Origin: a virus
Lineage: Duplodnaviria; Caudoviricetes
Strand: one strand, 5' to 3'
DNA length: 54,785 nt
Virus record (IMG/VR): IMGVR_UViG_3300032241_002057
Location: 1-54,785 of that record
In this document: in pieces, positions 1 to 54,785 of the stretch
How positions within the stretch are numbered: the stretch's first letter is position 1
Layout: every line of letters begins with the position of its first letter
The notes under the pieces: generated by a model
Told to the model about the DNA's origin: nothing
The model's database searches: none
Seen by the model: only the letters and a program-made list of their open reading frames with translations
Translations under genes and position numbers: made by a program

Positions 1-108
1 CTGATTAGCGGGATTTGAAACTCTAGCTGCATAAGCTATAAAATCTTCAGCCGTTTCAATTCCATCGATAAGAGGCTTAGTAATTGCGATTATTTTTGCT
101 GTGTTCAT
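1..108 (-). CDS. thyX: FAD-dependent thymidylate synthase, N-terminus (runs off window edge)
   Basis: Not in ORF track. ATG at 108 with AAGGAG SD; translates MNTAKIIAITKPLIDGIETAEDFIAYAARVSNPANQ. AYxARVSNPxNQ is the typical ThyX N-terminal motif. Confidence 0.85.
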   Translation of the reverse strand, partial: MNTAKIIAITKPLIDGIETAEDFIAYAARVSNPANQ

Positions 109-150
109 AATAGCTCCTTGTGAACTTAATGATACACAGTATAAATGATA

Positions 151-522
151 TCAGTCAATTTTTTTAGGAGGAGTTTTTGATCGAGGACGTTTTTTACGTT
201 GAGATTCAATCTCTTCAACCATTTTAGCCGCTTCTATTTCTATATTTTCTATAAACTTGTTAGTCCATCGATTTACATCACGTTTAATGCGAGTGAAATC
301 TATATTAAGAGAGCAACTAAAAATATCACTATTTTCAAATCCAATTTCTTTTTGTTGTGCTACCATTGCTGTAAAATCTTCAGCACTTACTTTGAATCTA
401 GAACCGCTCTTGGTAACAATTATAGCATCTTTTATGTATTTTGTCGGAGGCGGTTCAGATTCTAGTATTAGATCGTCGAATATCATATCCCAACCGTCTG
501 AGTTTTCTTTGTACCTAGACAT
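151..522 (-). CDS. hypothetical phage protein
   Basis: ORF 151..570; likely start is the ATG at 522 (MSRYKE) after a GAGGTGG SD and a TAAATA motif at 552-557. Confidence 0.7.
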   Translation of the reverse strand: MSRYKENSDGWDMIFDDLILESEPPPTKYIKDAIIVTKSGSRFKVSAEDFTAMVAQQKEIGFENSDIFSCSLNIDFTRIKRDVNRWTNKFIENIEIEAAKMVEEIESQRKKRPRSKTPPKKID

Positions 523-730
523 AATTACCACCTCTTCAGTTGTTACGTTGATATTTATCAGTTTGTGCAATTAAAAAGATGATCAGCAATAATAATTCTT
601 AAATTTCTTCTTAAACACTGGCAAAATTTGTATGATATTATCAAAAATTCCTAATAATTTCAATGTGGTAAAAACATAATTTTGTAGTGTGTACACACGC
701 TATTGAATATATTAATTCAACGAAATTTTG

Positions 731-2167
731 TCAGTCTTTGTAGTTATTATGAAAATAGAGTTCTAGCCATTCAAAATCATTTATCTTATTTAGAAATTCT
801 GGAGAATCATTATGCCATTTCACAGCATCTTGATATCCAATTTTGGCCCAATTTGCAAAAGGTACGTCTAAAAACACGGTTGACCAAGTTTGCAATCGCG
901 CAACTGATTCTAAATCATCAGGATTTTGTTCAATATTTTTAATTAATTTGATACTTTCTCTTAATGAACTTTTCCATGTTTCGTATGGACTAGTATTGAA
1001 TCGAGTTGTAGCAATAGTACAATTTACAATTTTAATTTCGCCTACGCTTGTTGTGTAATCAAACCAGTTACCGTTGTAATCTAAAACTTTTTGTTTTGGC
1101 CATAATTTAATTGCACCGTATCCATATTCTAAGTTGTTAATAGGATTTTTACTGTACCAAATATGAATATAATCTTTATCGAATTTAGTTACATGATATT
1201 TGAATTGCCAATCATAATTTGGTATTGTATCACCGTCGATGGTCCAAAACATTTCGGTATCTGACAATTCTGCACATCGTCTATGAGCATTGTTAATTCC
1301 TTTGATTCCATGAACACGCTTGGCTCGGGGGAATTTTTCTTTTATTACATACCAATTTTCGTTGGCATTTATCTCGTTATACGAAACAAAAAATATATCA
1401 AAATTGGCTGCGTATATTGCAGCAGTGTTATCATGTATTTTAAGTTTTCCAGATAAATTTTTTGGATCAAAATCTGATCCAACAGTCTTTTTTGCTAAAC
1501 ACGTAGGCCAGAGTTGTATACATAGGTCATACTGTTCAATAAGATTTTTTGAATCTAGCTTTTGTACAGGCCAAATATGAATATAATCAGTGTCGTACAA
1601 CGACATTACTGTTATAAACTCCCAATTTGGTAAAAATTCGACTGTATCAGGTATTACCCAAAACATTTTTGTCATCGAAAGCTCTGCGCAATCTTTATAT
1701 GTGTTTTTCGTATGTACCTTTTTGATATGTGGATATTTTTGCCGATATAATTGATAAGTTGATTCATTGCCACCTGTGTAAAAAATATCATACGGAACAT
1801 ATGTAGCCGCAATATTTTGGTATAATTTTATGTTAGAAAAATCTATATTACATCCATTTATGTTTCTAGCGTTCTTGCGTGATATCAGTTGTATAGAAGA
1901 ATCGACTAAATCTAATTTTTTACCATCCGGCGAAGCTATTGGCCATATATGGATATAATCAAAATCATAATCTGGTATAGTCAATTCAAAATCCCAATCG
2001 AACAAAAAATCTACGTAATCAGATATTACCCAAAACATTTTTGTGAAAGATGCTGCTGAACATGATTGATATGGATTATCACTTTGCACACGTTTTGCAT
2101 GCGGATATTTTTTTTTATAATGCTCCCAAGTTTGGTCGTTCTCACCTATATAGAAGAAATCATACAT
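731..2167 (-). CDS. glycosyltransferase-like protein with three tandem repeat units
   Basis: Three units begin YDFFYIG / YDIFYTG / FDIFFVSYNE; the last has a GT-A-like TIDGD and is paralogous to 2160..3074. Confidence 0.7.
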   Translation of the reverse strand: MYDFFYIGENDQTWEHYKKKYPHAKRVQSDNPYQSCSAASFTKMFWVISDYVDFLFDWDFELTIPDYDFDYIHIWPIASPDGKKLDLVDSSIQLISRKNARNINGCNIDFSNIKLYQNIAATYVPYDIFYTGGNESTYQLYRQKYPHIKKVHTKNTYKDCAELSMTKMFWVIPDTVEFLPNWEFITVMSLYDTDYIHIWPVQKLDSKNLIEQYDLCIQLWPTCLAKKTVGSDFDPKNLSGKLKIHDNTAAIYAANFDIFFVSYNEINANENWYVIKEKFPRAKRVHGIKGINNAHRRCAELSDTEMFWTIDGDTIPNYDWQFKYHVTKFDKDYIHIWYSKNPINNLEYGYGAIKLWPKQKVLDYNGNWFDYTTSVGEIKIVNCTIATTRFNTSPYETWKSSLRESIKLIKNIEQNPDDLESVARLQTWSTVFLDVPFANWAKIGYQDAVKWHNDSPEFLNKINDFEWLELYFHNNYKD

Positions 2168-3074
2168 GTTTAACAGCCATAAAATGATCGATCATTTCAT
2201 TTGCTATCCACGGTCTAGGAGGATTCATATAAACTCTTTTGAAAAATTTAGATTCGTCTGGTCGCATCATACAAATATCAAGACCTATTTTAGATTTAAG
2301 AATTGGCTCTAGTCTTGCACATTCTGTAGCTGGATCATTATCTTTAACTGATTTCCATAAGTCTTGCATTGTTTCATAATTGCTTATAGCGGTGTGATCA
2401 TTATTCTCTATCATTGTGTGATAGACTCCAAGTCGAGCACCATACATAGCCCATAAGCCGTTTTCGACATCTGACCCTATACTACACCAAATACATAAAC
2501 GATTTATATTACCATACCATATTTTCTTATGAAAATCGGCAATTGATACAACTGCACCTCTTTCTAAACACATTTTTACACCTTCTCTAAATCCGCTTCT
2601 CCATGCTTGATATTCGCTGGCGTTTATGTGACTTGTACTGTAACATCCTTGCACCTCGTGATATTTGTTATCCCAACAAAATTCAACAGCCTTTCTAGGA
2701 TCTTCTGCATTTTCGTGACTTTTCATCGATTTAACAAATGCTTTACTCCACAATTTAAGTCCACCGTTTCCATAAACTAATCCGTTGACAGAATTACGTC
2801 CGGCCCATGTCCATGCATGATCGGCGTGATTTTCTTTGATATCAATATCAATATCTAAAAAATTTGGATAAATTTCATTATCGCCGTCAATTGTAACAAA
2901 GAAATCAGTGTCGCTGCTGTCTGCACAAGCTAGGTGAGCACTATCAAAGCCTTTGACACCGTGCACACGTTTGACCCAAGGTATTAAATTTGTAGCATGG
3001 GAATATAGTATTTCTGCGTTAGGTTCGTCGTAACTGAGAAAAATAAAATCAAAACTATCTAAACGGTGTTTCAT
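2160..3074 (-). CDS. GT-A fold glycosyltransferase-like protein
   Basis: FIFLSYDEPNA, RVHGVKG, VTIDGDN (DxD), YGNGGLKLW, AWRSGFREGVK. Confidence 0.7.
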   Translation of the reverse strand: MKHRLDSFDFIFLSYDEPNAEILYSHATNLIPWVKRVHGVKGFDSAHLACADSSDTDFFVTIDGDNEIYPNFLDIDIDIKENHADHAWTWAGRNSVNGLVYGNGGLKLWSKAFVKSMKSHENAEDPRKAVEFCWDNKYHEVQGCYSTSHINASEYQAWRSGFREGVKMCLERGAVVSIADFHKKIWYGNINRLCIWCSIGSDVENGLWAMYGARLGVYHTMIENNDHTAISNYETMQDLWKSVKDNDPATECARLEPILKSKIGLDICMMRPDESKFFKRVYMNPPRPWIANEMIDHFMAVKHV

Positions 3075-3523
3075 GAATTCGATCCTAAAAAGTAACTATA
3101 GGTGTTTGCAGACGATAGTGGCAAAAAATATTTTCCATCTCGTCTCATAAGTGTATCAAGTGGAATAGTTTTAATTAGCCAACTTGGGTCGTTTTTTAAA
3201 GTGATGTACAAAACCGTTGCATCTTTAGCATATTTTATACTGAATTCTACAATGTCGGTATTGTATTTCAACTCTGAAGTTTTATCTTTCTCTAAATTGA
3301 TCAATTGCGAAAATTGCTTACACGGCATTTGGTTAGTTTTTTTGAATAAAACTGGTTGACCTTCAATAATATCTACTCGCCAATCTATAAATTTTTCCTT
3401 ACCATGCATAAAATCTTCGGCTAATTGTGAAGAAATTGACAAGGTTTCTCGGTCAATCTCTTTCCATACAATTTTTTTAATCTTCCCTGTTGTAGGATCG
3501 TAATCAACATATGCGTTTGACAT
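3071..3523 (-). CDS. hypothetical protein in the GT cluster
   Basis: 150-aa ORF overlapping both neighbours. Confidence 0.65.
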   Translation of the reverse strand: MSNAYVDYDPTTGKIKKIVWKEIDRETLSISSQLAEDFMHGKEKFIDWRVDIIEGQPVLFKKTNQMPCKQFSQLINLEKDKTSELKYNTDIVEFSIKYAKDATVLYITLKNDPSWLIKTIPLDTLMRRDGKYFLPLSSANTYSYFLGSNS

Positions 3524-4391
3524 CTTTTATCAGCTCTTCATAAATTTTTAGAATATCGTCTGTTATAAATTCTTTAATGTTGTAATGTAATGGATAAAAC
3601 TGTCTATGGTTTCCGAGGTTTAATGACCCAAACGGTGTCATAAAACATGGCAAAAATTCTCTCCAATCAGTTGGCAAAACAGTATCCAAACCTTGTAGTT
3701 CACTTTTCATATGAGTAAACACAGGTGCTAGGCGTGTTCTATTACAATTTTGATCTAAATCTAGAATTTTCATAGCTAATCCAAACGCAACATCTGTGCT
3801 AAACATTTCAGGTCTATGATTTGGCTCTAAAAAATTATCAAAAAATGTTTGCCAATTCCACGTTATAATTTTAACCAATTCGAAAAATTCAAATGCTTCT
3901 GCTGATTTATTAAAATAGGTAAATGCTGAATATACATTTGGCAAATTATTAGCTGTAAAGGTCTTACGACAAAAATCACTTTCGATAACTGATCCTCGCC
4001 AATCTAACACTTTATTGCATGCTATTACAGGTTCATTCAATTCTTCAAATTGTTTCCACCAAGAAGAAATATCAGAGAGGAAAAGCATATCTGCATCAAG
4101 CTTAATGGTTTGATCATATGGACTCATCCAAATACTTTTCCATTCATTTTCAAGTTTCCACAATGAATCTGCTGCTTGATCTCCCCATGGTATTTCGACT
4201 ATTTTATCAAACGCCCATGCATATCTATCTTCTATTATAGTTCCTGGGCTAACACATATGGTCATGTTTGACCATTTTTTTTGAGAATGTTTTAGACTTA
4301 ATGCAAGTGCATAAGCTAATCTAACATAATCAACATTGTTATTGTTTTGTGCAATGGTCAAGAAGCCTTTTGTATATTCAATTGGTTGCAT
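3504..4391 (-). CDS. glycosyltransferase (GT8-like GT-A)
   Basis: DYVRLAYALALSLK, SPYDQTIKLDADMLF (DxD), STDVAF, THMK. Confidence 0.75.
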   Translation of the reverse strand: MQPIEYTKGFLTIAQNNNNVDYVRLAYALALSLKHSQKKWSNMTICVSPGTIIEDRYAWAFDKIVEIPWGDQAADSLWKLENEWKSIWMSPYDQTIKLDADMLFLSDISSWWKQFEELNEPVIACNKVLDWRGSVIESDFCRKTFTANNLPNVYSAFTYFNKSAEAFEFFELVKIITWNWQTFFDNFLEPNHRPEMFSTDVAFGLAMKILDLDQNCNRTRLAPVFTHMKSELQGLDTVLPTDWREFLPCFMTPFGSLNLGNHRQFYPLHYNIKEFITDDILKIYEELIKDVKRIC

Positions 4392-5256
4392 ACTCTATAA
4401 TCCTTTGACTCATTCTACCTATAGACCATTTATTCATCAAATGTACATTGGTGCAAACTTTATGCAATTTGAAATTTCCTTGCTCAGCTTCACTTACAAA
4501 AATAGCAGTTCCATTTGCAAAGTCTATTAGGTCATCATGCTCTGTTGCAAACATTAATTGAGGTATTGGTAATGATTTGACAGTGTTTTCTTCTAGTTGT
4601 GCATTCATCATATGAATTGCAATGCTTAATGCATAGTCATTACGAAAATAACCACTGCTATTGAATTTATAGAGTTGTTGGTAGTATCTATAATTTTGTT
4701 TTATAAATTTCATTAGAGAGAATAGATATTTTGCGCGTTCTGTCTTTTTAAAATACATGCATGTGGCCCAATAAAGTGGTATGCTTGTGTCGCTAAATCT
4801 TTTATCAAAACCTTTTAGATTTTCGATATGATTTAAATCTCGAACTGATTTGTTTACAAGTATATCCTCTGCAGAATTCCACACACAATCTAAGCTGTTA
4901 TCTAGTACTAGAAAATCAGCGTCAAGTAATACAGTTTCGTCAAACGGGCTTATTGTAAAACTATCTGATCGATTGGTGTTATAATATGGTACCTTTTTTG
5001 AAGTGTATCGTGAATCATGAAATAAACGAGCCGAAGAATTTTCTGGATTATGTGTTATTATTAACTTATCAAATGCCTTATCAACAAGATATTCACCGTG
5101 AGTTTTGATCATCCAATCTAATGTAGCTTGATTAGTTGCCAATGCAGTAGTATTGATTTTAAGATGTTTTTTGATTAATAGACAGCAAACAATTGACATA
5201 AGACCGTAGTCAATTTCTTCATTATTATATGCATACACTAGATAACCTTGAGTCAT
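4378..5256 (-). CDS. glycosyltransferase (GT8-like GT-A)
   Basis: SPFDETVLLDADF (DxD), FRNDYALSIA, VHLMNK; paralogue of 3504..4391. Confidence 0.75.
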   Translation of the reverse strand: MTQGYLVYAYNNEEIDYGLMSIVCCLLIKKHLKINTTALATNQATLDWMIKTHGEYLVDKAFDKLIITHNPENSSARLFHDSRYTSKKVPYYNTNRSDSFTISPFDETVLLDADFLVLDNSLDCVWNSAEDILVNKSVRDLNHIENLKGFDKRFSDTSIPLYWATCMYFKKTERAKYLFSLMKFIKQNYRYYQQLYKFNSSGYFRNDYALSIAIHMMNAQLEENTVKSLPIPQLMFATEHDDLIDFANGTAIFVSEAEQGNFKLHKVCTNVHLMNKWSIGRMSQRIIEYATN

Positions 5257-5618
5257 TATGCCTCTTTCATTATTTCAGCAAATTGTTCTGTAGTAGATCT
5301 AGCTCGTTTTAAACGAGTGTATTCGCTATTATAAAAATTTGTTGCTTGAAAGTATTTGTCAAGCAAATCTTCGAGGAAGTTTTCTAAATCTTTTATTTCT
5401 ATCGGATTATCATTTTCGTCAATTAGTACAATTGATGTACTGCCTTTGTTTATTACCAATTGTACAAATGTGATTAATTCTCTAGTTGCTTTAAAAAATC
5501 CACCATTGATTGCAACTGTGATCATAGTATCAAATTTGATTTTCAAATTTTCTTTTGTGTTCAATAGATTCAAACGGAAATTTGAAGCCTCTAATGCTTT
5601 TTGTATACGTTCGTCCAT
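5256..5618 (-). CDS. conserved jumbo-phage protein
   Basis: GGAGG SD; MDERIQKALEASNFR N-terminus, as I recall from jumbo myophage tail regions. Confidence 0.65.
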   Translation of the reverse strand: MDERIQKALEASNFRLNLLNTKENLKIKFDTMITVAINGGFFKATRELITFVQLVINKGSTSIVLIDENDNPIEIKDLENFLEDLLDKYFQATNFYNSEYTRLKRARSTTEQFAEIMKEA

Positions 5619-5667
5619 GCGGTAACCTCCATAATAATTATTATTAATAGTAGATTACTTTGCAATT

Positions 5668-6609
5668 TTAAAGTGATATAGTAGTGGTATAAGTTGGACT
5701 CGTTACTGATAAAGTGTCGGCTATGAGCTGTTGCACAGTACTGTTGGTATTACCGTCTACTGTATCGTAAGGACTACTAAGATTTGTTGCAAAAATAGCC
5801 TGCGTTCTTACAACTGTGCCATTACCACCGTTTAATCCTACAACGTTCTCAACTCGTGACTGTATTGTATAGCTTATTCCGGTATATCCGTAAGCACTAC
5901 CGTAATGAGTAAACAGTGTTTGAAACGTACCGGTTAAACCATAATAACCAATTGGATAGACTGTCCCACCTGTACCAGTATATGTAGTGGCCACAGCTCC
6001 AATTTTTATCGTACCCATTTGACTGAGCAACGCAGCAAATGCTACATCTAAATGAGAGCCAGAACCTTCAGTGAGGCTACCCGAAATATAAATTTGGCCA
6101 CCTGTATTGTAAAAGTAGCGAGCTGCATCTTCACTTGAAAACGTCTGTGTAAACTCGTGGGTTATCGTATTGATCCATGAAGTTGACCTAGTGTCAGACA
6201 GTTCTGCATCAACACTCATTTGTGTGATATCATAATTCAGTCTATTAGAATCTAAAGTTGATATTAGATTAGGCAAGTTAGGTCTTGCTCCTCCCGTATC
6301 GGCTTGGATGACACTAACGGTGCTAACATTGCTAGGTAATGTAAGAGCACTGCCGGTTTGAGTATTAATAATAGCCATTGCAGCAAAAAGATCATTCCAG
6401 GTAGTAGCTAAAACAACATCAACTGTAGCTACAGCCGGCAATGTTACTGTTGTTTGTCCATATCCTCTAGATCCGTATCCAACACCAACTAGCGCTGCAA
6501 CAGCGTTTGTAGCAGCAGAACTATTTGGGTAAGCAGTTCCGGGACTTTGTGCTCCTCGGAAACCCATAAAGTCTGTTGCTGCTATGTTTTGACCAACAGC
6601 ATATGTCAT
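5668..6609 (-). CDS. virion structural protein (tail/fibre associated)
   Basis: T/G/S-rich; GYGQT and ARYFYNTGGQI motifs; lies in the structural operon. Confidence 0.65.
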   Translation of the reverse strand: MTYAVGQNIAATDFMGFRGAQSPGTAYPNSSAATNAVAALVGVGYGSRGYGQTTVTLPAVATVDVVLATTWNDLFAAMAIINTQTGSALTLPSNVSTVSVIQADTGGARPNLPNLISTLDSNRLNYDITQMSVDAELSDTRSTSWINTITHEFTQTFSSEDAARYFYNTGGQIYISGSLTEGSGSHLDVAFAALLSQMGTIKIGAVATTYTGTGGTVYPIGYYGLTGTFQTLFTHYGSAYGYTGISYTIQSRVENVVGLNGGNGTVVRTQAIFATNLSSPYDTVDGNTNSTVQQLIADTLSVTSPTYTTTISL

Positions 6610-6610
6610 A

Positions 6611-7750
6611 TCAGTTTTTGCCTACCACTATCTCTATTGTTTCTATATCTGCAGATGTTTTTTCTACTAATGAACGCCCTAAAATAGCTAACAAACCTGC
6701 TTCTGCAGACCACGCACATGCACAACCTGCAATTGCAGATGACATTAATCGTTCACCTTTTTTTACTGGGCCAACTACTTTACACGGTACTCTACCTGCT
6801 AATGCAACAGCTGGATGTGTATCATCTGTACCAGCTTCGGCATTCATAAGATGCGCTGGATTTGTTGAAATAACACCAAAAATATCATGCGTTCCGAGAG
6901 TGTTGCTGGCTGTTATTTCGGCAGAACCTCCTAAACATACAATTGTACCTGGATCATATTTGGCATCAGCATGATAACGTTCTGCCAAGTCTGCATACAG
7001 AGCTGAGGTTGCTTGTCCATTAAATTGCACAGCATACATATTTGAAAATCTATACGATGCACTTCCCATATTATAGGTATTATCAACAGATGGTAAATTA
7101 GTCTGTAGACTTGTGAAATTATTAGTAGATGTTACACCGGCCGAAGGGATATTAGAATTAAAATTAAGTCCTGGATTGATTGTTGTAAATCCGCTTAATG
7201 TTGTCGAGTATGTTGAATCTTTGCTAAAGATTGCTAATAAAGCACCACCGATTATTATTTCCCAAGCTTGGTGCAGATTTGCACTTGTATCGGTTAATCT
7301 AACTGCACTTATTTCACTAAATGTTGGTAAATCTGGATTAACAGGGTCTGTGTTAATAGCGCTGCCGAGTGGTCCTACAAGTAACCATGCTGTACCTGAC
7401 CATACAAATAATTGTTTATTGGTACTATCGAACCACAGAGATCCTTGTGACGTACCCGAGCCAGGATTAGTACCTGATATAATTGCTCCGCCAGCTGATA
7501 CCCATGCAGATCCAGTATACATATTGAGTGTGTTTGCAGTGGTATTATACCATAATTGGCCAGTTGTTGGGCTACTAGGAGCACTGCTATTGGCAAAATT
7601 CTGCATAATCCATAACATATCTTGATTTACTGGCTCGCCGTAGTTTAGAAATCCTCGGCCAGGCATAGCAATAGAGGTAGTATTATCAATTGCTCCGTCG
7701 GCAATGGTAGTAGCTAATGTACCATTATAGTTGTAGATATTAGTAGCCAT
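6611..7750 (-). CDS. tail fibre-like protein with C-terminal intramolecular chaperone/autocleavage (Peptidase_G2-like) domain
   Basis: ENFA-like QNFA...PTTGQLWY repeats; YADLAERY...GVISTNPA...ALAGRVPCKV C-terminal domain. Confidence 0.7.
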   Translation of the reverse strand: MATNIYNYNGTLATTIADGAIDNTTSIAMPGRGFLNYGEPVNQDMLWIMQNFANSSAPSSPTTGQLWYNTTANTLNMYTGSAWVSAGGAIISGTNPGSGTSQGSLWFDSTNKQLFVWSGTAWLLVGPLGSAINTDPVNPDLPTFSEISAVRLTDTSANLHQAWEIIIGGALLAIFSKDSTYSTTLSGFTTINPGLNFNSNIPSAGVTSTNNFTSLQTNLPSVDNTYNMGSASYRFSNMYAVQFNGQATSALYADLAERYHADAKYDPGTIVCLGGSAEITASNTLGTHDIFGVISTNPAHLMNAEAGTDDTHPAVALAGRVPCKVVGPVKKGERLMSSAIAGCACAWSAEAGLLAILGRSLVEKTSADIETIEIVVGKN

Positions 7751-7787
7751 TGTTGTCCTTGTTTATTATGATGCTGTATTCGATAAG

Positions 7788-7795
7788 TATTTATA
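7788..7795 (-). promoter_or_regulatory. T4-type late promoter TATAAATA
   Basis: Perfect TATAAATA on the minus strand, 37 nt upstream of the start at 7750. Confidence 0.7.
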
Positions 7796-8399
7796 CCGTT
7801 TGAATGCGTATTGTGTAGACAATTTCTATTTGACGGTTTAATGATTTTTGAACTGGAGAAAATATCACATGCGTTAGTAGTAATCCGTTAGCATCAGTAC
7901 CAGTTGCAGCGTCTGTTGCATTATAGGCTTTTAATCCTAATTCGTTGAATACATAATTTCCAGTTATATTAGTTGTATTGTCAAAAGCTTCCTGCCCGGA
8001 TGGTTGTCCTAGTCCAAGAGTACAGGTGACTATAACATCACTATAAGTTGTACCAGAAACATGAGCAGTGGTTATGTAATTTTGCGATGGATTTGGATTA
8101 AGAGGACTTAAATCATCTACACATTGAAAATATGTTTCATTGTACAATTCAGCTGAGGTTCCTACTACATTAGGTGGTAGATATGTAATGGTTCCTGTAC
8201 CACTAACAGTAGCAGCTCCGTTACCAAAACACATATTTTGTATCCAACCATCTGGTCGATTTGAAATAGTTTGTGCTAGGGCTATCGAGAATGTTTCGTA
8301 GTTAATTGCATTCATTTTATCGACTAAAATTTCTTTAGAATCTAAGTCACGGATCAATACATGACCTTGTATCCAACTCTTTGAATTATCTTTAACCAT
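7791..8399 (-). CDS. virion structural protein
   Basis: GHVLIRD...NAI, FNELGL, LLTHVIFSPVQKSLNRQIEIVYTIRI, a recognisable jumbo-phage baseplate-region protein. Confidence 0.7.
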   Translation of the reverse strand: MVKDNSKSWIQGHVLIRDLDSKEILVDKMNAINYETFSIALAQTISNRPDGWIQNMCFGNGAATVSGTGTITYLPPNVVGTSAELYNETYFQCVDDLSPLNPNPSQNYITTAHVSGTTYSDVIVTCTLGLGQPSGQEAFDNTTNITGNYVFNELGLKAYNATDAATGTDANGLLLTHVIFSPVQKSLNRQIEIVYTIRIQTV

Positions 8400-8406
8400 T
8401 TCTATA

Positions 8407-8547
8407 TTATGCCCTTTGGTTAACTAATATTTTACCTGTATCGATATCTCGTATTTTGATATTACCGTATATCATTATTCCTAAATTTTCGTCTCTAGGT
8501 TTATCATCAGGGTTAACGTTAACTTGCTTTGTGTTTGTTGTCATCAT
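8407..8547 (-). CDS. 46-aa small protein resembling the N-terminus of the next gene product
   Basis: Not in ORF track: MMTTNTKQVNVNPDDKPRDENLGIMIYGNIKIRDIDTGKILVNQRA; fills the intergenic gap; ATAAATA at 8549-8555. Confidence 0.7.
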   Translation of the reverse strand: MMTTNTKQVNVNPDDKPRDENLGIMIYGNIKIRDIDTGKILVNQRA

Positions 8548-8554
8548 CTATTTA

Positions 8555-11500
8555 TCAGGATCCCGAATGTTCTAAAAGGAATATTCCCAGCTCGCTATTG
8601 CTATATTGTAATCCGTTTGGTGTTGATACCCAGGAATACCCACCTGGTATTTGCACCTGTATTCCTGCATCAATCACAGTAGAGCCGCTAGCGTGACTTA
8701 ACTGAGTAGTATAGCTTATATTTGTCAATGAGGTTATTTGTATATTTTTAACTCCGTTATCTGGGGGATTATTAAAGATCACATATGTAGGTTGCTCTAA
8801 ATTTGGAGGTCCAAAACTATAATCAATTGTTTCTACCTGTATAACTCCGTCTACAAATATAGTAGTTGATATAGCAGGTGCTGCAGAATCAATAAAAAAT
8901 TCTCGTGTACTGCCATCGCCATTATACCATGTTGTGCTATACATGGTTTCTGGAGATCCACTGGTCCCCAAACGGTTTCTAGCGATGCCAACTAGGAATG
9001 CACGATTTGGATTATCAATGGTTGGAGCAATTTGTATTTGTGTGAAGCTTATCAGTTCGTTATTGATATACACTAATCCTGGGACACTTTGAATAGGAGG
9101 TGTTATTACCGTAACATCTGCTATCTCTATGCTATTGCTATACGTGTAAACGTTGCTGAGTAGAGTAGTTTCTCTTGTCGGATCTAATGCAGTTGACAAT
9201 GTTGCATCCCATCCAGTTGTTGTACGCCATGCAATTGCAGGAGCCTCTGGTAATCCTGCCATATAGGATATGACAATTGGGGTATTAGTTGTCCAACCAG
9301 ATTGATTTGGTATATAGACTTGTAATTGCTTTGGAAGTTCAATATCCCATGCATTTGTGCTCCATGAACTTTTTTCCCAGCCGCTAGAATCAGGCAATGT
9401 TATTAATTTATAATTCACTTGCGGAGTCTGAAGTGTATTATTGTACCAAACTTGAATGGTACCGGTATCTATCGGATAATCTGCTAATATATATGTACCT
9501 TCGTTATTAGCTACGAATTCTTCGGTACGGAATTCGTAATCTATATCTTGCGAATAAGTGGTAATTATTATTTGATCATCTACTTGTATAGAACCTGATA
9601 AAAATGTAATTGTAGAGCCAGACAATTGATACTCGGTATCAGAATTTACACATAGAATAACAATTGCTGCACCATTTAATATTGGATTTGGAACAATTAC
9701 AGGTGTATCGCCTACAAGTATAGTTTTTATGAAATTTATTGTTTTTGCAGATAAATCTAAAATGTAATCAGTGTCTGAGGTTAACAAGCAACTGTCAACA
9801 TAGACCTGCGGATACCCACTAGATGCACCGGTTAAGTCTATATCTATAATGAATTCAGCTTGATATCCGTTACCAACCCATGTTTCCATTAAAGGAGGTT
9901 GCATAATTTGACCATTTTTTCTCACTAGAGTAGATACATACGGTGGTTCCGTGCCAACTGGAGCTGTAGTGATATTGTATGTTAATATTGAAGAATTTGT
10001 AAAGGTGATCATAGTCTCGGTAACTTGAGAAAAACTGCTGTTATCAAATGTTGCAACGATTATTGTCGATCCATATGCAGGCGGCGGCACTATATCTATG
10101 CCTGGTGACGGATTGCTAAAATATGTGAAACCTGGAGTACCATTAGGTATAACAACGCCATCTATTACCACCATAACACTATTATTGGTAATATTTAAAT
10201 TTGGTATAACCTTGTGAAACGAAATTCCGTCTCCTACAAAATTGTACAAATTCAAGTTGTCTGTAAATGACAAATTAAACTTTGCATCTACACCATACCC
10301 GTAATCCCATGCATAATCATCCCATTTTCCTGTATCCCAATATGCACCGTTGTTTTGAACTCCGCTGATATCTGATTGTGAAACTGGCTGTATTGGTAAC
10401 TGAGGATATAAACCGGGGTCATATATACTTACAGTCAATATATCATTTTGATCACCGACTGATTCTACTTGAATCTTAGCAGGTCTAACAGTACCAATTG
10501 TTTGAAATGGTATATTAGCACCTAATGTTATGATGTCTCCTACACTATATCCACCGCCGCCTGATACTATATATGCATTAGCTACTGAACGACTACCGCC
10601 GCCGAACCCAATACAAGTAATATAAAGTATTTGACCTGCAGCAGGTGTTTCGATTAATACCAATCGTTTTGTGTCAAAGTTAACAACGGCATCGCCCCCT
10701 GCACCTATACTTAACAGAGTACCGTTAAGATACGCTAGCACAGATTGATTGCTCTGAGGAACTATTAATAGATCAAACTGATCTGTTACACCATCGGTTT
10801 GATATACACGGGTGCTAACAAGAGGTCTCCCGCCATTTTTTATAGAATATGTATCCATGATTAAACAATCGCGGGGTAACATAGGATACAATTCTTCTGG
10901 ATGATTATCATCTACATATGGTTGTATAAATTGATAACCGTCGTATATAGAATCACTGAGATCGTATGACGGTTCTTGGAAGGTAGTACCTATATAAAGA
11001 ATATAAATGTTTGGAGTAGAGCTGCTCGCAGGCGGTGTAAAGAATTGTATATAGCTGCAATCCCATACTATACCTATAGTAGCATTTGTTCCGCTACCCG
11101 GATATACTGATGGGTAAACAGTTTGATATGGTCCCGGGGTTACAGTGTTATATGAGCCTTTACCGAGTATTTTAACAGACGTTATACTTCCATGGCTCAC
11201 CGACAATACCTGCAATCTAACAGGTACAAGTCCAGATCCTGCTACTACATTGATTTGATCTCCAACGGAATAACCTGATCCGCCATTAACAACATATGCA
11301 TCTAGTGCATATGTTGGTATGATCCAATCTACGCCATATAATTTTAATGATCCGTCTGCCCAAACTACTAAATTGTTTGGATTTTGTGCACCAGGTAATA
11401 ATGGAAATGATATGCTGCTGCCGTTGCCTATAGCTGTATTATAATTTGGAATCTGACCGCCTTGTATAATTTGATCGAGATATGCGTCTATCACAAACTG

Positions 11501-14500
11501 ATTTGCATCCCATCCAATTAATCCTCCCCACGGACCGGCTGACCAACCTGGTTCAGTTTGGAAGCCTAAATTTCCTATAGTCTGACCTTTGTATAAAACT
11601 CCTTGCATTAGATCTGAAATAATATTTGGTATCATACCTGGTGTTGGCGCATAATATTCGGCTATTCTTGTCTGTGCTCCAAAGTTTTCATTGATGCGTT
11701 CAGCTGACCAACCAAAAATTGACCAACTATCTCCCCAACCCGGAACTAGTGCAGGTGTACTAATTCTATCAAATATTATTTTAGTAGAAAGTTGTCTAAC
11801 TAAGGATGGGTCAATATATTGTTGCACTGATATAGATGTTGAAGCAGCATAGTTATTGAACCATGCTTGATACGTTTCGTAATATGATGTCCCTTCTAAA
11901 TTAGAAGATTCTACGGCTATATTTCCGGGTAATACTGCAACATTTGGCGTATTTGTTGTTAGATACGCATATGGGACATCAAAATCAACTACCGATACAT
12001 TACCATAATTTAAAGCAGAATATCCGTTTGTGTAATTTTCTATTTGTGCGTGATACGGTTTAGCTTCATTAATAAAATCGAGTATACTCTGCGTATTATC
12101 AACTGCAAGTAATGGCGGTTGTCCAAGATTCTGATTAAATCCTGTAAAGACCATATTGCTTGTTTTGAATATCCAGTCTGCTTGCAATTGTTCTGAAACA
12201 ACATAATTAGTCATTGCAAAAAACAACGTATTCAGTTCGATGCTGTTTGGACCCGGATATATTGCATAATATATGCCGTCAATGATATTCGCGAATTCTG
12301 TAGAAGCATTGTCATCAAAACTTGGAGTAGGATTGAAAATATTTCCAGTTCCTGCACTGTCAAATGGTGCTCCGTCAAAGCCGCCAAAATTCTCGGCCCA
12401 TTGATATATTGAAGGTAATATTTCAATACTACCGTTCTGTTGAGCAACCAGCGCCCAACTACCACCTAAAAATGCATACCATTGATAATTTCCATCGCCG
12501 CCGTTAACTACTTCGACAATCTGCCCTGCAGAAGGATTGATAATGGTATCTAATGCTGCAATTGTTGGTACACTTTGAGTTGGAGTATTTGTATTATTAT
12601 ATCCGGCTGCATACCAAGTTACATAATTCCAATATCTCGATGTATTATATGCTTGAATTTGAGTTATTGTCCAAATTTCATTACCAAGTGGTGTATATTC
12701 CCATATAGTCCATAAACTTAAAGTTGTGCTATTTGAATCAACTAAGATTAATTGCCCGGGTATTATAGCCCCAATTAATCCGTCTCTCTGTGCAAGGTCT
12801 GCTACCTGATAGTCCCAATTAGTAATGGTCTGAATTGCTGTTACATTGATAGATTGAACAGCTATTGATATGCCATTGATTTCTCCGTCGCTAACAGTTG
12901 TTACAACTGGTCTACCATTTATGCTTGTTGATAGTTGGAATGTTGTTATGGTAGGTGTACCAATGACATAATATGTGGTTCCAGACGTATATCCAACAAT
13001 ACTTCCGCTCGAAAATGTACCTGTTATAACAACTGCTTGTCCTACAGCTAAAGGTGATATTAAAGTTGCACAAGAAAAAATACCTGTTACTGTAATAATA
13101 GCAGGAGACGAGATAGCAACATCAGAATTTGCAAATGTGTTTAAAATCACAGGTAGATATTGATAATTAGAGTAAACATTAAATGTTGTTTGACTTAAAA
13201 TATCGAGAACGTAATATGTATTACCGGCTATTAATCCGCCAACAGAATTGGAAAAAACAATTGGTTGACTAGGCTTCATACCTAATGTACTGTTTACGCT
13301 GATGTAACTAGTAGAAGTACCTATAATATAATACAATGTATTATTTGTGATATTTGTTGCAACAGTATCTGACACAACAGATGTTGTAAGATTTATTGCA
13401 TATCCACCTGGAGTATCAGATATAGTAAATTGAGTTTTGCTGATAATTGATAGTACGTAATATATGCTATCTTTGTTTATCTCACCAAATGAATTATTGA
13501 ATTTTATTTCGTCGTTGATTGCTAGATTTTCTGTGGTTACAGTTGTCACGCAACTATGAGTAATTGATGTTACATTTAACGAAATAGACGTGTATTGAAC
13601 AGGTAGCGGCTCGGCAGCATCAAAATAATTACGCCAACTTGATTTTGCAGGATCATATACTATAGGAGTTGTGCTAGATGCAACTAGACTATTAAATGTA
13701 TCAACAAATAATGCACTAGCACTTTCTCTGTTAACAAACCATGTTTGACGTGGTCTAATAAACGTTCCGTATCTATTATAGACATTGAGATGATAATCTG
13801 GTACATCATTACCTAATCCATCAAACGTAACAAGGCTGACTTTTAATCGAGACCAAACGGTTGGATTAATTGGACTAGTAGGATCTCCCTCACGTATCAA
13901 TTGCCATTCACTATAAATGTTTTCGTTGTTAGCTTTAGATGTGTAATTAATACGTTGCGATATTTGCACCCCATTGAGAAGATTTTTAATATTGCCTAAT
14001 ATTATGCTATTATTACTGATAGCAGCATACCATGGTACATTTGTTAAGCTTGGATTTTGTATTAGATTAGATATACCTTGAGTAGATAGAGATCTTGAAA
14101 TAACAGCTGGCGGCATCGTACTATTGCCTACCCAGAAATAATAATATGTTGTTGGATTATTTTGTGAATCATATTGATTTATTTGTGACCAATTAAACGT
14201 ACTGATCACAATACCAGATGGTACAAGTTGATTACCGTTTACAGTAATCACAGTACCGTTTGCTACAGCAGTATCCCATTCAGTAGGGGGAATACTGCTT
14301 TGTATCCATTCATATACTATTACGGTAGTACCAGGTGCTATTTGTCCCCAAGTGTTGATTCTATAAGACTCGTCGCCTTGTTCATAATCTATGTATCTTA
14401 CTTGTGAAACATCCCACCATGTTTGCCCAAGTTGAGCACTGCTCCATGCTAATGTAGGATTGACTAAAAATCCAGATGTATCTCCGCTATTATATGTTGC

Positions 14501-17500
14501 TGGATCAACGTCTGTTATATAGTTTAGTTCTTGCTGTGCTTGACCTGGTATTCGTCCTTTTACAGGATCAAAATATTCTAAACTTGCTAAATTTTCCCCG
14601 GTATTTAAATTGAAAATTTGACTAGATTGTATTAGATTGGTATCTACTTGTAAAGGTTGTTGCCTATATGCAACAAATCCATTTTGTGTATAATTGTATA
14701 CGGTCCATGCATTTGGTACGATACCTCCTTGATCAACATACACTAAATTACCTGGCATGTATCCGCCTGGAGGAGCACTGGTATCTCTATCAAATATACT
14801 AGCAAATCTCATAGGTCTATAAACCCAGATAGTTCCACCGGTACCTGGGACAAAGGTGCTAAGGTCGATATTAAATGTTGTGGGAGTAACAGAGTTAATA
14901 ATGTAGGTATTATTAATTTCTGGAACGCCGTTTACACCGAATATCACACATATATCACCATTAAGAAGACCGTGGGGCTCGTTGGTCACTATTGTAGTAG
15001 GTTCACCAAACACTTGACTTTGTATAGTATACGACGGTTGACTTATTGCAACAGCTAGTATCCACATCATCCATTCGCCGTTATCGGTTATAAATTGCCA
15101 AACAGTGTTGTAAGGATTTAGCGGATTATTAGTTGTACTTTGTTGCAAATATAATCCTAATAAATCATTAGTATTCACTGCATAAAAATTTGATTCACCT
15201 AATTGAGCATATCCTGCTGTTGGAATATCAGATGAAGGGTCGCTTGCATATGACGATCTAAGACCAAATATGTTTGTGGTATATGTAGCAGGAGGAGTAA
15301 TGAAAAGCGGATCGTTAGCAACTAAATCAAAAACATTAGAGAATTGATTATTGCTGGTTGCACTGAAAAATCTTATCCATTGCGGATCATAATTTATATC
15401 TGCTTGAGGAAGAATATATTCCATTTCTACATTCAGTGCTGTAGCACCATAAGTACCAACTCTTATCATCCATTCATCGTAATAATTAAAGGTACTACCT
15501 GTAGGTATTACAGTACTACTACGTAACAATGCATTAACTGTTGCTAGAGTTCCTTTTTGACGTATAAATCCTTGATAAAATTGAAATTCAACTGACTCAT
15601 CTAATAATAAATTTTCTAAATAATTTCGAGGTTGGTATCCAATTAAATGCTTTGAAAGATTAGCTATATCTTGATCATCTATTGCACCAAGAGTGGTAGA
15701 CGATGTTATTGTATTTGTACCACCGTATGTGATTTTTTCGTAATTTTTCGGCTCATCGATATTGAAATATCTAGTAAAATCGCTAGCAGTTTTTTCAAAA
15801 TTGTTGGTCATTGTCCATGTATTTGACGATATTGTTTGGCCGTTGACCGTTACGTTGTTTTGTATTACTATATAACCTGGAGCATCTATTGTACCATCCC
15901 ATCCGTTAGCACGATATGTATAGATTTTTATACGTTGCTGTTGTAGATTATAAAGAGGTTGATATATTACATCTCCAAATGCTGTTAAATTATCGAAAAA
16001 TACCGCATGTTCCATAGTTGTAGTAAACAACCGGAGGCCATATACACCTTGATCGTTGTTTGGTTGTATTGTGATTGTGCCATTGTCTCTCAAAACATTG
16101 AGATTTTGCGATTGAATTGGATTACCAGCTTTATCGACTACAGGGTATGTACCTGCAATAATTCCGTTTACATATTGTATCATACCTACGGATTGAAATA
16201 GCTGCGTAGATCCTGCACTTGGGCTCAACGCGATTATAGTACCGTTAGCCCAAGATCCCTGTGCCCAAAGTAAGAATTCTTTTGCGCTTTGGCTCCAATT
16301 TAAGACAGCACCAGCATTAACGTCGTATTGTTCAAATACCCAACCTTGGCTAGTGAGCCATCTACCATAACTGATTAGAAAATCATAAACTTGTTGATAA
16401 CTTGTCATTACGGTGTTGTATAACACTACATTAGTAACGTTGATTTGGCCAGATTGATATTCAGTAACCTGTTGATTACCGATAACAATGTTAACCTTAG
16501 GTCCGGCTGTATTTGATGGTATGGTTGTGAAATATGGATTAACAGCGTCATACCCATATACTGTCCAACCGCCGTTGATTTGCTGAATAACAACTCCGCT
16601 ATAAACATATGTTCCGGTACTGGTGCTTCTATAGAGATAAGTGCTGATATTTTCGGATGGTACTATTTGACTGTTATAACCAAGCTGTCCAAAACTATCA
16701 ACTACAGCTCTAAAATTGGTAGTATTAATATAACCTGCCATTCGATGAGCCAATTGAACATTGCCACCTCGAATTATGCTACCGATATAATTGGTCACAG
16801 CTAGACCTTGAGATACGATATATTCGGTTATCCATACTTCAAAACCTGCACTAGCAAAATATGCCAAATTAGATTCGTTGGGAACATTTACTCCTGTAAC
16901 TAGAGTATTAGGTGTTTCTCTATTGATGTAGAATTGATTGCTAGCTCGTCTAGTGTTTGTATCGATATAAATCCATTGACTTTCTGCGGTATCCGAATAT
17001 ATTTGTTCAGTTCGTAAACTATCCCAGGTATATTCAATAAATGCAGCAGGTTTCATCAAGTACCCGGTAACAGATTGAACAAATGGATAATATTGAGAGT
17101 GTATCCATGCTGACTCAACCGGTCCTCCGTCACCAAATACCCAAGGAGCTTGCGCTGCATGAACAGTTGGTAGGTAACCAGCGCATCCTGCTTGAACTGG
17201 AGGTAGCAAATTGCCTTGAGTATCAACTGGTATGCAGCTCAATAACCCAGGACGAGCCCATACACTATATGTTCCTGCTCTAGGTCCTTGGCGTATAATG
17301 CCATTAGCTAAGTCTTGCCACAATGCTGTGTTACCACTAGTATAAGGCGCTGCGCCGTATTGAGATGTCCACCACGATGGTTGTTGAGAAAATCCAAGCA
17401 TTTCCCACGGGCAAATATGCGGACGATCAGTATCATAGAACCAACGGTATATTCCTTGCCATCCTCCTGGAATAGGATTTCCTTGCGGATCAGTAACTGT

Positions 17501-20368
17501 ACTATAATTGTAACTAAATGGGTCATCAGAATTATAGCCGGTATTTGATTGCCAATCTACCTGATTGTTTATTGCCCATTTATCAAATGCGCCTCTCTGT
17601 AATTGAATGTATTCAGCAGCGGTATAATCAGTTGTTCTCCAGCGACCCGGTTTATACGTTGTTATATCAAAAACTAGAGTTGTTTCAGGATTACTATATT
17701 GAGGTGGTAAGTTGTTAAACATGTTTAACTCAAATTGTAACCAAGCTGCTGCAACTGGATTTGTTAGTTGCTCTGGGTTATCAGTCATCTGCTGATTGTG
17801 AAGTATTGTTCCTAGCTGATTACCTTGATTATCTACCATAACAATACGTGCACCGTCGTGAGTTTGTATTGTTAGCTGAGGGGTTAGATAGCTGGTATCA
17901 AAGTATACCATAGGTTGAAAAGCAGAGGTAATACCTAATCTAGTAGCAGTTGCTGGGATATATAAAGGCGTAGACGCTTGGATCTGTCCATATGCACCGG
18001 GATATCCTCCATACCCTGTATTTGCCCACGGAGATGCAGGAGTTTTCCCAATATTAATTTGATTGAGAGCTGTTGTTAGCCACAGTGCGGTATTGTACGG
18101 ATCACACACAGATGGATCACTGTTTGCTGAAAAACCTTGCTGAGTAGCAATGTTAAACAACGCACGAATTAGTCGATTATAAAATCTAGTATAACTATTT
18201 TCTGCATATTGCATAGATTGAACAGGATCAGTTGGTGCAGTTGTTAGGTTAACATTTGACAACGGAACTGAGTTAAGCAAACTCAATTTGATCATTGGAG
18301 CTCTATGTTGTAGAATACTAAGGCCTAAACCTCTTTGCTGTGCAGTATCTCTATAATTGTTTACACCTAATGCCGAGCCAACTATACCAGTTTGATTTTC
18401 AATAATTTCTTGAAATTGTTGCAAAAACTGACTTCTACTAACTGTTGTTATTGGTAGATTATTTGGGTTTGCGCTGATGTTCAACGGAATTTGATAGTAC
18501 CCCGTTATATTCTCAGGTGCAACAGGATTCCACGATGCAATTTCGACGATGCTCCCTGCTGGTGCAGGAGATGTAAGAGTCACTACATTATTGTTTATAG
18601 TATAATCGATGCCGTTTATTAATAATGTCTCTGTTTGGTTGATATTAATATAAACGAATATTGTAGGTAATGTATTGATTTCTTGTACAGCTGGGGTTTG
18701 GTCTATAGTGAATACCGATGTTGCAGCTGAAATTACAAATTCATTTATGATATATTGTCTGCTTAATTGCGGTGCGGTATACCAACTATCAATATATGTA
18801 GTTGAATTGTTTACTCCTACTTTTGCAAACAGATACCCGTTATATTGAACTCGCTGAGAATTGTTAACATATGTAATGATATCTGTTTCTAGATTGTTGT
18901 TGAATACCCAATCACCAAATTGGTCAAGTTCTAATGATTGACCTATATAAGGATCAATTGGTTGATTAGGGTCTATTGCATATGAAAATACCTGGCTTCC
19001 TGCAAAATTACTACTTGGGTATATGCTAGGATCATTCAATGAGTTCCCGTCTACATCGTATAGTTGGAACAGAGGTGGTGTTAAACCTATCAATTGTTGA
19101 CAATTAGTAGTCCATTCGCTGTTATTGTATAAGATGTTAAGACCTTGATATTTTCCAAACAATACAACAGCTCTGTCCCCTTGCGACGGATCTCCGTTTG
19201 GTAATTGACATCCAAATGTGTCAACTGTTAATTGTATAGCACCGTTAGACACACCACTTACAATTAAAATTTTGCCTGCTACATCTGGGTGTTGATCAGC
19301 GATACCCAATATTCTCATACCATCTTGCAATGGTATTTGATTTATTGACCAAAACGGCTGTCCTACAATTGTACCGAATAAATTTGTATTTGTGTTGTCG
19401 ACTATTGTTATAGTACCGCGATTGTTTGTTCCGTAATTCCACAATTGAGTATTAACATCAAATTGCAATATAGGACGTTGTGCTTGAATTTCTGACAAAT
19501 TAGATACAGAAGAATTAGAGATAGCTATGACTTCTATGTGAAACCAGCGATTTCCTGCACTCCACTGATTATTGTCGACACATCCTCTGGCAATAGTTGC
19601 ATATAATGGTGATGATTCTAAATCACCTCCCCAACCATAAAGATCCCAACCTCCGAGATCCCAATTAGTTGATGCGGTATCAGTAAAATTAATTAATTGA
19701 ATGGATCGCCCAACGTTTCCAATAATAAATTGCTGTCCGTTTAATGATAAGGTGAGATCATTAGTTGGTATAATTTTAAGACCAGTTGTAAAAATTAGAG
19801 GTTTATCGGGTGTAAATGTAGCTAATGTGTTTGTAGATGTGTATAAAGCTGTACCTACGTAAGAAAACGATACCTGCCCTACCGCTGTGTTCTCTAAATC
19901 GGTTGTATCATACAACACTATGGCATCGGGTCCATTGGGTAACCAATAATAGTTTGAGTAATTAACAAACATGTCTAGGTCTATTGGCGGACTCCAAGAA
20001 TAATATTCTTGACTAAAAAGACGACTATGATTATTGGTTAATGCCCCTTGAAATGCCAGTTGTCCAATTAAATCCTCATAAAACATAGCGTTAGTGAGTT
20101 CTGGATTATTATAAGGATTACTCACAACCGTAGGGTCTAATTGGTAATTCTCTCTATTTGAATCTGGTTCAGGAATGTAAAAATCAGTTGATGAATTATA
20201 CCAAGGAGGTATATGTCCTACATAACCATCGAGAAATTCGACGCTTTCTGGTTGAAAGAGATGATTAACGGTTGCATTAAAAACCTTTTTTAATGCGTCT
20301 GTTTGCAAATACCCTGGTAGAAGTTCTATTGGGTATCTTTTGATATACGTATTATCGATGTTAGCCAT
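8555..20368 (-). CDS. giant baseplate wedge / virion structural protein (gp7-like position), 3937 aa
   Basis: Uninterrupted ORF after the gp6-like gene; ELLPGYLQT N-terminus, EAKPYH, WD/FD motifs, C-terminal RNRLGT...HASG. Confidence 0.75.
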   Translation of the reverse strand: MANIDNTYIKRYPIELLPGYLQTDALKKVFNATVNHLFQPESVEFLDGYVGHIPPWYNSSTDFYIPEPDSNRENYQLDPTVVSNPYNNPELTNAMFYEDLIGQLAFQGALTNNHSRLFSQEYYSWSPPIDLDMFVNYSNYYWLPNGPDAIVLYDTTDLENTAVGQVSFSYVGTALYTSTNTLATFTPDKPLIFTTGLKIIPTNDLTLSLNGQQFIIGNVGRSIQLINFTDTASTNWDLGGWDLYGWGGDLESSPLYATIARGCVDNNQWSAGNRWFHIEVIAISNSSVSNLSEIQAQRPILQFDVNTQLWNYGTNNRGTITIVDNTNTNLFGTIVGQPFWSINQIPLQDGMRILGIADQHPDVAGKILIVSGVSNGAIQLTVDTFGCQLPNGDPSQGDRAVVLFGKYQGLNILYNNSEWTTNCQQLIGLTPPLFQLYDVDGNSLNDPSIYPSSNFAGSQVFSYAIDPNQPIDPYIGQSLELDQFGDWVFNNNLETDIITYVNNSQRVQYNGYLFAKVGVNNSTTYIDSWYTAPQLSRQYIINEFVISAATSVFTIDQTPAVQEINTLPTIFVYININQTETLLINGIDYTINNNVVTLTSPAPAGSIVEIASWNPVAPENITGYYQIPLNISANPNNLPITTVSRSQFLQQFQEIIENQTGIVGSALGVNNYRDTAQQRGLGLSILQHRAPMIKLSLLNSVPLSNVNLTTAPTDPVQSMQYAENSYTRFYNRLIRALFNIATQQGFSANSDPSVCDPYNTALWLTTALNQINIGKTPASPWANTGYGGYPGAYGQIQASTPLYIPATATRLGITSAFQPMVYFDTSYLTPQLTIQTHDGARIVMVDNQGNQLGTILHNQQMTDNPEQLTNPVAAAWLQFELNMFNNLPPQYSNPETTLVFDITTYKPGRWRTTDYTAAEYIQLQRGAFDKWAINNQVDWQSNTGYNSDDPFSYNYSTVTDPQGNPIPGGWQGIYRWFYDTDRPHICPWEMLGFSQQPSWWTSQYGAAPYTSGNTALWQDLANGIIRQGPRAGTYSVWARPGLLSCIPVDTQGNLLPPVQAGCAGYLPTVHAAQAPWVFGDGGPVESAWIHSQYYPFVQSVTGYLMKPAAFIEYTWDSLRTEQIYSDTAESQWIYIDTNTRRASNQFYINRETPNTLVTGVNVPNESNLAYFASAGFEVWITEYIVSQGLAVTNYIGSIIRGGNVQLAHRMAGYINTTNFRAVVDSFGQLGYNSQIVPSENISTYLYRSTSTGTYVYSGVVIQQINGGWTVYGYDAVNPYFTTIPSNTAGPKVNIVIGNQQVTEYQSGQINVTNVVLYNTVMTSYQQVYDFLISYGRWLTSQGWVFEQYDVNAGAVLNWSQSAKEFLLWAQGSWANGTIIALSPSAGSTQLFQSVGMIQYVNGIIAGTYPVVDKAGNPIQSQNLNVLRDNGTITIQPNNDQGVYGLRLFTTTMEHAVFFDNLTAFGDVIYQPLYNLQQQRIKIYTYRANGWDGTIDAPGYIVIQNNVTVNGQTISSNTWTMTNNFEKTASDFTRYFNIDEPKNYEKITYGGTNTITSSTTLGAIDDQDIANLSKHLIGYQPRNYLENLLLDESVEFQFYQGFIRQKGTLATVNALLRSSTVIPTGSTFNYYDEWMIRVGTYGATALNVEMEYILPQADINYDPQWIRFFSATSNNQFSNVFDLVANDPLFITPPATYTTNIFGLRSSYASDPSSDIPTAGYAQLGESNFYAVNTNDLLGLYLQQSTTNNPLNPYNTVWQFITDNGEWMMWILAVAISQPSYTIQSQVFGEPTTIVTNEPHGLLNGDICVIFGVNGVPEINNTYIINSVTPTTFNIDLSTFVPGTGGTIWVYRPMRFASIFDRDTSAPPGGYMPGNLVYVDQGGIVPNAWTVYNYTQNGFVAYRQQPLQVDTNLIQSSQIFNLNTGENLASLEYFDPVKGRIPGQAQQELNYITDVDPATYNSGDTSGFLVNPTLAWSSAQLGQTWWDVSQVRYIDYEQGDESYRINTWGQIAPGTTVIVYEWIQSSIPPTEWDTAVANGTVITVNGNQLVPSGIVISTFNWSQINQYDSQNNPTTYYYFWVGNSTMPPAVISRSLSTQGISNLIQNPSLTNVPWYAAISNNSIILGNIKNLLNGVQISQRINYTSKANNENIYSEWQLIREGDPTSPINPTVWSRLKVSLVTFDGLGNDVPDYHLNVYNRYGTFIRPRQTWFVNRESASALFVDTFNSLVASSTTPIVYDPAKSSWRNYFDAAEPLPVQYTSISLNVTSITHSCVTTVTTENLAINDEIKFNNSFGEINKDSIYYVLSIISKTQFTISDTPGGYAINLTTSVVSDTVATNITNNTLYYIIGTSTSYISVNSTLGMKPSQPIVFSNSVGGLIAGNTYYVLDILSQTTFNVYSNYQYLPVILNTFANSDVAISSPAIITVTGIFSCATLISPLAVGQAVVITGTFSSGSIVGYTSGTTYYVIGTPTITTFQLSTSINGRPVVTTVSDGEINGISIAVQSINVTAIQTITNWDYQVADLAQRDGLIGAIIPGQLILVDSNSTTLSLWTIWEYTPLGNEIWTITQIQAYNTSRYWNYVTWYAAGYNNTNTPTQSVPTIAALDTIINPSAGQIVEVVNGGDGNYQWYAFLGGSWALVAQQNGSIEILPSIYQWAENFGGFDGAPFDSAGTGNIFNPTPSFDDNASTEFANIIDGIYYAIYPGPNSIELNTLFFAMTNYVVSEQLQADWIFKTSNMVFTGFNQNLGQPPLLAVDNTQSILDFINEAKPYHAQIENYTNGYSALNYGNVSVVDFDVPYAYLTTNTPNVAVLPGNIAVESSNLEGTSYYETYQAWFNNYAASTSISVQQYIDPSLVRQLSTKIIFDRISTPALVPGWGDSWSIFGWSAERINENFGAQTRIAEYYAPTPGMIPNIISDLMQGVLYKGQTIGNLGFQTEPGWSAGPWGGLIGWDANQFVIDAYLDQIIQGGQIPNYNTAIGNGSSISFPLLPGAQNPNNLVVWADGSLKLYGVDWIIPTYALDAYVVNGGSGYSVGDQINVVAGSGLVPVRLQVLSVSHGSITSVKILGKGSYNTVTPGPYQTVYPSVYPGSGTNATIGIVWDCSYIQFFTPPASSSTPNIYILYIGTTFQEPSYDLSDSIYDGYQFIQPYVDDNHPEELYPMLPRDCLIMDTYSIKNGGRPLVSTRVYQTDGVTDQFDLLIVPQSNQSVLAYLNGTLLSIGAGGDAVVNFDTKRLVLIETPAAGQILYITCIGFGGGSRSVANAYIVSGGGGYSVGDIITLGANIPFQTIGTVRPAKIQVESVGDQNDILTVSIYDPGLYPQLPIQPVSQSDISGVQNNGAYWDTGKWDDYAWDYGYGVDAKFNLSFTDNLNLYNFVGDGISFHKVIPNLNITNNSVMVVIDGVVIPNGTPGFTYFSNPSPGIDIVPPPAYGSTIIVATFDNSSFSQVTETMITFTNSSILTYNITTAPVGTEPPYVSTLVRKNGQIMQPPLMETWVGNGYQAEFIIDIDLTGASSGYPQVYVDSCLLTSDTDYILDLSAKTINFIKTILVGDTPVIVPNPILNGAAIVILCVNSDTEYQLSGSTITFLSGSIQVDDQIIITTYSQDIDYEFRTEEFVANNEGTYILADYPIDTGTIQVWYNNTLQTPQVNYKLITLPDSSGWEKSSWSTNAWDIELPKQLQVYIPNQSGWTTNTPIVISYMAGLPEAPAIAWRTTTGWDATLSTALDPTRETTLLSNVYTYSNSIEIADVTVITPPIQSVPGLVYINNELISFTQIQIAPTIDNPNRAFLVGIARNRLGTSGSPETMYSTTWYNGDGSTREFFIDSAAPAISTTIFVDGVIQVETIDYSFGPPNLEQPTYVIFNNPPDNGVKNIQITSLTNISYTTQLSHASGSTVIDAGIQVQIPGGYSWVSTPNGLQYSNSELGIFLLEHSGS

Positions 20369-23300
20369 TGCTATTAGTTATTCCTAAGACCGAATCGTTT
20401 AAACTTTGAACAATTTGTACGTTATTAACCGTTGCACAACTAATTGGTATTTGATCCGGACCGACTTGAATTTCAAATAAATCGCCAAATACAGCCTGTG
20501 CACTTATTGGCCTCATTACAATCGAACCTATTATTGTTGCAAGATTTTGATGTACATATGCAGCCATTTCTGTAAAGAAAAAACTATCACCAAAATCCCA
20601 ATTGCTAAGTGCAAAATATTGATTTATTGATTGTATAACCAAACTTTGTATTTGATTGTTTGTAAATGTGGTTCCTGGCACTGGTACAACAAGAAAATTT
20701 GCCTGTAATTCAGGCGCTGCTTGCGGCCCGAACAACAATACATAGGTCACTGGATGCCATACCATTTGATCTGTCATCATAGCATATTGATCTAAATTAC
20801 TAAAATTGGCTGCAAGTTGTGCACTGGTCTCTGGTACCGGTAATGTTGATAAACTTCCGTTGGTAGCAATCCAGTTTCTAAGGTTTGTATCGTATGCAGA
20901 TGTTAAAACGTACATATCTATTACGTTTGTAACAGCAGGATTAATTCTTTGGTCAGTCGGTGCATAATGTACCCATAAGAAGCTTAGATTATTACGACCG
21001 ATTCTAATTTTATAATTAGAGGTTACATCTACGAGTGTTCCAACTACTTCAGCTGAAATACTTTGATATTGATACATAATACCTTGACCAAATGTTTGAT
21101 TGGTTATATAAACTATTTTTCCTGGAGTCCAATATGTGTTGATCACAGTTTGGCCATTGATTATAACAGTGATCGGCGGCAATTGGTTTACATTTTGAAA
21201 TATTTGTGTTAGTGGTATTTGTATAGGTTGCCAATATTGGTATCCACTGGAATCGGTAGTATTAACCCAAAATAATAACAGTTGTGGTGTGTAACTTGGA
21301 TTTACTACCTCGTTATACTCTGTTGGATCATTTGGTACGCCATAATTATTACTTTGCCACATGGTAACACGTACACTACTTGGATCAGTATAGCCGTCGG
21401 GGTCTATTTGTTGACCTATAATTTGCCACAAATAGTCTTGTCCTAACGATGGCGCTGGGTAAAAACTCAAAACAGCATTATATTGTGTTGATGTAGCTGC
21501 ATTATTTAATGTTATGGTATTACCCATAACATTTAATACAGTTGTTGCTACTGGTATACCAACACCTATGACAATTTGTCCTTGAGTAATGCCAATGGTC
21601 GAGTCAAGAGTTATTGTGTAGCTTCCTGTTGATAAAACAGGCGCAGTAGAAGTTACAATTTCGGTTTGACTATTCGAATTTGTACCTAATATATTTATAG
21701 AATCATAATTTGCTGACCCTGTATTAGGGTTAAATGATTTTTCAAAATTATCAAAATAAAATTGATTTTGCGATGCACTTTCGAAAATGTATCTAGATGC
21801 TCTGCTGTTAACGACCCATCCTGCACCGTTCCATGTTACCAGTAATAGCCAACTGTTGTCTTTATTTGTGTTACTAGTATCGCCTGCATATTGCATACTA
21901 AAAGTATCAGACGAATTGAGGTCTGCAGTTGGTATTACTATCCAAAAATCTAAAGTTCCTGAACTATTTGGTATACCAGCTTGTGCATAACGTATACCAA
22001 ATGTTGTTTGCAATGCCATTGCTGCTGCAATAGAATTAACTGATGTAGGAGTTAATGTAGTATTGAATTCTGGTATAATTTGTATAGGAATATCATTACT
22101 AGCAACTGGAATACTCAATGTAATAGCTCCAGGCCCTGCATTTGGTCCAACTGTTATACCGTTGGTAGAGCCTGTTAAATTTATACCGGTTCCGTTTCCA
22201 ATAATACCTACAACCGATGCATATATTCCGCTGGCAAATTTGATTATCGAGCCTTTGTTTATGTACGCCAATACACTATTCACAGGGGCAGAATTACCAA
22301 CTTGAACTGCTACGTCTCCTACATAAAATGCTCCAGTACAAGTTTTAGTTGAGCTTGTAATACTGGTCCAGCTATATTCGCTTGGTATATTGATTGTTGG
22401 GTAGTAATAATAGTAAAATTGCTTTAATTCTGTAGCCGTTGTTTGATCGCCCAAACTACCATTTATCATAGGTTGTATTTGAGTATTGACTATGATTTGA
22501 TAATTTATTCCTGCATAATTTGATATTATATTGGTATTGAGGTCAGTTTCGCTGTAAAAAATACCGTCTGTGCAAACTACATTTAAATCATTATAATTGC
22601 CAGTAGGGTCGTTTATATTCAGATATCTACTTTGGCCACTATAAAATCTATTCACAGCTTTGACTTTGAGTATAGCAGCCTCTGATAATGGGAACAAATT
22701 GTAATCCTCGCCGTTCGCCATTCTATCTTGCGTGTAGTAAGTTTGAGGAGCATTCAACGCTATTTGTTGGTCAGGTTCACCGGCTTGCGCATTTGTAACG
22801 GTATATTGAAGATTTACCGCGAAAGCAACGTTCCAAATATTGTTTAAATTATCTGCATAGCCAAATGCAAAAACTTGGTTTAAAATATCATTAGGGGTAA
22901 TTTGATATGTTAAATTATTACTGACTCTGTACCACACACGAACAATTCCAACAGGTACATTACCAAATGTACCGTCAGCAAACCTTATGCTTATTTGGTC
23001 GTTCCCTGCAACGTTTCTGCTTATTACACTGTATATATTGCGTATGCTATTAGCTAGACTGTTATAGATAATGTTATTACCTACTACAGCCGGTACCTGC
23101 GTCCATTGACTAATAACAAGACCGTTATTATCTATAAGTTGCACCCAAACATCTGTTTGATTAACGTTATCTGCATTTACATCGATTATACGATTAGCTA
23201 TTGGTTGATCACATGCGTAATCTTGATATTGCATGGTCCCTTGCTTGAAGTAGAAAAAGAATCCGGTATTAGGGCTAGCGAACCCATTTCCGTCGTTTTG

Positions 23301-24050
23301 ATAAATTATACCCCAACTGTTTAACGGATTCGGCGATACCTCGTAAAATGATCCTGCATTAAGTAAATTGGTTGTTGTACCAGAATCAAAACTAACATTT
23401 ATTAATTCACAATTAATTGTGTTACCGGCTGCTGTTGCTATAAAAGGTAGAACACTGGTTGGTATAGATGTGTTATTCATTTCATAAAGTTGGGTTTGAA
23501 TACCGTTTACTACGCCAGACTGTGTTGGCTTACCAAATGTGTTGGTGCTGTTCAAAGTAGCATTCAATACCAAGATGAATTGCTCATACCAATTTGGGTT
23601 ATTTAGATCATTCCAATTGATTCGAATATTTTGAAGATTATTACCGTCAGCATCTATGATAGGTTGATCTGATATAATAGAAGTGATCTGAAGTAATCCG
23701 CTGGCTGGAATGCTGCGTTGCGGTTGATAAGATAGCATTCTAGCCAAACGGAATATGCTATCTCTGCGAGTAGCAGTTTCAATAAAATTTTCGCGAGTGT
23801 TTAGATCCATTCTAAACGCTAGACTTTGACCAAGATACGCTAGAAGATCAATTAATGCAACAAATTCGCTGCTTTCGATCCAATCAGTAAAATCCTCTGG
23901 ATAGTTGAGCCTAATGTAATTAATCATAGCTGTACGAATTGTAGAGAAATCGTATGCACTAAAATTTATTTGTGTATATGCAGTATAGATAACTTGCCAG
24001 TCTTGAGCAGCAAATAATTGGCTTTGTCTGACTTGTTGTGTAGTAGCCAT
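20361..24050 (-). CDS. baseplate wedge protein (gp6-like)
   Basis: YDFSTIR, ALIDLLAYLGQSLAFRMDLNTRENFIETA, IRFADGTFG, QDRMANGEDY. Confidence 0.85.
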   Translation of the reverse strand: MATTQQVRQSQLFAAQDWQVIYTAYTQINFSAYDFSTIRTAMINYIRLNYPEDFTDWIESSEFVALIDLLAYLGQSLAFRMDLNTRENFIETATRRDSIFRLARMLSYQPQRSIPASGLLQITSIISDQPIIDADGNNLQNIRINWNDLNNPNWYEQFILVLNATLNSTNTFGKPTQSGVVNGIQTQLYEMNNTSIPTSVLPFIATAAGNTINCELINVSFDSGTTTNLLNAGSFYEVSPNPLNSWGIIYQNDGNGFASPNTGFFFYFKQGTMQYQDYACDQPIANRIIDVNADNVNQTDVWVQLIDNNGLVISQWTQVPAVVGNNIIYNSLANSIRNIYSVISRNVAGNDQISIRFADGTFGNVPVGIVRVWYRVSNNLTYQITPNDILNQVFAFGYADNLNNIWNVAFAVNLQYTVTNAQAGEPDQQIALNAPQTYYTQDRMANGEDYNLFPLSEAAILKVKAVNRFYSGQSRYLNINDPTGNYNDLNVVCTDGIFYSETDLNTNIISNYAGINYQIIVNTQIQPMINGSLGDQTTATELKQFYYYYYPTINIPSEYSWTSITSSTKTCTGAFYVGDVAVQVGNSAPVNSVLAYINKGSIIKFASGIYASVVGIIGNGTGINLTGSTNGITVGPNAGPGAITLSIPVASNDIPIQIIPEFNTTLTPTSVNSIAAAMALQTTFGIRYAQAGIPNSSGTLDFWIVIPTADLNSSDTFSMQYAGDTSNTNKDNSWLLLVTWNGAGWVVNSRASRYIFESASQNQFYFDNFEKSFNPNTGSANYDSINILGTNSNSQTEIVTSTAPVLSTGSYTITLDSTIGITQGQIVIGVGIPVATTVLNVMGNTITLNNAATSTQYNAVLSFYPAPSLGQDYLWQIIGQQIDPDGYTDPSSVRVTMWQSNNYGVPNDPTEYNEVVNPSYTPQLLLFWVNTTDSSGYQYWQPIQIPLTQIFQNVNQLPPITVIINGQTVINTYWTPGKIVYITNQTFGQGIMYQYQSISAEVVGTLVDVTSNYKIRIGRNNLSFLWVHYAPTDQRINPAVTNVIDMYVLTSAYDTNLRNWIATNGSLSTLPVPETSAQLAANFSNLDQYAMMTDQMVWHPVTYVLLFGPQAAPELQANFLVVPVPGTTFTNNQIQSLVIQSINQYFALSNWDFGDSFFFTEMAAYVHQNLATIIGSIVMRPISAQAVFGDLFEIQVGPDQIPISCATVNNVQIVQSLNDSVLGITNSNG

Positions 24051-24064
24051 TAATACATTTCCTT

Positions 24065-24448
24065 TTAAGCCATTGCGGCACTTCGATTATCAAAATTTAT
24101 TTCAAACGTACCGATGGCCTGCCATGGCACGTAGAACAGAGTCATTTGAATACTGAGACCAAATTGTTGTTGTGTGACGTTAATTGACTGTAATTGTACC
24201 CTCGGATCATTATTAACGACTTGTTGAGCTTCTGATATGATCAAATCTCTGACTTGATCGATTGGTTCAAATAGATAATCCCACCCCCCAAAACCGTATC
24301 CGGGCATCATTACTCTTTCATTTTTTTTGGTGTAAAATTCATTCAACAGATCTTGATTAACGATCGCGATGTCGGCTAATTGCTGACTACCGAAGGTATT
24401 AACCGTCGAATAGCCGACGAACATATTTTTACTAGTTAAAGTTGCCAT
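24065..24448 (-). CDS. baseplate wedge subunit (gp25-like)
   Basis: ERVMMPGYG...LFEP...DPRV motif; likely start is the ATG at 24448, 5 nt after TAAATA. Confidence 0.85.
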   Translation of the reverse strand: MATLTSKNMFVGYSTVNTFGSQQLADIAIVNQDLLNEFYTKKNERVMMPGYGFGGWDYLFEPIDQVRDLIISEAQQVVNNDPRVQLQSINVTQQQFGLSIQMTLFYVPWQAIGTFEINFDNRSAAMA

Positions 24449-24487
24449 AATGGTATTTATGCAAGTCAAAGATGGTATTTTTGCATG

Positions 24488-24516
24488 TTGACTGATCAAA
24501 TATTTTATGTTACAGT
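24488..24516 (+). promoter_or_regulatory. sigma70-type promoter for the ACP island
   Basis: TTGACT-17-TACAGT with an extended TG. Confidence 0.55.
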
Positions 24517-24542
24517 TAATTCAGTTCTAAAAAGGATCGAAC

Positions 24543-24797
24543 ATGTCGACCATGACAGTCTATGATGTAATTATGGAGTATTTCAAAGAGAATTTTGACA
24601 CATCTCTTGAAATAACTTTAGAATCAAAATTAATAGAAGATTTGGGATGCGACAGTCTTGATGTTGTTGACTTAATTGTAAATTTAGAAAATAAATTAGA
24701 TCTTTCTGGAGAAAGTTTTGATTTAGCATTTGCATATGAAGCTGTTACAGTCGGAGATTTAATATCTGCTATCAAGAGAGAATATTCCATTGAATGA
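24543..24797 (+). CDS. acpP: acyl carrier protein
   Basis: Acidic 84 aa; DLGCDSLD phosphopantetheine attachment motif, TVGDL helix; AAGGA SD. Confidence 0.85.
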   Translation: MSTMTVYDVIMEYFKENFDTSLEITLESKLIEDLGCDSLDVVDLIVNLENKLDLSGESFDLAFAYEAVTVGDLISAIKREYSIE

Positions 24798-24807
24798 TAA
24801 AAAAGAT

Positions 24808-25257
24808 TTAGTTCTTCGCCGCGTAAGCCTGTTGTGTCTTTAGACCAACAGATAGGCGCAGCGTTCTCCCTTGATTGTTAATATATTGTTCGATAATTAA
24901 TCTGTCAACGTCGCCCACTGAACTAATAAATGAACTACGATTCCAAAATACATGTCGTTTCCAGAATTGCTTTCGCAGATCAGCTTCAAATTTATTCCAT
25001 AGTTCGTAACTGGTTTGTTGTTTAATTACCTTAACAATTTGACTCGGACTTATATCAGGTCTAGCAGATACTAGTATATGAATATGATCTTTGTCGTGAT
25101 TAATTGTATCTATTGAAAATTTATGTGAAGTAGTTAATTGATTTATAATAGATATTATAAAATCACCATAGGTATTCATTAGCGGTTTTCGATATTTTAT
25201 AGTCAATACAATGTGATATTTGATCGAATATATAGAATTTGTTGTTTTTTGATACAT
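24808..25257 (-). CDS. tnpA: Y1 HUH transposase TnpA
   Basis: YHIVLTIKYRK, DHIHIL (HUH), FWNRSSF, QYINNQ catalytic Tyr; likely start 25257. Confidence 0.92.
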   Translation of the reverse strand: MYQKTTNSIYSIKYHIVLTIKYRKPLMNTYGDFIISIINQLTTSHKFSIDTINHDKDHIHILVSARPDISPSQIVKVIKQQTSYELWNKFEADLRKQFWKRHVFWNRSSFISSVGDVDRLIIEQYINNQGRTLRLSVGLKTQQAYAAKN

Positions 25258-26568
25258 TAAAGTGCTCTTTTTGACATCTGAACTAAATATATTTATGACA
25301 ATGATTGCGTACAAATATCGTATCTATCCAACAGCAAAGCAAGAAGAACAGCTTGTTGGCTGGTTAGGACAACTGCGATTTGTATGGAATAAGCTACTAT
25401 CTGACAACCAAACCCAATACGCGGCAACCAAAACATTCGCATTTTTGTTTGAAATGAAGCGCAAATTACCTCAGATGAAGAAAGATTATAACTGGATTGA
25501 CGCTCCGTCACAAGCACTTCAGAATAAAGTGTTTGACCTAGATCAGGCGATGAAAAATTGCTTCAAATTTGGACGCGGGTTTCCGAAGTTCAAATCAAAA
25601 CACTATGATAACTCGGGTATTGAAATATCACAGGTTGCGCAAATAGACAAAGATACTAACCAAGTTACTTATAGACAAATTAGGTGGGATGACCAAACCA
25701 TAAGTATACCAAAACTTGGCAAAATGAAGTGGGTGTATCATAGACGAATTAAAGGTAGATTGCTATCAATTACAATCAAACGCGATGTAGACCAGTGGTA
25801 TGTATGTTGTTTGGCAAAACAAGAAGCAAATAAAAACAACGCAATAGTAGTTGATGAAAAAGATTGTGTTGGGTTAGATCTAGGCCTAAAGGATTTCTTC
25901 GTATCAAGCGATGGTCCAGTAGCACCAACACCAAAAATATATCGAAGTAAGCAAGAAAAACTAAAGCAAAGACAACGTAGGCTGTCACGAAAGAAGAAAG
26001 GCAGCGCAAATCGCAACAAAGCACGAATCAAAATTGCTCGGTTGCACAGAACTATAAGAAATACGCGACTAGATTGGCACCACAAATTAAGTAATTTGAT
26101 AGCCAAGAATTACTCCGTGGTACTGGTCGAAGACCTCAATATCAACGGGATGATTAAAAACAGGAAGCTGGCCAAGGCCATCCAAGATCAGGGCTGGGCT
26201 CAATTCGTTACACTGCTATCATATAAATTAGAATGGAATAATGGGTTGTTGCACAAGATTGATCGATGGGCTGCTAGCACTAAGACCTGTAACTGCTGCG
26301 GATCAAAGAAAACATTAACGTTAAGTGAAAGAACATATGTATGTTCCAATTGTGATAATGTGATGGATAGAGATCTAAATGCAGCAATCAACATCAAGAA
26401 TTGGGGAATAGACGACATCAATACCGCAGGAACTGCGGGAATTTACGCCTGTGGAGATACCGCTGTCGGGGATATATCACGTGAAATATCTAGACATGTA
26501 TCGTTTGAAACAGGAACCATTCCTTCGTTGGAAGGAAGCTGTTGGTCTTCAGACCAACAGTAGTTCAC
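24812..26568 (+). mobile_element. IS200/IS605-family element (divergent tnpA/tnpB)
   Basis: Left-end hairpin CTGTTGTGTC-TTTA-GACCAACAG at 24829-24851; right-end hairpin CTGTTGGTC-TTCA-GACCAACAG at 26539-26560; terminal TCAC at 26565-26568; preceded by TTAG. Confidence 0.9.
25295..26563 (+). CDS. tnpB: RNA-guided endonuclease TnpB
   Basis: AYKYRIYPT, FPKFKSK, RuvC GLDLG / VEDL / DRDLNAA all intact, Zn finger CNCC...CSNC; likely start 25295. Confidence 0.95.
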   Translation: MTMIAYKYRIYPTAKQEEQLVGWLGQLRFVWNKLLSDNQTQYAATKTFAFLFEMKRKLPQMKKDYNWIDAPSQALQNKVFDLDQAMKNCFKFGRGFPKFKSKHYDNSGIEISQVAQIDKDTNQVTYRQIRWDDQTISIPKLGKMKWVYHRRIKGRLLSITIKRDVDQWYVCCLAKQEANKNNAIVVDEKDCVGLDLGLKDFFVSSDGPVAPTPKIYRSKQEKLKQRQRRLSRKKKGSANRNKARIKIARLHRTIRNTRLDWHHKLSNLIAKNYSVVLVEDLNINGMIKNRKLAKAIQDQGWAQFVTLLSYKLEWNNGLLHKIDRWAASTKTCNCCGSKKTLTLSERTYVCSNCDNVMDRDLNAAINIKNWGIDDINTAGTAGIYACGDTAVGDISREISRHVSFETGTIPSLEGSCWSSDQQ

Positions 26569-26588
26569 TTGAACTAATAGCAATGGCT
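26400..26588 (+). ncRNA. putative omegaRNA (scaffold to 26568 plus flanking guide)
   Basis: Expected location overlapping the tnpB 3' end; hairpin CCGCAG-GAA-CTGCGG at 26424-26438 plus the right-end hairpin. 5' boundary is approximate. Confidence 0.65.
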
Positions 26589-26758
26589 ATATATTGTGAC
26601 AGTTACAGACAATACGGAACATGCAGCAACGATAATTGGAAAAAAACCAGTGAAACTCAGCGAGAATTTTGCCGAGGACAAGCCAAGGCTGCATTAGACG
26701 TGCTTAAACGCCATAATTTGCTAGTCCAATCTATTTTTTAAGAAGCTGTTTAAACCAA

Positions 26759-26787
26759 TTGACACTAGCTTGGCTACGTGCTAATAT
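26759..26787 (+). promoter_or_regulatory. sigma70-type promoter
   Basis: TTGACA-17-TAATAT with an extended TG. Confidence 0.6.
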
Positions 26788-26837
26788 GACCATGACAATT
26801 AGTAAATAATTGTAAAATTTTGAATTTAATTTAGGAT

Positions 26838-27134
26838 TTGGCAAAAATGGATTTGGATCAAAAAAATATGGACGAAACAATTAGATCTGCATTGATAGAT
26901 TTTTTTGTAGAGTCTCCTATAGCTCATGGTGAAATTTTTGACGATGGACGTAGATGGTGTACCTTTTGCCAATCACCGAGATTTACATGCGAACCAATCT
27001 CTGAAGATTTCTGGGCTGATAAAATGTGCTGGGCCTGTCAAAGCCTTTGGCCAGAATACATTGAAATGGTTGTGAATGGCATGATAACGGATGATGATTT
27101 TTCTGATACCATACCTACTATACTACTAAATTAA
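26838..27134 (+). CDS. small acidic putative Zn-binding protein
   Basis: CTFC and CWAC pairs; AGGA SD before the TTG start. Confidence 0.6.
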   Translation: MAKMDLDQKNMDETIRSALIDFFVESPIAHGEIFDDGRRWCTFCQSPRFTCEPISEDFWADKMCWACQSLWPEYIEMVVNGMITDDDFSDTIPTILLN

Positions 27135-27161
27135 TCAAATTTATGATATCCGTGCTAAGAA

Positions 27162-27191
27162 AACCGCGTGTTTTTTGGACACGCGGTTCTT
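27162..27191 (+). terminator. intrinsic terminator-like hairpin
   Basis: AACCGCGTGT / ACACGCGGTT 10-bp inverted repeat ending in TTCTT. Confidence 0.55.
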
Positions 27192-27206
27192 CATAAATAT
27201 GGTAGC

Positions 27207-28091
27207 ATGGCAGATATATGGATCCTTAGCAGGAAAAATGACGAAGAATATGAAAATCGTCGTCTTTTAGAATCATTTTCAACTCAAAATATCGATAGTA
27301 TATTAGTTCATCCAGACACCTTAGATTTAGTCGCGAATAGAAAAGATTTACCAAATGTTTGGTTAGATGGCAAACGAGTTGAAATGCCTAAAGCAGTTTT
27401 GGCTAGAACAGGTAGCGGATCGAATTATTTTTGTTTAGCCGCTATGAGACAACTAGAAAATATTGGCATACCAGTTATTAACTCTAGTGCAAGTATCAAT
27501 CGGGTTAAAGACAAATTAGAAACTAGTCAGCTTTTAGCTAGGCATGGTATTCCGATACCTAAAACCATGCTTGTACGATGGCCAATCAATGAGGATATAG
27601 TTGACAACGAAATTGGATGGCCGTGCGTGGTAAAGGTAATAACAGGGAGTCACGGTAAGGGAGTGTATCTTTGTAAAGATCGAAATAGTTTTGCAGAGCT
27701 TATGGAATTAATTAATAGTCTCAGTACCAATAAGAGTATAATTATACAAGAATATATAGGGTATAGAGTGGGAACTGATCTTCGTGTATGGGTCGTAGGA
27801 GGCAAGGTTATAGGAGCAATGCAGCGAACCTCTGCTAACGATTTTAGGGCTAATATATCAAACGGAGGCACAGGCGAGCCATATATTTTAACGCCTGAAA
27901 TCGAATTTATATCTCGAGAAACTGCTCGAATACTTGATTTAGACATAGCTGGCGTTGATTTATTGTTTGATAAAGACGGTTTCAAAGTTTGCGAAGCAAA
28001 CTCTAGCCCGCAATTTTTCGGCATCGAAACCTATTGCAATATGGATGCTGCTCGAGCAATAGTTGACTATATCAATTTTCGTATGTCCTGA
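27207..28091 (+). CDS. rimK: RimK-family ATP-grasp ligase
   Basis: DKLETSQLL, GIPIPKT, GSHGKGV, IQEYI, DLRVWVVG, FRANISNGG, GVDLL, CEANSSP; likely start 27207 after TAAATA. Confidence 0.9.
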   Translation: MADIWILSRKNDEEYENRRLLESFSTQNIDSILVHPDTLDLVANRKDLPNVWLDGKRVEMPKAVLARTGSGSNYFCLAAMRQLENIGIPVINSSASINRVKDKLETSQLLARHGIPIPKTMLVRWPINEDIVDNEIGWPCVVKVITGSHGKGVYLCKDRNSFAELMELINSLSTNKSIIIQEYIGYRVGTDLRVWVVGGKVIGAMQRTSANDFRANISNGGTGEPYILTPEIEFISRETARILDLDIAGVDLLFDKDGFKVCEANSSPQFFGIETYCNMDAARAIVDYINFRMS

Positions 28092-28102
28092 TAAGAACCT
28101 AG

Positions 28103-31100
28103 TTACTTGTTAGGTAATATTTTCGTTATTATACCAGACGGCGCTTGGCCAAGTTTGTTTGTTATCGATGATATTGTAGGTGTTGCATTAGATACCACTG
28201 GTACAACGTCTGTAAATGGCGCCGACATAAATTTAGTAACTTCAGCAAGACGCCTCTGAATAAGTTGTGGTACAACTTGGTTATTACCGTTAAGTGTCCA
28301 TTGCATCCACAAATTTGGCACATTTTGTAGATTTTTAGCTTTTAGCTGTTTAATTACCTGACTATTGGTAAAATTATTTTGTCCTATATTAAATGCTAGA
28401 CTACACAACATGTCGTATTGTGTTTGTGTAACTGATACATTTGCGATTGCAGGCCTCATCCATGATTGAACGGTTACCATATCTTGTTGAAACAATTGAC
28501 CGATTAATTGTTGGCTTAAAGGAAAATCCAAAGAATACTGCGATCCATTTATAGATACTTGTCCGGTACTGATCTCAACTGGTGTTAAATTATGTCCGTA
28601 ACCTATCTGAGAAACCGGTGGTGATCCTACGACAATTGGTATATAACTTCCATTTTCGAATCCAACCATAAATTGTGCACCTGCAGACGACAACTGTAAA
28701 CTTGCAGAGGATTGTACAGCCGTATTTGATACTGGTCCTTGATAAGCATATACTGGCTGATTTTGATTATTATAACCAGCACCCTGATAAATGCCTGCAG
28801 GCATGTTAGCTAGAGGAGTACCGATAAGATTCAGAGGTTTACTACTGTTTACTATTACTTCACCGGGGCGCAATCCAGTCTTCGTATTAACTGATGTTGC
28901 ATTTTGGATACCGTAAGAATTTCTTCCCCCGTGATCGTCATATGGTTCGTGATAAGGGAGATGATAAACGATGGTTTCAGTAAGAACAGGTATAACATTA
29001 CCAAGAGTATCTAAGATCCCATCTTGTTGATTAATACTAATAGGTGTACAGGCTTGAACCGCCGGGACCGCCGGCGTTGGTTGTGCACCATTTAAATCTA
29101 TACGTGTACTATATAAATTAATACCTCCTCCTGCACCTACTGAGTAATCTTGCCCTGCACTGGTATGCAAATAACCGCTGGCAACTTGATTAAAATTAGA
29201 ACCAGATGTGTCAAAAATACTACTACCAACATATCTATGATGACATGCACCAGATGTTAAAAACATAGATTGGCAAGTCCATAAATGCATACTATTAACC
29301 GCTTGAATCTTAATATAGCCATTATTGGTATTTGAGCTGCAACCTGCTACAGATTGCGGAGCAAACTGACTATCTCCTGTTCCGGGTGTTGGTGTTGGAC
29401 CTCCAGAACCAAGAAGATCTGGTCGTTCTAAATACAAGTTTGATTCTTTAACTCTTCTAGAAGCAACACTTGCCGGTCCAGCTTGGGCAATAACGTTAGC
29501 TGCACCTTGAAGATCTTTGTTGATTATAAAATTGGTAATACCTGATCCTATCATACGCGATAGAGTAGCAGGACTATTATAATACACACTTGTTAGAGCA
29601 GCTTGTTGATATGGACCTAATAGATCCCACGCGCCGCCGAGTAAACCGTGTGCTCCTGCCATATAAGTTTGAACGTCTATGTTAAGCAATGCCGTAGCTT
29701 GTGCATCAGATATTGTACCACTACCAGGTGGATTTGCACTTGAGTTAGGTCTTGTTACCGGTACTCTTCCTGCTGTACCAGTATCAATATATCCTTGGGC
29801 ATATTCGTTTTGTTTGATTTGATGGCCGTATCCTATACTAACCAATGTTCGTTGACTTGCCGCATCCCAATATGCATTGTTAGATTTGCCTTCTACGCTT
29901 TGTAAAAATGGTACCAATACACTTGTAGTGGTAACACCCGGGCTAATTGGTCCGGTTGGTCCTGTTGTAGCAGTTGTTGTTGCAGCAGCAATTGGGTTAC
30001 CTGGACCTGTTGGGCCTGATGGTATCGAAGGTGCAGGAGATCCTAACGAATTTGATGACGAAAAGAGATTACCAATGCTAGATGATATGCTTGATGTTGA
30101 AATAAATGTTGAACCGCTTTGCGCATTTGTTGATGTAGCCGATCCCGACGGTATGCCCCCGTTTGAACCTGTTTGTTGGGGAGTTGTACCGGATGGGTTA
30201 GCAGGTTTTAATTTAGACTGCACATCGTTTGAAAGAACATTGTAATCTCGAGGTATAATGTTATTGTTTGTTGGGTAATTACTTAACGGTATTATTTGAT
30301 CACCCTTTGCTGTAGCAAAAGTCTTTATTGTAGTTGCAGATGTTGAATTATAAGGTAATATCCACACGTAATTAGATGCAGCCAACGTTGATCTAATAGC
30401 TGTTATATTTGCAAGCAATAATGTCTGATCAGTATCGTTCGATCCTACACTGATAACACCATTTACAATGCCACTAGATCCGTTAGAATTACTTTTAACG
30501 GCTTGTAATGCGTCGCTTGATGACCATCCAAGTTGTGCAATGGTAGTTGATCCCGGTATACGTTGTGCGATTGCGGCTGCTGTACCATCTCCTATCATTG
30601 CAGCTGGACCAACAACTGGAGGAGTAGGTTGAGGTACATTAGCACCCGGATTTACTATCGGTGTCAACGCGGTAGTACCTTTAGCTTTGATATTGATATT
30701 TTGCCCTGCTTCGATATTTACATCTTGGTCTGCACGCAAATTCAAACTTCCTTGACTTCTAAGACTAATATCCCCGTATGCATACACGTCAATTTTGCCA
30801 CCTGCATCCATGCTTATCCAGTTTTTACCATCAACTGAATTTAGATAAATGCACCCAGTTGTATCGTTAAGTAATATCTGTACACCGTTAGCAGTTCTTA
30901 ATCTTATATAAGTATTGCTAGGGTCTTCGTCGAAGACAAATTGACTACCGCCTGGAGTTAAAATACCAGAAACACTATTTGGCGGATCAACCCGGCGAGC
31001 GCCTGCACTAGATACCCCCCTGATTATGTCGTTGTTCAACCCTTGTTGAACAAGTTGTCCAGCTAATGGGTACAATGGACGATTTTGAGGTTGACCATTT

Positions 31101-31570
31101 TTTTGCGTAATTTTTTTATTGTATTCTGCTGTCGGTAATGTTGCTTGAGAGTTATCACCAGGTATTCCAGGAACCATCTGGTTCATATTTTGTTGAAATA
31201 AACATCCTAGCCAAATACCTCTTGCAGGGTCTCCATTGATAAATGCTACCACTACTTCGTTGTTAATATCTGGAGGAACAAACCACATTCCGTAACTGCG
31301 TTGAGTACTTGGCTCTGTATTATCGTTTTTATTATCCCATACATTGCTGGCACCAGCAAAAGGTGCACAATAGTTTACAGTAAACCATGTTTTTGGGTCG
31401 TTTGGATCTGCAGACAATTCTGGAATCCAGACTTTTAAACGTCCCATGTATAGTCCGTCGGATGCATCTTTTACAAACCCGACATATATTTTATCCTGAA
31501 GTGTTGCTCTGCCAGTTGGTTGTAAAGAATAACCAGGCGGAGAATCTATGTGTCTAGACCATGTTACCAT
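28103..31570 (-). CDS. baseplate hub/spike (gp5-like) with an SGNH-like domain and two GH24 lysozyme domains
   Basis: gp5 OB fold GRLKVWIPEL...YGMWFVPPD; lysozyme motifs VEG..AYWD..SIGYGH..RRVKE and FEN..IGYGH..QYDMLCSLAFNIG..RRLAE. Confidence 0.85.
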   Translation of the reverse strand: MVTWSRHIDSPPGYSLQPTGRATLQDKIYVGFVKDASDGLYMGRLKVWIPELSADPNDPKTWFTVNYCAPFAGASNVWDNKNDNTEPSTQRSYGMWFVPPDINNEVVVAFINGDPARGIWLGCLFQQNMNQMVPGIPGDNSQATLPTAEYNKKITQKNGQPQNRPLYPLAGQLVQQGLNNDIIRGVSSAGARRVDPPNSVSGILTPGGSQFVFDEDPSNTYIRLRTANGVQILLNDTTGCIYLNSVDGKNWISMDAGGKIDVYAYGDISLRSQGSLNLRADQDVNIEAGQNINIKAKGTTALTPIVNPGANVPQPTPPVVGPAAMIGDGTAAAIAQRIPGSTTIAQLGWSSSDALQAVKSNSNGSSGIVNGVISVGSNDTDQTLLLANITAIRSTLAASNYVWILPYNSTSATTIKTFATAKGDQIIPLSNYPTNNNIIPRDYNVLSNDVQSKLKPANPSGTTPQQTGSNGGIPSGSATSTNAQSGSTFISTSSISSSIGNLFSSSNSLGSPAPSIPSGPTGPGNPIAAATTTATTGPTGPISPGVTTTSVLVPFLQSVEGKSNNAYWDAASQRTLVSIGYGHQIKQNEYAQGYIDTGTAGRVPVTRPNSSANPPGSGTISDAQATALLNIDVQTYMAGAHGLLGGAWDLLGPYQQAALTSVYYNSPATLSRMIGSGITNFIINKDLQGAANVIAQAGPASVASRRVKESNLYLERPDLLGSGGPTPTPGTGDSQFAPQSVAGCSSNTNNGYIKIQAVNSMHLWTCQSMFLTSGACHHRYVGSSIFDTSGSNFNQVASGYLHTSAGQDYSVGAGGGINLYSTRIDLNGAQPTPAVPAVQACTPISINQQDGILDTLGNVIPVLTETIVYHLPYHEPYDDHGGRNSYGIQNATSVNTKTGLRPGEVIVNSSKPLNLIGTPLANMPAGIYQGAGYNNQNQPVYAYQGPVSNTAVQSSASLQLSSAGAQFMVGFENGSYIPIVVGSPPVSQIGYGHNLTPVEISTGQVSINGSQYSLDFPLSQQLIGQLFQQDMVTVQSWMRPAIANVSVTQTQYDMLCSLAFNIGQNNFTNSQVIKQLKAKNLQNVPNLWMQWTLNGNNQVVPQLIQRRLAEVTKFMSAPFTDVVPVVSNATPTISSITNKLGQAPSGIITKILPNK

Positions 31571-31606
31571 ATCAATATTTACCAGTATTTTTTTGAAGGT
31601 GTATAA

Positions 31607-34099
31607 TCACAACCCTGTAATTATTCCGGCTCCGGTTACACCATCTGCTGTTGGTGTAACAATTTTTGAAAAATTTGCACTAACTGCAGATGCTGCCGCA
31701 GAGATAGCCGTTGATGCTGTCGTCGGTGGATTAGTGGGCGGATTTGACAGTAGATCTCTTTTTGAATCTAGTTTTTGTATAAAGGTTCCGTTTTTAAAAA
31801 TGCTTTTGACTTTTATTACTTTCCAAAAACCATTCCACATAACTGTTTTATCGTTGAAATTCATCAATCCCGTCGACTCGGCATAAGAGGTACCAGTCCT
31901 TAATGTAAAAACATATCCAACATCACCACTATAAAACCACGCTGACGATAATCTAGCTGCTGCCGGCGGAGAATTACCGCTATTGATATAATTAAGTTCG
32001 TCTATATTACTAAAACCTAACCAATACGGATCTCCACGTATTTCCAATTCCATACGTGCTAGGCTCTGTGATTTTGCTTCGTTGAGTATACTTGCCATTA
32101 TAGAACGAGTTGGCGGTGTATTATCAACAGTCTCGCCAGATGTAGCAGTTTGTTGTTTACCGTCTCCCCCTTGTATAGTTTGCTGATTCAACGGTTCACC
32201 AGATCCTCTGCCGCTAATTGGGAAAGGATTTGGAGCAAATAATGGGGTGCCAACATCCTCTAGATAGCTAGCTTTTCTAGCTAATGTTACGGGAATAGGT
32301 AAATTACCAGAGTTGTTTCCTAAACCTAAAGAATTTTCTAATTTATTAACTCCACTGACAAATGCTCCTTTAACGTATGTTATAGCTGTATTTGGATACG
32401 ACGGAATTTGACCAGCTGCTGCTGTTGCCGCAGTTTGACCTGGGCTCTGATTAACAGGAGTTACCGATGCTTGTTGAGATGACGAAAATAATTGACTAAC
32501 CGAATTGTTAGGACCTAATATCTGGTTAGTTTGAGATTGTGCAGCACTCCCGGCTATAGCAGCAGCACTGGTTAGTGCACTAGTAGACGAATTTATCAAT
32601 CCAAGTAAATTTGTCCCAGAATTATTTGATTGTGCCGGGACCGTAGCTTGTTTCTGAATGTTAGTTTGAGTTTCTGATTGAATAGCAACTCCTGCATTGT
32701 TCAGTTGTGGGCCTACGGTAAAATTAGAATATGTATTTTTACCAAGTTGTTGAACAATAGCTAATTGGTCTTTGATGCTTAGTTTTAATTCAAATTTATT
32801 GATGTCTAGATTTTGCCCAGTGTATGTCCAAAAATAATGTTTTATAAAATTGTTAGATTGTGCTAATGATAATTGTCGTGCTTGTTGTACAGTCGGTTGT
32901 CGAGTATTAGCAGCATTTTGTAAATCTATGATAGCAACACTAGTCGGATATTGTACAAATGTATATGTAACAGTTCTAGGATAGTCATTGAGTTGAGTAT
33001 CAAACGGACCGTTGATCTCTGACCAACCGTAAATGACAATTAGATTTGCCATACCGTTTGCTTTTAATGACGCAGCACCAATTGTGCCTGCCGAATTATT
33101 TGCATTCCCGCTACCAGATGACCAATTCTGCCCATCCTGTGTCATACTGGTAACAAAATTGACAATATTATTAACATCCATACCTTGACCAAGTTGTATC
33201 GTTGGATTATTAACATTTCCGTTTGTTGAAAATTGTCTCTGGCTATTCACCGGAGCTGTATCGAACTTCCAATTTTTAGCAAAAGACGTGTTAAATTTAT
33301 AGGTAATTTTAGGTTTTTTACCTTCGTATAAGTTTGCATTCTGATTTGTCATTTCAACTGCAAGTTGGTCGAAAAATTGACCTATGGTAGAAACTGGACC
33401 TATATTCACTGCCTTGTTTAATACCGCTACATGGTCTGCAGTGGTATACATGTTATGCACTAAAAATTTAATCTTATAAGTTGTGCCTGATTCTGTAGTA
33501 GTACTTTCGATATCTTTTATATCGACTTGCCACACTTTATAGATATTATTTAGATTTGAATTTGTAACACCGTTTTCGTCATATCCGTTAAACCAAATTT
33601 CTAAAAAATAAGAATGACATTGCAGATAATTAGATATACCGATATTACGTGCTGCATTGTATAAATTATCCATGAGAGTAATACCGTATGGTTCAACGAC
33701 CGTCATGTCTGCAGTTATTTCATTTGTTTGTGGAGTTTTTTCATATCCTGGTAATAAAGTAGTTATCTCTAGATCAATAATGTTATATTGACTGGTTACT
33801 CCGCTTTCGGCAATTATTATTTTTCCAACACCATTGCGAAATGTTGATGATGCTGATGATACACCGCTTTTGGTAATAGCTGTTGCATCGTTGTCTGATG
33901 TCATGCTCCATCTAATATGATATGTATAATTTGCATTTGAATCTAATATATTCGGTTTAAAATTAAATGTAACATTCTGAGAGACTAATCCATTTTGTAT
34001 AACAGATGATCCGATGTTAGATTGTGCACTTACTGGAGCACCAACTGCTATTTGTGCTGCTGCTGAATTAATATTAACACTAGCTGATTGGTCTGCCAT
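31607..34099 (-). CDS. baseplate hub protein (gp27-like, putative)
   Basis: IIAESGVT, EPYGITL, LEIRGDPYWL, KSIFKNGTFIQKL; lies between the gp53-like and gp5-like genes. Confidence 0.6.
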   Translation of the reverse strand: MADQSASVNINSAAAQIAVGAPVSAQSNIGSSVIQNGLVSQNVTFNFKPNILDSNANYTYHIRWSMTSDNDATAITKSGVSSASSTFRNGVGKIIIAESGVTSQYNIIDLEITTLLPGYEKTPQTNEITADMTVVEPYGITLMDNLYNAARNIGISNYLQCHSYFLEIWFNGYDENGVTNSNLNNIYKVWQVDIKDIESTTTESGTTYKIKFLVHNMYTTADHVAVLNKAVNIGPVSTIGQFFDQLAVEMTNQNANLYEGKKPKITYKFNTSFAKNWKFDTAPVNSQRQFSTNGNVNNPTIQLGQGMDVNNIVNFVTSMTQDGQNWSSGSGNANNSAGTIGAASLKANGMANLIVIYGWSEINGPFDTQLNDYPRTVTYTFVQYPTSVAIIDLQNAANTRQPTVQQARQLSLAQSNNFIKHYFWTYTGQNLDINKFELKLSIKDQLAIVQQLGKNTYSNFTVGPQLNNAGVAIQSETQTNIQKQATVPAQSNNSGTNLLGLINSSTSALTSAAAIAGSAAQSQTNQILGPNNSVSQLFSSSQQASVTPVNQSPGQTAATAAAGQIPSYPNTAITYVKGAFVSGVNKLENSLGLGNNSGNLPIPVTLARKASYLEDVGTPLFAPNPFPISGRGSGEPLNQQTIQGGDGKQQTATSGETVDNTPPTRSIMASILNEAKSQSLARMELEIRGDPYWLGFSNIDELNYINSGNSPPAAARLSSAWFYSGDVGYVFTLRTGTSYAESTGLMNFNDKTVMWNGFWKVIKVKSIFKNGTFIQKLDSKRDLLSNPPTNPPTTASTAISAAASAVSANFSKIVTPTADGVTGAGIITGL

Positions 34100-34102
34100 A
34101 GA

Positions 34103-34417
34103 TTATGATCCTGCAAGAGGTAATACAGATTTATCCGGTAGATATATGTTTATACCAGCAATGAGATCGTATATTGGATCTTTTATAATATCTGGATTTC
34201 TCATAGCAAATACCCACCAATATCCGGTTGTTCCGTATAAGTCAAAACTTAAAAGATCAGGCCGATGTTGATAATTAGCTGTTACCTGATAATACGTGTC
34301 GTTCTGACTAGGTATAATTTGAACACTATTATCCCAACTATCTAGATACGGCAGATAATTATATATCTGCGGAGTAGTGGCATATGGGCTAGTGGGATTA
34401 TATACGCTTTGACTCAT
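34103..34417 (-). CDS. baseplate wedge protein (gp53/LysM-like)
   Basis: HRPDLLSFDLYG...WWVFAMRN; start at 34417 gives an ATGA overlap and good AAGGA spacing. Confidence 0.8.
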   Translation of the reverse strand: MSQSVYNPTSPYATTPQIYNYLPYLDSWDNSVQIIPSQNDTYYQVTANYQHRPDLLSFDLYGTTGYWWVFAMRNPDIIKDPIYDLIAGINIYLPDKSVLPLAGS

Positions 34418-35460
34418 ATCCATGTTCCTTGAGTTAACAGATATCCACTCCTAAATTGTCCAAGATTAAATGCTCTGAGCCGTTGAGGTGTATTTTGTAC
34501 CACCAGCTGAACCGTTATATTAAACACAGCAGGAAGCCAAGCATACCCTACCCAATTGGCTGGATTTCCAGCTACATTAGCAATTGCAGGATTGTATTGT
34601 GAAAATTGATTTTGATTGATATTAGCAAATGCTTGTGCAGCAGCTTGCGGTGTTATAGGTTGTGTTGTTTGTGATAAAAGCTGACTTGGCGGCGGCGGAA
34701 TTATAAAACTGGTATTTTGTAAAGCACTTGCTTGTATCGCAACATAATCCACATCTTTTGGTAAAGTAATTGTAAATTGCGTAACAATCACAGGCAATGC
34801 ATTGAACATATATTGTCCATACGCATCAAAAAGCAAAACAGGTGGTGGAGTACCTGCATTTGGGTCATTTTGACCGAAATTCATTTTTGATACAGTACGA
34901 AGAAAATGTATGCAACCTAATGCATATAGTCCTTCGGTTTGATTTTGTACTGTAAAATCACCTTCTACAGAGAATTTTAATGCAGGAGTTTTGCTATACG
35001 AATAAAAATCTTGGTTGGTATGTACAGTTTCTAAATTAGTATAGTTAATATCTTGGCTCCAAGTTATTGTCGGTTGATACGGAAATAGCATGCCACTGGT
35101 GTTGATTAGCGGAGTCATTAATCCGTTACCTAAAATCTGAGACAATACTGCAGGTTTTGGTCGTAATCTAACTCTGCGACCGGCTGTATCGTTTAAATTT
35201 TGTTGAGCCGGTAACGGGTTAGGTATAGCAACAGGTTGTTGACTAGCAGATACTGTGTTTAACGCAGATGCTAATAAATTTGGAGCAGAAACAGTAGAAC
35301 CAGCGCTAACTCCTTGTGTACCAGCAGCATTGGTAGTCGACGATCCAGCGCTACTCCAAGTAAATGGATTATACCATTCGAATCCGCCTGGTTGAGGAGG
35401 TTGTCCTGCAGGTCCTGCTACTGGGTTAACTTGAGCCGATTGAGAAACTGAGCCAGACAT
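34414..35460 (-). CDS. tail tube initiator / baseplate-tube junction protein (gp48/gp54-like)
   Basis: FPYQPTI, HFLRTVSKM, GTPPPVLLFDAYG; TATAAATA upstream at 35491-35498. Confidence 0.65.
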   Translation of the reverse strand: MSGSVSQSAQVNPVAGPAGQPPQPGGFEWYNPFTWSSAGSSTTNAAGTQGVSAGSTVSAPNLLASALNTVSASQQPVAIPNPLPAQQNLNDTAGRRVRLRPKPAVLSQILGNGLMTPLINTSGMLFPYQPTITWSQDINYTNLETVHTNQDFYSYSKTPALKFSVEGDFTVQNQTEGLYALGCIHFLRTVSKMNFGQNDPNAGTPPPVLLFDAYGQYMFNALPVIVTQFTITLPKDVDYVAIQASALQNTSFIIPPPPSQLLSQTTQPITPQAAAQAFANINQNQFSQYNPAIANVAGNPANWVGYAWLPAVFNITVQLVVQNTPQRLRAFNLGQFRSGYLLTQGTWI

Positions 35461-35534
35461 GTAAAATCACCGTTGCATTTGTTAATTGTATATTTATAGT
35501 CAAAATTAACCTGTTGATTTGCAAGAAATCTTTT

Positions 35535-35563
35535 TTGACGAATTACTCATAAATCATTATATT
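35535..35563 (+). promoter_or_regulatory. sigma70-type promoter for the late sigma gene
   Basis: TTGACG-17-TATATT. Confidence 0.55.
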
Positions 35564-35594
35564 ATTTACTAATACATATTTGTAAAGGAATTTA

Positions 35595-36956
35595 ATGTCT
35601 ATTGCACCTCCAGCTACTAAAATAAAATACTTAACAAATAAGGATTTACTAGAAGAAATACACCGTAGCAAGCTATCATACTGTAGCTTTGTTGACCCTA
35701 TGCACGCAAAGTATGATTTTATAGTTGCGAATATATCATTAATTACTCAGAAACGAATAGATGATGCAAGAAAAAAGAAACTTGCTGAAATTCAAGCCGT
35801 TGAAAAAAAAGAACATATCAATCGTGGGATCAAAGATTTTAAGAGTAAATGGTCAATCGATGATATACCTGCCGAAAGCATCGTGGTTAGAGTTATGACA
35901 TATGATCATATACCTATCAATCCAGAAAAAGTTGGCAAGGCTAAAACCGAAGGTGAGCGTCATATACGTTGCAATTTTCCGCCATTTCAACATTATATTA
36001 TGCAAGATGATCAATTAAAATGTGTATTAAAAAGTCACTGGCAAGGTGGATTAGAAAATGGTTATTTTTCAAAAGATCACGGCAAAATGACCAACAAACT
36101 AGCAATGATGTTTATGAAACTGGTTGATCGTTATGGTCATAGAGGGAACTGGCGCGGTTATTGTGTTGATACCGAGACTGAGGCTTTGACTACAAAGGGG
36201 TTTTTACGTCATGATCAAATAACAGAAAATGATACGATCTTGTCGTGTTGTAACGGTGTTCTCACGTGGTCTAAAATTAAAAGTATCTATCGTGGAGAAT
36301 TTTCCGGAAAAATGTTTTATCTAACTTCTCCTGGTATGGATGCACTTGTAACACCTAAACATAAATTCCTCACCTTATCGGGATTAAAAGAAGTAGAGCA
36401 TATTGATCATACAGATACCATTGTACTGTTGGGCAAAGGTGTTTCTGATTTGTCAGCTCTTCAAATAGATGCTATACCAAGACAAGATCTGTATGATATT
36501 CTTAATATTTGTAACGGAGAAATGAATCAAGGATTACCAAATAATGTAAGTGCCGGTGGAATAGACTTTCACGGAGGCTGGAGAGGTTATGGTCCGGAAA
36601 ATTCTCCTGTGGTAGCATACACTGGTATAGTTTGGTGTCCTGAAACAGAATATGGGTGTTTTGTTGCTAGGCGCAATGGAACTATATATTTAACTGGAAA
36701 TTCATATCTTGAGGAAATGAAAAGTCAAGCATTGTTACAGCTCAGTCAGGTTGGTTTACAATTTGACGAAAGTAGAAGTGATCAACCGAATCCGTTTGCA
36801 TATTATACTCAGACTATCACTAATTCTTTTATGCGTATATTACATGTTGAAAAGAAAAATCAAACAATACGAGACGATATGTTAATAATGCATGATTCGT
36901 CTCCTAGTTGGACACGACAAACTGATGATGCAATCAAACAACAAAAGGATTCATAA
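35595..36956 (+). CDS. late transcription sigma factor (gp55-like), intein-containing
   Basis: YLTNKDLL, NWRGY|...|SYLEEMKSQA, NPFAYYTQTITNSF...EKKNQ. Confidence 0.85.
   Translation: MSIAPPATKIKYLTNKDLLEEIHRSKLSYCSFVDPMHAKYDFIVANISLITQKRIDDARKKKLAEIQAVEKKEHINRGIKDFKSKWSIDDIPAESIVVRVMTYDHIPINPEKVGKAKTEGERHIRCNFPPFQHYIMQDDQLKCVLKSHWQGGLENGYFSKDHGKMTNKLAMMFMKLVDRYGHRGNWRGYCVDTETEALTTKGFLRHDQITENDTILSCCNGVLTWSKIKSIYRGEFSGKMFYLTSPGMDALVTPKHKFLTLSGLKEVEHIDHTDTIVLLGKGVSDLSALQIDAIPRQDLYDILNICNGEMNQGLPNNVSAGGIDFHGGWRGYGPENSPVVAYTGIVWCPETEYGCFVARRNGTIYLTGNSYLEEMKSQALLQLSQVGLQFDESRSDQPNPFAYYTQTITNSFMRILHVEKKNQTIRDDMLIMHDSSPSWTRQTDDAIKQQKDS
36162..36701 (+). other. mini-intein (180 aa) in the late sigma factor
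   Basis: Block A CVDTETEALT, block B TPKH, C-terminal WCPETEYG...TGN followed by Ser; no LAGLIDADG motif seen. Confidence 0.9.
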
Positions 36957-37164
36957 TACAGGAATTAAAGTTTTTGATTCAAATAGAGTTGTTTGTATCG
37001 TAAAATCTATTATACCTCAAATTTTGAATTACTTTGGCTGTGGTGCACGCTTCTGTTTATTATTTGGTATAATTGAAGTAAGTTGCTAACAATGAATTAT
37101 AAATTTGTTGTCAGTTACTGATATGTATTAAAATTGCATCATACACGCATTTAGAGAGACAATA

Positions 37165-38184
37165 ATGTCTAAAGATCCAGATTTTTCACACGTTTCTATT
37201 TTCACTGACATCCATTATGGATTAAAAAATAACAGCAGAGAACATAACGATTCTTGTGAAAGATTTATTAAATGGATGATCGAACAGTCAGAAGATCGTA
37301 ACATAAAAACTTGTATTTTTGGAGGGGATTTCCATCATGTTAGATCTGCGATTAACATATCAACATTAAATTATTCTGTAAGTGGGTTGAAATTATTAAA
37401 TGATTATTTTGATCATACAATATTCATACTAGGAAACCATGATTTGTTTTACAGAGACAAATATGAGATTCATAGTTTACCGTATATCACGCAATTCCCT
37501 AAAATTACAGTTGTCGATTCTATGAGGGAAATTGGTGATGTTGCGTTCGTTCCGTGGTTAGTAGCAGACGAATGGAAGAGCGTACCCAAGTTGAAAGCTC
37601 CTTATATGTTTGGGCATTTTGAGCTTCCTCGGTTCAAGATGAACGCAATGGTCGAGATGCCGGACCATGGTTTATTAAATGCTACACATTTTGTCAATCA
37701 AAAACAGGTATTCTCTGGACATTTTCATAAACGTCAAAATTCAGGAAAGATATGGTATATTGGTAACGCATTCCCGCATAATTTTGCAGATGCATGGGAT
37801 GATGATCGCGGAGCAATGTTTTGGAAACCAGGAGAAACTCCCGAATTTTTAGCTTGGCCAGATGCACCAAAATATCGTACATTAACTTTAAGTCAAGTTG
37901 TTGCTAATCCAACCAAATATATTGACGATAAGACTTTTGCTAAGATAACAATTGATATTGATACCAACTATGAAGACGTAAATTTTATACGAGATTTGCT
38001 AGAGCATGATTTAAATGCTAGAGAAATACAAATGATAACTGCTAAGGTAAACGAGTTAGATCAGTTAGACGAAGAAGATATCAATTTTGAAAGTGTTGAT
38101 ACCATTGTAATCAGCCATTTACAAAGCATCGAATCTACTGTAATGGATAAAAATGAACTTATACGCATTTATCAGGAGATTTAA
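37165..38184 (+). CDS. recombination endonuclease subunit (gp47/SbcD/Mre11-like)
   Basis: DIHYG, GDFHH, GNHD, GHF, SGHFH metallophosphoesterase motifs. Confidence 0.92.
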   Translation: MSKDPDFSHVSIFTDIHYGLKNNSREHNDSCERFIKWMIEQSEDRNIKTCIFGGDFHHVRSAINISTLNYSVSGLKLLNDYFDHTIFILGNHDLFYRDKYEIHSLPYITQFPKITVVDSMREIGDVAFVPWLVADEWKSVPKLKAPYMFGHFELPRFKMNAMVEMPDHGLLNATHFVNQKQVFSGHFHKRQNSGKIWYIGNAFPHNFADAWDDDRGAMFWKPGETPEFLAWPDAPKYRTLTLSQVVANPTKYIDDKTFAKITIDIDTNYEDVNFIRDLLEHDLNAREIQMITAKVNELDQLDEEDINFESVDTIVISHLQSIESTVMDKNELIRIYQEI

Positions 38185-38187
38185 GTC

Positions 38188-39963
38188 GTGCTAACTTTGA
38201 AAAATGTGACCATGAGAAATTTTATGTCAATTGGTGCAGTAACACAAACTGTAGAGTTAGATAAAAATGGTTTAACACTTGTTCTTGGTGAAAATTTAGA
38301 TCTAGGTGGTAATGGATCTCGTAACGGTGTAGGTAAGTCGAGTTTGTTGCAAGCAATCTCATATGGGTTGTACGGACAAAGTCTAACCAATATTAAAATC
38401 AATAATCTCATCAATCATATTAATCAAAAGAACATGATGGTTGCTATCGAATTCGAAAAAGATGGTCACAATTATCGAATTGAACGAGGCAGGAAACCAA
38501 ATTTTTTCCGTTATGTAGTAGATAATGCCAATGTCGACGAAAGTACTGACGAAGCTCAGGGAGAGAATAGAGAAACTCAAAAAGAAATTGATCAATTGCT
38601 TGGTATGAGTCATTCTCTATTCAAACATATCGTTGCATTAAATACATATACTGAACCATTTCTTAGCATGGGTGCTCCTAAACAACGAGAAATCATCGAA
38701 GAATTATTAGGTATAACTCTTCTAAGTCAAAAAGCAGAAAATCTTAAAGAATTAATCAAAACTACCAAAAATGCTATAGAACAAGAAGAGTTTCGTATTA
38801 GAACTATAAAACAAAGTAATGATCGAATAAGAACGCACATAGAAGATATTGCTCGTAAAGCTGATGATTGGGATTTCAAACAGAACAAAATTATTAATGA
38901 TCTAGGTAACGCTATTGCAAATCTCGAAACTCTAGATATAGATATTGAATTACAATCTCATAGGGATTTAGAACTTTACAATAAACTTGTGGCATCTAAA
39001 ACTCAGGTAACCAGAGATTTATCTATGAAAAATCGTCACTTACAGCAAATAACGCAACATCTTACTAGCGCATTATCTAATTATGACCGCACAATTAATC
39101 ATGAATGTCCCACGTGCGGCCAAGAAATACATGACGACGAACACAACAGAATACGTAATGATTTAGAATGTAAAATTGTAGAATTAGACGCACAAGTAAA
39201 TGCTGAGCAATCAGAAGTCAACGCTAGCAAAGCGCAGCTTGACGAAATAGAGTCGACGTTAATCGCAATGTCTAAACCAACTACAGTTTATTCTAACTTT
39301 GAAGAAGCGTTAAACCATCGTAACACGCTTGATCAATTGATTAAAGAGTTAGAACGAGAACTTCAAAGTGTTAATCCATATAGGGATCAAAAAAATAGCT
39401 TGTCCGATACTATGCAAGAAGTTGCATATGACAACCTCAACAAGATGGTTAAAAATAGAGAACATCAAGAATTCCTGTTGAAATTATTAACAAACAAAGA
39501 CAGTTTTATACGTAAAAGGATTATTGATCAGAATCTAGCTTATCTCAATATACGACTTAATGAATATCTTGATAAGCTTGGTCTACCGCATCAAATTAAA
39601 TTTGTTAATGATTTGTCAGTTGAAATTAGCTTGCTTGGCCAAGATTTAGATTGGGGAAATTTATCGAGAGGTGAATCTACAAGATTAGTTTTAGCTCTTA
39701 GTTGGGCTTTTAGAGATGTATTCGAAAATATTACACATGCAATCAATTTAGTATTTGTGGATGAATTGTTAGACAGCGGAATGGATCCACAAGGGCTCGA
39801 AGGATCTGTTGGTGTACTTAAAAAAATGGAACGCGAGCGTAATAAGAATGTATTTGTAATATCGCATCGAGAGGAATTATCAAGCAGAGTTTCTAATATC
39901 TTGACGGTTTTAAAAGAGAATAGTTTCTCTTCGTTTAGCTGGGATTATACTCCGACTGTTTGA
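38188..39963 (+). CDS. recombination ATPase subunit (gp46/SbcC/Rad50-like)
   Basis: Walker A NGVGKS, CPTC zinc hook in a coiled coil, LSRGE signature, VFVDE, ISH. Confidence 0.92.
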   Translation: MLTLKNVTMRNFMSIGAVTQTVELDKNGLTLVLGENLDLGGNGSRNGVGKSSLLQAISYGLYGQSLTNIKINNLINHINQKNMMVAIEFEKDGHNYRIERGRKPNFFRYVVDNANVDESTDEAQGENRETQKEIDQLLGMSHSLFKHIVALNTYTEPFLSMGAPKQREIIEELLGITLLSQKAENLKELIKTTKNAIEQEEFRIRTIKQSNDRIRTHIEDIARKADDWDFKQNKIINDLGNAIANLETLDIDIELQSHRDLELYNKLVASKTQVTRDLSMKNRHLQQITQHLTSALSNYDRTINHECPTCGQEIHDDEHNRIRNDLECKIVELDAQVNAEQSEVNASKAQLDEIESTLIAMSKPTTVYSNFEEALNHRNTLDQLIKELERELQSVNPYRDQKNSLSDTMQEVAYDNLNKMVKNREHQEFLLKLLTNKDSFIRKRIIDQNLAYLNIRLNEYLDKLGLPHQIKFVNDLSVEISLLGQDLDWGNLSRGESTRLVLALSWAFRDVFENITHAINLVFVDELLDSGMDPQGLEGSVGVLKKMERERNKNVFVISHREELSSRVSNILTVLKENSFSSFSWDYTPTV

Positions 39964-40457
39964 ACTAATTCAAATATTTCGTCACGATTGTCTGTAAAAA
40001 ATTTCTCAAAATCGGTAATTATGTTTGTTTGATAACGAACATGATCGTCAATTTTAAATTTATCTAACAATAATTTGTCAAATACAACAAAACTACCTTT
40101 GTGATTGATACGAAAGACTACTACCCAAAAATCTCCATCATCTGCACTGGTTTTTGCTTGCTCTATCCATTTATCTAATAGCGGTACTGCAACGTTTTTG
40201 AATAAATTATGAAATGGAAAATCTGAATAAAATTTAGATTCAATTACAAGTTTACGCATATTACTAGGAGGTATTAGATCTGCTTTGAATGTTGCTATTT
40301 GTCCTTCATCTAGAGATGCCTTACGGAAACGATTAGAACCTCCCAAAAATGCTCCACTGTTAGGCACACGAATAAATTTTGATCCATATAGCTTTGTTAG
40401 AAAATCAGCAATCTTTCTTTCGCCGTTATTCCCTTTGGCCTTACCTTTGGTACTCAT
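39945..40457 (-). CDS. Holliday junction resolvase (PD-(D/E)xK)
   Basis: KAKGNNGER, RVPNSGA, ADL, IESK, WIEQA. Confidence 0.75.
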   Translation of the reverse strand: MSTKGKAKGNNGERKIADFLTKLYGSKFIRVPNSGAFLGGSNRFRKASLDEGQIATFKADLIPPSNMRKLVIESKFYSDFPFHNLFKNVAVPLLDKWIEQAKTSADDGDFWVVVFRINHKGSFVVFDKLLLDKFKIDDHVRYQTNIITDFEKFFTDNRDEIFELVQTVGV

Positions 40458-40506
40458 GTGTTCTCCTACTTATCATTTTTGTATTTAAGCAACATTTAAC
40501 TGCCTG

Positions 40507-40535
40507 TTGACTTTTTATTATGGTAACATTACACT
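40507..40535 (+). promoter_or_regulatory. sigma70-type promoter
   Basis: TTGACT-17-TACACT, ending 9 nt before the ATG at 40545. Confidence 0.55.
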
Positions 40536-40544
40536 TAATATATT

Positions 40545-41351
40545 ATGAAGCAGCAAACAAAGAGAACATATTCTCGTAACACTAACGACCTAAAGCCGAA
40601 GATAGTATATCCGAAAAACTTTGAAATTGACATCGAGCCTAAACTGGCTGCCGATCTTTCTTATTTTATAAAGCAAGAATTAGGTTATTATAATTCTTTG
40701 ATCGATTTGCTTTCACCTCGTTTACGTGCATATCCAAAAGATATTCTGAATATAAAAGAGAGAGAGAAGAGTCTCTGGGACTCGTGTGCAGAATACGCAA
40801 TTGATCCTCAGAAATTACTTGATCAACCGTTTGAAACCTGGCCGAAACATCTGCATCATATGCATCATATGTTATATGACATTAACGAGAAAATCAAAAT
40901 TTCACCAGCACATATAAACATTTGCAGTATCGCATCTACACCTGCGAGATTGCATGCTGTAGTTCGCAAGGCAATTGCGTCTGAAATATTAAAATACATG
41001 GTTAATCAAGCTGATATATTATTATCTGCAGTGAAAACTGATGTTATGCGAGCTCCGATGCAAATGTTGCAAACGCATACAATTGATACTAAACGGCATT
41101 TACAAATACCAAAGAGTTTGATAAAAATTACCTATAACGAGTCTGAAAATTCATCAGATATCAGTATTCCTTATAGTAAAACTGCAATTACGGTGCCATA
41201 TTATGATCTCAGGCCAGTTGCATTCAAACTTTTAATTATTCGTGCTCCTCATCCTACATCAACTAATCAAAAATGGCAACTTGATTTTAGAGACAGTCCT
41301 GCCGCATATTTATTGTCTATAACTGATCCAGTAGAACGTAAACGTAGATAA
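40545..41351 (+). CDS. hypothetical protein, possibly a TnpB-like REC/WED module without RuvC
   Basis: 268-aa ORF with its own promoter and terminator; by-eye similarity to the N-terminal half of TnpB (see findings). The ORF is secure, the homology tentative. Confidence 0.55.
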   Translation: MKQQTKRTYSRNTNDLKPKIVYPKNFEIDIEPKLAADLSYFIKQELGYYNSLIDLLSPRLRAYPKDILNIKEREKSLWDSCAEYAIDPQKLLDQPFETWPKHLHHMHHMLYDINEKIKISPAHINICSIASTPARLHAVVRKAIASEILKYMVNQADILLSAVKTDVMRAPMQMLQTHTIDTKRHLQIPKSLIKITYNESENSSDISIPYSKTAITVPYYDLRPVAFKLLIIRAPHPTSTNQKWQLDFRDSPAAYLLSITDPVERKRR

Positions 41352-41383
41352 TAGAAGCTGATACATCATATCAGCTTCTATTA
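41349..41383. terminator. bidirectional hairpin between convergent genes
   Basis: Perfect 15-bp inverted repeat TAATAGAAGCTGATA / TATCAGCTTCTATTA with a 5-nt loop; includes both stop codons. Confidence 0.7.
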
Positions 41384-41572
41384 TAACATACCGCCTTTTT
41401 TCTTTGGATCCATTGATTCATAATGTTTTTGTATAACTTTTGACAATATTTCTCGTTGTTCAAACGATAACATATGAGCTTCATTAAAATTTAATCCGCC
41501 TTGCATATAAAATGCTAGCATCGCAAGTTCATGAACAATTGCCTTGCGATTTTTTTCCATTGTATCTAGCAT
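41381..41572 (-). CDS. gp51-like hub assembly protein (possibly made as a -1 frameshift extension)
   Basis: FYMQGGLNFNEAHMLSFEQRE motif; no SD; frame is open back to 41614. Confidence 0.65.
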   Translation of the reverse strand: MLDTMEKNRKAIVHELAMLAFYMQGGLNFNEAHMLSFEQREILSKVIQKHYESMDPKKKGGML

Positions 41573-41598
41573 TTTCGTTATTAATTCTGGATCGCCCG

Positions 41599-42453
41599 TT
41601 AAGAGCGTTTGCCGAAAAAACTTGATGGATCAAATGCCAATACATCCTCCCATACATGTCCGCAGCTATTACATTGAATAGTTAGTTGTTTTGGTACACC
41701 TATCTTATTGATTTTATCTACTGCTTCGATTACCATATCTGCTTGAGATTTACTGATACCCATTAACCATTCATTAATATGGTCTCTATCGGTAACCGTG
41801 GTGTTACTTTTAATTAAAACAATTTTCTCAATGCTGCGACTAACAAGGGAAAAGGTTAATCTACTTAACCTTTCGACACTTTCTGCTAAAAGACTTGCTT
41901 TGTCTATATCATCGATATTTTCGCCTTGAGCATTTATTGCGCGAAACGCCTTCTCTTCTTCAAATTCTCTTCTAAGAAAAATTTGACGCATTTCAAAATC
42001 ATAAGGAGTCACGTACACTACAAGATCGTCTCCGAATCTTATAGTTAACTCGCTCTCGTCAATATATGTCATCGTATCTAGCAATGCTTGACAATTCATT
42101 TCGAATGTATTTTCTGCTTTGCATGCAGGACAAATTCTGTCATAGTCCATTTTACCGCCATTGCTAGCTGATTTAATAGCAACAAACAACGCTTCTAAAT
42201 CTGGTAACATAAATCGTTTTACATTTTTAATACTTGGTGCACAATCGGTTACAACCTTTTCTAATGCTTGTCCGTTTAACATAGCATCTGGAGTGTTCAG
42301 CATAATATCATTTAATGCATTTAGCGGATATACCGCTATTTGTTTGTCATCGGTTGTTTCTACAACTTCGGAATTATACCAGCGACCCTGAGTCGGTAAA
42401 TTTAAATAAAGCGCCGGTTGCCGGAAAAATTGTTGAAGCGGATTCTGAGACAT
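41599..42453 (-). CDS. baseplate hub assembly protein (gp26-like)
   Basis: NPLQQFFRQP..LPTQG, TPDAMLNG, CPAC and CNSC, C-terminal SFF. Confidence 0.8.
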   Translation of the reverse strand: MSQNPLQQFFRQPALYLNLPTQGRWYNSEVVETTDDKQIAVYPLNALNDIMLNTPDAMLNGQALEKVVTDCAPSIKNVKRFMLPDLEALFVAIKSASNGGKMDYDRICPACKAENTFEMNCQALLDTMTYIDESELTIRFGDDLVVYVTPYDFEMRQIFLRREFEEEKAFRAINAQGENIDDIDKASLLAESVERLSRLTFSLVSRSIEKIVLIKSNTTVTDRDHINEWLMGISKSQADMVIEAVDKINKIGVPKQLTIQCNSCGHVWEDVLAFDPSSFFGKRS

Positions 42454-42462
42454 TCTTACCTC

Positions 42463-42490
42463 TATAAATATAAATGTATATGCATATTTA
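42463..42490. promoter_or_regulatory. divergent late promoters
   Basis: TATAAATA on + at 42463-42470 (towards tape measure) and TAAATA on - at 42485-42490 (towards gp26-like). Confidence 0.65.
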
Positions 42491-42533
42491 CCACTATTAA
42501 AATGGTGCTTAGTTAAGTGTTGAAAGAAAGTTT

Positions 42534-45122
42534 ATGACTCAAGATGTAAACATTGCAAGCGTAGCCGGTCGCGGATATCCTCCAGCATGGGCAACTGAAA
42601 ATACCTTAGCAAATATCGCAAATTCATCTGATAAGAGTATGCAATATTTGAAAATTATCGGCAGAGAGTTAGCATCAGATAGCGACCATTTGTTAGCAGA
42701 AATTAGAAAAATAGCCGGAGAATTAAAAGACGGGCATGAAGAGAATAAAAAAACTGATTTAGATGATAAAAACAATTCAGAAGAAAATATAAAGGAACTA
42801 AGAAATCTAAATAAAGCTCAACGCGACAGTATTCTAGCACTACGTTCAACGACAGATAGTAAATCACTTTTCGGTAATATTAAAGCTGGTTTAAACTCAG
42901 TTGGATATCAAATGAAATTTATGAACCATCCTTTAGCCGACATGATTACAGGATTTGGTGTAGTTGCTGGTGTTGTTGACGAGCTTTGGCATAAAATAGT
43001 AGATTTGAACAAATCATGGGAATCGTTGTATGCTACAGGATTGATATTTGATAATGGCATGAACGGATTAATTTCTGCAGCTAACAATGCCGGAATGACT
43101 GTTGAAAATTTTTCAAAAATGCTTACAAAATTTGGAGCTGTTGCTGGTACCTTGGGGGTAAAAAGATTATCAGATCTCAATAAACAATTTCTTGACAATA
43201 CTAAAAGTGGATCAGAACTTATGATGACACAAGAAGAGGCTAATGAAGCCTTTCTTGGAACTGTAGAATTAATGAGAAGTTCTGGAAAATTAACCTCTAT
43301 GAGCGACAAAGAAATAGTCGAAAGTGGAAAAAATTTACTAAAAAATTATAATGAGTTGGCAGAAGCAACAGGGCGTAACCGAGACGAAATTGCAAAAAGT
43401 ACACAGGATATTATTCGAGAATCAAATGTGAATGTATTATCGAGATTAATACCTAAAGAACAACAGGAACAATTTCAAAAACAAATAGCAGGTTATGCTG
43501 CTGCATTTGGAGATAGCGGCAAAGAATTAGCATCAGCGTCGGCGCAAATTCGTCTAGCTGGCGGCAGTATGGGTACACTGACAGGTGACATGGCAACCAT
43601 TGTTAATCAAGTCCCGGGTTTATATGATGCGTTAAATGCCACCGACACTGATGCACCTAAACGGGCTGCAATGGCATTTGGTCATATGGATCCTCAAGCA
43701 GTTGCCGATTTAATGGTACAATTTCCAGAAGCAGGTAAATGGATCAACGAAATGACTCAAAAAGGTCAAGCTTTGGTCGAAATACAAGATTTACAAGCAA
43801 AGCAAGATGCAGGTACATTGACTGAAAAAGAAAGACAACGAAAATTAGATTTAGAATCTCAACAAAAAATATTAGAAGCACACAGCAAAGTAAATGCTGC
43901 TATGGCCAATTTTCAAAATTCGATTGGCCGTGTTGCTATGTCGTTCTCGCATTTATTGATGCCGGCGATCAAGTTATTATCAACAACATTTGATGCAATC
44001 TCGTGGACAATTGACAAGGTATCTGACTTGTTTGACGGGATTTCCAACACAATAAGTGGTTGGTTAAAAAGTCTCAATATCGATGACAATGCTGCAGATA
44101 TCGCAGGATCAGCCGGTGCTGCAATTGGTATTGGAGTAATTGGCACATCAGTTTTAAAATGGCTTATGGGGGCAGGCGGCGGCCTTTTTACCCGTATGCT
44201 ATCTTGGGGTCCATTTGGGAAAATCAGTGGATTATTGTCTAAGACAGCAGGAGTTGCCGGAAAAGCAGGCGGCGGTATACTAGGGGGTATTGGCGACGGC
44301 ATAGGAAAAATAGGAAAAGGTTTAGGGGGTTTAGGAAAAGGTGTAGGTGTAGTTATAGAATCGATATTAGGGGGGTTAGCAGCAGGTTTAATAGCATTTG
44401 CTAATCCTGAAATACTTTTAGGTGCTGCGATTCTATCTGCATCTATAGCAATATTAGGAGCGGGTATATCTGGTGCAATATGGATAATAAGTAAATCATT
44501 GCCGTCGTTAGCAGATGGCATGCAATCTTTTGCAAATTTAGATGGTTCTGCATTGATATTAGCCGGAAAAGGTATGGTTGCAATTGGTGCAGGACTCGTT
44601 GCTATGACTGCTGGTACTGTGATTGATGGTTTAGGAGGCTTGATAACGGGTATAACTGGTTTATTTAAAGAAGATCCTATTGATAAGCTCAAAAAATTTG
44701 CAAGTGTCGGCGAACCGTTAAAATTAGCAGCAGATGCTTTGCAATTGCTTGCAGATTCTATGCCAAAAGCAATCAATGCAATTTCTAGTCTTAATAATGT
44801 AGATTTTTCTGGTATGGATAAATTGCGTGCATCTTTAGCACCTATTCCTACTCAATCTACTGGATTTTTATCGTCGCTGTCTAATTTGGTATCAGGAACC
44901 GCACCTATTAACAATGCTGGTATAGAATCTCCTACAGTTCCTACTACAAATATAGATCGAGCTGCTATTGATTACTACGAAAAAAGCACCAAACAGTTTG
45001 CTAGAATGATAGAATTGTTAGAAATTGCAAATGGTCATGCGTCTAAATTAGTAGATGTGAATCAGGACGGACATAGCGACGTAGTTGATGCTATAACAGC
45101 GGCAAGCGGATCGATATTCTAA
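42534..45122 (+). CDS. tape measure protein (putative)
   Basis: 862 aa, helical A/G/L-rich with Gly-rich hydrophobic segments; next to the chaperone-like genes. Confidence 0.7.
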   Translation: MTQDVNIASVAGRGYPPAWATENTLANIANSSDKSMQYLKIIGRELASDSDHLLAEIRKIAGELKDGHEENKKTDLDDKNNSEENIKELRNLNKAQRDSILALRSTTDSKSLFGNIKAGLNSVGYQMKFMNHPLADMITGFGVVAGVVDELWHKIVDLNKSWESLYATGLIFDNGMNGLISAANNAGMTVENFSKMLTKFGAVAGTLGVKRLSDLNKQFLDNTKSGSELMMTQEEANEAFLGTVELMRSSGKLTSMSDKEIVESGKNLLKNYNELAEATGRNRDEIAKSTQDIIRESNVNVLSRLIPKEQQEQFQKQIAGYAAAFGDSGKELASASAQIRLAGGSMGTLTGDMATIVNQVPGLYDALNATDTDAPKRAAMAFGHMDPQAVADLMVQFPEAGKWINEMTQKGQALVEIQDLQAKQDAGTLTEKERQRKLDLESQQKILEAHSKVNAAMANFQNSIGRVAMSFSHLLMPAIKLLSTTFDAISWTIDKVSDLFDGISNTISGWLKSLNIDDNAADIAGSAGAAIGIGVIGTSVLKWLMGAGGGLFTRMLSWGPFGKISGLLSKTAGVAGKAGGGILGGIGDGIGKIGKGLGGLGKGVGVVIESILGGLAAGLIAFANPEILLGAAILSASIAILGAGISGAIWIISKSLPSLADGMQSFANLDGSALILAGKGMVAIGAGLVAMTAGTVIDGLGGLITGITGLFKEDPIDKLKKFASVGEPLKLAADALQLLADSMPKAINAISSLNNVDFSGMDKLRASLAPIPTQSTGFLSSLSNLVSGTAPINNAGIESPTVPTTNIDRAAIDYYEKSTKQFARMIELLEIANGHASKLVDVNQDGHSDVVDAITAASGSIF

Positions 45123-45288
45123 TCGTTTAAGCTAAAACCTGTTAAATATTGTACAGAATTTGTGTTGTCATATATCTCTCTTTGGATTAATAAAGAGGAT
45201 TTTGATCCGTAATTTTGTCAGATTAACAATCTCATTTATCATTTACTCGATTTAACGATAAATACCAGTTATATAAGGAAGTTTGTTT

Positions 45289-47067
45289 ATGTCAACATGG
45301 AAAAAATATTTTTCTGCAGTACCAACTCAATCAAAGTTGAATCAACGATTATCTAATAGCAATACCAATGCAGGAACAAATGCCGGTTCCGGAGCAAAAT
45401 ATTCCAGTTTTCTGCCAGAGGTATATAGTGGTGCGCCTAATAGAGTTGAAAGATATATTTCTTATGAGCAAATGGACCTCGACAGCGAAATTAGTAAAGG
45501 TTTAGATATAATTTCCGATTATTCTGTTCAAAATTACGAAGCTAATGAACAACCGTTTCAAATTATATACAACGATAGTATGACGGAAACAGAGATTACT
45601 TTATTGAAAGATATGCTAAGACAATGGTGCAAACTCAATAGATGGCATCAAAGGCTTTGGCGTGCATTTCGCAATACGTTAAAATACGGTGATCAGATTT
45701 TTATTAGAGATCCGGAAACCTTCAAATTAATTTGGGTAGATCCTGCAAAAGTTGAAAAAATCATAGTAAATGAAGATAAAGGTAAATCAGCCGAACAATA
45801 TGTAATAAAAGATATAGATTTGAACCTACAAACTCTTGTTGGTACAAATATGCTAATTCATGACCAATATAGCTTCCCAGGCGGTTATCCTCGTAGTTCA
45901 AATCCTGCCGCGGGAGCCGGAACTGTTAATTACGGAATATCTAGCAGTCCTGGTAGTAGAACAAGTAGATTTGATTTACAGCCAAATCAATTGGCGATTG
46001 ATTCTACCCATATAGTACATTTGAGTTTAAGTGAAGGTATGGATAGCCAATGGCCGTTTGGCACTTCGATATTAGAAAGCATTTATAAGGTTTATAAACA
46101 AAAAGATCTTCTTGAAGATTGTATTTTGATTTATCGTGTTGTTCGAGCACCAGAACGCAGAGTCTTTTATATTGATACAGGAAGTTTAAGTGGCCCTCGT
46201 GCTCAGCAGGTTATTGAGCGTATGAAAAATGAAATTTATCAACGTAGAATTCCAAATAGAACTGGCGGTGGTCAATCAATTTTGGATGCAGCATACAGCC
46301 CTATTGCTATAAATGAAGATTTTTTCCTTGCAACTAATAGCGAGGGTAAAGGAACAAAGATCGAAACATTACCAGGTGGTGAAAATCTTGGTCAAATCGA
46401 TGATTTAAAATACTTTAATAATAAAATGATTAGAGGTTTAGGTATTCCCAGTAGCTATCTACCAACAGGACCAGAAGATGGTACAACTGCTTATGTAGAT
46501 GGTAAAGTAGGTACCGCATATGTACAAGAATTTCGTTTTGCTAAAGTATGCCAACGTTTACAAAATCTCATGGATCCAGTTCTAGATAAAGAATTTAAAT
46601 TATATGTTAAGTCGCGAGGCATCGAGATTGAAAGTGATATGTACGAATTAAAGATGTGGGAACCTCAAAGTTTTTCACAATACAGGCAAATGGCACTTGA
46701 TTCGGAACAAATCACAGTTTTCACCAGTCTTATGCAAACAGAGGCAGCAAAATATATCAGTAAGAGATTTGCATTAAAAAGATATCTTAGCTGGACAGAC
46801 GAAGATATACTTGAAAACGAAAAAATGTGGAAAGAAGAAAACACCAAAAAGGTTAAAGATAAACTTGGTGTCAAAATGGGCAGCGACAATGCTCCGGGAT
46901 TAAATGCAGTTGGCATTCGTCCGCCGCCAGAGGAAGCAGTTCAAACACCAGAGGAAGTACCTCCAGAGGAAGGTGCCACCCCTGCAACGCCAGAAACACC
47001 AGCTGCTCCAGCAGCAGGAGGTGTTGCTGCCACCCCTGCTAATGCATTAGGCGAACCAACAACATAA
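45289..47067 (+). CDS. portal protein (gp20-like)
   Basis: KYGDQ, LEDCILIYRVVRAPERRVFYIDTG, EDFF, IETLPGGENLG; ATAAATA at 45258-45264; start is 45283 TTG or 45289 ATG. Confidence 0.93.
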   Translation: MSTWKKYFSAVPTQSKLNQRLSNSNTNAGTNAGSGAKYSSFLPEVYSGAPNRVERYISYEQMDLDSEISKGLDIISDYSVQNYEANEQPFQIIYNDSMTETEITLLKDMLRQWCKLNRWHQRLWRAFRNTLKYGDQIFIRDPETFKLIWVDPAKVEKIIVNEDKGKSAEQYVIKDIDLNLQTLVGTNMLIHDQYSFPGGYPRSSNPAAGAGTVNYGISSSPGSRTSRFDLQPNQLAIDSTHIVHLSLSEGMDSQWPFGTSILESIYKVYKQKDLLEDCILIYRVVRAPERRVFYIDTGSLSGPRAQQVIERMKNEIYQRRIPNRTGGGQSILDAAYSPIAINEDFFLATNSEGKGTKIETLPGGENLGQIDDLKYFNNKMIRGLGIPSSYLPTGPEDGTTAYVDGKVGTAYVQEFRFAKVCQRLQNLMDPVLDKEFKLYVKSRGIEIESDMYELKMWEPQSFSQYRQMALDSEQITVFTSLMQTEAAKYISKRFALKRYLSWTDEDILENEKMWKEENTKKVKDKLGVKMGSDNAPGLNAVGIRPPPEEAVQTPEEVPPEEGATPATPETPAAPAAGGVAATPANALGEPTT

Positions 47068-47091
47068 TAAATATCATCTGAGAGGACCATT

Positions 47092-47316
47092 ATGAACGCT
47101 AACGAGCTAGACCCAACTTATAGAGATGATAATAACGACAAAATCATGCAACGTAATGTTAATGATTCACGCAAGCCAACTATCACCCTTGTACATCTCA
47201 ACAAATTGAAAAAGATGAGAGCTGCAAAAGATCTTGAAAATTTAATGCGAGGTGATTTCTTAGAAATTATCTACGGTGCACCAGAAGAGGCCGGCGGCGA
47301 AGTAGGTGGTATCTAA
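47092..47316 (+). CDS. small head-region protein
   Basis: RKPTITLVHLNKLKKMR; GAGG SD; TAAATA at 47068. Confidence 0.65.
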   Translation: MNANELDPTYRDDNNDKIMQRNVNDSRKPTITLVHLNKLKKMRAAKDLENLMRGDFLEIIYGAPEEAGGEVGGI

Positions 47317-48455
47317 TGCCCTATAATATTAACAATTATGATGGTACATTTCTTGTGAGCGTACCAAACAGTACAATTTGTACTACATCAACAAGTCTTG
47401 GATTAATAGGTCAAAATGCTGTTAATTTTGGCCTAACTATGAATGAAAACTTTGTGTATTTACTGCAAAATTTTTCTAGTAGCACACCACCAGCTAGTCC
47501 TATTGAAGGACAAGTGTGGTATAACTCAGTTACTTCTGTTATGAATTTTTATGATGGTACACAATGGCAAACCTTATCGCCGCCATTTGACGGTGATGCG
47601 GGAACAGCACAAGTGCTGATAACGGCTGTAAATCCGCAGGTCGAAGTAACCGTGATGTTCAGTGCAGGTCTTATTGTTGCCGCTGTTAGTCACTTCTCTC
47701 TATCTCCGTCTCAATTACCGTTGTATGCACAAGTAGGCGACACAACCTTCCCGTTTCAATCAAGATTCCCTGAAGGAATTTCGCCCGGTATAACCTTAGC
47801 AACTATACCAAGTAGTACTGGTAATCAGTCTGGATACCTTTTTTATGGTACAGCTACATCGGCTAATGTTCTGGCATCAAGTAGATGTATCATATTGTGC
47901 GGTTCTGTAACAGGAAATGTAAGCTTTAACGGTAGTAACGATGTTGTTATTAATACCACATTAATAAATGCATTACAAGGTAATGTTATTTCAAACGCTA
48001 ATGTTACAACTCTTCCTGCATGGTTTACAAATGTATATGTAAATTCAAACGGAATAGTAACAGATGCAACAGCTTTAAATAGCTGTGATATATTTACGGC
48101 CTTACAATATCAACCACCTCAGTATATGACATTCACAGGTAATGTAAACGGTAATACAACAGCTAACGGTACAATCTATACAGCTAATATATATCTAAAT
48201 TGCCAACCGGCTATTACTCCGGGATATTATAGCAATGTTTATGTTGGGCAAAATGGTTTAGTAGTATCAGCGAACAATGATAATTCTGTTCCTCCCCAAG
48301 GAATAATAGTGTGGGGAAATCCAGGACAAATACCAAATGGATGGGTCGTTGCAAACGGGCAGTCAGTTATGTTACCTAACGGTAATACAATTAATACCCC
48401 TGATATTGCCAATTCTGCCCCGTCTTGTACCACATATATAATGCGAATATCTTAG
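47316..48455 (+). CDS. fibre-like virion protein, N-terminal paralogue of 6611..7750
   Basis: NENFVYLLQNF..PIEGQVWY; collar-like C-terminus IPNGWVVANG..TPD. Confidence 0.65.
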   Translation: MPYNINNYDGTFLVSVPNSTICTTSTSLGLIGQNAVNFGLTMNENFVYLLQNFSSSTPPASPIEGQVWYNSVTSVMNFYDGTQWQTLSPPFDGDAGTAQVLITAVNPQVEVTVMFSAGLIVAAVSHFSLSPSQLPLYAQVGDTTFPFQSRFPEGISPGITLATIPSSTGNQSGYLFYGTATSANVLASSRCIILCGSVTGNVSFNGSNDVVINTTLINALQGNVISNANVTTLPAWFTNVYVNSNGIVTDATALNSCDIFTALQYQPPQYMTFTGNVNGNTTANGTIYTANIYLNCQPAITPGYYSNVYVGQNGLVVSANNDNSVPPQGIIVWGNPGQIPNGWVVANGQSVMLPNGNTINTPDIANSAPSCTTYIMRIS

Positions 48456-48561
48456 TTGGAAATCACAAAATTACTATTTTTACCGTTGATTCTCAACAAT
48501 ATAGTTATCTGAATTAAATAAATCTGAGTCTGTCTTAAACTTTTGACAAAGGAGCAATTAA

Positions 48562-49566
48562 ATGACTAATAATCCTAAACTATCAAAGGTTCTTGAATAT
48601 CTAATCAAGAACGATGATGAGAAAGCACGTGAGCTTCTCCATCAAGTATTTATAGAAAAAGCTCGTGCCATACACGAAGATATGATGCAGCACGACGAAG
48701 AAATGGAAGAAGAAATTGGCGGTAGTGGTGATATGGGTAAAGATTTCCGCGACGAGATCAACGCTCGTGGCCATCACGATGCACACGCCGATGCTGTTGA
48801 TTCAGAAATCGAAGCTATGAAAAACGAAATTGATTTTGAAGAAACAATGAGCGAAGATAGCGAGCTTGACGAATTTAAAAAAACTACCGACGACGAAGAT
48901 GAAATGCAGCTAGACATCGGCGACGACGAAATGGATATGGATGTATCAGACAATGATAGCACCGAAGATCATGTTGATCACGAAGAGATCATGGATAAGA
49001 TGGGCGATCTAGAAACCGCATTAGCTGAGTTAAAGGCTGAATTTGAAAAGTTAGAAGCCCAAGAAAATGGTGAAAATCCTGGAGAAGAAGAAGGTAAAGG
49101 AGAAGGCGAAGGCGAAGAAGAATCTTGGGAAATGGACGAAGATTTCGACGACATTGCAGAAAGCCTTGACCTAGAAGTTGTGACCAAAGACATGGAAAAG
49201 ACTGTTCCGGCTAAAGATGTTGGTGCAGTTCAGAGTGGAATGAGCGACGGTAATAATGCTCGTAGTCCGTTACCACCAAGTCAAACTACACGTTTTGGTG
49301 CTAAGCCAGTTGATATTGGTGCAGGGCCTGATCATAGAGGTTATGAGCTAGAATCTGCTCCAAAGAGTACAATGGATGCAATGAAGATTGCTGATCCAGC
49401 TATGAAAGCCGACAATCGTCGTAAATCATTTGATAGTGGTATGTCTAAGCAAAGCAAAGAAGGCAACAAGCCAGGTGCAGCTCTTAATACAACTGCTAAA
49501 GAATTTGGTGCCGATACAGTTGGCAAGATGAGCCCATTAAGTAAAGGCGGTCAGAATCTTAAGTAA
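48562..49566 (+). CDS. acidic prohead core protein (putative)
   Basis: Very D/E-rich; AAGGAG SD; TAAATA at 48515; lies between portal and protease. Confidence 0.6.
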   Translation: MTNNPKLSKVLEYLIKNDDEKARELLHQVFIEKARAIHEDMMQHDEEMEEEIGGSGDMGKDFRDEINARGHHDAHADAVDSEIEAMKNEIDFEETMSEDSELDEFKKTTDDEDEMQLDIGDDEMDMDVSDNDSTEDHVDHEEIMDKMGDLETALAELKAEFEKLEAQENGENPGEEEGKGEGEGEEESWEMDEDFDDIAESLDLEVVTKDMEKTVPAKDVGAVQSGMSDGNNARSPLPPSQTTRFGAKPVDIGAGPDHRGYELESAPKSTMDAMKIADPAMKADNRRKSFDSGMSKQSKEGNKPGAALNTTAKEFGADTVGKMSPLSKGGQNLK

Positions 49567-49575
49567 ATTATAGAT

Positions 49576-49609
49576 AAAAATGCTGGAGATTTATTTCTCC
49601 AGCATTTTT
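49576..49609 (+). terminator. intrinsic terminator
   Basis: AAAAATGCTGGAGA / TCTCCAGCATTTTT. Confidence 0.8.
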
Positions 49610-49682
49610 GGCAATTATTACCCCTAATAAACTAATAATTGCAACAATTTATTAAATATTTCTACGCCAAGAAGGTAATGAT

Positions 49683-50330
49683 ATGACAAACCATAATATT
49701 TTGATAGAGCATTTGAATTATGATGCAGCACAAGCTGAGGTAATTACAGAGAATGATTCTGGTCAAGGTGGGGATAAGAAAGTCTACATGAAAGGTATTT
49801 TCATTCAAGGAGATTTACGTAATCACAATGGGCGTGTTTATCCTCTACATGAGATACGGCGTGCTGTCGATAATATCAGAGAAGCTATTCAAAAAGATTC
49901 TGGAGTATTAGGTGAATGTGATCATCCACAAGAACTTCAGATTCATCTCGATCGTGTTAGTCACAAAATCACTGATATGTGGATGGATGGTGCCAACGGA
50001 TACGGTAAATTACAAATCCTACCGACACCGTGTGGTAACATCGTAAAAACGTTGTTAGATTGCGGGGTTAAGCTGGGTGTCAGCTCTCGCGGATCAGGCA
50101 ATGTCGATGATAATGGACGCGTGTCAGATTTTGACATGTTGACTGTTGATATCGTAGCAAAGCCAAGTGCGCCAAATGCTTACCCTACACCTATGTATGA
50201 GGCAATCATGAACCGCAAACACGGCTACAAGATTCATGATCTAGCTGAAAGTATGAAACATGACGCAGTTGCTCAAACGCATCTGAAGAAAATTCTACTA
50301 AGCTGGGTCGATGAATTGAAACTTATTTAA
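49683..50330 (+). CDS. prohead protease (gp21-like)
   Basis: NHNGRVYP, GECDHP, VSH, LGVSSRGSG, DIVAKPSAPNA. Confidence 0.93.
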   Translation: MTNHNILIEHLNYDAAQAEVITENDSGQGGDKKVYMKGIFIQGDLRNHNGRVYPLHEIRRAVDNIREAIQKDSGVLGECDHPQELQIHLDRVSHKITDMWMDGANGYGKLQILPTPCGNIVKTLLDCGVKLGVSSRGSGNVDDNGRVSDFDMLTVDIVAKPSAPNAYPTPMYEAIMNRKHGYKIHDLAESMKHDAVAQTHLKKILLSWVDELKLI

Positions 50331-50343
50331 GGAGTAGTGTCCT

Positions 50344-51561
50344 ATGGAAAAGGAAATAAAAGACCTCCTGGAAAACGAAGTACTTGGCGAAGATGTCAAG
50401 ACTGCTCTTCAGGAAGCCTTTAACAACAAGGTAAAAGCCGCGGAGCAAAAACTCCAGGAAGATTATGCTGTTCGTTATTCTAACGACAAAGCAAAGCTTG
50501 TTGAAGCCATGGATGCGATGCTGAGTGATACAATTCGCGCTGAATTAACTGAATTTGCAGAAGATCGTTCCGCAATGATTCGTCAGCGTGCAAAAATGAG
50601 TAAAGCAATTCAAGAAGCCAAGACGCAATATAAATCAAAGATGGTTGAGCATGCTAAAATGCTCAACAGCTTTGTTGCAAAGCAACTCAAAGCTGAAATT
50701 GCAGAATTCATCGAGGATCGCAAGACCCTTGAATCACAGCGTCGTGAATTAGCTCAAGAACTGCAGACTGTAAAAGAAAGCAGCAAGCGTGAGCTAGCTA
50801 ATCGCGTCAACAAACTTGAAGGATTCGTTCTCAAACAGCTCAGTGAGGAAATTGCTGAGTTTCATGCTGACAAAAAGGCATTGGTTGAGCAACGTGTTAA
50901 GCTGGCACAAGAAGGCAAGAAAAAGATTTCTGAGGCACAGAGTAAGTTCATTAATCGCGCAGTTGTAGCAGTCGATAAGACTCTAAACGAAGTGATTAAG
51001 AGCGAGCTAGTTCAATGGAAAGACGATATCAAAAAAGCACGTGAAAACAATTTTGGTCGTCGCATCTTCGAAGCAGTGGCAGCTGAATATATGGCTAGCT
51101 ACCTTTCTGAAGGTAGTCAGGTTAAGAAGTTAGATAAACAACTTCAACAACAAAAGGCTGCATTAGCCGAAGCACAAGCAAAACTCGCAGAGCAAAAGAC
51201 GCTCATCGAATCAGCTAACGCTAAAGTTCGTGCTGCCAATGATCGCTTACTACGTGAGGAGACATTAAAAACACTCCTTTCACCGTTGGCACGCGACAAA
51301 AAGGCCGTAATGGAAGATATGTTAAAAGATATCAAAACACAAAATTTGAAAGAAGCTTTTAACCGTTATCTACCTGCAATAGTAGGCGGCGCACCTAGTG
51401 GTAATCAAAGCAAGGTTGCACTTGCTGAATCTACCGCACGTTCAACCCCTGTTGCTGTAACTGGCGACAGAACTAACAAACTTGCCCAAGCAGTGATTGA
51501 AGAATCCCAGGACGACCTCGGCCTTGGTAAACTACTTCACCTTGCCGGTATTAAGCATTAA
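50344..51561 (+). CDS. prohead scaffold (gp22-like)
   Basis: Long coiled coil with FGRRIFEA; lies between protease and capsid. Confidence 0.8.
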   Translation: MEKEIKDLLENEVLGEDVKTALQEAFNNKVKAAEQKLQEDYAVRYSNDKAKLVEAMDAMLSDTIRAELTEFAEDRSAMIRQRAKMSKAIQEAKTQYKSKMVEHAKMLNSFVAKQLKAEIAEFIEDRKTLESQRRELAQELQTVKESSKRELANRVNKLEGFVLKQLSEEIAEFHADKKALVEQRVKLAQEGKKKISEAQSKFINRAVVAVDKTLNEVIKSELVQWKDDIKKARENNFGRRIFEAVAAEYMASYLSEGSQVKKLDKQLQQQKAALAEAQAKLAEQKTLIESANAKVRAANDRLLREETLKTLLSPLARDKKAVMEDMLKDIKTQNLKEAFNRYLPAIVGGAPSGNQSKVALAESTARSTPVAVTGDRTNKLAQAVIEESQDDLGLGKLLHLAGIKH

Positions 51562-51576
51562 GGAGCTATATTAAAA

Positions 51577-52776
51577 ATGACAAAGAACCTCTTCGAAACA
51601 CATTGGTCGGCTGCTAAGACCGCCCTCTGCGAAGGTCTAACCGGCAATCGCAAGAAGGTAATGGAAGTCGTACTAGAAAACACACGCAAGGATTTACAGA
51701 GTAAATCAGGAATACTTTTTGAAAGTGCAACACCGGGTGCTACCAGCGCTGGTAACGTTGCTACATTGAATAAGGTTATTCTTCCAGTAATCCGTCGAGT
51801 TATGCCGACTGTTATTGCTAACGAAATCATCGGCGTACAGCCAATGAGCGGCCCTGTTGGTCAGATCCACACACTACGCGTTCGTTACGCTGATACATTT
51901 GGTACCCCAACTCCAGTAGTTGCTGGTAGCGAAGCACTCAGTCCGTTCGATATCGCACGTTTCTATTCTGGTAACGGTAACAGCACTTATCCTGCTGCTG
52001 CACCAGTAAGCGTGCTTGAAGGAACTGCTGGTAAGCGCTTGAACATCCAGATCCTCAAGGAAACAGTCGAAGCCAAGACACGTAAGTTGTCAGCTCGTTG
52101 GACCTTTGAAGCTGCTCAGGATGCACAGGCTCAGCAAGGCATTGATATTGAAGCAGAAATTATGGCTGCACTAGCACAGGAAATTACCGCAGAAATTGAC
52201 CAGGAAATCCTAGTTTCTCTGCGTACACTTGCTGGTACTACACTTACATATGACCAGGGTGCCGTTAGCGGTACTGCAACATATGTTGGCGACGAACATG
52301 CTGCTCTAGCAGTACTCATCAACCGTGGTGCAAACTTGATTGCTGCACGTACACGTCGTGGTGCTGGTAACTGGGTTGTTGTTTCCCCAACTGCTCTTAC
52401 CATCCTACAGAGTGCTACAACTTCAGCATTCGCTCGTACCACAGAAGGTACCTTCGAAGCCCCAACTAACACCAAGTTCGTTGGCACACTAAACAACAGC
52501 ATGAGAGTGTATGTTGATCAGTATGCTGCTGACGATACAAACGTACTTGTTGGTTATAAGGGTCCCGGTGAAATTGACGCTGCTGCTTATTATTGCCCAT
52601 ATGTGCCACTAACAAGCAGTGGTGTTATCATTGATCCAAGCACATTCGAACCAGTTGTATCATTCATGACACGTTATGGTTATCTTGAACTGAATAACAC
52701 TGCGTCGAGCTTAGGTAACGCAGCTGACTATCTAGCTGGAATTGCTATAAATACGTCTCATTTAAAATTCCTATAA
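51577..52776 (+). CDS. major capsid protein (gp23-like)
   Basis: IIGVQPMSGPVGQI, AKTRKLSARWTFEAAQD, EITAEIDQE, YCPYVPL, MTRYG. Confidence 0.96.
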   Translation: MTKNLFETHWSAAKTALCEGLTGNRKKVMEVVLENTRKDLQSKSGILFESATPGATSAGNVATLNKVILPVIRRVMPTVIANEIIGVQPMSGPVGQIHTLRVRYADTFGTPTPVVAGSEALSPFDIARFYSGNGNSTYPAAAPVSVLEGTAGKRLNIQILKETVEAKTRKLSARWTFEAAQDAQAQQGIDIEAEIMAALAQEITAEIDQEILVSLRTLAGTTLTYDQGAVSGTATYVGDEHAALAVLINRGANLIAARTRRGAGNWVVVSPTALTILQSATTSAFARTTEGTFEAPTNTKFVGTLNNSMRVYVDQYAADDTNVLVGYKGPGEIDAAAYYCPYVPLTSSGVIIDPSTFEPVVSFMTRYGYLELNNTASSLGNAADYLAGIAINTSHLKFL

Positions 52777-52839
52777 AATCTTTTATTTTCAGCAGGTTAC
52801 AAAGATTTGTTGAAAATAAAAATTTAAAAGGCATTAAAG

Positions 52840-52865
52840 AAAACCCAGGAGAAATCTTGGGTTTT
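52840..52865. terminator. bidirectional terminator
   Basis: AAAACCCAGGA-GAAA-TCTTGGGTTTT, between convergent genes. Confidence 0.8.
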
Positions 52866-54575
52866 CTATTTTGTGCTCGTTAGCTGTAACTCCCATTTGA
52901 TTTTACCGCAGTCCCAAATCCTGTCATACCCTAATTCCTGTAAAATTTGCCATTCCGTTTTATCTAAATCGATATCTGGATGTAGTTGTTGTAATTTCAC
53001 TTTATTAAGACTTAATTTATGATGTTTTATTGTGTAGTTCTCTACATATTGTTGCATAGGGGGTACTGTACCAACTTGCACAAATCCTAATTTTTTATAT
53101 AAATCACCTTGGCTATATCTGTTATCACTGAAACTAATGATTGATACTGGGTGATATGTATCAACAAACGAAGTTAACAACCTACTGGCACCACCAGGTA
53201 TCATGTTTTTTGATGCAAATCTTATAAGCTCGTAACGATGGTTAGAATCCTTTACAAAGCTCATCAATGCTACTAGCTCGCCTTGATGCTCTAATCCAAT
53301 ATTAATAGGAAGTTTTGTGGGAGATCCTAATAAATGATATGAGTTATAAAAATCAATGCTAGATTGACGAGATGGAATAACTACCCTGCACTTGCGTGCA
53401 CCGATATTCCTCAACCCTGTGCCAAGCTTGGACCTTATGATATTTTCAACTATTGTCCTTTGATGTAACCATTCGTCGCTAAACACGGTGATCAATTCAA
53501 TTCCTACATTCCTAGCTGCTGCCCATTTTCTATAATGATAATTCCAGCTTTTTTTCCCGCTACGCTCGCTATGCCAATATAGTCCGCAGTATTCGATACC
53601 AATATTTAAATCTGGTATGTATATGTCTATTTCGTATGGATATATGACTGCTCGATCACCGCTTATTACATTACACTTGATTTGTGTGTTGACAAAATTC
53701 AACAAATCCAGTTCTTCTTTGCTTTTGTAACTTGTGTCGGTTGGATAGCATATCTTGCATTTAGGTAGTGATGCATAGTCAAACCTTTTGTCAAATGTAT
53801 TTCCGCATGAAATGCATTCGAATGATATAACTGGTCTAGTTTGTACACTTATGTACTGCTCTTCGGTAACCAATGCATTCAAATTGAAATTTTCGCGTAT
53901 CATCTGGATGAATCTTTTATGATTTTTCTTAGCCAGATGATGCGGCGAATATTGTTCTAATTTGGTCAGTTTGGCTTTGTTAGCAACTCGTTGGAGTTGC
54001 ATTGGATTTTCTACACCATATTTTTCTAAATTGGTCACCTTGCGTTTTTTCTTTACTTCATCCAGTTGTGCAACGTTGTTTACTCCATATTTTGCAAGTA
54101 TGGTTGCTTTCTGTTTATCTAGTTGATTGTTGATATTTTCTTGATTTGAATAAAAATTTTGATGTGCAAGTTTAGCTACAGGTGTTTGACCAGAATTAGT
54201 AACTCCGTATTTTAGAAGATTAGTGTTTGCACGTTTTTGATTGATTGTGATTTTTTTCTCATCACTAAGAGAGTTGTGTGCATCAGAGATTTTTTTTGAT
54301 ACAGATTCACGCATACATTGGCATTCTTTAGCGTTACCGCAAAATCCATAACCTTTGACTATGCTAACAAATCTTTTTGGTTTATTTGTTATAACGCAGC
54401 AATTTGACTCAATACCGTTTATTATCAAAAATGCACGTTCTGTTAATGACAATGATGGTGACAAATAATCGGTCGTGCTACATATCCATCGTAAAAGTTC
54501 TTTGTCTTTTTTGATATTATTCCCTAACGATTTAGGTGAAGTTTCCTTTACCAATCTCTGCAAACGTTCCAGCAT
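52866..54575 (-). CDS. free-standing homing-type endonuclease (KYGVxN repeats, Zn ribbon, Vsr/PD-(D/E)xK-like domain, C-terminal GNAT/Mom-like domain)
   Basis: Three KYGV.N repeats, CISC..CKIC, EIDIYIP..GIEYCGLYWHS, ELIRFAS..GGASRLL..LYKKLGF..IWDCG. Confidence 0.7.
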   Translation of the reverse strand: MLERLQRLVKETSPKSLGNNIKKDKELLRWICSTTDYLSPSLSLTERAFLIINGIESNCCVITNKPKRFVSIVKGYGFCGNAKECQCMRESVSKKISDAHNSLSDEKKITINQKRANTNLLKYGVTNSGQTPVAKLAHQNFYSNQENINNQLDKQKATILAKYGVNNVAQLDEVKKKRKVTNLEKYGVENPMQLQRVANKAKLTKLEQYSPHHLAKKNHKRFIQMIRENFNLNALVTEEQYISVQTRPVISFECISCGNTFDKRFDYASLPKCKICYPTDTSYKSKEELDLLNFVNTQIKCNVISGDRAVIYPYEIDIYIPDLNIGIEYCGLYWHSERSGKKSWNYHYRKWAAARNVGIELITVFSDEWLHQRTIVENIIRSKLGTGLRNIGARKCRVVIPSRQSSIDFYNSYHLLGSPTKLPINIGLEHQGELVALMSFVKDSNHRYELIRFASKNMIPGGASRLLTSFVDTYHPVSIISFSDNRYSQGDLYKKLGFVQVGTVPPMQQYVENYTIKHHKLSLNKVKLQQLHPDIDLDKTEWQILQELGYDRIWDCGKIKWELQLTSTK

Positions 54576-54716
54576 TTATCTTTTCCTTATACAACAATAA
54601 TAACTTATTTATGTCGATACAACAAGCTTTGTACTTGTTGTATTTATAATACTTATCATCTAATGTAAAAGTATTTGATACTTAATGCTATACACGCTAT
54701 CTTTTATAAATATTGC

Positions 54717-54785
54717 ATGCGAATATTTGACGTTATAAATTTAATAGAAAACGGGGTTCACTTAGACGAATACCGTGCCCAAGAA
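54717..54785 (+). CDS. late gene, N-terminus only (runs off window edge)
   Basis: MRIFDVINLIENGVHLDEYRAQE, starting 4 nt after a perfect TATAAATA at 54705-54712. Confidence 0.6.
   Translation, partial: MRIFDVINLIENGVHLDEYRAQE

What the first reader, a model, noticed from the sequence alone, without database searches (positions are those of the whole stretch)
40545..41351. Stand-alone protein resembling the REC/WED half of TnpB, lacking RuvC
By eye it follows the N-terminal half of the TnpB in this window in order. NFEIDIEPKLAADLSYFIKQELGYYNSLI parallels YRIYPTAKQEEQLVGWLGQLRFVWNKLL. LHAVVRKAIASEILKYM parallels APSQALQNKVFDLDQAM. DISIPYSKTAITV..FKLLIIR..KWQLDF parallels TISIPKLGKMKW..LSITIKR..QWYVCC. 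The ORF stops about where RuvC-I would begin. It has no IS ends, has its own sigma70-like promoter and terminator, and sits among core genes. Inference: a domesticated, nuclease-free TnpB/Cas12-derived nucleic-acid binder, more reduced than TldR or dCas12f. No guide RNA locus was identified.
Basis: inference. Interest (0 to 1): 0.75.

Follow-up and report, generated by a model that had tools for sequence, protein, structure and literature searches.

The report
Nuclease-free TnpB-like half in jumbo phage
A conserved early gene of a group of uncultured T4-like giant phages encodes a basic 268-residue protein predicted to fold like the DNA/RNA-recognition half of the TnpB/Cas12 RNA-guided nucleases but with no cutting domain at all, so it looks like a new non-cutting re-use of that module whose job is untested.

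The parts
40507..40535 (+). sigma70-like promoter (TTGACT, 17 nt, TACACT); its -10 element ends 9 nt before the ATG, so the leader is very short or absent
   Evidence: Found by the promoter scan at 9 of 12 consensus positions. The TTGAC[AT] element is conserved in 11 of 11 related loci, and the TA[AC]ACT -10 element in 10 of the 11. Activity and transcription start were not measured.
40545..41351 (+). gene for the 268-aa basic (pI 9.39) WED+REC-fold protein with no RuvC/TNB domain
   Evidence: ORF. Homologues. AF2 model with pLDDT 88.0 and pTM 0.83. Fold matches. pI.
40545..40610 (+). N-terminal basic tail (aa 1-22), predicted disordered
   Evidence: pLDDT is below 50 for residues 1-17. This stretch is variable and K/R-rich in alignment A1.
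40617..40628 (+). WED strand beta1 (aa 25-28)
   Evidence: DSSP on the model. VIA alignments to TnpB/Cas12f begin at model residue 22.
40638..41039 (+). helical REC-like insertion (aa 32-165, seven helices); carries the conserved residues E45, N50, R61, R141 and Q155
   Evidence: DSSP. Conservation over 136 sequences.
41091..41114 (+). the most conserved family motif, K-R-H-x-Q-x-P-(K/R) (aa 183-190), at the first strand after the helical insertion (beta2)
   Evidence: Conservation over 136 sequences: K183 93%, R184 88%, H185 91%, Q187 98%. That beta2 is the TAM/phosphate-contacting strand in ISDra2 TnpB (Q121, T123, N124) comes from PMC10097598. Residue-level equivalence between the two proteins is inferred, not shown.
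41097..41291 (+). WED strands beta2-beta7 (aa 185-249)
   Evidence: DSSP gives six strands. With beta1 this makes seven, as in the seven-stranded WED barrel of ISDra2 TnpB (PMC10097598).
41328..41348 (+). C-terminal basic tail (aa 262-268, E-R-K-R-R type)
   Evidence: A basic tail is present in most of the 27 A1 sequences. Mean pLDDT of the last block is 62.
41348..41384 (.). perfect hairpin (16-nt arms, 5-nt loop) spanning the two convergent stop codons; a possible bidirectional terminator
   Evidence: Inverted repeat I6, 100% complementary. Sequence read. It has no T-run and was not listed by the terminator scan.

Best explanation
The gene encodes an immobile, nuclease-free relative of the recognition lobe of the TnpB/Cas12 superfamily. 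The protein is a seven-stranded WED (OB-type) barrel with a helical REC domain inserted between strands 1 and 2. It has basic disordered tails and nothing where RuvC and TNB would follow.

It is most likely made early in infection from a host-sigma70-type promoter. It most likely acts as a non-catalytic nucleic-acid binder. The likeliest mode is binding duplex DNA in the WED-REC groove, the groove that reads the TAM/PAM in TnpB, TldR and Cas12. That would make it a DNA-binding regulator or roadblock rather than a cutter.

Shown: the gene, its conservation, its fixed position, the predicted fold, and the absence of a nuclease domain in the protein and of a TnpB nuclease anywhere in a complete related genome. 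Inferred: homology (as against fold resemblance), early expression, nucleic-acid binding, and the binding mode. The biological target is unknown.
For: (1) Real, conserved gene. There are 27 proteins including the query at 44-100% identity, all 260-292 aa. 146 representatives score E<=1e-3, 68 at <=1e-10 and 11 at <=1e-30.

(4) The matched chain ranges equal the published WED (1-12 and 117-176) plus REC (13-116) of ISDra2 TnpB, whose RuvC domain starts at residue 185 (PMC10097598, section 'Domain structure').

(5) No nuclease. There is no Pfam hit at E<=10, and only 19 residues follow the last strand. No longer fused forms were found among 1,183 candidates. The complete 452,799-bp relative G001 has one copy of the gene and no PF01385 or PF07282 match, while 8 of 14 control genomes do match.

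(6) Immobile. The order sigma55-gp47-gp46-PDDEXK(-)-gene(+)-small ORF(-)-hub(-) is the same in all 16 close loci as far as each contig reaches, and in the 5 examined of 9 more distant loci.

(7) Basic protein. pI is 9.39 for the window protein. The family median is 9.38, and 135 of 136 members exceed 8. Conserved K/R positions are 61, 141, 142, 169, 183, 184 and 190.

(8) Conserved promoter.

(9) Fast evolution. The gene is 44-59% identical where gp47 is 76-87%, and 32-35% identical where the portal is 70-74%.
Against: No sequence statistic supports homology to TnpB. BLASTP gives E 11. hhalign gives E 0.17 and 0.5. None of the 136 members hits a TnpB Pfam family at E<=0.1 among the listed families. 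A PDB profile search gives only chance-level, unrelated rows.

The structures are predictions. Nucleic-acid binding, early expression and the binding mode are untested. In TnpB and TldR the guide-RNA scaffold and the heteroduplex channel need RuvC surfaces, so behaviour without RuvC cannot simply be read across.

The weak excess of collinear sub-threshold hits to a TnpB N-terminal profile (85 of 121, against 18 of 103 reversed and 25 of 109 shuffled controls) may only reflect the shared order of helices and strands. Family members are also not independent of each other.
Confidence: 0.62

Rival explanations
1. RNA-partnered machine. The protein works as a ribonucleoprotein with the roughly 390-nt structured RNA that lies just 3' of the gene in many relatives. 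This would be an omegaRNA-like arrangement without a nuclease, binding targets through the RNA.
For: The RNA is real. With 5 sequences, 85 pairs are predicted and 26 show compensatory changes. With 13 sequences, 53 pairs are predicted and 32 show compensatory changes. G-U pairs favour the gene's strand. It has no Rfam match and is not a tRNA or tmRNA.

Of 21 IMG/VR loci carrying its motif, 14 have a family gene upstream on the same strand within 2 kb. This includes lineages whose protein is only 32-35% identical to the window's. The position 3' of the gene is as for omegaRNA next to tnpB. An earlier scan note on a 28%-identical member (P0082) also reports a large structured RNA next to it.
Against: The two elements are separable. 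The window and its closest relatives L001-L007 have the gene but only a 29-nt gap where the RNA would be. nhmmer finds no copy anywhere in the 54.8-kb window at E<=10.

Five loci (L028, L033, L034, L044, L047) have the RNA in the same syntenic slot with a 118-aa ORF instead of the gene. No family gene is found on those records, although they are only 2-42% complete. In two lineages a homologous small ORF of 95-118 aa precedes the RNA (BLASTP 1e-7).

The whole block is syntenic, so adjacency alone is weak evidence. In the complete genome G001, words from the region between the gene's stop and the next gene match elsewhere only at chance level: 12 repeated 13-mers among roughly 900 words, where my arithmetic expects about 12.

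At P0082's locus I saw a roughly 950-bp ORF-free spacer. It has no nhmmer or blastn similarity to the RNA family, and its folding energy is no better than shuffles (z -0.26).
Confidence: 0.15
2. Same fold, not a TnpB derivative. On this reading the protein is an old phage OB-barrel-plus-helical-domain nucleic-acid-binding protein, for example a recombination or replication accessory factor working with the adjacent gp46/gp47 and PDDEXK nucleases. It would either resemble the TnpB REC lobe by convergence or represent the kind of module from which TnpB's REC lobe was once recruited.

Against: The PDDEXK neighbour is not a constant partner. It is swapped for a version only 26-32% identical in L010, L012-L014 and L016. 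It is inverted in the loci that lack the gene. It was not detected at P0082's locus.
Confidence: 0.15
3. Counter-defence decoy. On this reading the phage makes an early REC-lobe mimic that interferes with host type V CRISPR or TnpB-like RNA-guided nucleases, for instance by competing for PAM/TAM sites on phage DNA or for guide RNA.
For: There is only indirect support: an early-type promoter, faster evolution than the neighbours, and the gene's presence in some sublineages but replacement in others. All are typical of genes in arms races (established general knowledge, not tested here).
Against: There is no direct evidence of any kind, and the host is unknown. The family is widespread and long-lived at one syntenic site, which suits a housekeeping phage function at least as well.
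Confidence: 0.08

Closest known systems
TnpB of IS200/IS605 elements (ISDra2 TnpB, PDB 8H1J/8EXA/8EX9; ISFba1 TnpB 8IAZ)
   Different: It has no RuvC and no TNB/zinc finger. It has no significant sequence similarity to TnpB. It has no transposon ends and no TnpA partner, and it is immobile at one syntenic site. Its REC part is larger. No guide RNA has been demonstrated.
TldR (TnpB-like nuclease-dead repressors) and dCas12f-sigmaE systems (PDB 9N9C)
   Different: TldR and dCas12f keep a degenerate RuvC domain that, together with WED, binds the guide RNA. They remain recognisable as TnpB/Cas12f homologues and have an adjacent guide RNA (passages read). Here the whole NUC lobe is missing and no guide RNA has been demonstrated.
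Cas12f (AsCas12f 8DZJ, UnCas12f 7C7L) and Fanzor2 (9B0L)
   Different: There is no CRISPR array or any tandem repeat in the window, no zinc finger and no nuclease. Whether the protein dimerises could not be tested.
Other RuvC-less 'TnpB halves' noted earlier in this scan (e1-6101436, e1-5673925, e1-6053664, e1-2589739)
   Same: The protein of e1-6101436 is P0082, a member of this very family: it shares 64 of 64 words and scores E 1.2e-12 at 28% identity. The other three are described as WED+REC-only proteins in other phages.
   Different: These are unchecked AI notes, not publications. The other three share no detectable words with this protein, so they would be separate cases.

Membership tests
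TnpB/Cas12 superfamily (REC lobe) | WED domain: a seven-stranded OB-type beta-barrel, with the helical REC domain inserted between beta1 and beta2 | tested here: met
   Met on predicted structures only. The window protein has one strand, helices at 32-165, then six strands. P0053 has the same topology. The top 24 and top 29 of 48,161 chains are TnpB/Cas12/Fanzor/TranC, aligned over their WED+REC ranges. The definition is from PMC10097598.
TnpB/Cas12 superfamily (complete effector) | RuvC (RNase H-fold) nuclease domain with a D-E-D triad | tested here: not met
   The protein ends 19 residues after the last WED strand. There is no PF01385 hit at E<=10. No longer forms were found. The complete relative G001 has no PF01385 anywhere.
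TnpB/Cas12 superfamily (complete effector) | TNB / zinc-finger domain | tested here: not met
   There is no PF07282 hit in the protein or in G001.
TnpB (IS200/IS605 OrfB) | Significant sequence match to the family models (PF12323 HTH_OrfB_IS605, PF01385, PF07282) | tested here: not met
   The window protein has 0 families. No TnpB family appears among the families listed for 136 members. hhalign gives E 0.17. BLASTP gives E 11.
TnpB (IS200/IS605 OrfB) | Lies in a mobile element with LE/RE ends, often with TnpA | tested here: not met
   The gene has a fixed syntenic position in the 16 close loci, the 5 more distant loci examined and P0082's locus L074. There is no convincing flanking inverted repeat. 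The window's real IS (24808-26563) lies 14 kb away and is unrelated in sequence.
TnpB / TldR / Cas12f | A cognate guide RNA (omegaRNA, gRNA or crRNA-tracrRNA) encoded next to the gene | tested here: inconclusive
   The window has none at the locus (29-nt gap), no tandem repeats and no Rfam hit. Many relatives have a structured RNA 3' of the gene (14 of 21 RNA loci), but that RNA also occurs without the gene. No guide-like match was found in G001.
TldR | Retained, degenerate RuvC domain forming the gRNA-binding surface together with WED | tested here: not met
   No RuvC-like region exists in the model. The definition comes from passages in 10.1101/2023.11.30.569447 and 10.64898/2026.09.22.753285.
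Any nucleic-acid-binding protein | Binds DNA or RNA | not testable with these tools
   Only indirect support: pI 9.39, conserved basic positions, and the fold.

The most novel reading that the evidence does not exclude
The family and the neighbouring ~390-nt structured RNA together form a RuvC-less RNA-protein DNA-recognition system of giant T4-like phages. This would be the most reduced member of the TnpB/Cas12 lineage, or a surviving pre-nuclease stage of it. In clades like the window's, the RNA gene would simply have moved elsewhere in the ~450-kb genome.
Probability: 0.12. Interest if true: 0.92.

Novelty: new variant of a known kind. Interest (0 to 1): 0.72.

Why it matters
All described exaptations of TnpB/Cas12 keep at least a dead RuvC domain: Cas12k, Cas12m, TldR and dCas12f-sigmaE. 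I found no paper on a free-standing WED+REC protein. Four full-text searches gave listings that I scanned, and I read passages of four papers.

If the fold assignment holds, this family shows that the recognition lobe is an autonomous, evolvable module that phages keep for a non-cutting job. The family has at least 146 clusters at 50% identity and is fixed in a core region of ~450-kb phages.

That bears on how TnpB was assembled, either recognition lobe plus RuvC or the reverse, a truncation. It also offers a very small natural DNA/RNA-recognition scaffold. And it flags an unclassified large phage RNA next to the gene in many relatives.

Tried and rejected
Sequence routes that gave nothing:
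- Pfam and PHROGs on the protein, and on 27 and 136 family members.
- PDB sequence profiles.
- tblastn of three family members against 50,697 GenBank phage records.
- A search for longer fused forms.
- ESM Atlas gave only sub-threshold leads at score 0.75. These included an 'IS605 OrfB fragment' cluster and TnpB clusters by structure at TM 0.29. I treat them as leads only.

Split-TnpB idea (a RuvC half encoded elsewhere): rejected for the complete relative G001, which has no PF01385 or PF07282.

PDDEXK neighbour as a substitute nuclease partner: considered and not pursued. That gene is swapped, inverted or undetected in several lineages.

Guide-RNA test in G001: 13-mer matches are at chance level.

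Known-RNA identity of the neighbouring RNA: no Rfam match at gathering score or at E<=1, and no tRNA or tmRNA.

Homology of the spacer at P0082's locus to that RNA: not detected.

Wider genomic contexts:
- It found no IMG/VR relatives for P0044, P0053 or P0051.
- Cluster look-up of 10 representatives gave no informative names: only 'hypothetical protein' in two clusters, none in the rest.

Expression: no RNA holder was listed for window 39900-42500, and read laying was not used.

Supplements of the cited papers were not opened. The TnpB census tables of PMC10691335 could conceivably list such truncated forms.

Full report
WHAT IS THERE

The finding's coordinates are exact. An ATG-started ORF of 268 codons lies at 40545-41351 on the + strand. 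The window is the whole record held for this genome (54,785 bases).

It is a piece of a T4-like phage. Around the ORF lie:
- a late sigma factor (35595-36956)
- gp47/SbcD-like and gp46/SbcC-like nuclease subunits (37165-39963)
- a phage PDDEXK nuclease on the - strand (39945-40457; PF24608, 8.7e-23)
- a 63-codon ORF and a gp26-type baseplate hub gene, both on the - strand
- an 862-aa tape-measure-like ORF
- a T4-type portal gene (PF07230, 1.4e-98)

A genuine IS200/IS605 element lies 14 kb upstream. It comprises a Y1 TnpA at 24808-25314 (- strand) and a TnpB at 25262-26563 (+ strand), the TnpB carrying PF12323, PF01385 and PF07282.

IS THE RESEMBLANCE MORE THAN CHANCE?

At the sequence level it is not:
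- BLASTP of the ORF against the window's TnpB gives a best E of 11.
- Pfam returns nothing at E<=10, and PHROGs returns one meaningless hit at E 0.063.
- I collected the family. There are 27 proteins including the query at 44-100% identity and 260-292 aa (alignment A1). There are 146 representatives of 50%-identity clusters at E<=1e-3. Of these I aligned 136 of 200-345 aa as A2, dropping fragments and one 557-aa repeat artefact, P0146.
- None of the 136 hits a TnpB Pfam family. No Pfam family is hit by more than 2 members, and no PHROG by more than 1.
- PDB sequence profiles give no relevant hit.
- hhalign of A2 against a 105-sequence alignment of relatives of the window's TnpB (A3) gives E 0.17 and probability 0.36%. 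A1 against A3 gives E 0.5.

So the three by-eye parallels are not statistically supported.

Two details nevertheless fit them. It pairs L38 with L20 and pairs N50, conserved in 96% of the family, with N32, invariant in A3.

Second, sub-threshold HMMER hits of a TnpB N-terminal profile to family members fall in collinear places in 85 of 121 members. The controls give 18 of 103 for reversed sequences and 25 of 109 for shuffled sequences. Examples include I-x-I-P-K...V-K-W and s-I-T-I-k-r-d..W-y-V type matches. This probably reflects the shared order of helices and strands and is not independent proof.

THE FOLD

AlphaFold2 with alignment A1 gives a confident model: mean pLDDT 88.0, pTM 0.83, with 203 of 268 residues at pLDDT >=90. 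Its layout is:
- a disordered basic N-terminus (residues 1-17 below pLDDT 50)
- one beta-strand (25-28)
- seven helices (32-165)
- six beta-strands (185-249)
- a short basic tail

This is the published architecture of the TnpB recognition lobe. There, a seven-stranded WED barrel (residues 1-12 and 117-176 in ISDra2 TnpB) has the REC domain (13-116) inserted between beta1 and beta2, and RuvC starts at residue 185 (PMC10097598, section 'Domain structure', passages read).

Foldseek against the PDB finds no row at E<=0.001. However, its first 27 listed rows (ranks 1-29) are all Cas12f, CasLambda, Cas12n/o/g/k/m/p, TranC or TnpB. The best is 8j1j_B at E 1.5e-3, probability 1.00, TM 0.35.

The search that does not depend on Foldseek (VIA-align 2 against 48,161 representative chains) gives 24 top rows that are all of this superfamily, each aligned only to its N-terminal WED+REC range:

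In the viral library BFVD the best two rows are family members: A0A345MN37, and A0A6J5KSC0, an 'uncharacterized protein' of an uncultured phage. The next named rows are viral TnpB/Fanzor 'transposases'.

NO NUCLEASE, NOT SPLIT, NOT MOBILE

- Only 19 residues follow the last strand.
- A search restricted to longer proteins found no fused form (0 of 1,183 candidates at E<=0.01; weak evidence by the tool's own caveat).
- Among the 146 representatives, the only one above 345 aa is the repeat artefact.
- One relative's record, G001, is 452,799 bases and 100% complete by CheckV as reported by the tool. It contains exactly one family gene and no match to PF01385 or PF07282, while each of those models matches in 8 of 14 control genomes. 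The protein is thus not one half of a split TnpB, and it does not depend on an IS605 in the genome.
- The gene keeps one position. In all 16 IMG/VR loci found with A1, the order sigma55-gp47-gp46-PDDEXK(-)-gene(+)-63-aa ORF(-)-hub(-)-tape measure is kept as far as each contig reaches.
- The same holds in the 5 examined of 9 loci found with the 31%-identical P0037. It also holds, without a detectable PDDEXK gene, at the locus of the 28%-identical P0082.
- No tandem repeat or CRISPR-like array exists in the window, and no convincing inverted repeat flanks the gene.

EXPRESSION SIGNALS AND RATE

Directly upstream lies TTGACT-17 nt-TACACT, ending 9 nt before the ATG. The -35 element TTGAC[AT] is present in 11 of 11 loci inspected. 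A TA[AC]ACT -10 element follows at 16-18 nt in 10 of the 11. In most loci it lies 0-9 nt from the first ATG, and there is no Shine-Dalgarno sequence in the window.

By analogy with T4 early promoters (general knowledge), I infer early transcription by host RNA polymerase and a very short or absent leader. This is unmeasured. No RNA run holding the region was listed.

A perfect hairpin with 16-nt arms (41348-41384) fills the gap to the convergent 63-codon ORF. It lacks a T-run and did not pass the terminator scan.

The gene diverges faster than its neighbours. It is 44-59% identical where gp47 is 76-87% and gp46 is 72-80%. It is 32-35% identical where the portal is 70-74% and gp47 is 55-59%.

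WHAT THE CONSERVATION SUGGESTS

The family is uniformly basic. The window protein has pI 9.39, the family median is 9.38, and 135 of 136 members exceed 8.

Across 136 sequences the best-conserved positions are:
- E45 (98%) and N50 (96%) in the first REC helix
- K/R at position 141 (99%)
- Q155
- the motif K183-R184-H185-x-Q187-x-P-(K/R)190 at the first strand after REC
- Y210, W244 and Y255

In ISDra2 TnpB, the TAM duplex sits in the WED-REC cleft, and WED residues Q121, T123 and N124 contact the target-strand phosphate and the TAM. These residues lie just past the start of the second WED segment at 117; that this places them on beta2, the first strand after REC, is my inference, since the passage read does not name the strand. 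[quoted passage not shown]

The family's strongest motif falls on the topologically equivalent strand. This is my main reason for proposing duplex-DNA binding in the WED-REC groove. The residue-level equivalence is inferred, since the tools give no residue alignment.

In TnpB and TldR the guide-RNA scaffold is held between WED and RuvC. A RuvC-less protein would therefore lack half of that surface.

THE NEIGHBOURING RNA (relatives only)

In L008, L009 and L012-L015, about 900 bp lie between the gene and the 63-aa ORF. This stretch holds a 95-aa ORF followed by about 390 nt that is highly conserved at the nucleotide level.

The RNA is structured. RNAalifold predicts 85 pairs with 26 compensatory in 5 sequences, and 53 pairs with 32 compensatory in 13 sequences from four lineages. 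Conserved G-U pairs would be A-C mismatches on the other strand, so the RNA lies on the gene's strand.

It has no Rfam match and is not a tRNA or tmRNA.

It also lies about 100 nt after the gene, with no intervening ORF, in the distant L020-L027 group (nhmmer E about 1e-19 to 1e-20). L019 was aligned in A8.

A motif scan of IMG/VR found 21 loci:
- 14 have a family gene upstream on the same strand within 2 kb.
- 2 are cut by contig ends (L041, L042).
- 5 (L028, L033, L034, L044, L047) have the same syntenic slot but a 118-aa ORF instead of the gene. That ORF is homologous to the 95-aa ORF (BLASTP 1e-7), and no family gene is found on those fragmentary records.

Conversely, the window and L001-L007 have the gene and no room for the RNA. 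nhmmer finds no copy in the window at E<=10.

In G001 there is one RNA copy. Words from the region between the gene's stop and the next gene recur elsewhere in the genome only at chance level.

An earlier scan note (e1-6101436) concerns P0082, a member of this family, and says it 'sits next to a large structured RNA'. At that locus I saw the same synteny and a roughly 950-bp ORF-free spacer.

Overall the RNA is an interesting unclassified element of the same variable slot. An obligate partnership with the protein is not supported, and a facultative one is not excluded.

COMPARISON WITH KNOWN SYSTEMS AND NOVELTY

The protein works most like the REC lobe of TnpB/Cas12. As a family member it passes the structural definition of that lobe. 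It fails every other defining feature of TnpB: RuvC, TNB, sequence models and mobility. The guide RNA feature is inconclusive.

It is more reduced than TldR and dCas12f, which retain a degenerate RuvC and an adjacent guide RNA (PMC13472631 seen only in a search listing). The PNAS census of TnpB/Cas12 describes inactivated and exapted TnpBs; in the 12 of 25 matching passages shown to me I saw no RuvC-less free-standing form, and I did not open its supplements.

Four full-text searches returned no paper on such proteins.

Within this scan, four earlier unchecked notes describe RuvC-less TnpB halves in phages, one of them in this family. The phenomenon may therefore be recurrent.

I rate the finding a new variant of a known kind. 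Two things remain open: the direction of evolution (truncated TnpB or a pre-nuclease module) and the function.

VERDICT

Function is inferred, not shown. Interest is 0.72.

Noticed in passing
L008:5340-5760, L009:7146-7566, L012:7154-7574, L013/L014:7147-7567, L015:5402-5822, L019:7815-8235, L020:1241-1661, L025:7800-8220, L027:7816-8236, L028:1786-2206, L033:1166-1586 (absent from the window): An unclassified structured RNA of about 390 nt occupies the slot between the WED-REC gene (or a 95-118-aa ORF) and the 63-aa ORF in related jumbo phages. With 13 sequences, 32 of 53 predicted pairs show compensatory changes. It has no Rfam match. IMG/VR holds 21 loci with its motif.
   Followed up: partly
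window 35595-36956 (aa about 190-367 of the late sigma factor): The gp55-like late sigma factor carries an insertion of about 160-175 aa that most relatives lack: their matches join residue 209 to residue 368. The junctions look intein-like, with a Cys-led start after ...GNWRGY and an ...TGN|S end. It is a candidate mini-intein. Pfam gave no hit for the whole protein.
   Followed up: partly
window 24808-26563: An apparently intact IS200/IS605 element (Y1 TnpA divergent from a 422-433-aa TnpB) sits inside the phage's structural region. TnpB relatives at 73-83% identity occur on other large contigs of up to 440 kb. The complete relative G001 has none, so it is a recent insertion.
   Followed up: partly
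window 8555-20368 and 20361-24050 (- strand): Two very large ORFs of 3,937 aa and 1,229 aa lie back to back. They were not analysed.
   Followed up: no
L008:5058-5345, L014:6852-7136, L033:785-1138: A small ORF of 95-118 aa precedes the structured RNA in two lineages. The versions are homologous (BLASTP 1e-7) and have no Pfam family. It may be the RNA's own companion protein.
   Followed up: partly
window 39945-40457 versus L010, L012-L014, L016, L028-L047: The PDDEXK nuclease next to gp46 is replaced in some relatives by a version only 26-32% identical. It is inverted onto the gp46 strand in the loci that lack the WED-REC gene. This slot is a hot spot for gene exchange.
   Followed up: no
window 27168-28091: A RimK-type ATP-grasp enzyme gene (PF08443, 5.1e-46; PHROG 'ribosomal protein S6 glutaminyl transferase') lies next to the IS element. 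It is an auxiliary gene in a structural region.
   Followed up: no
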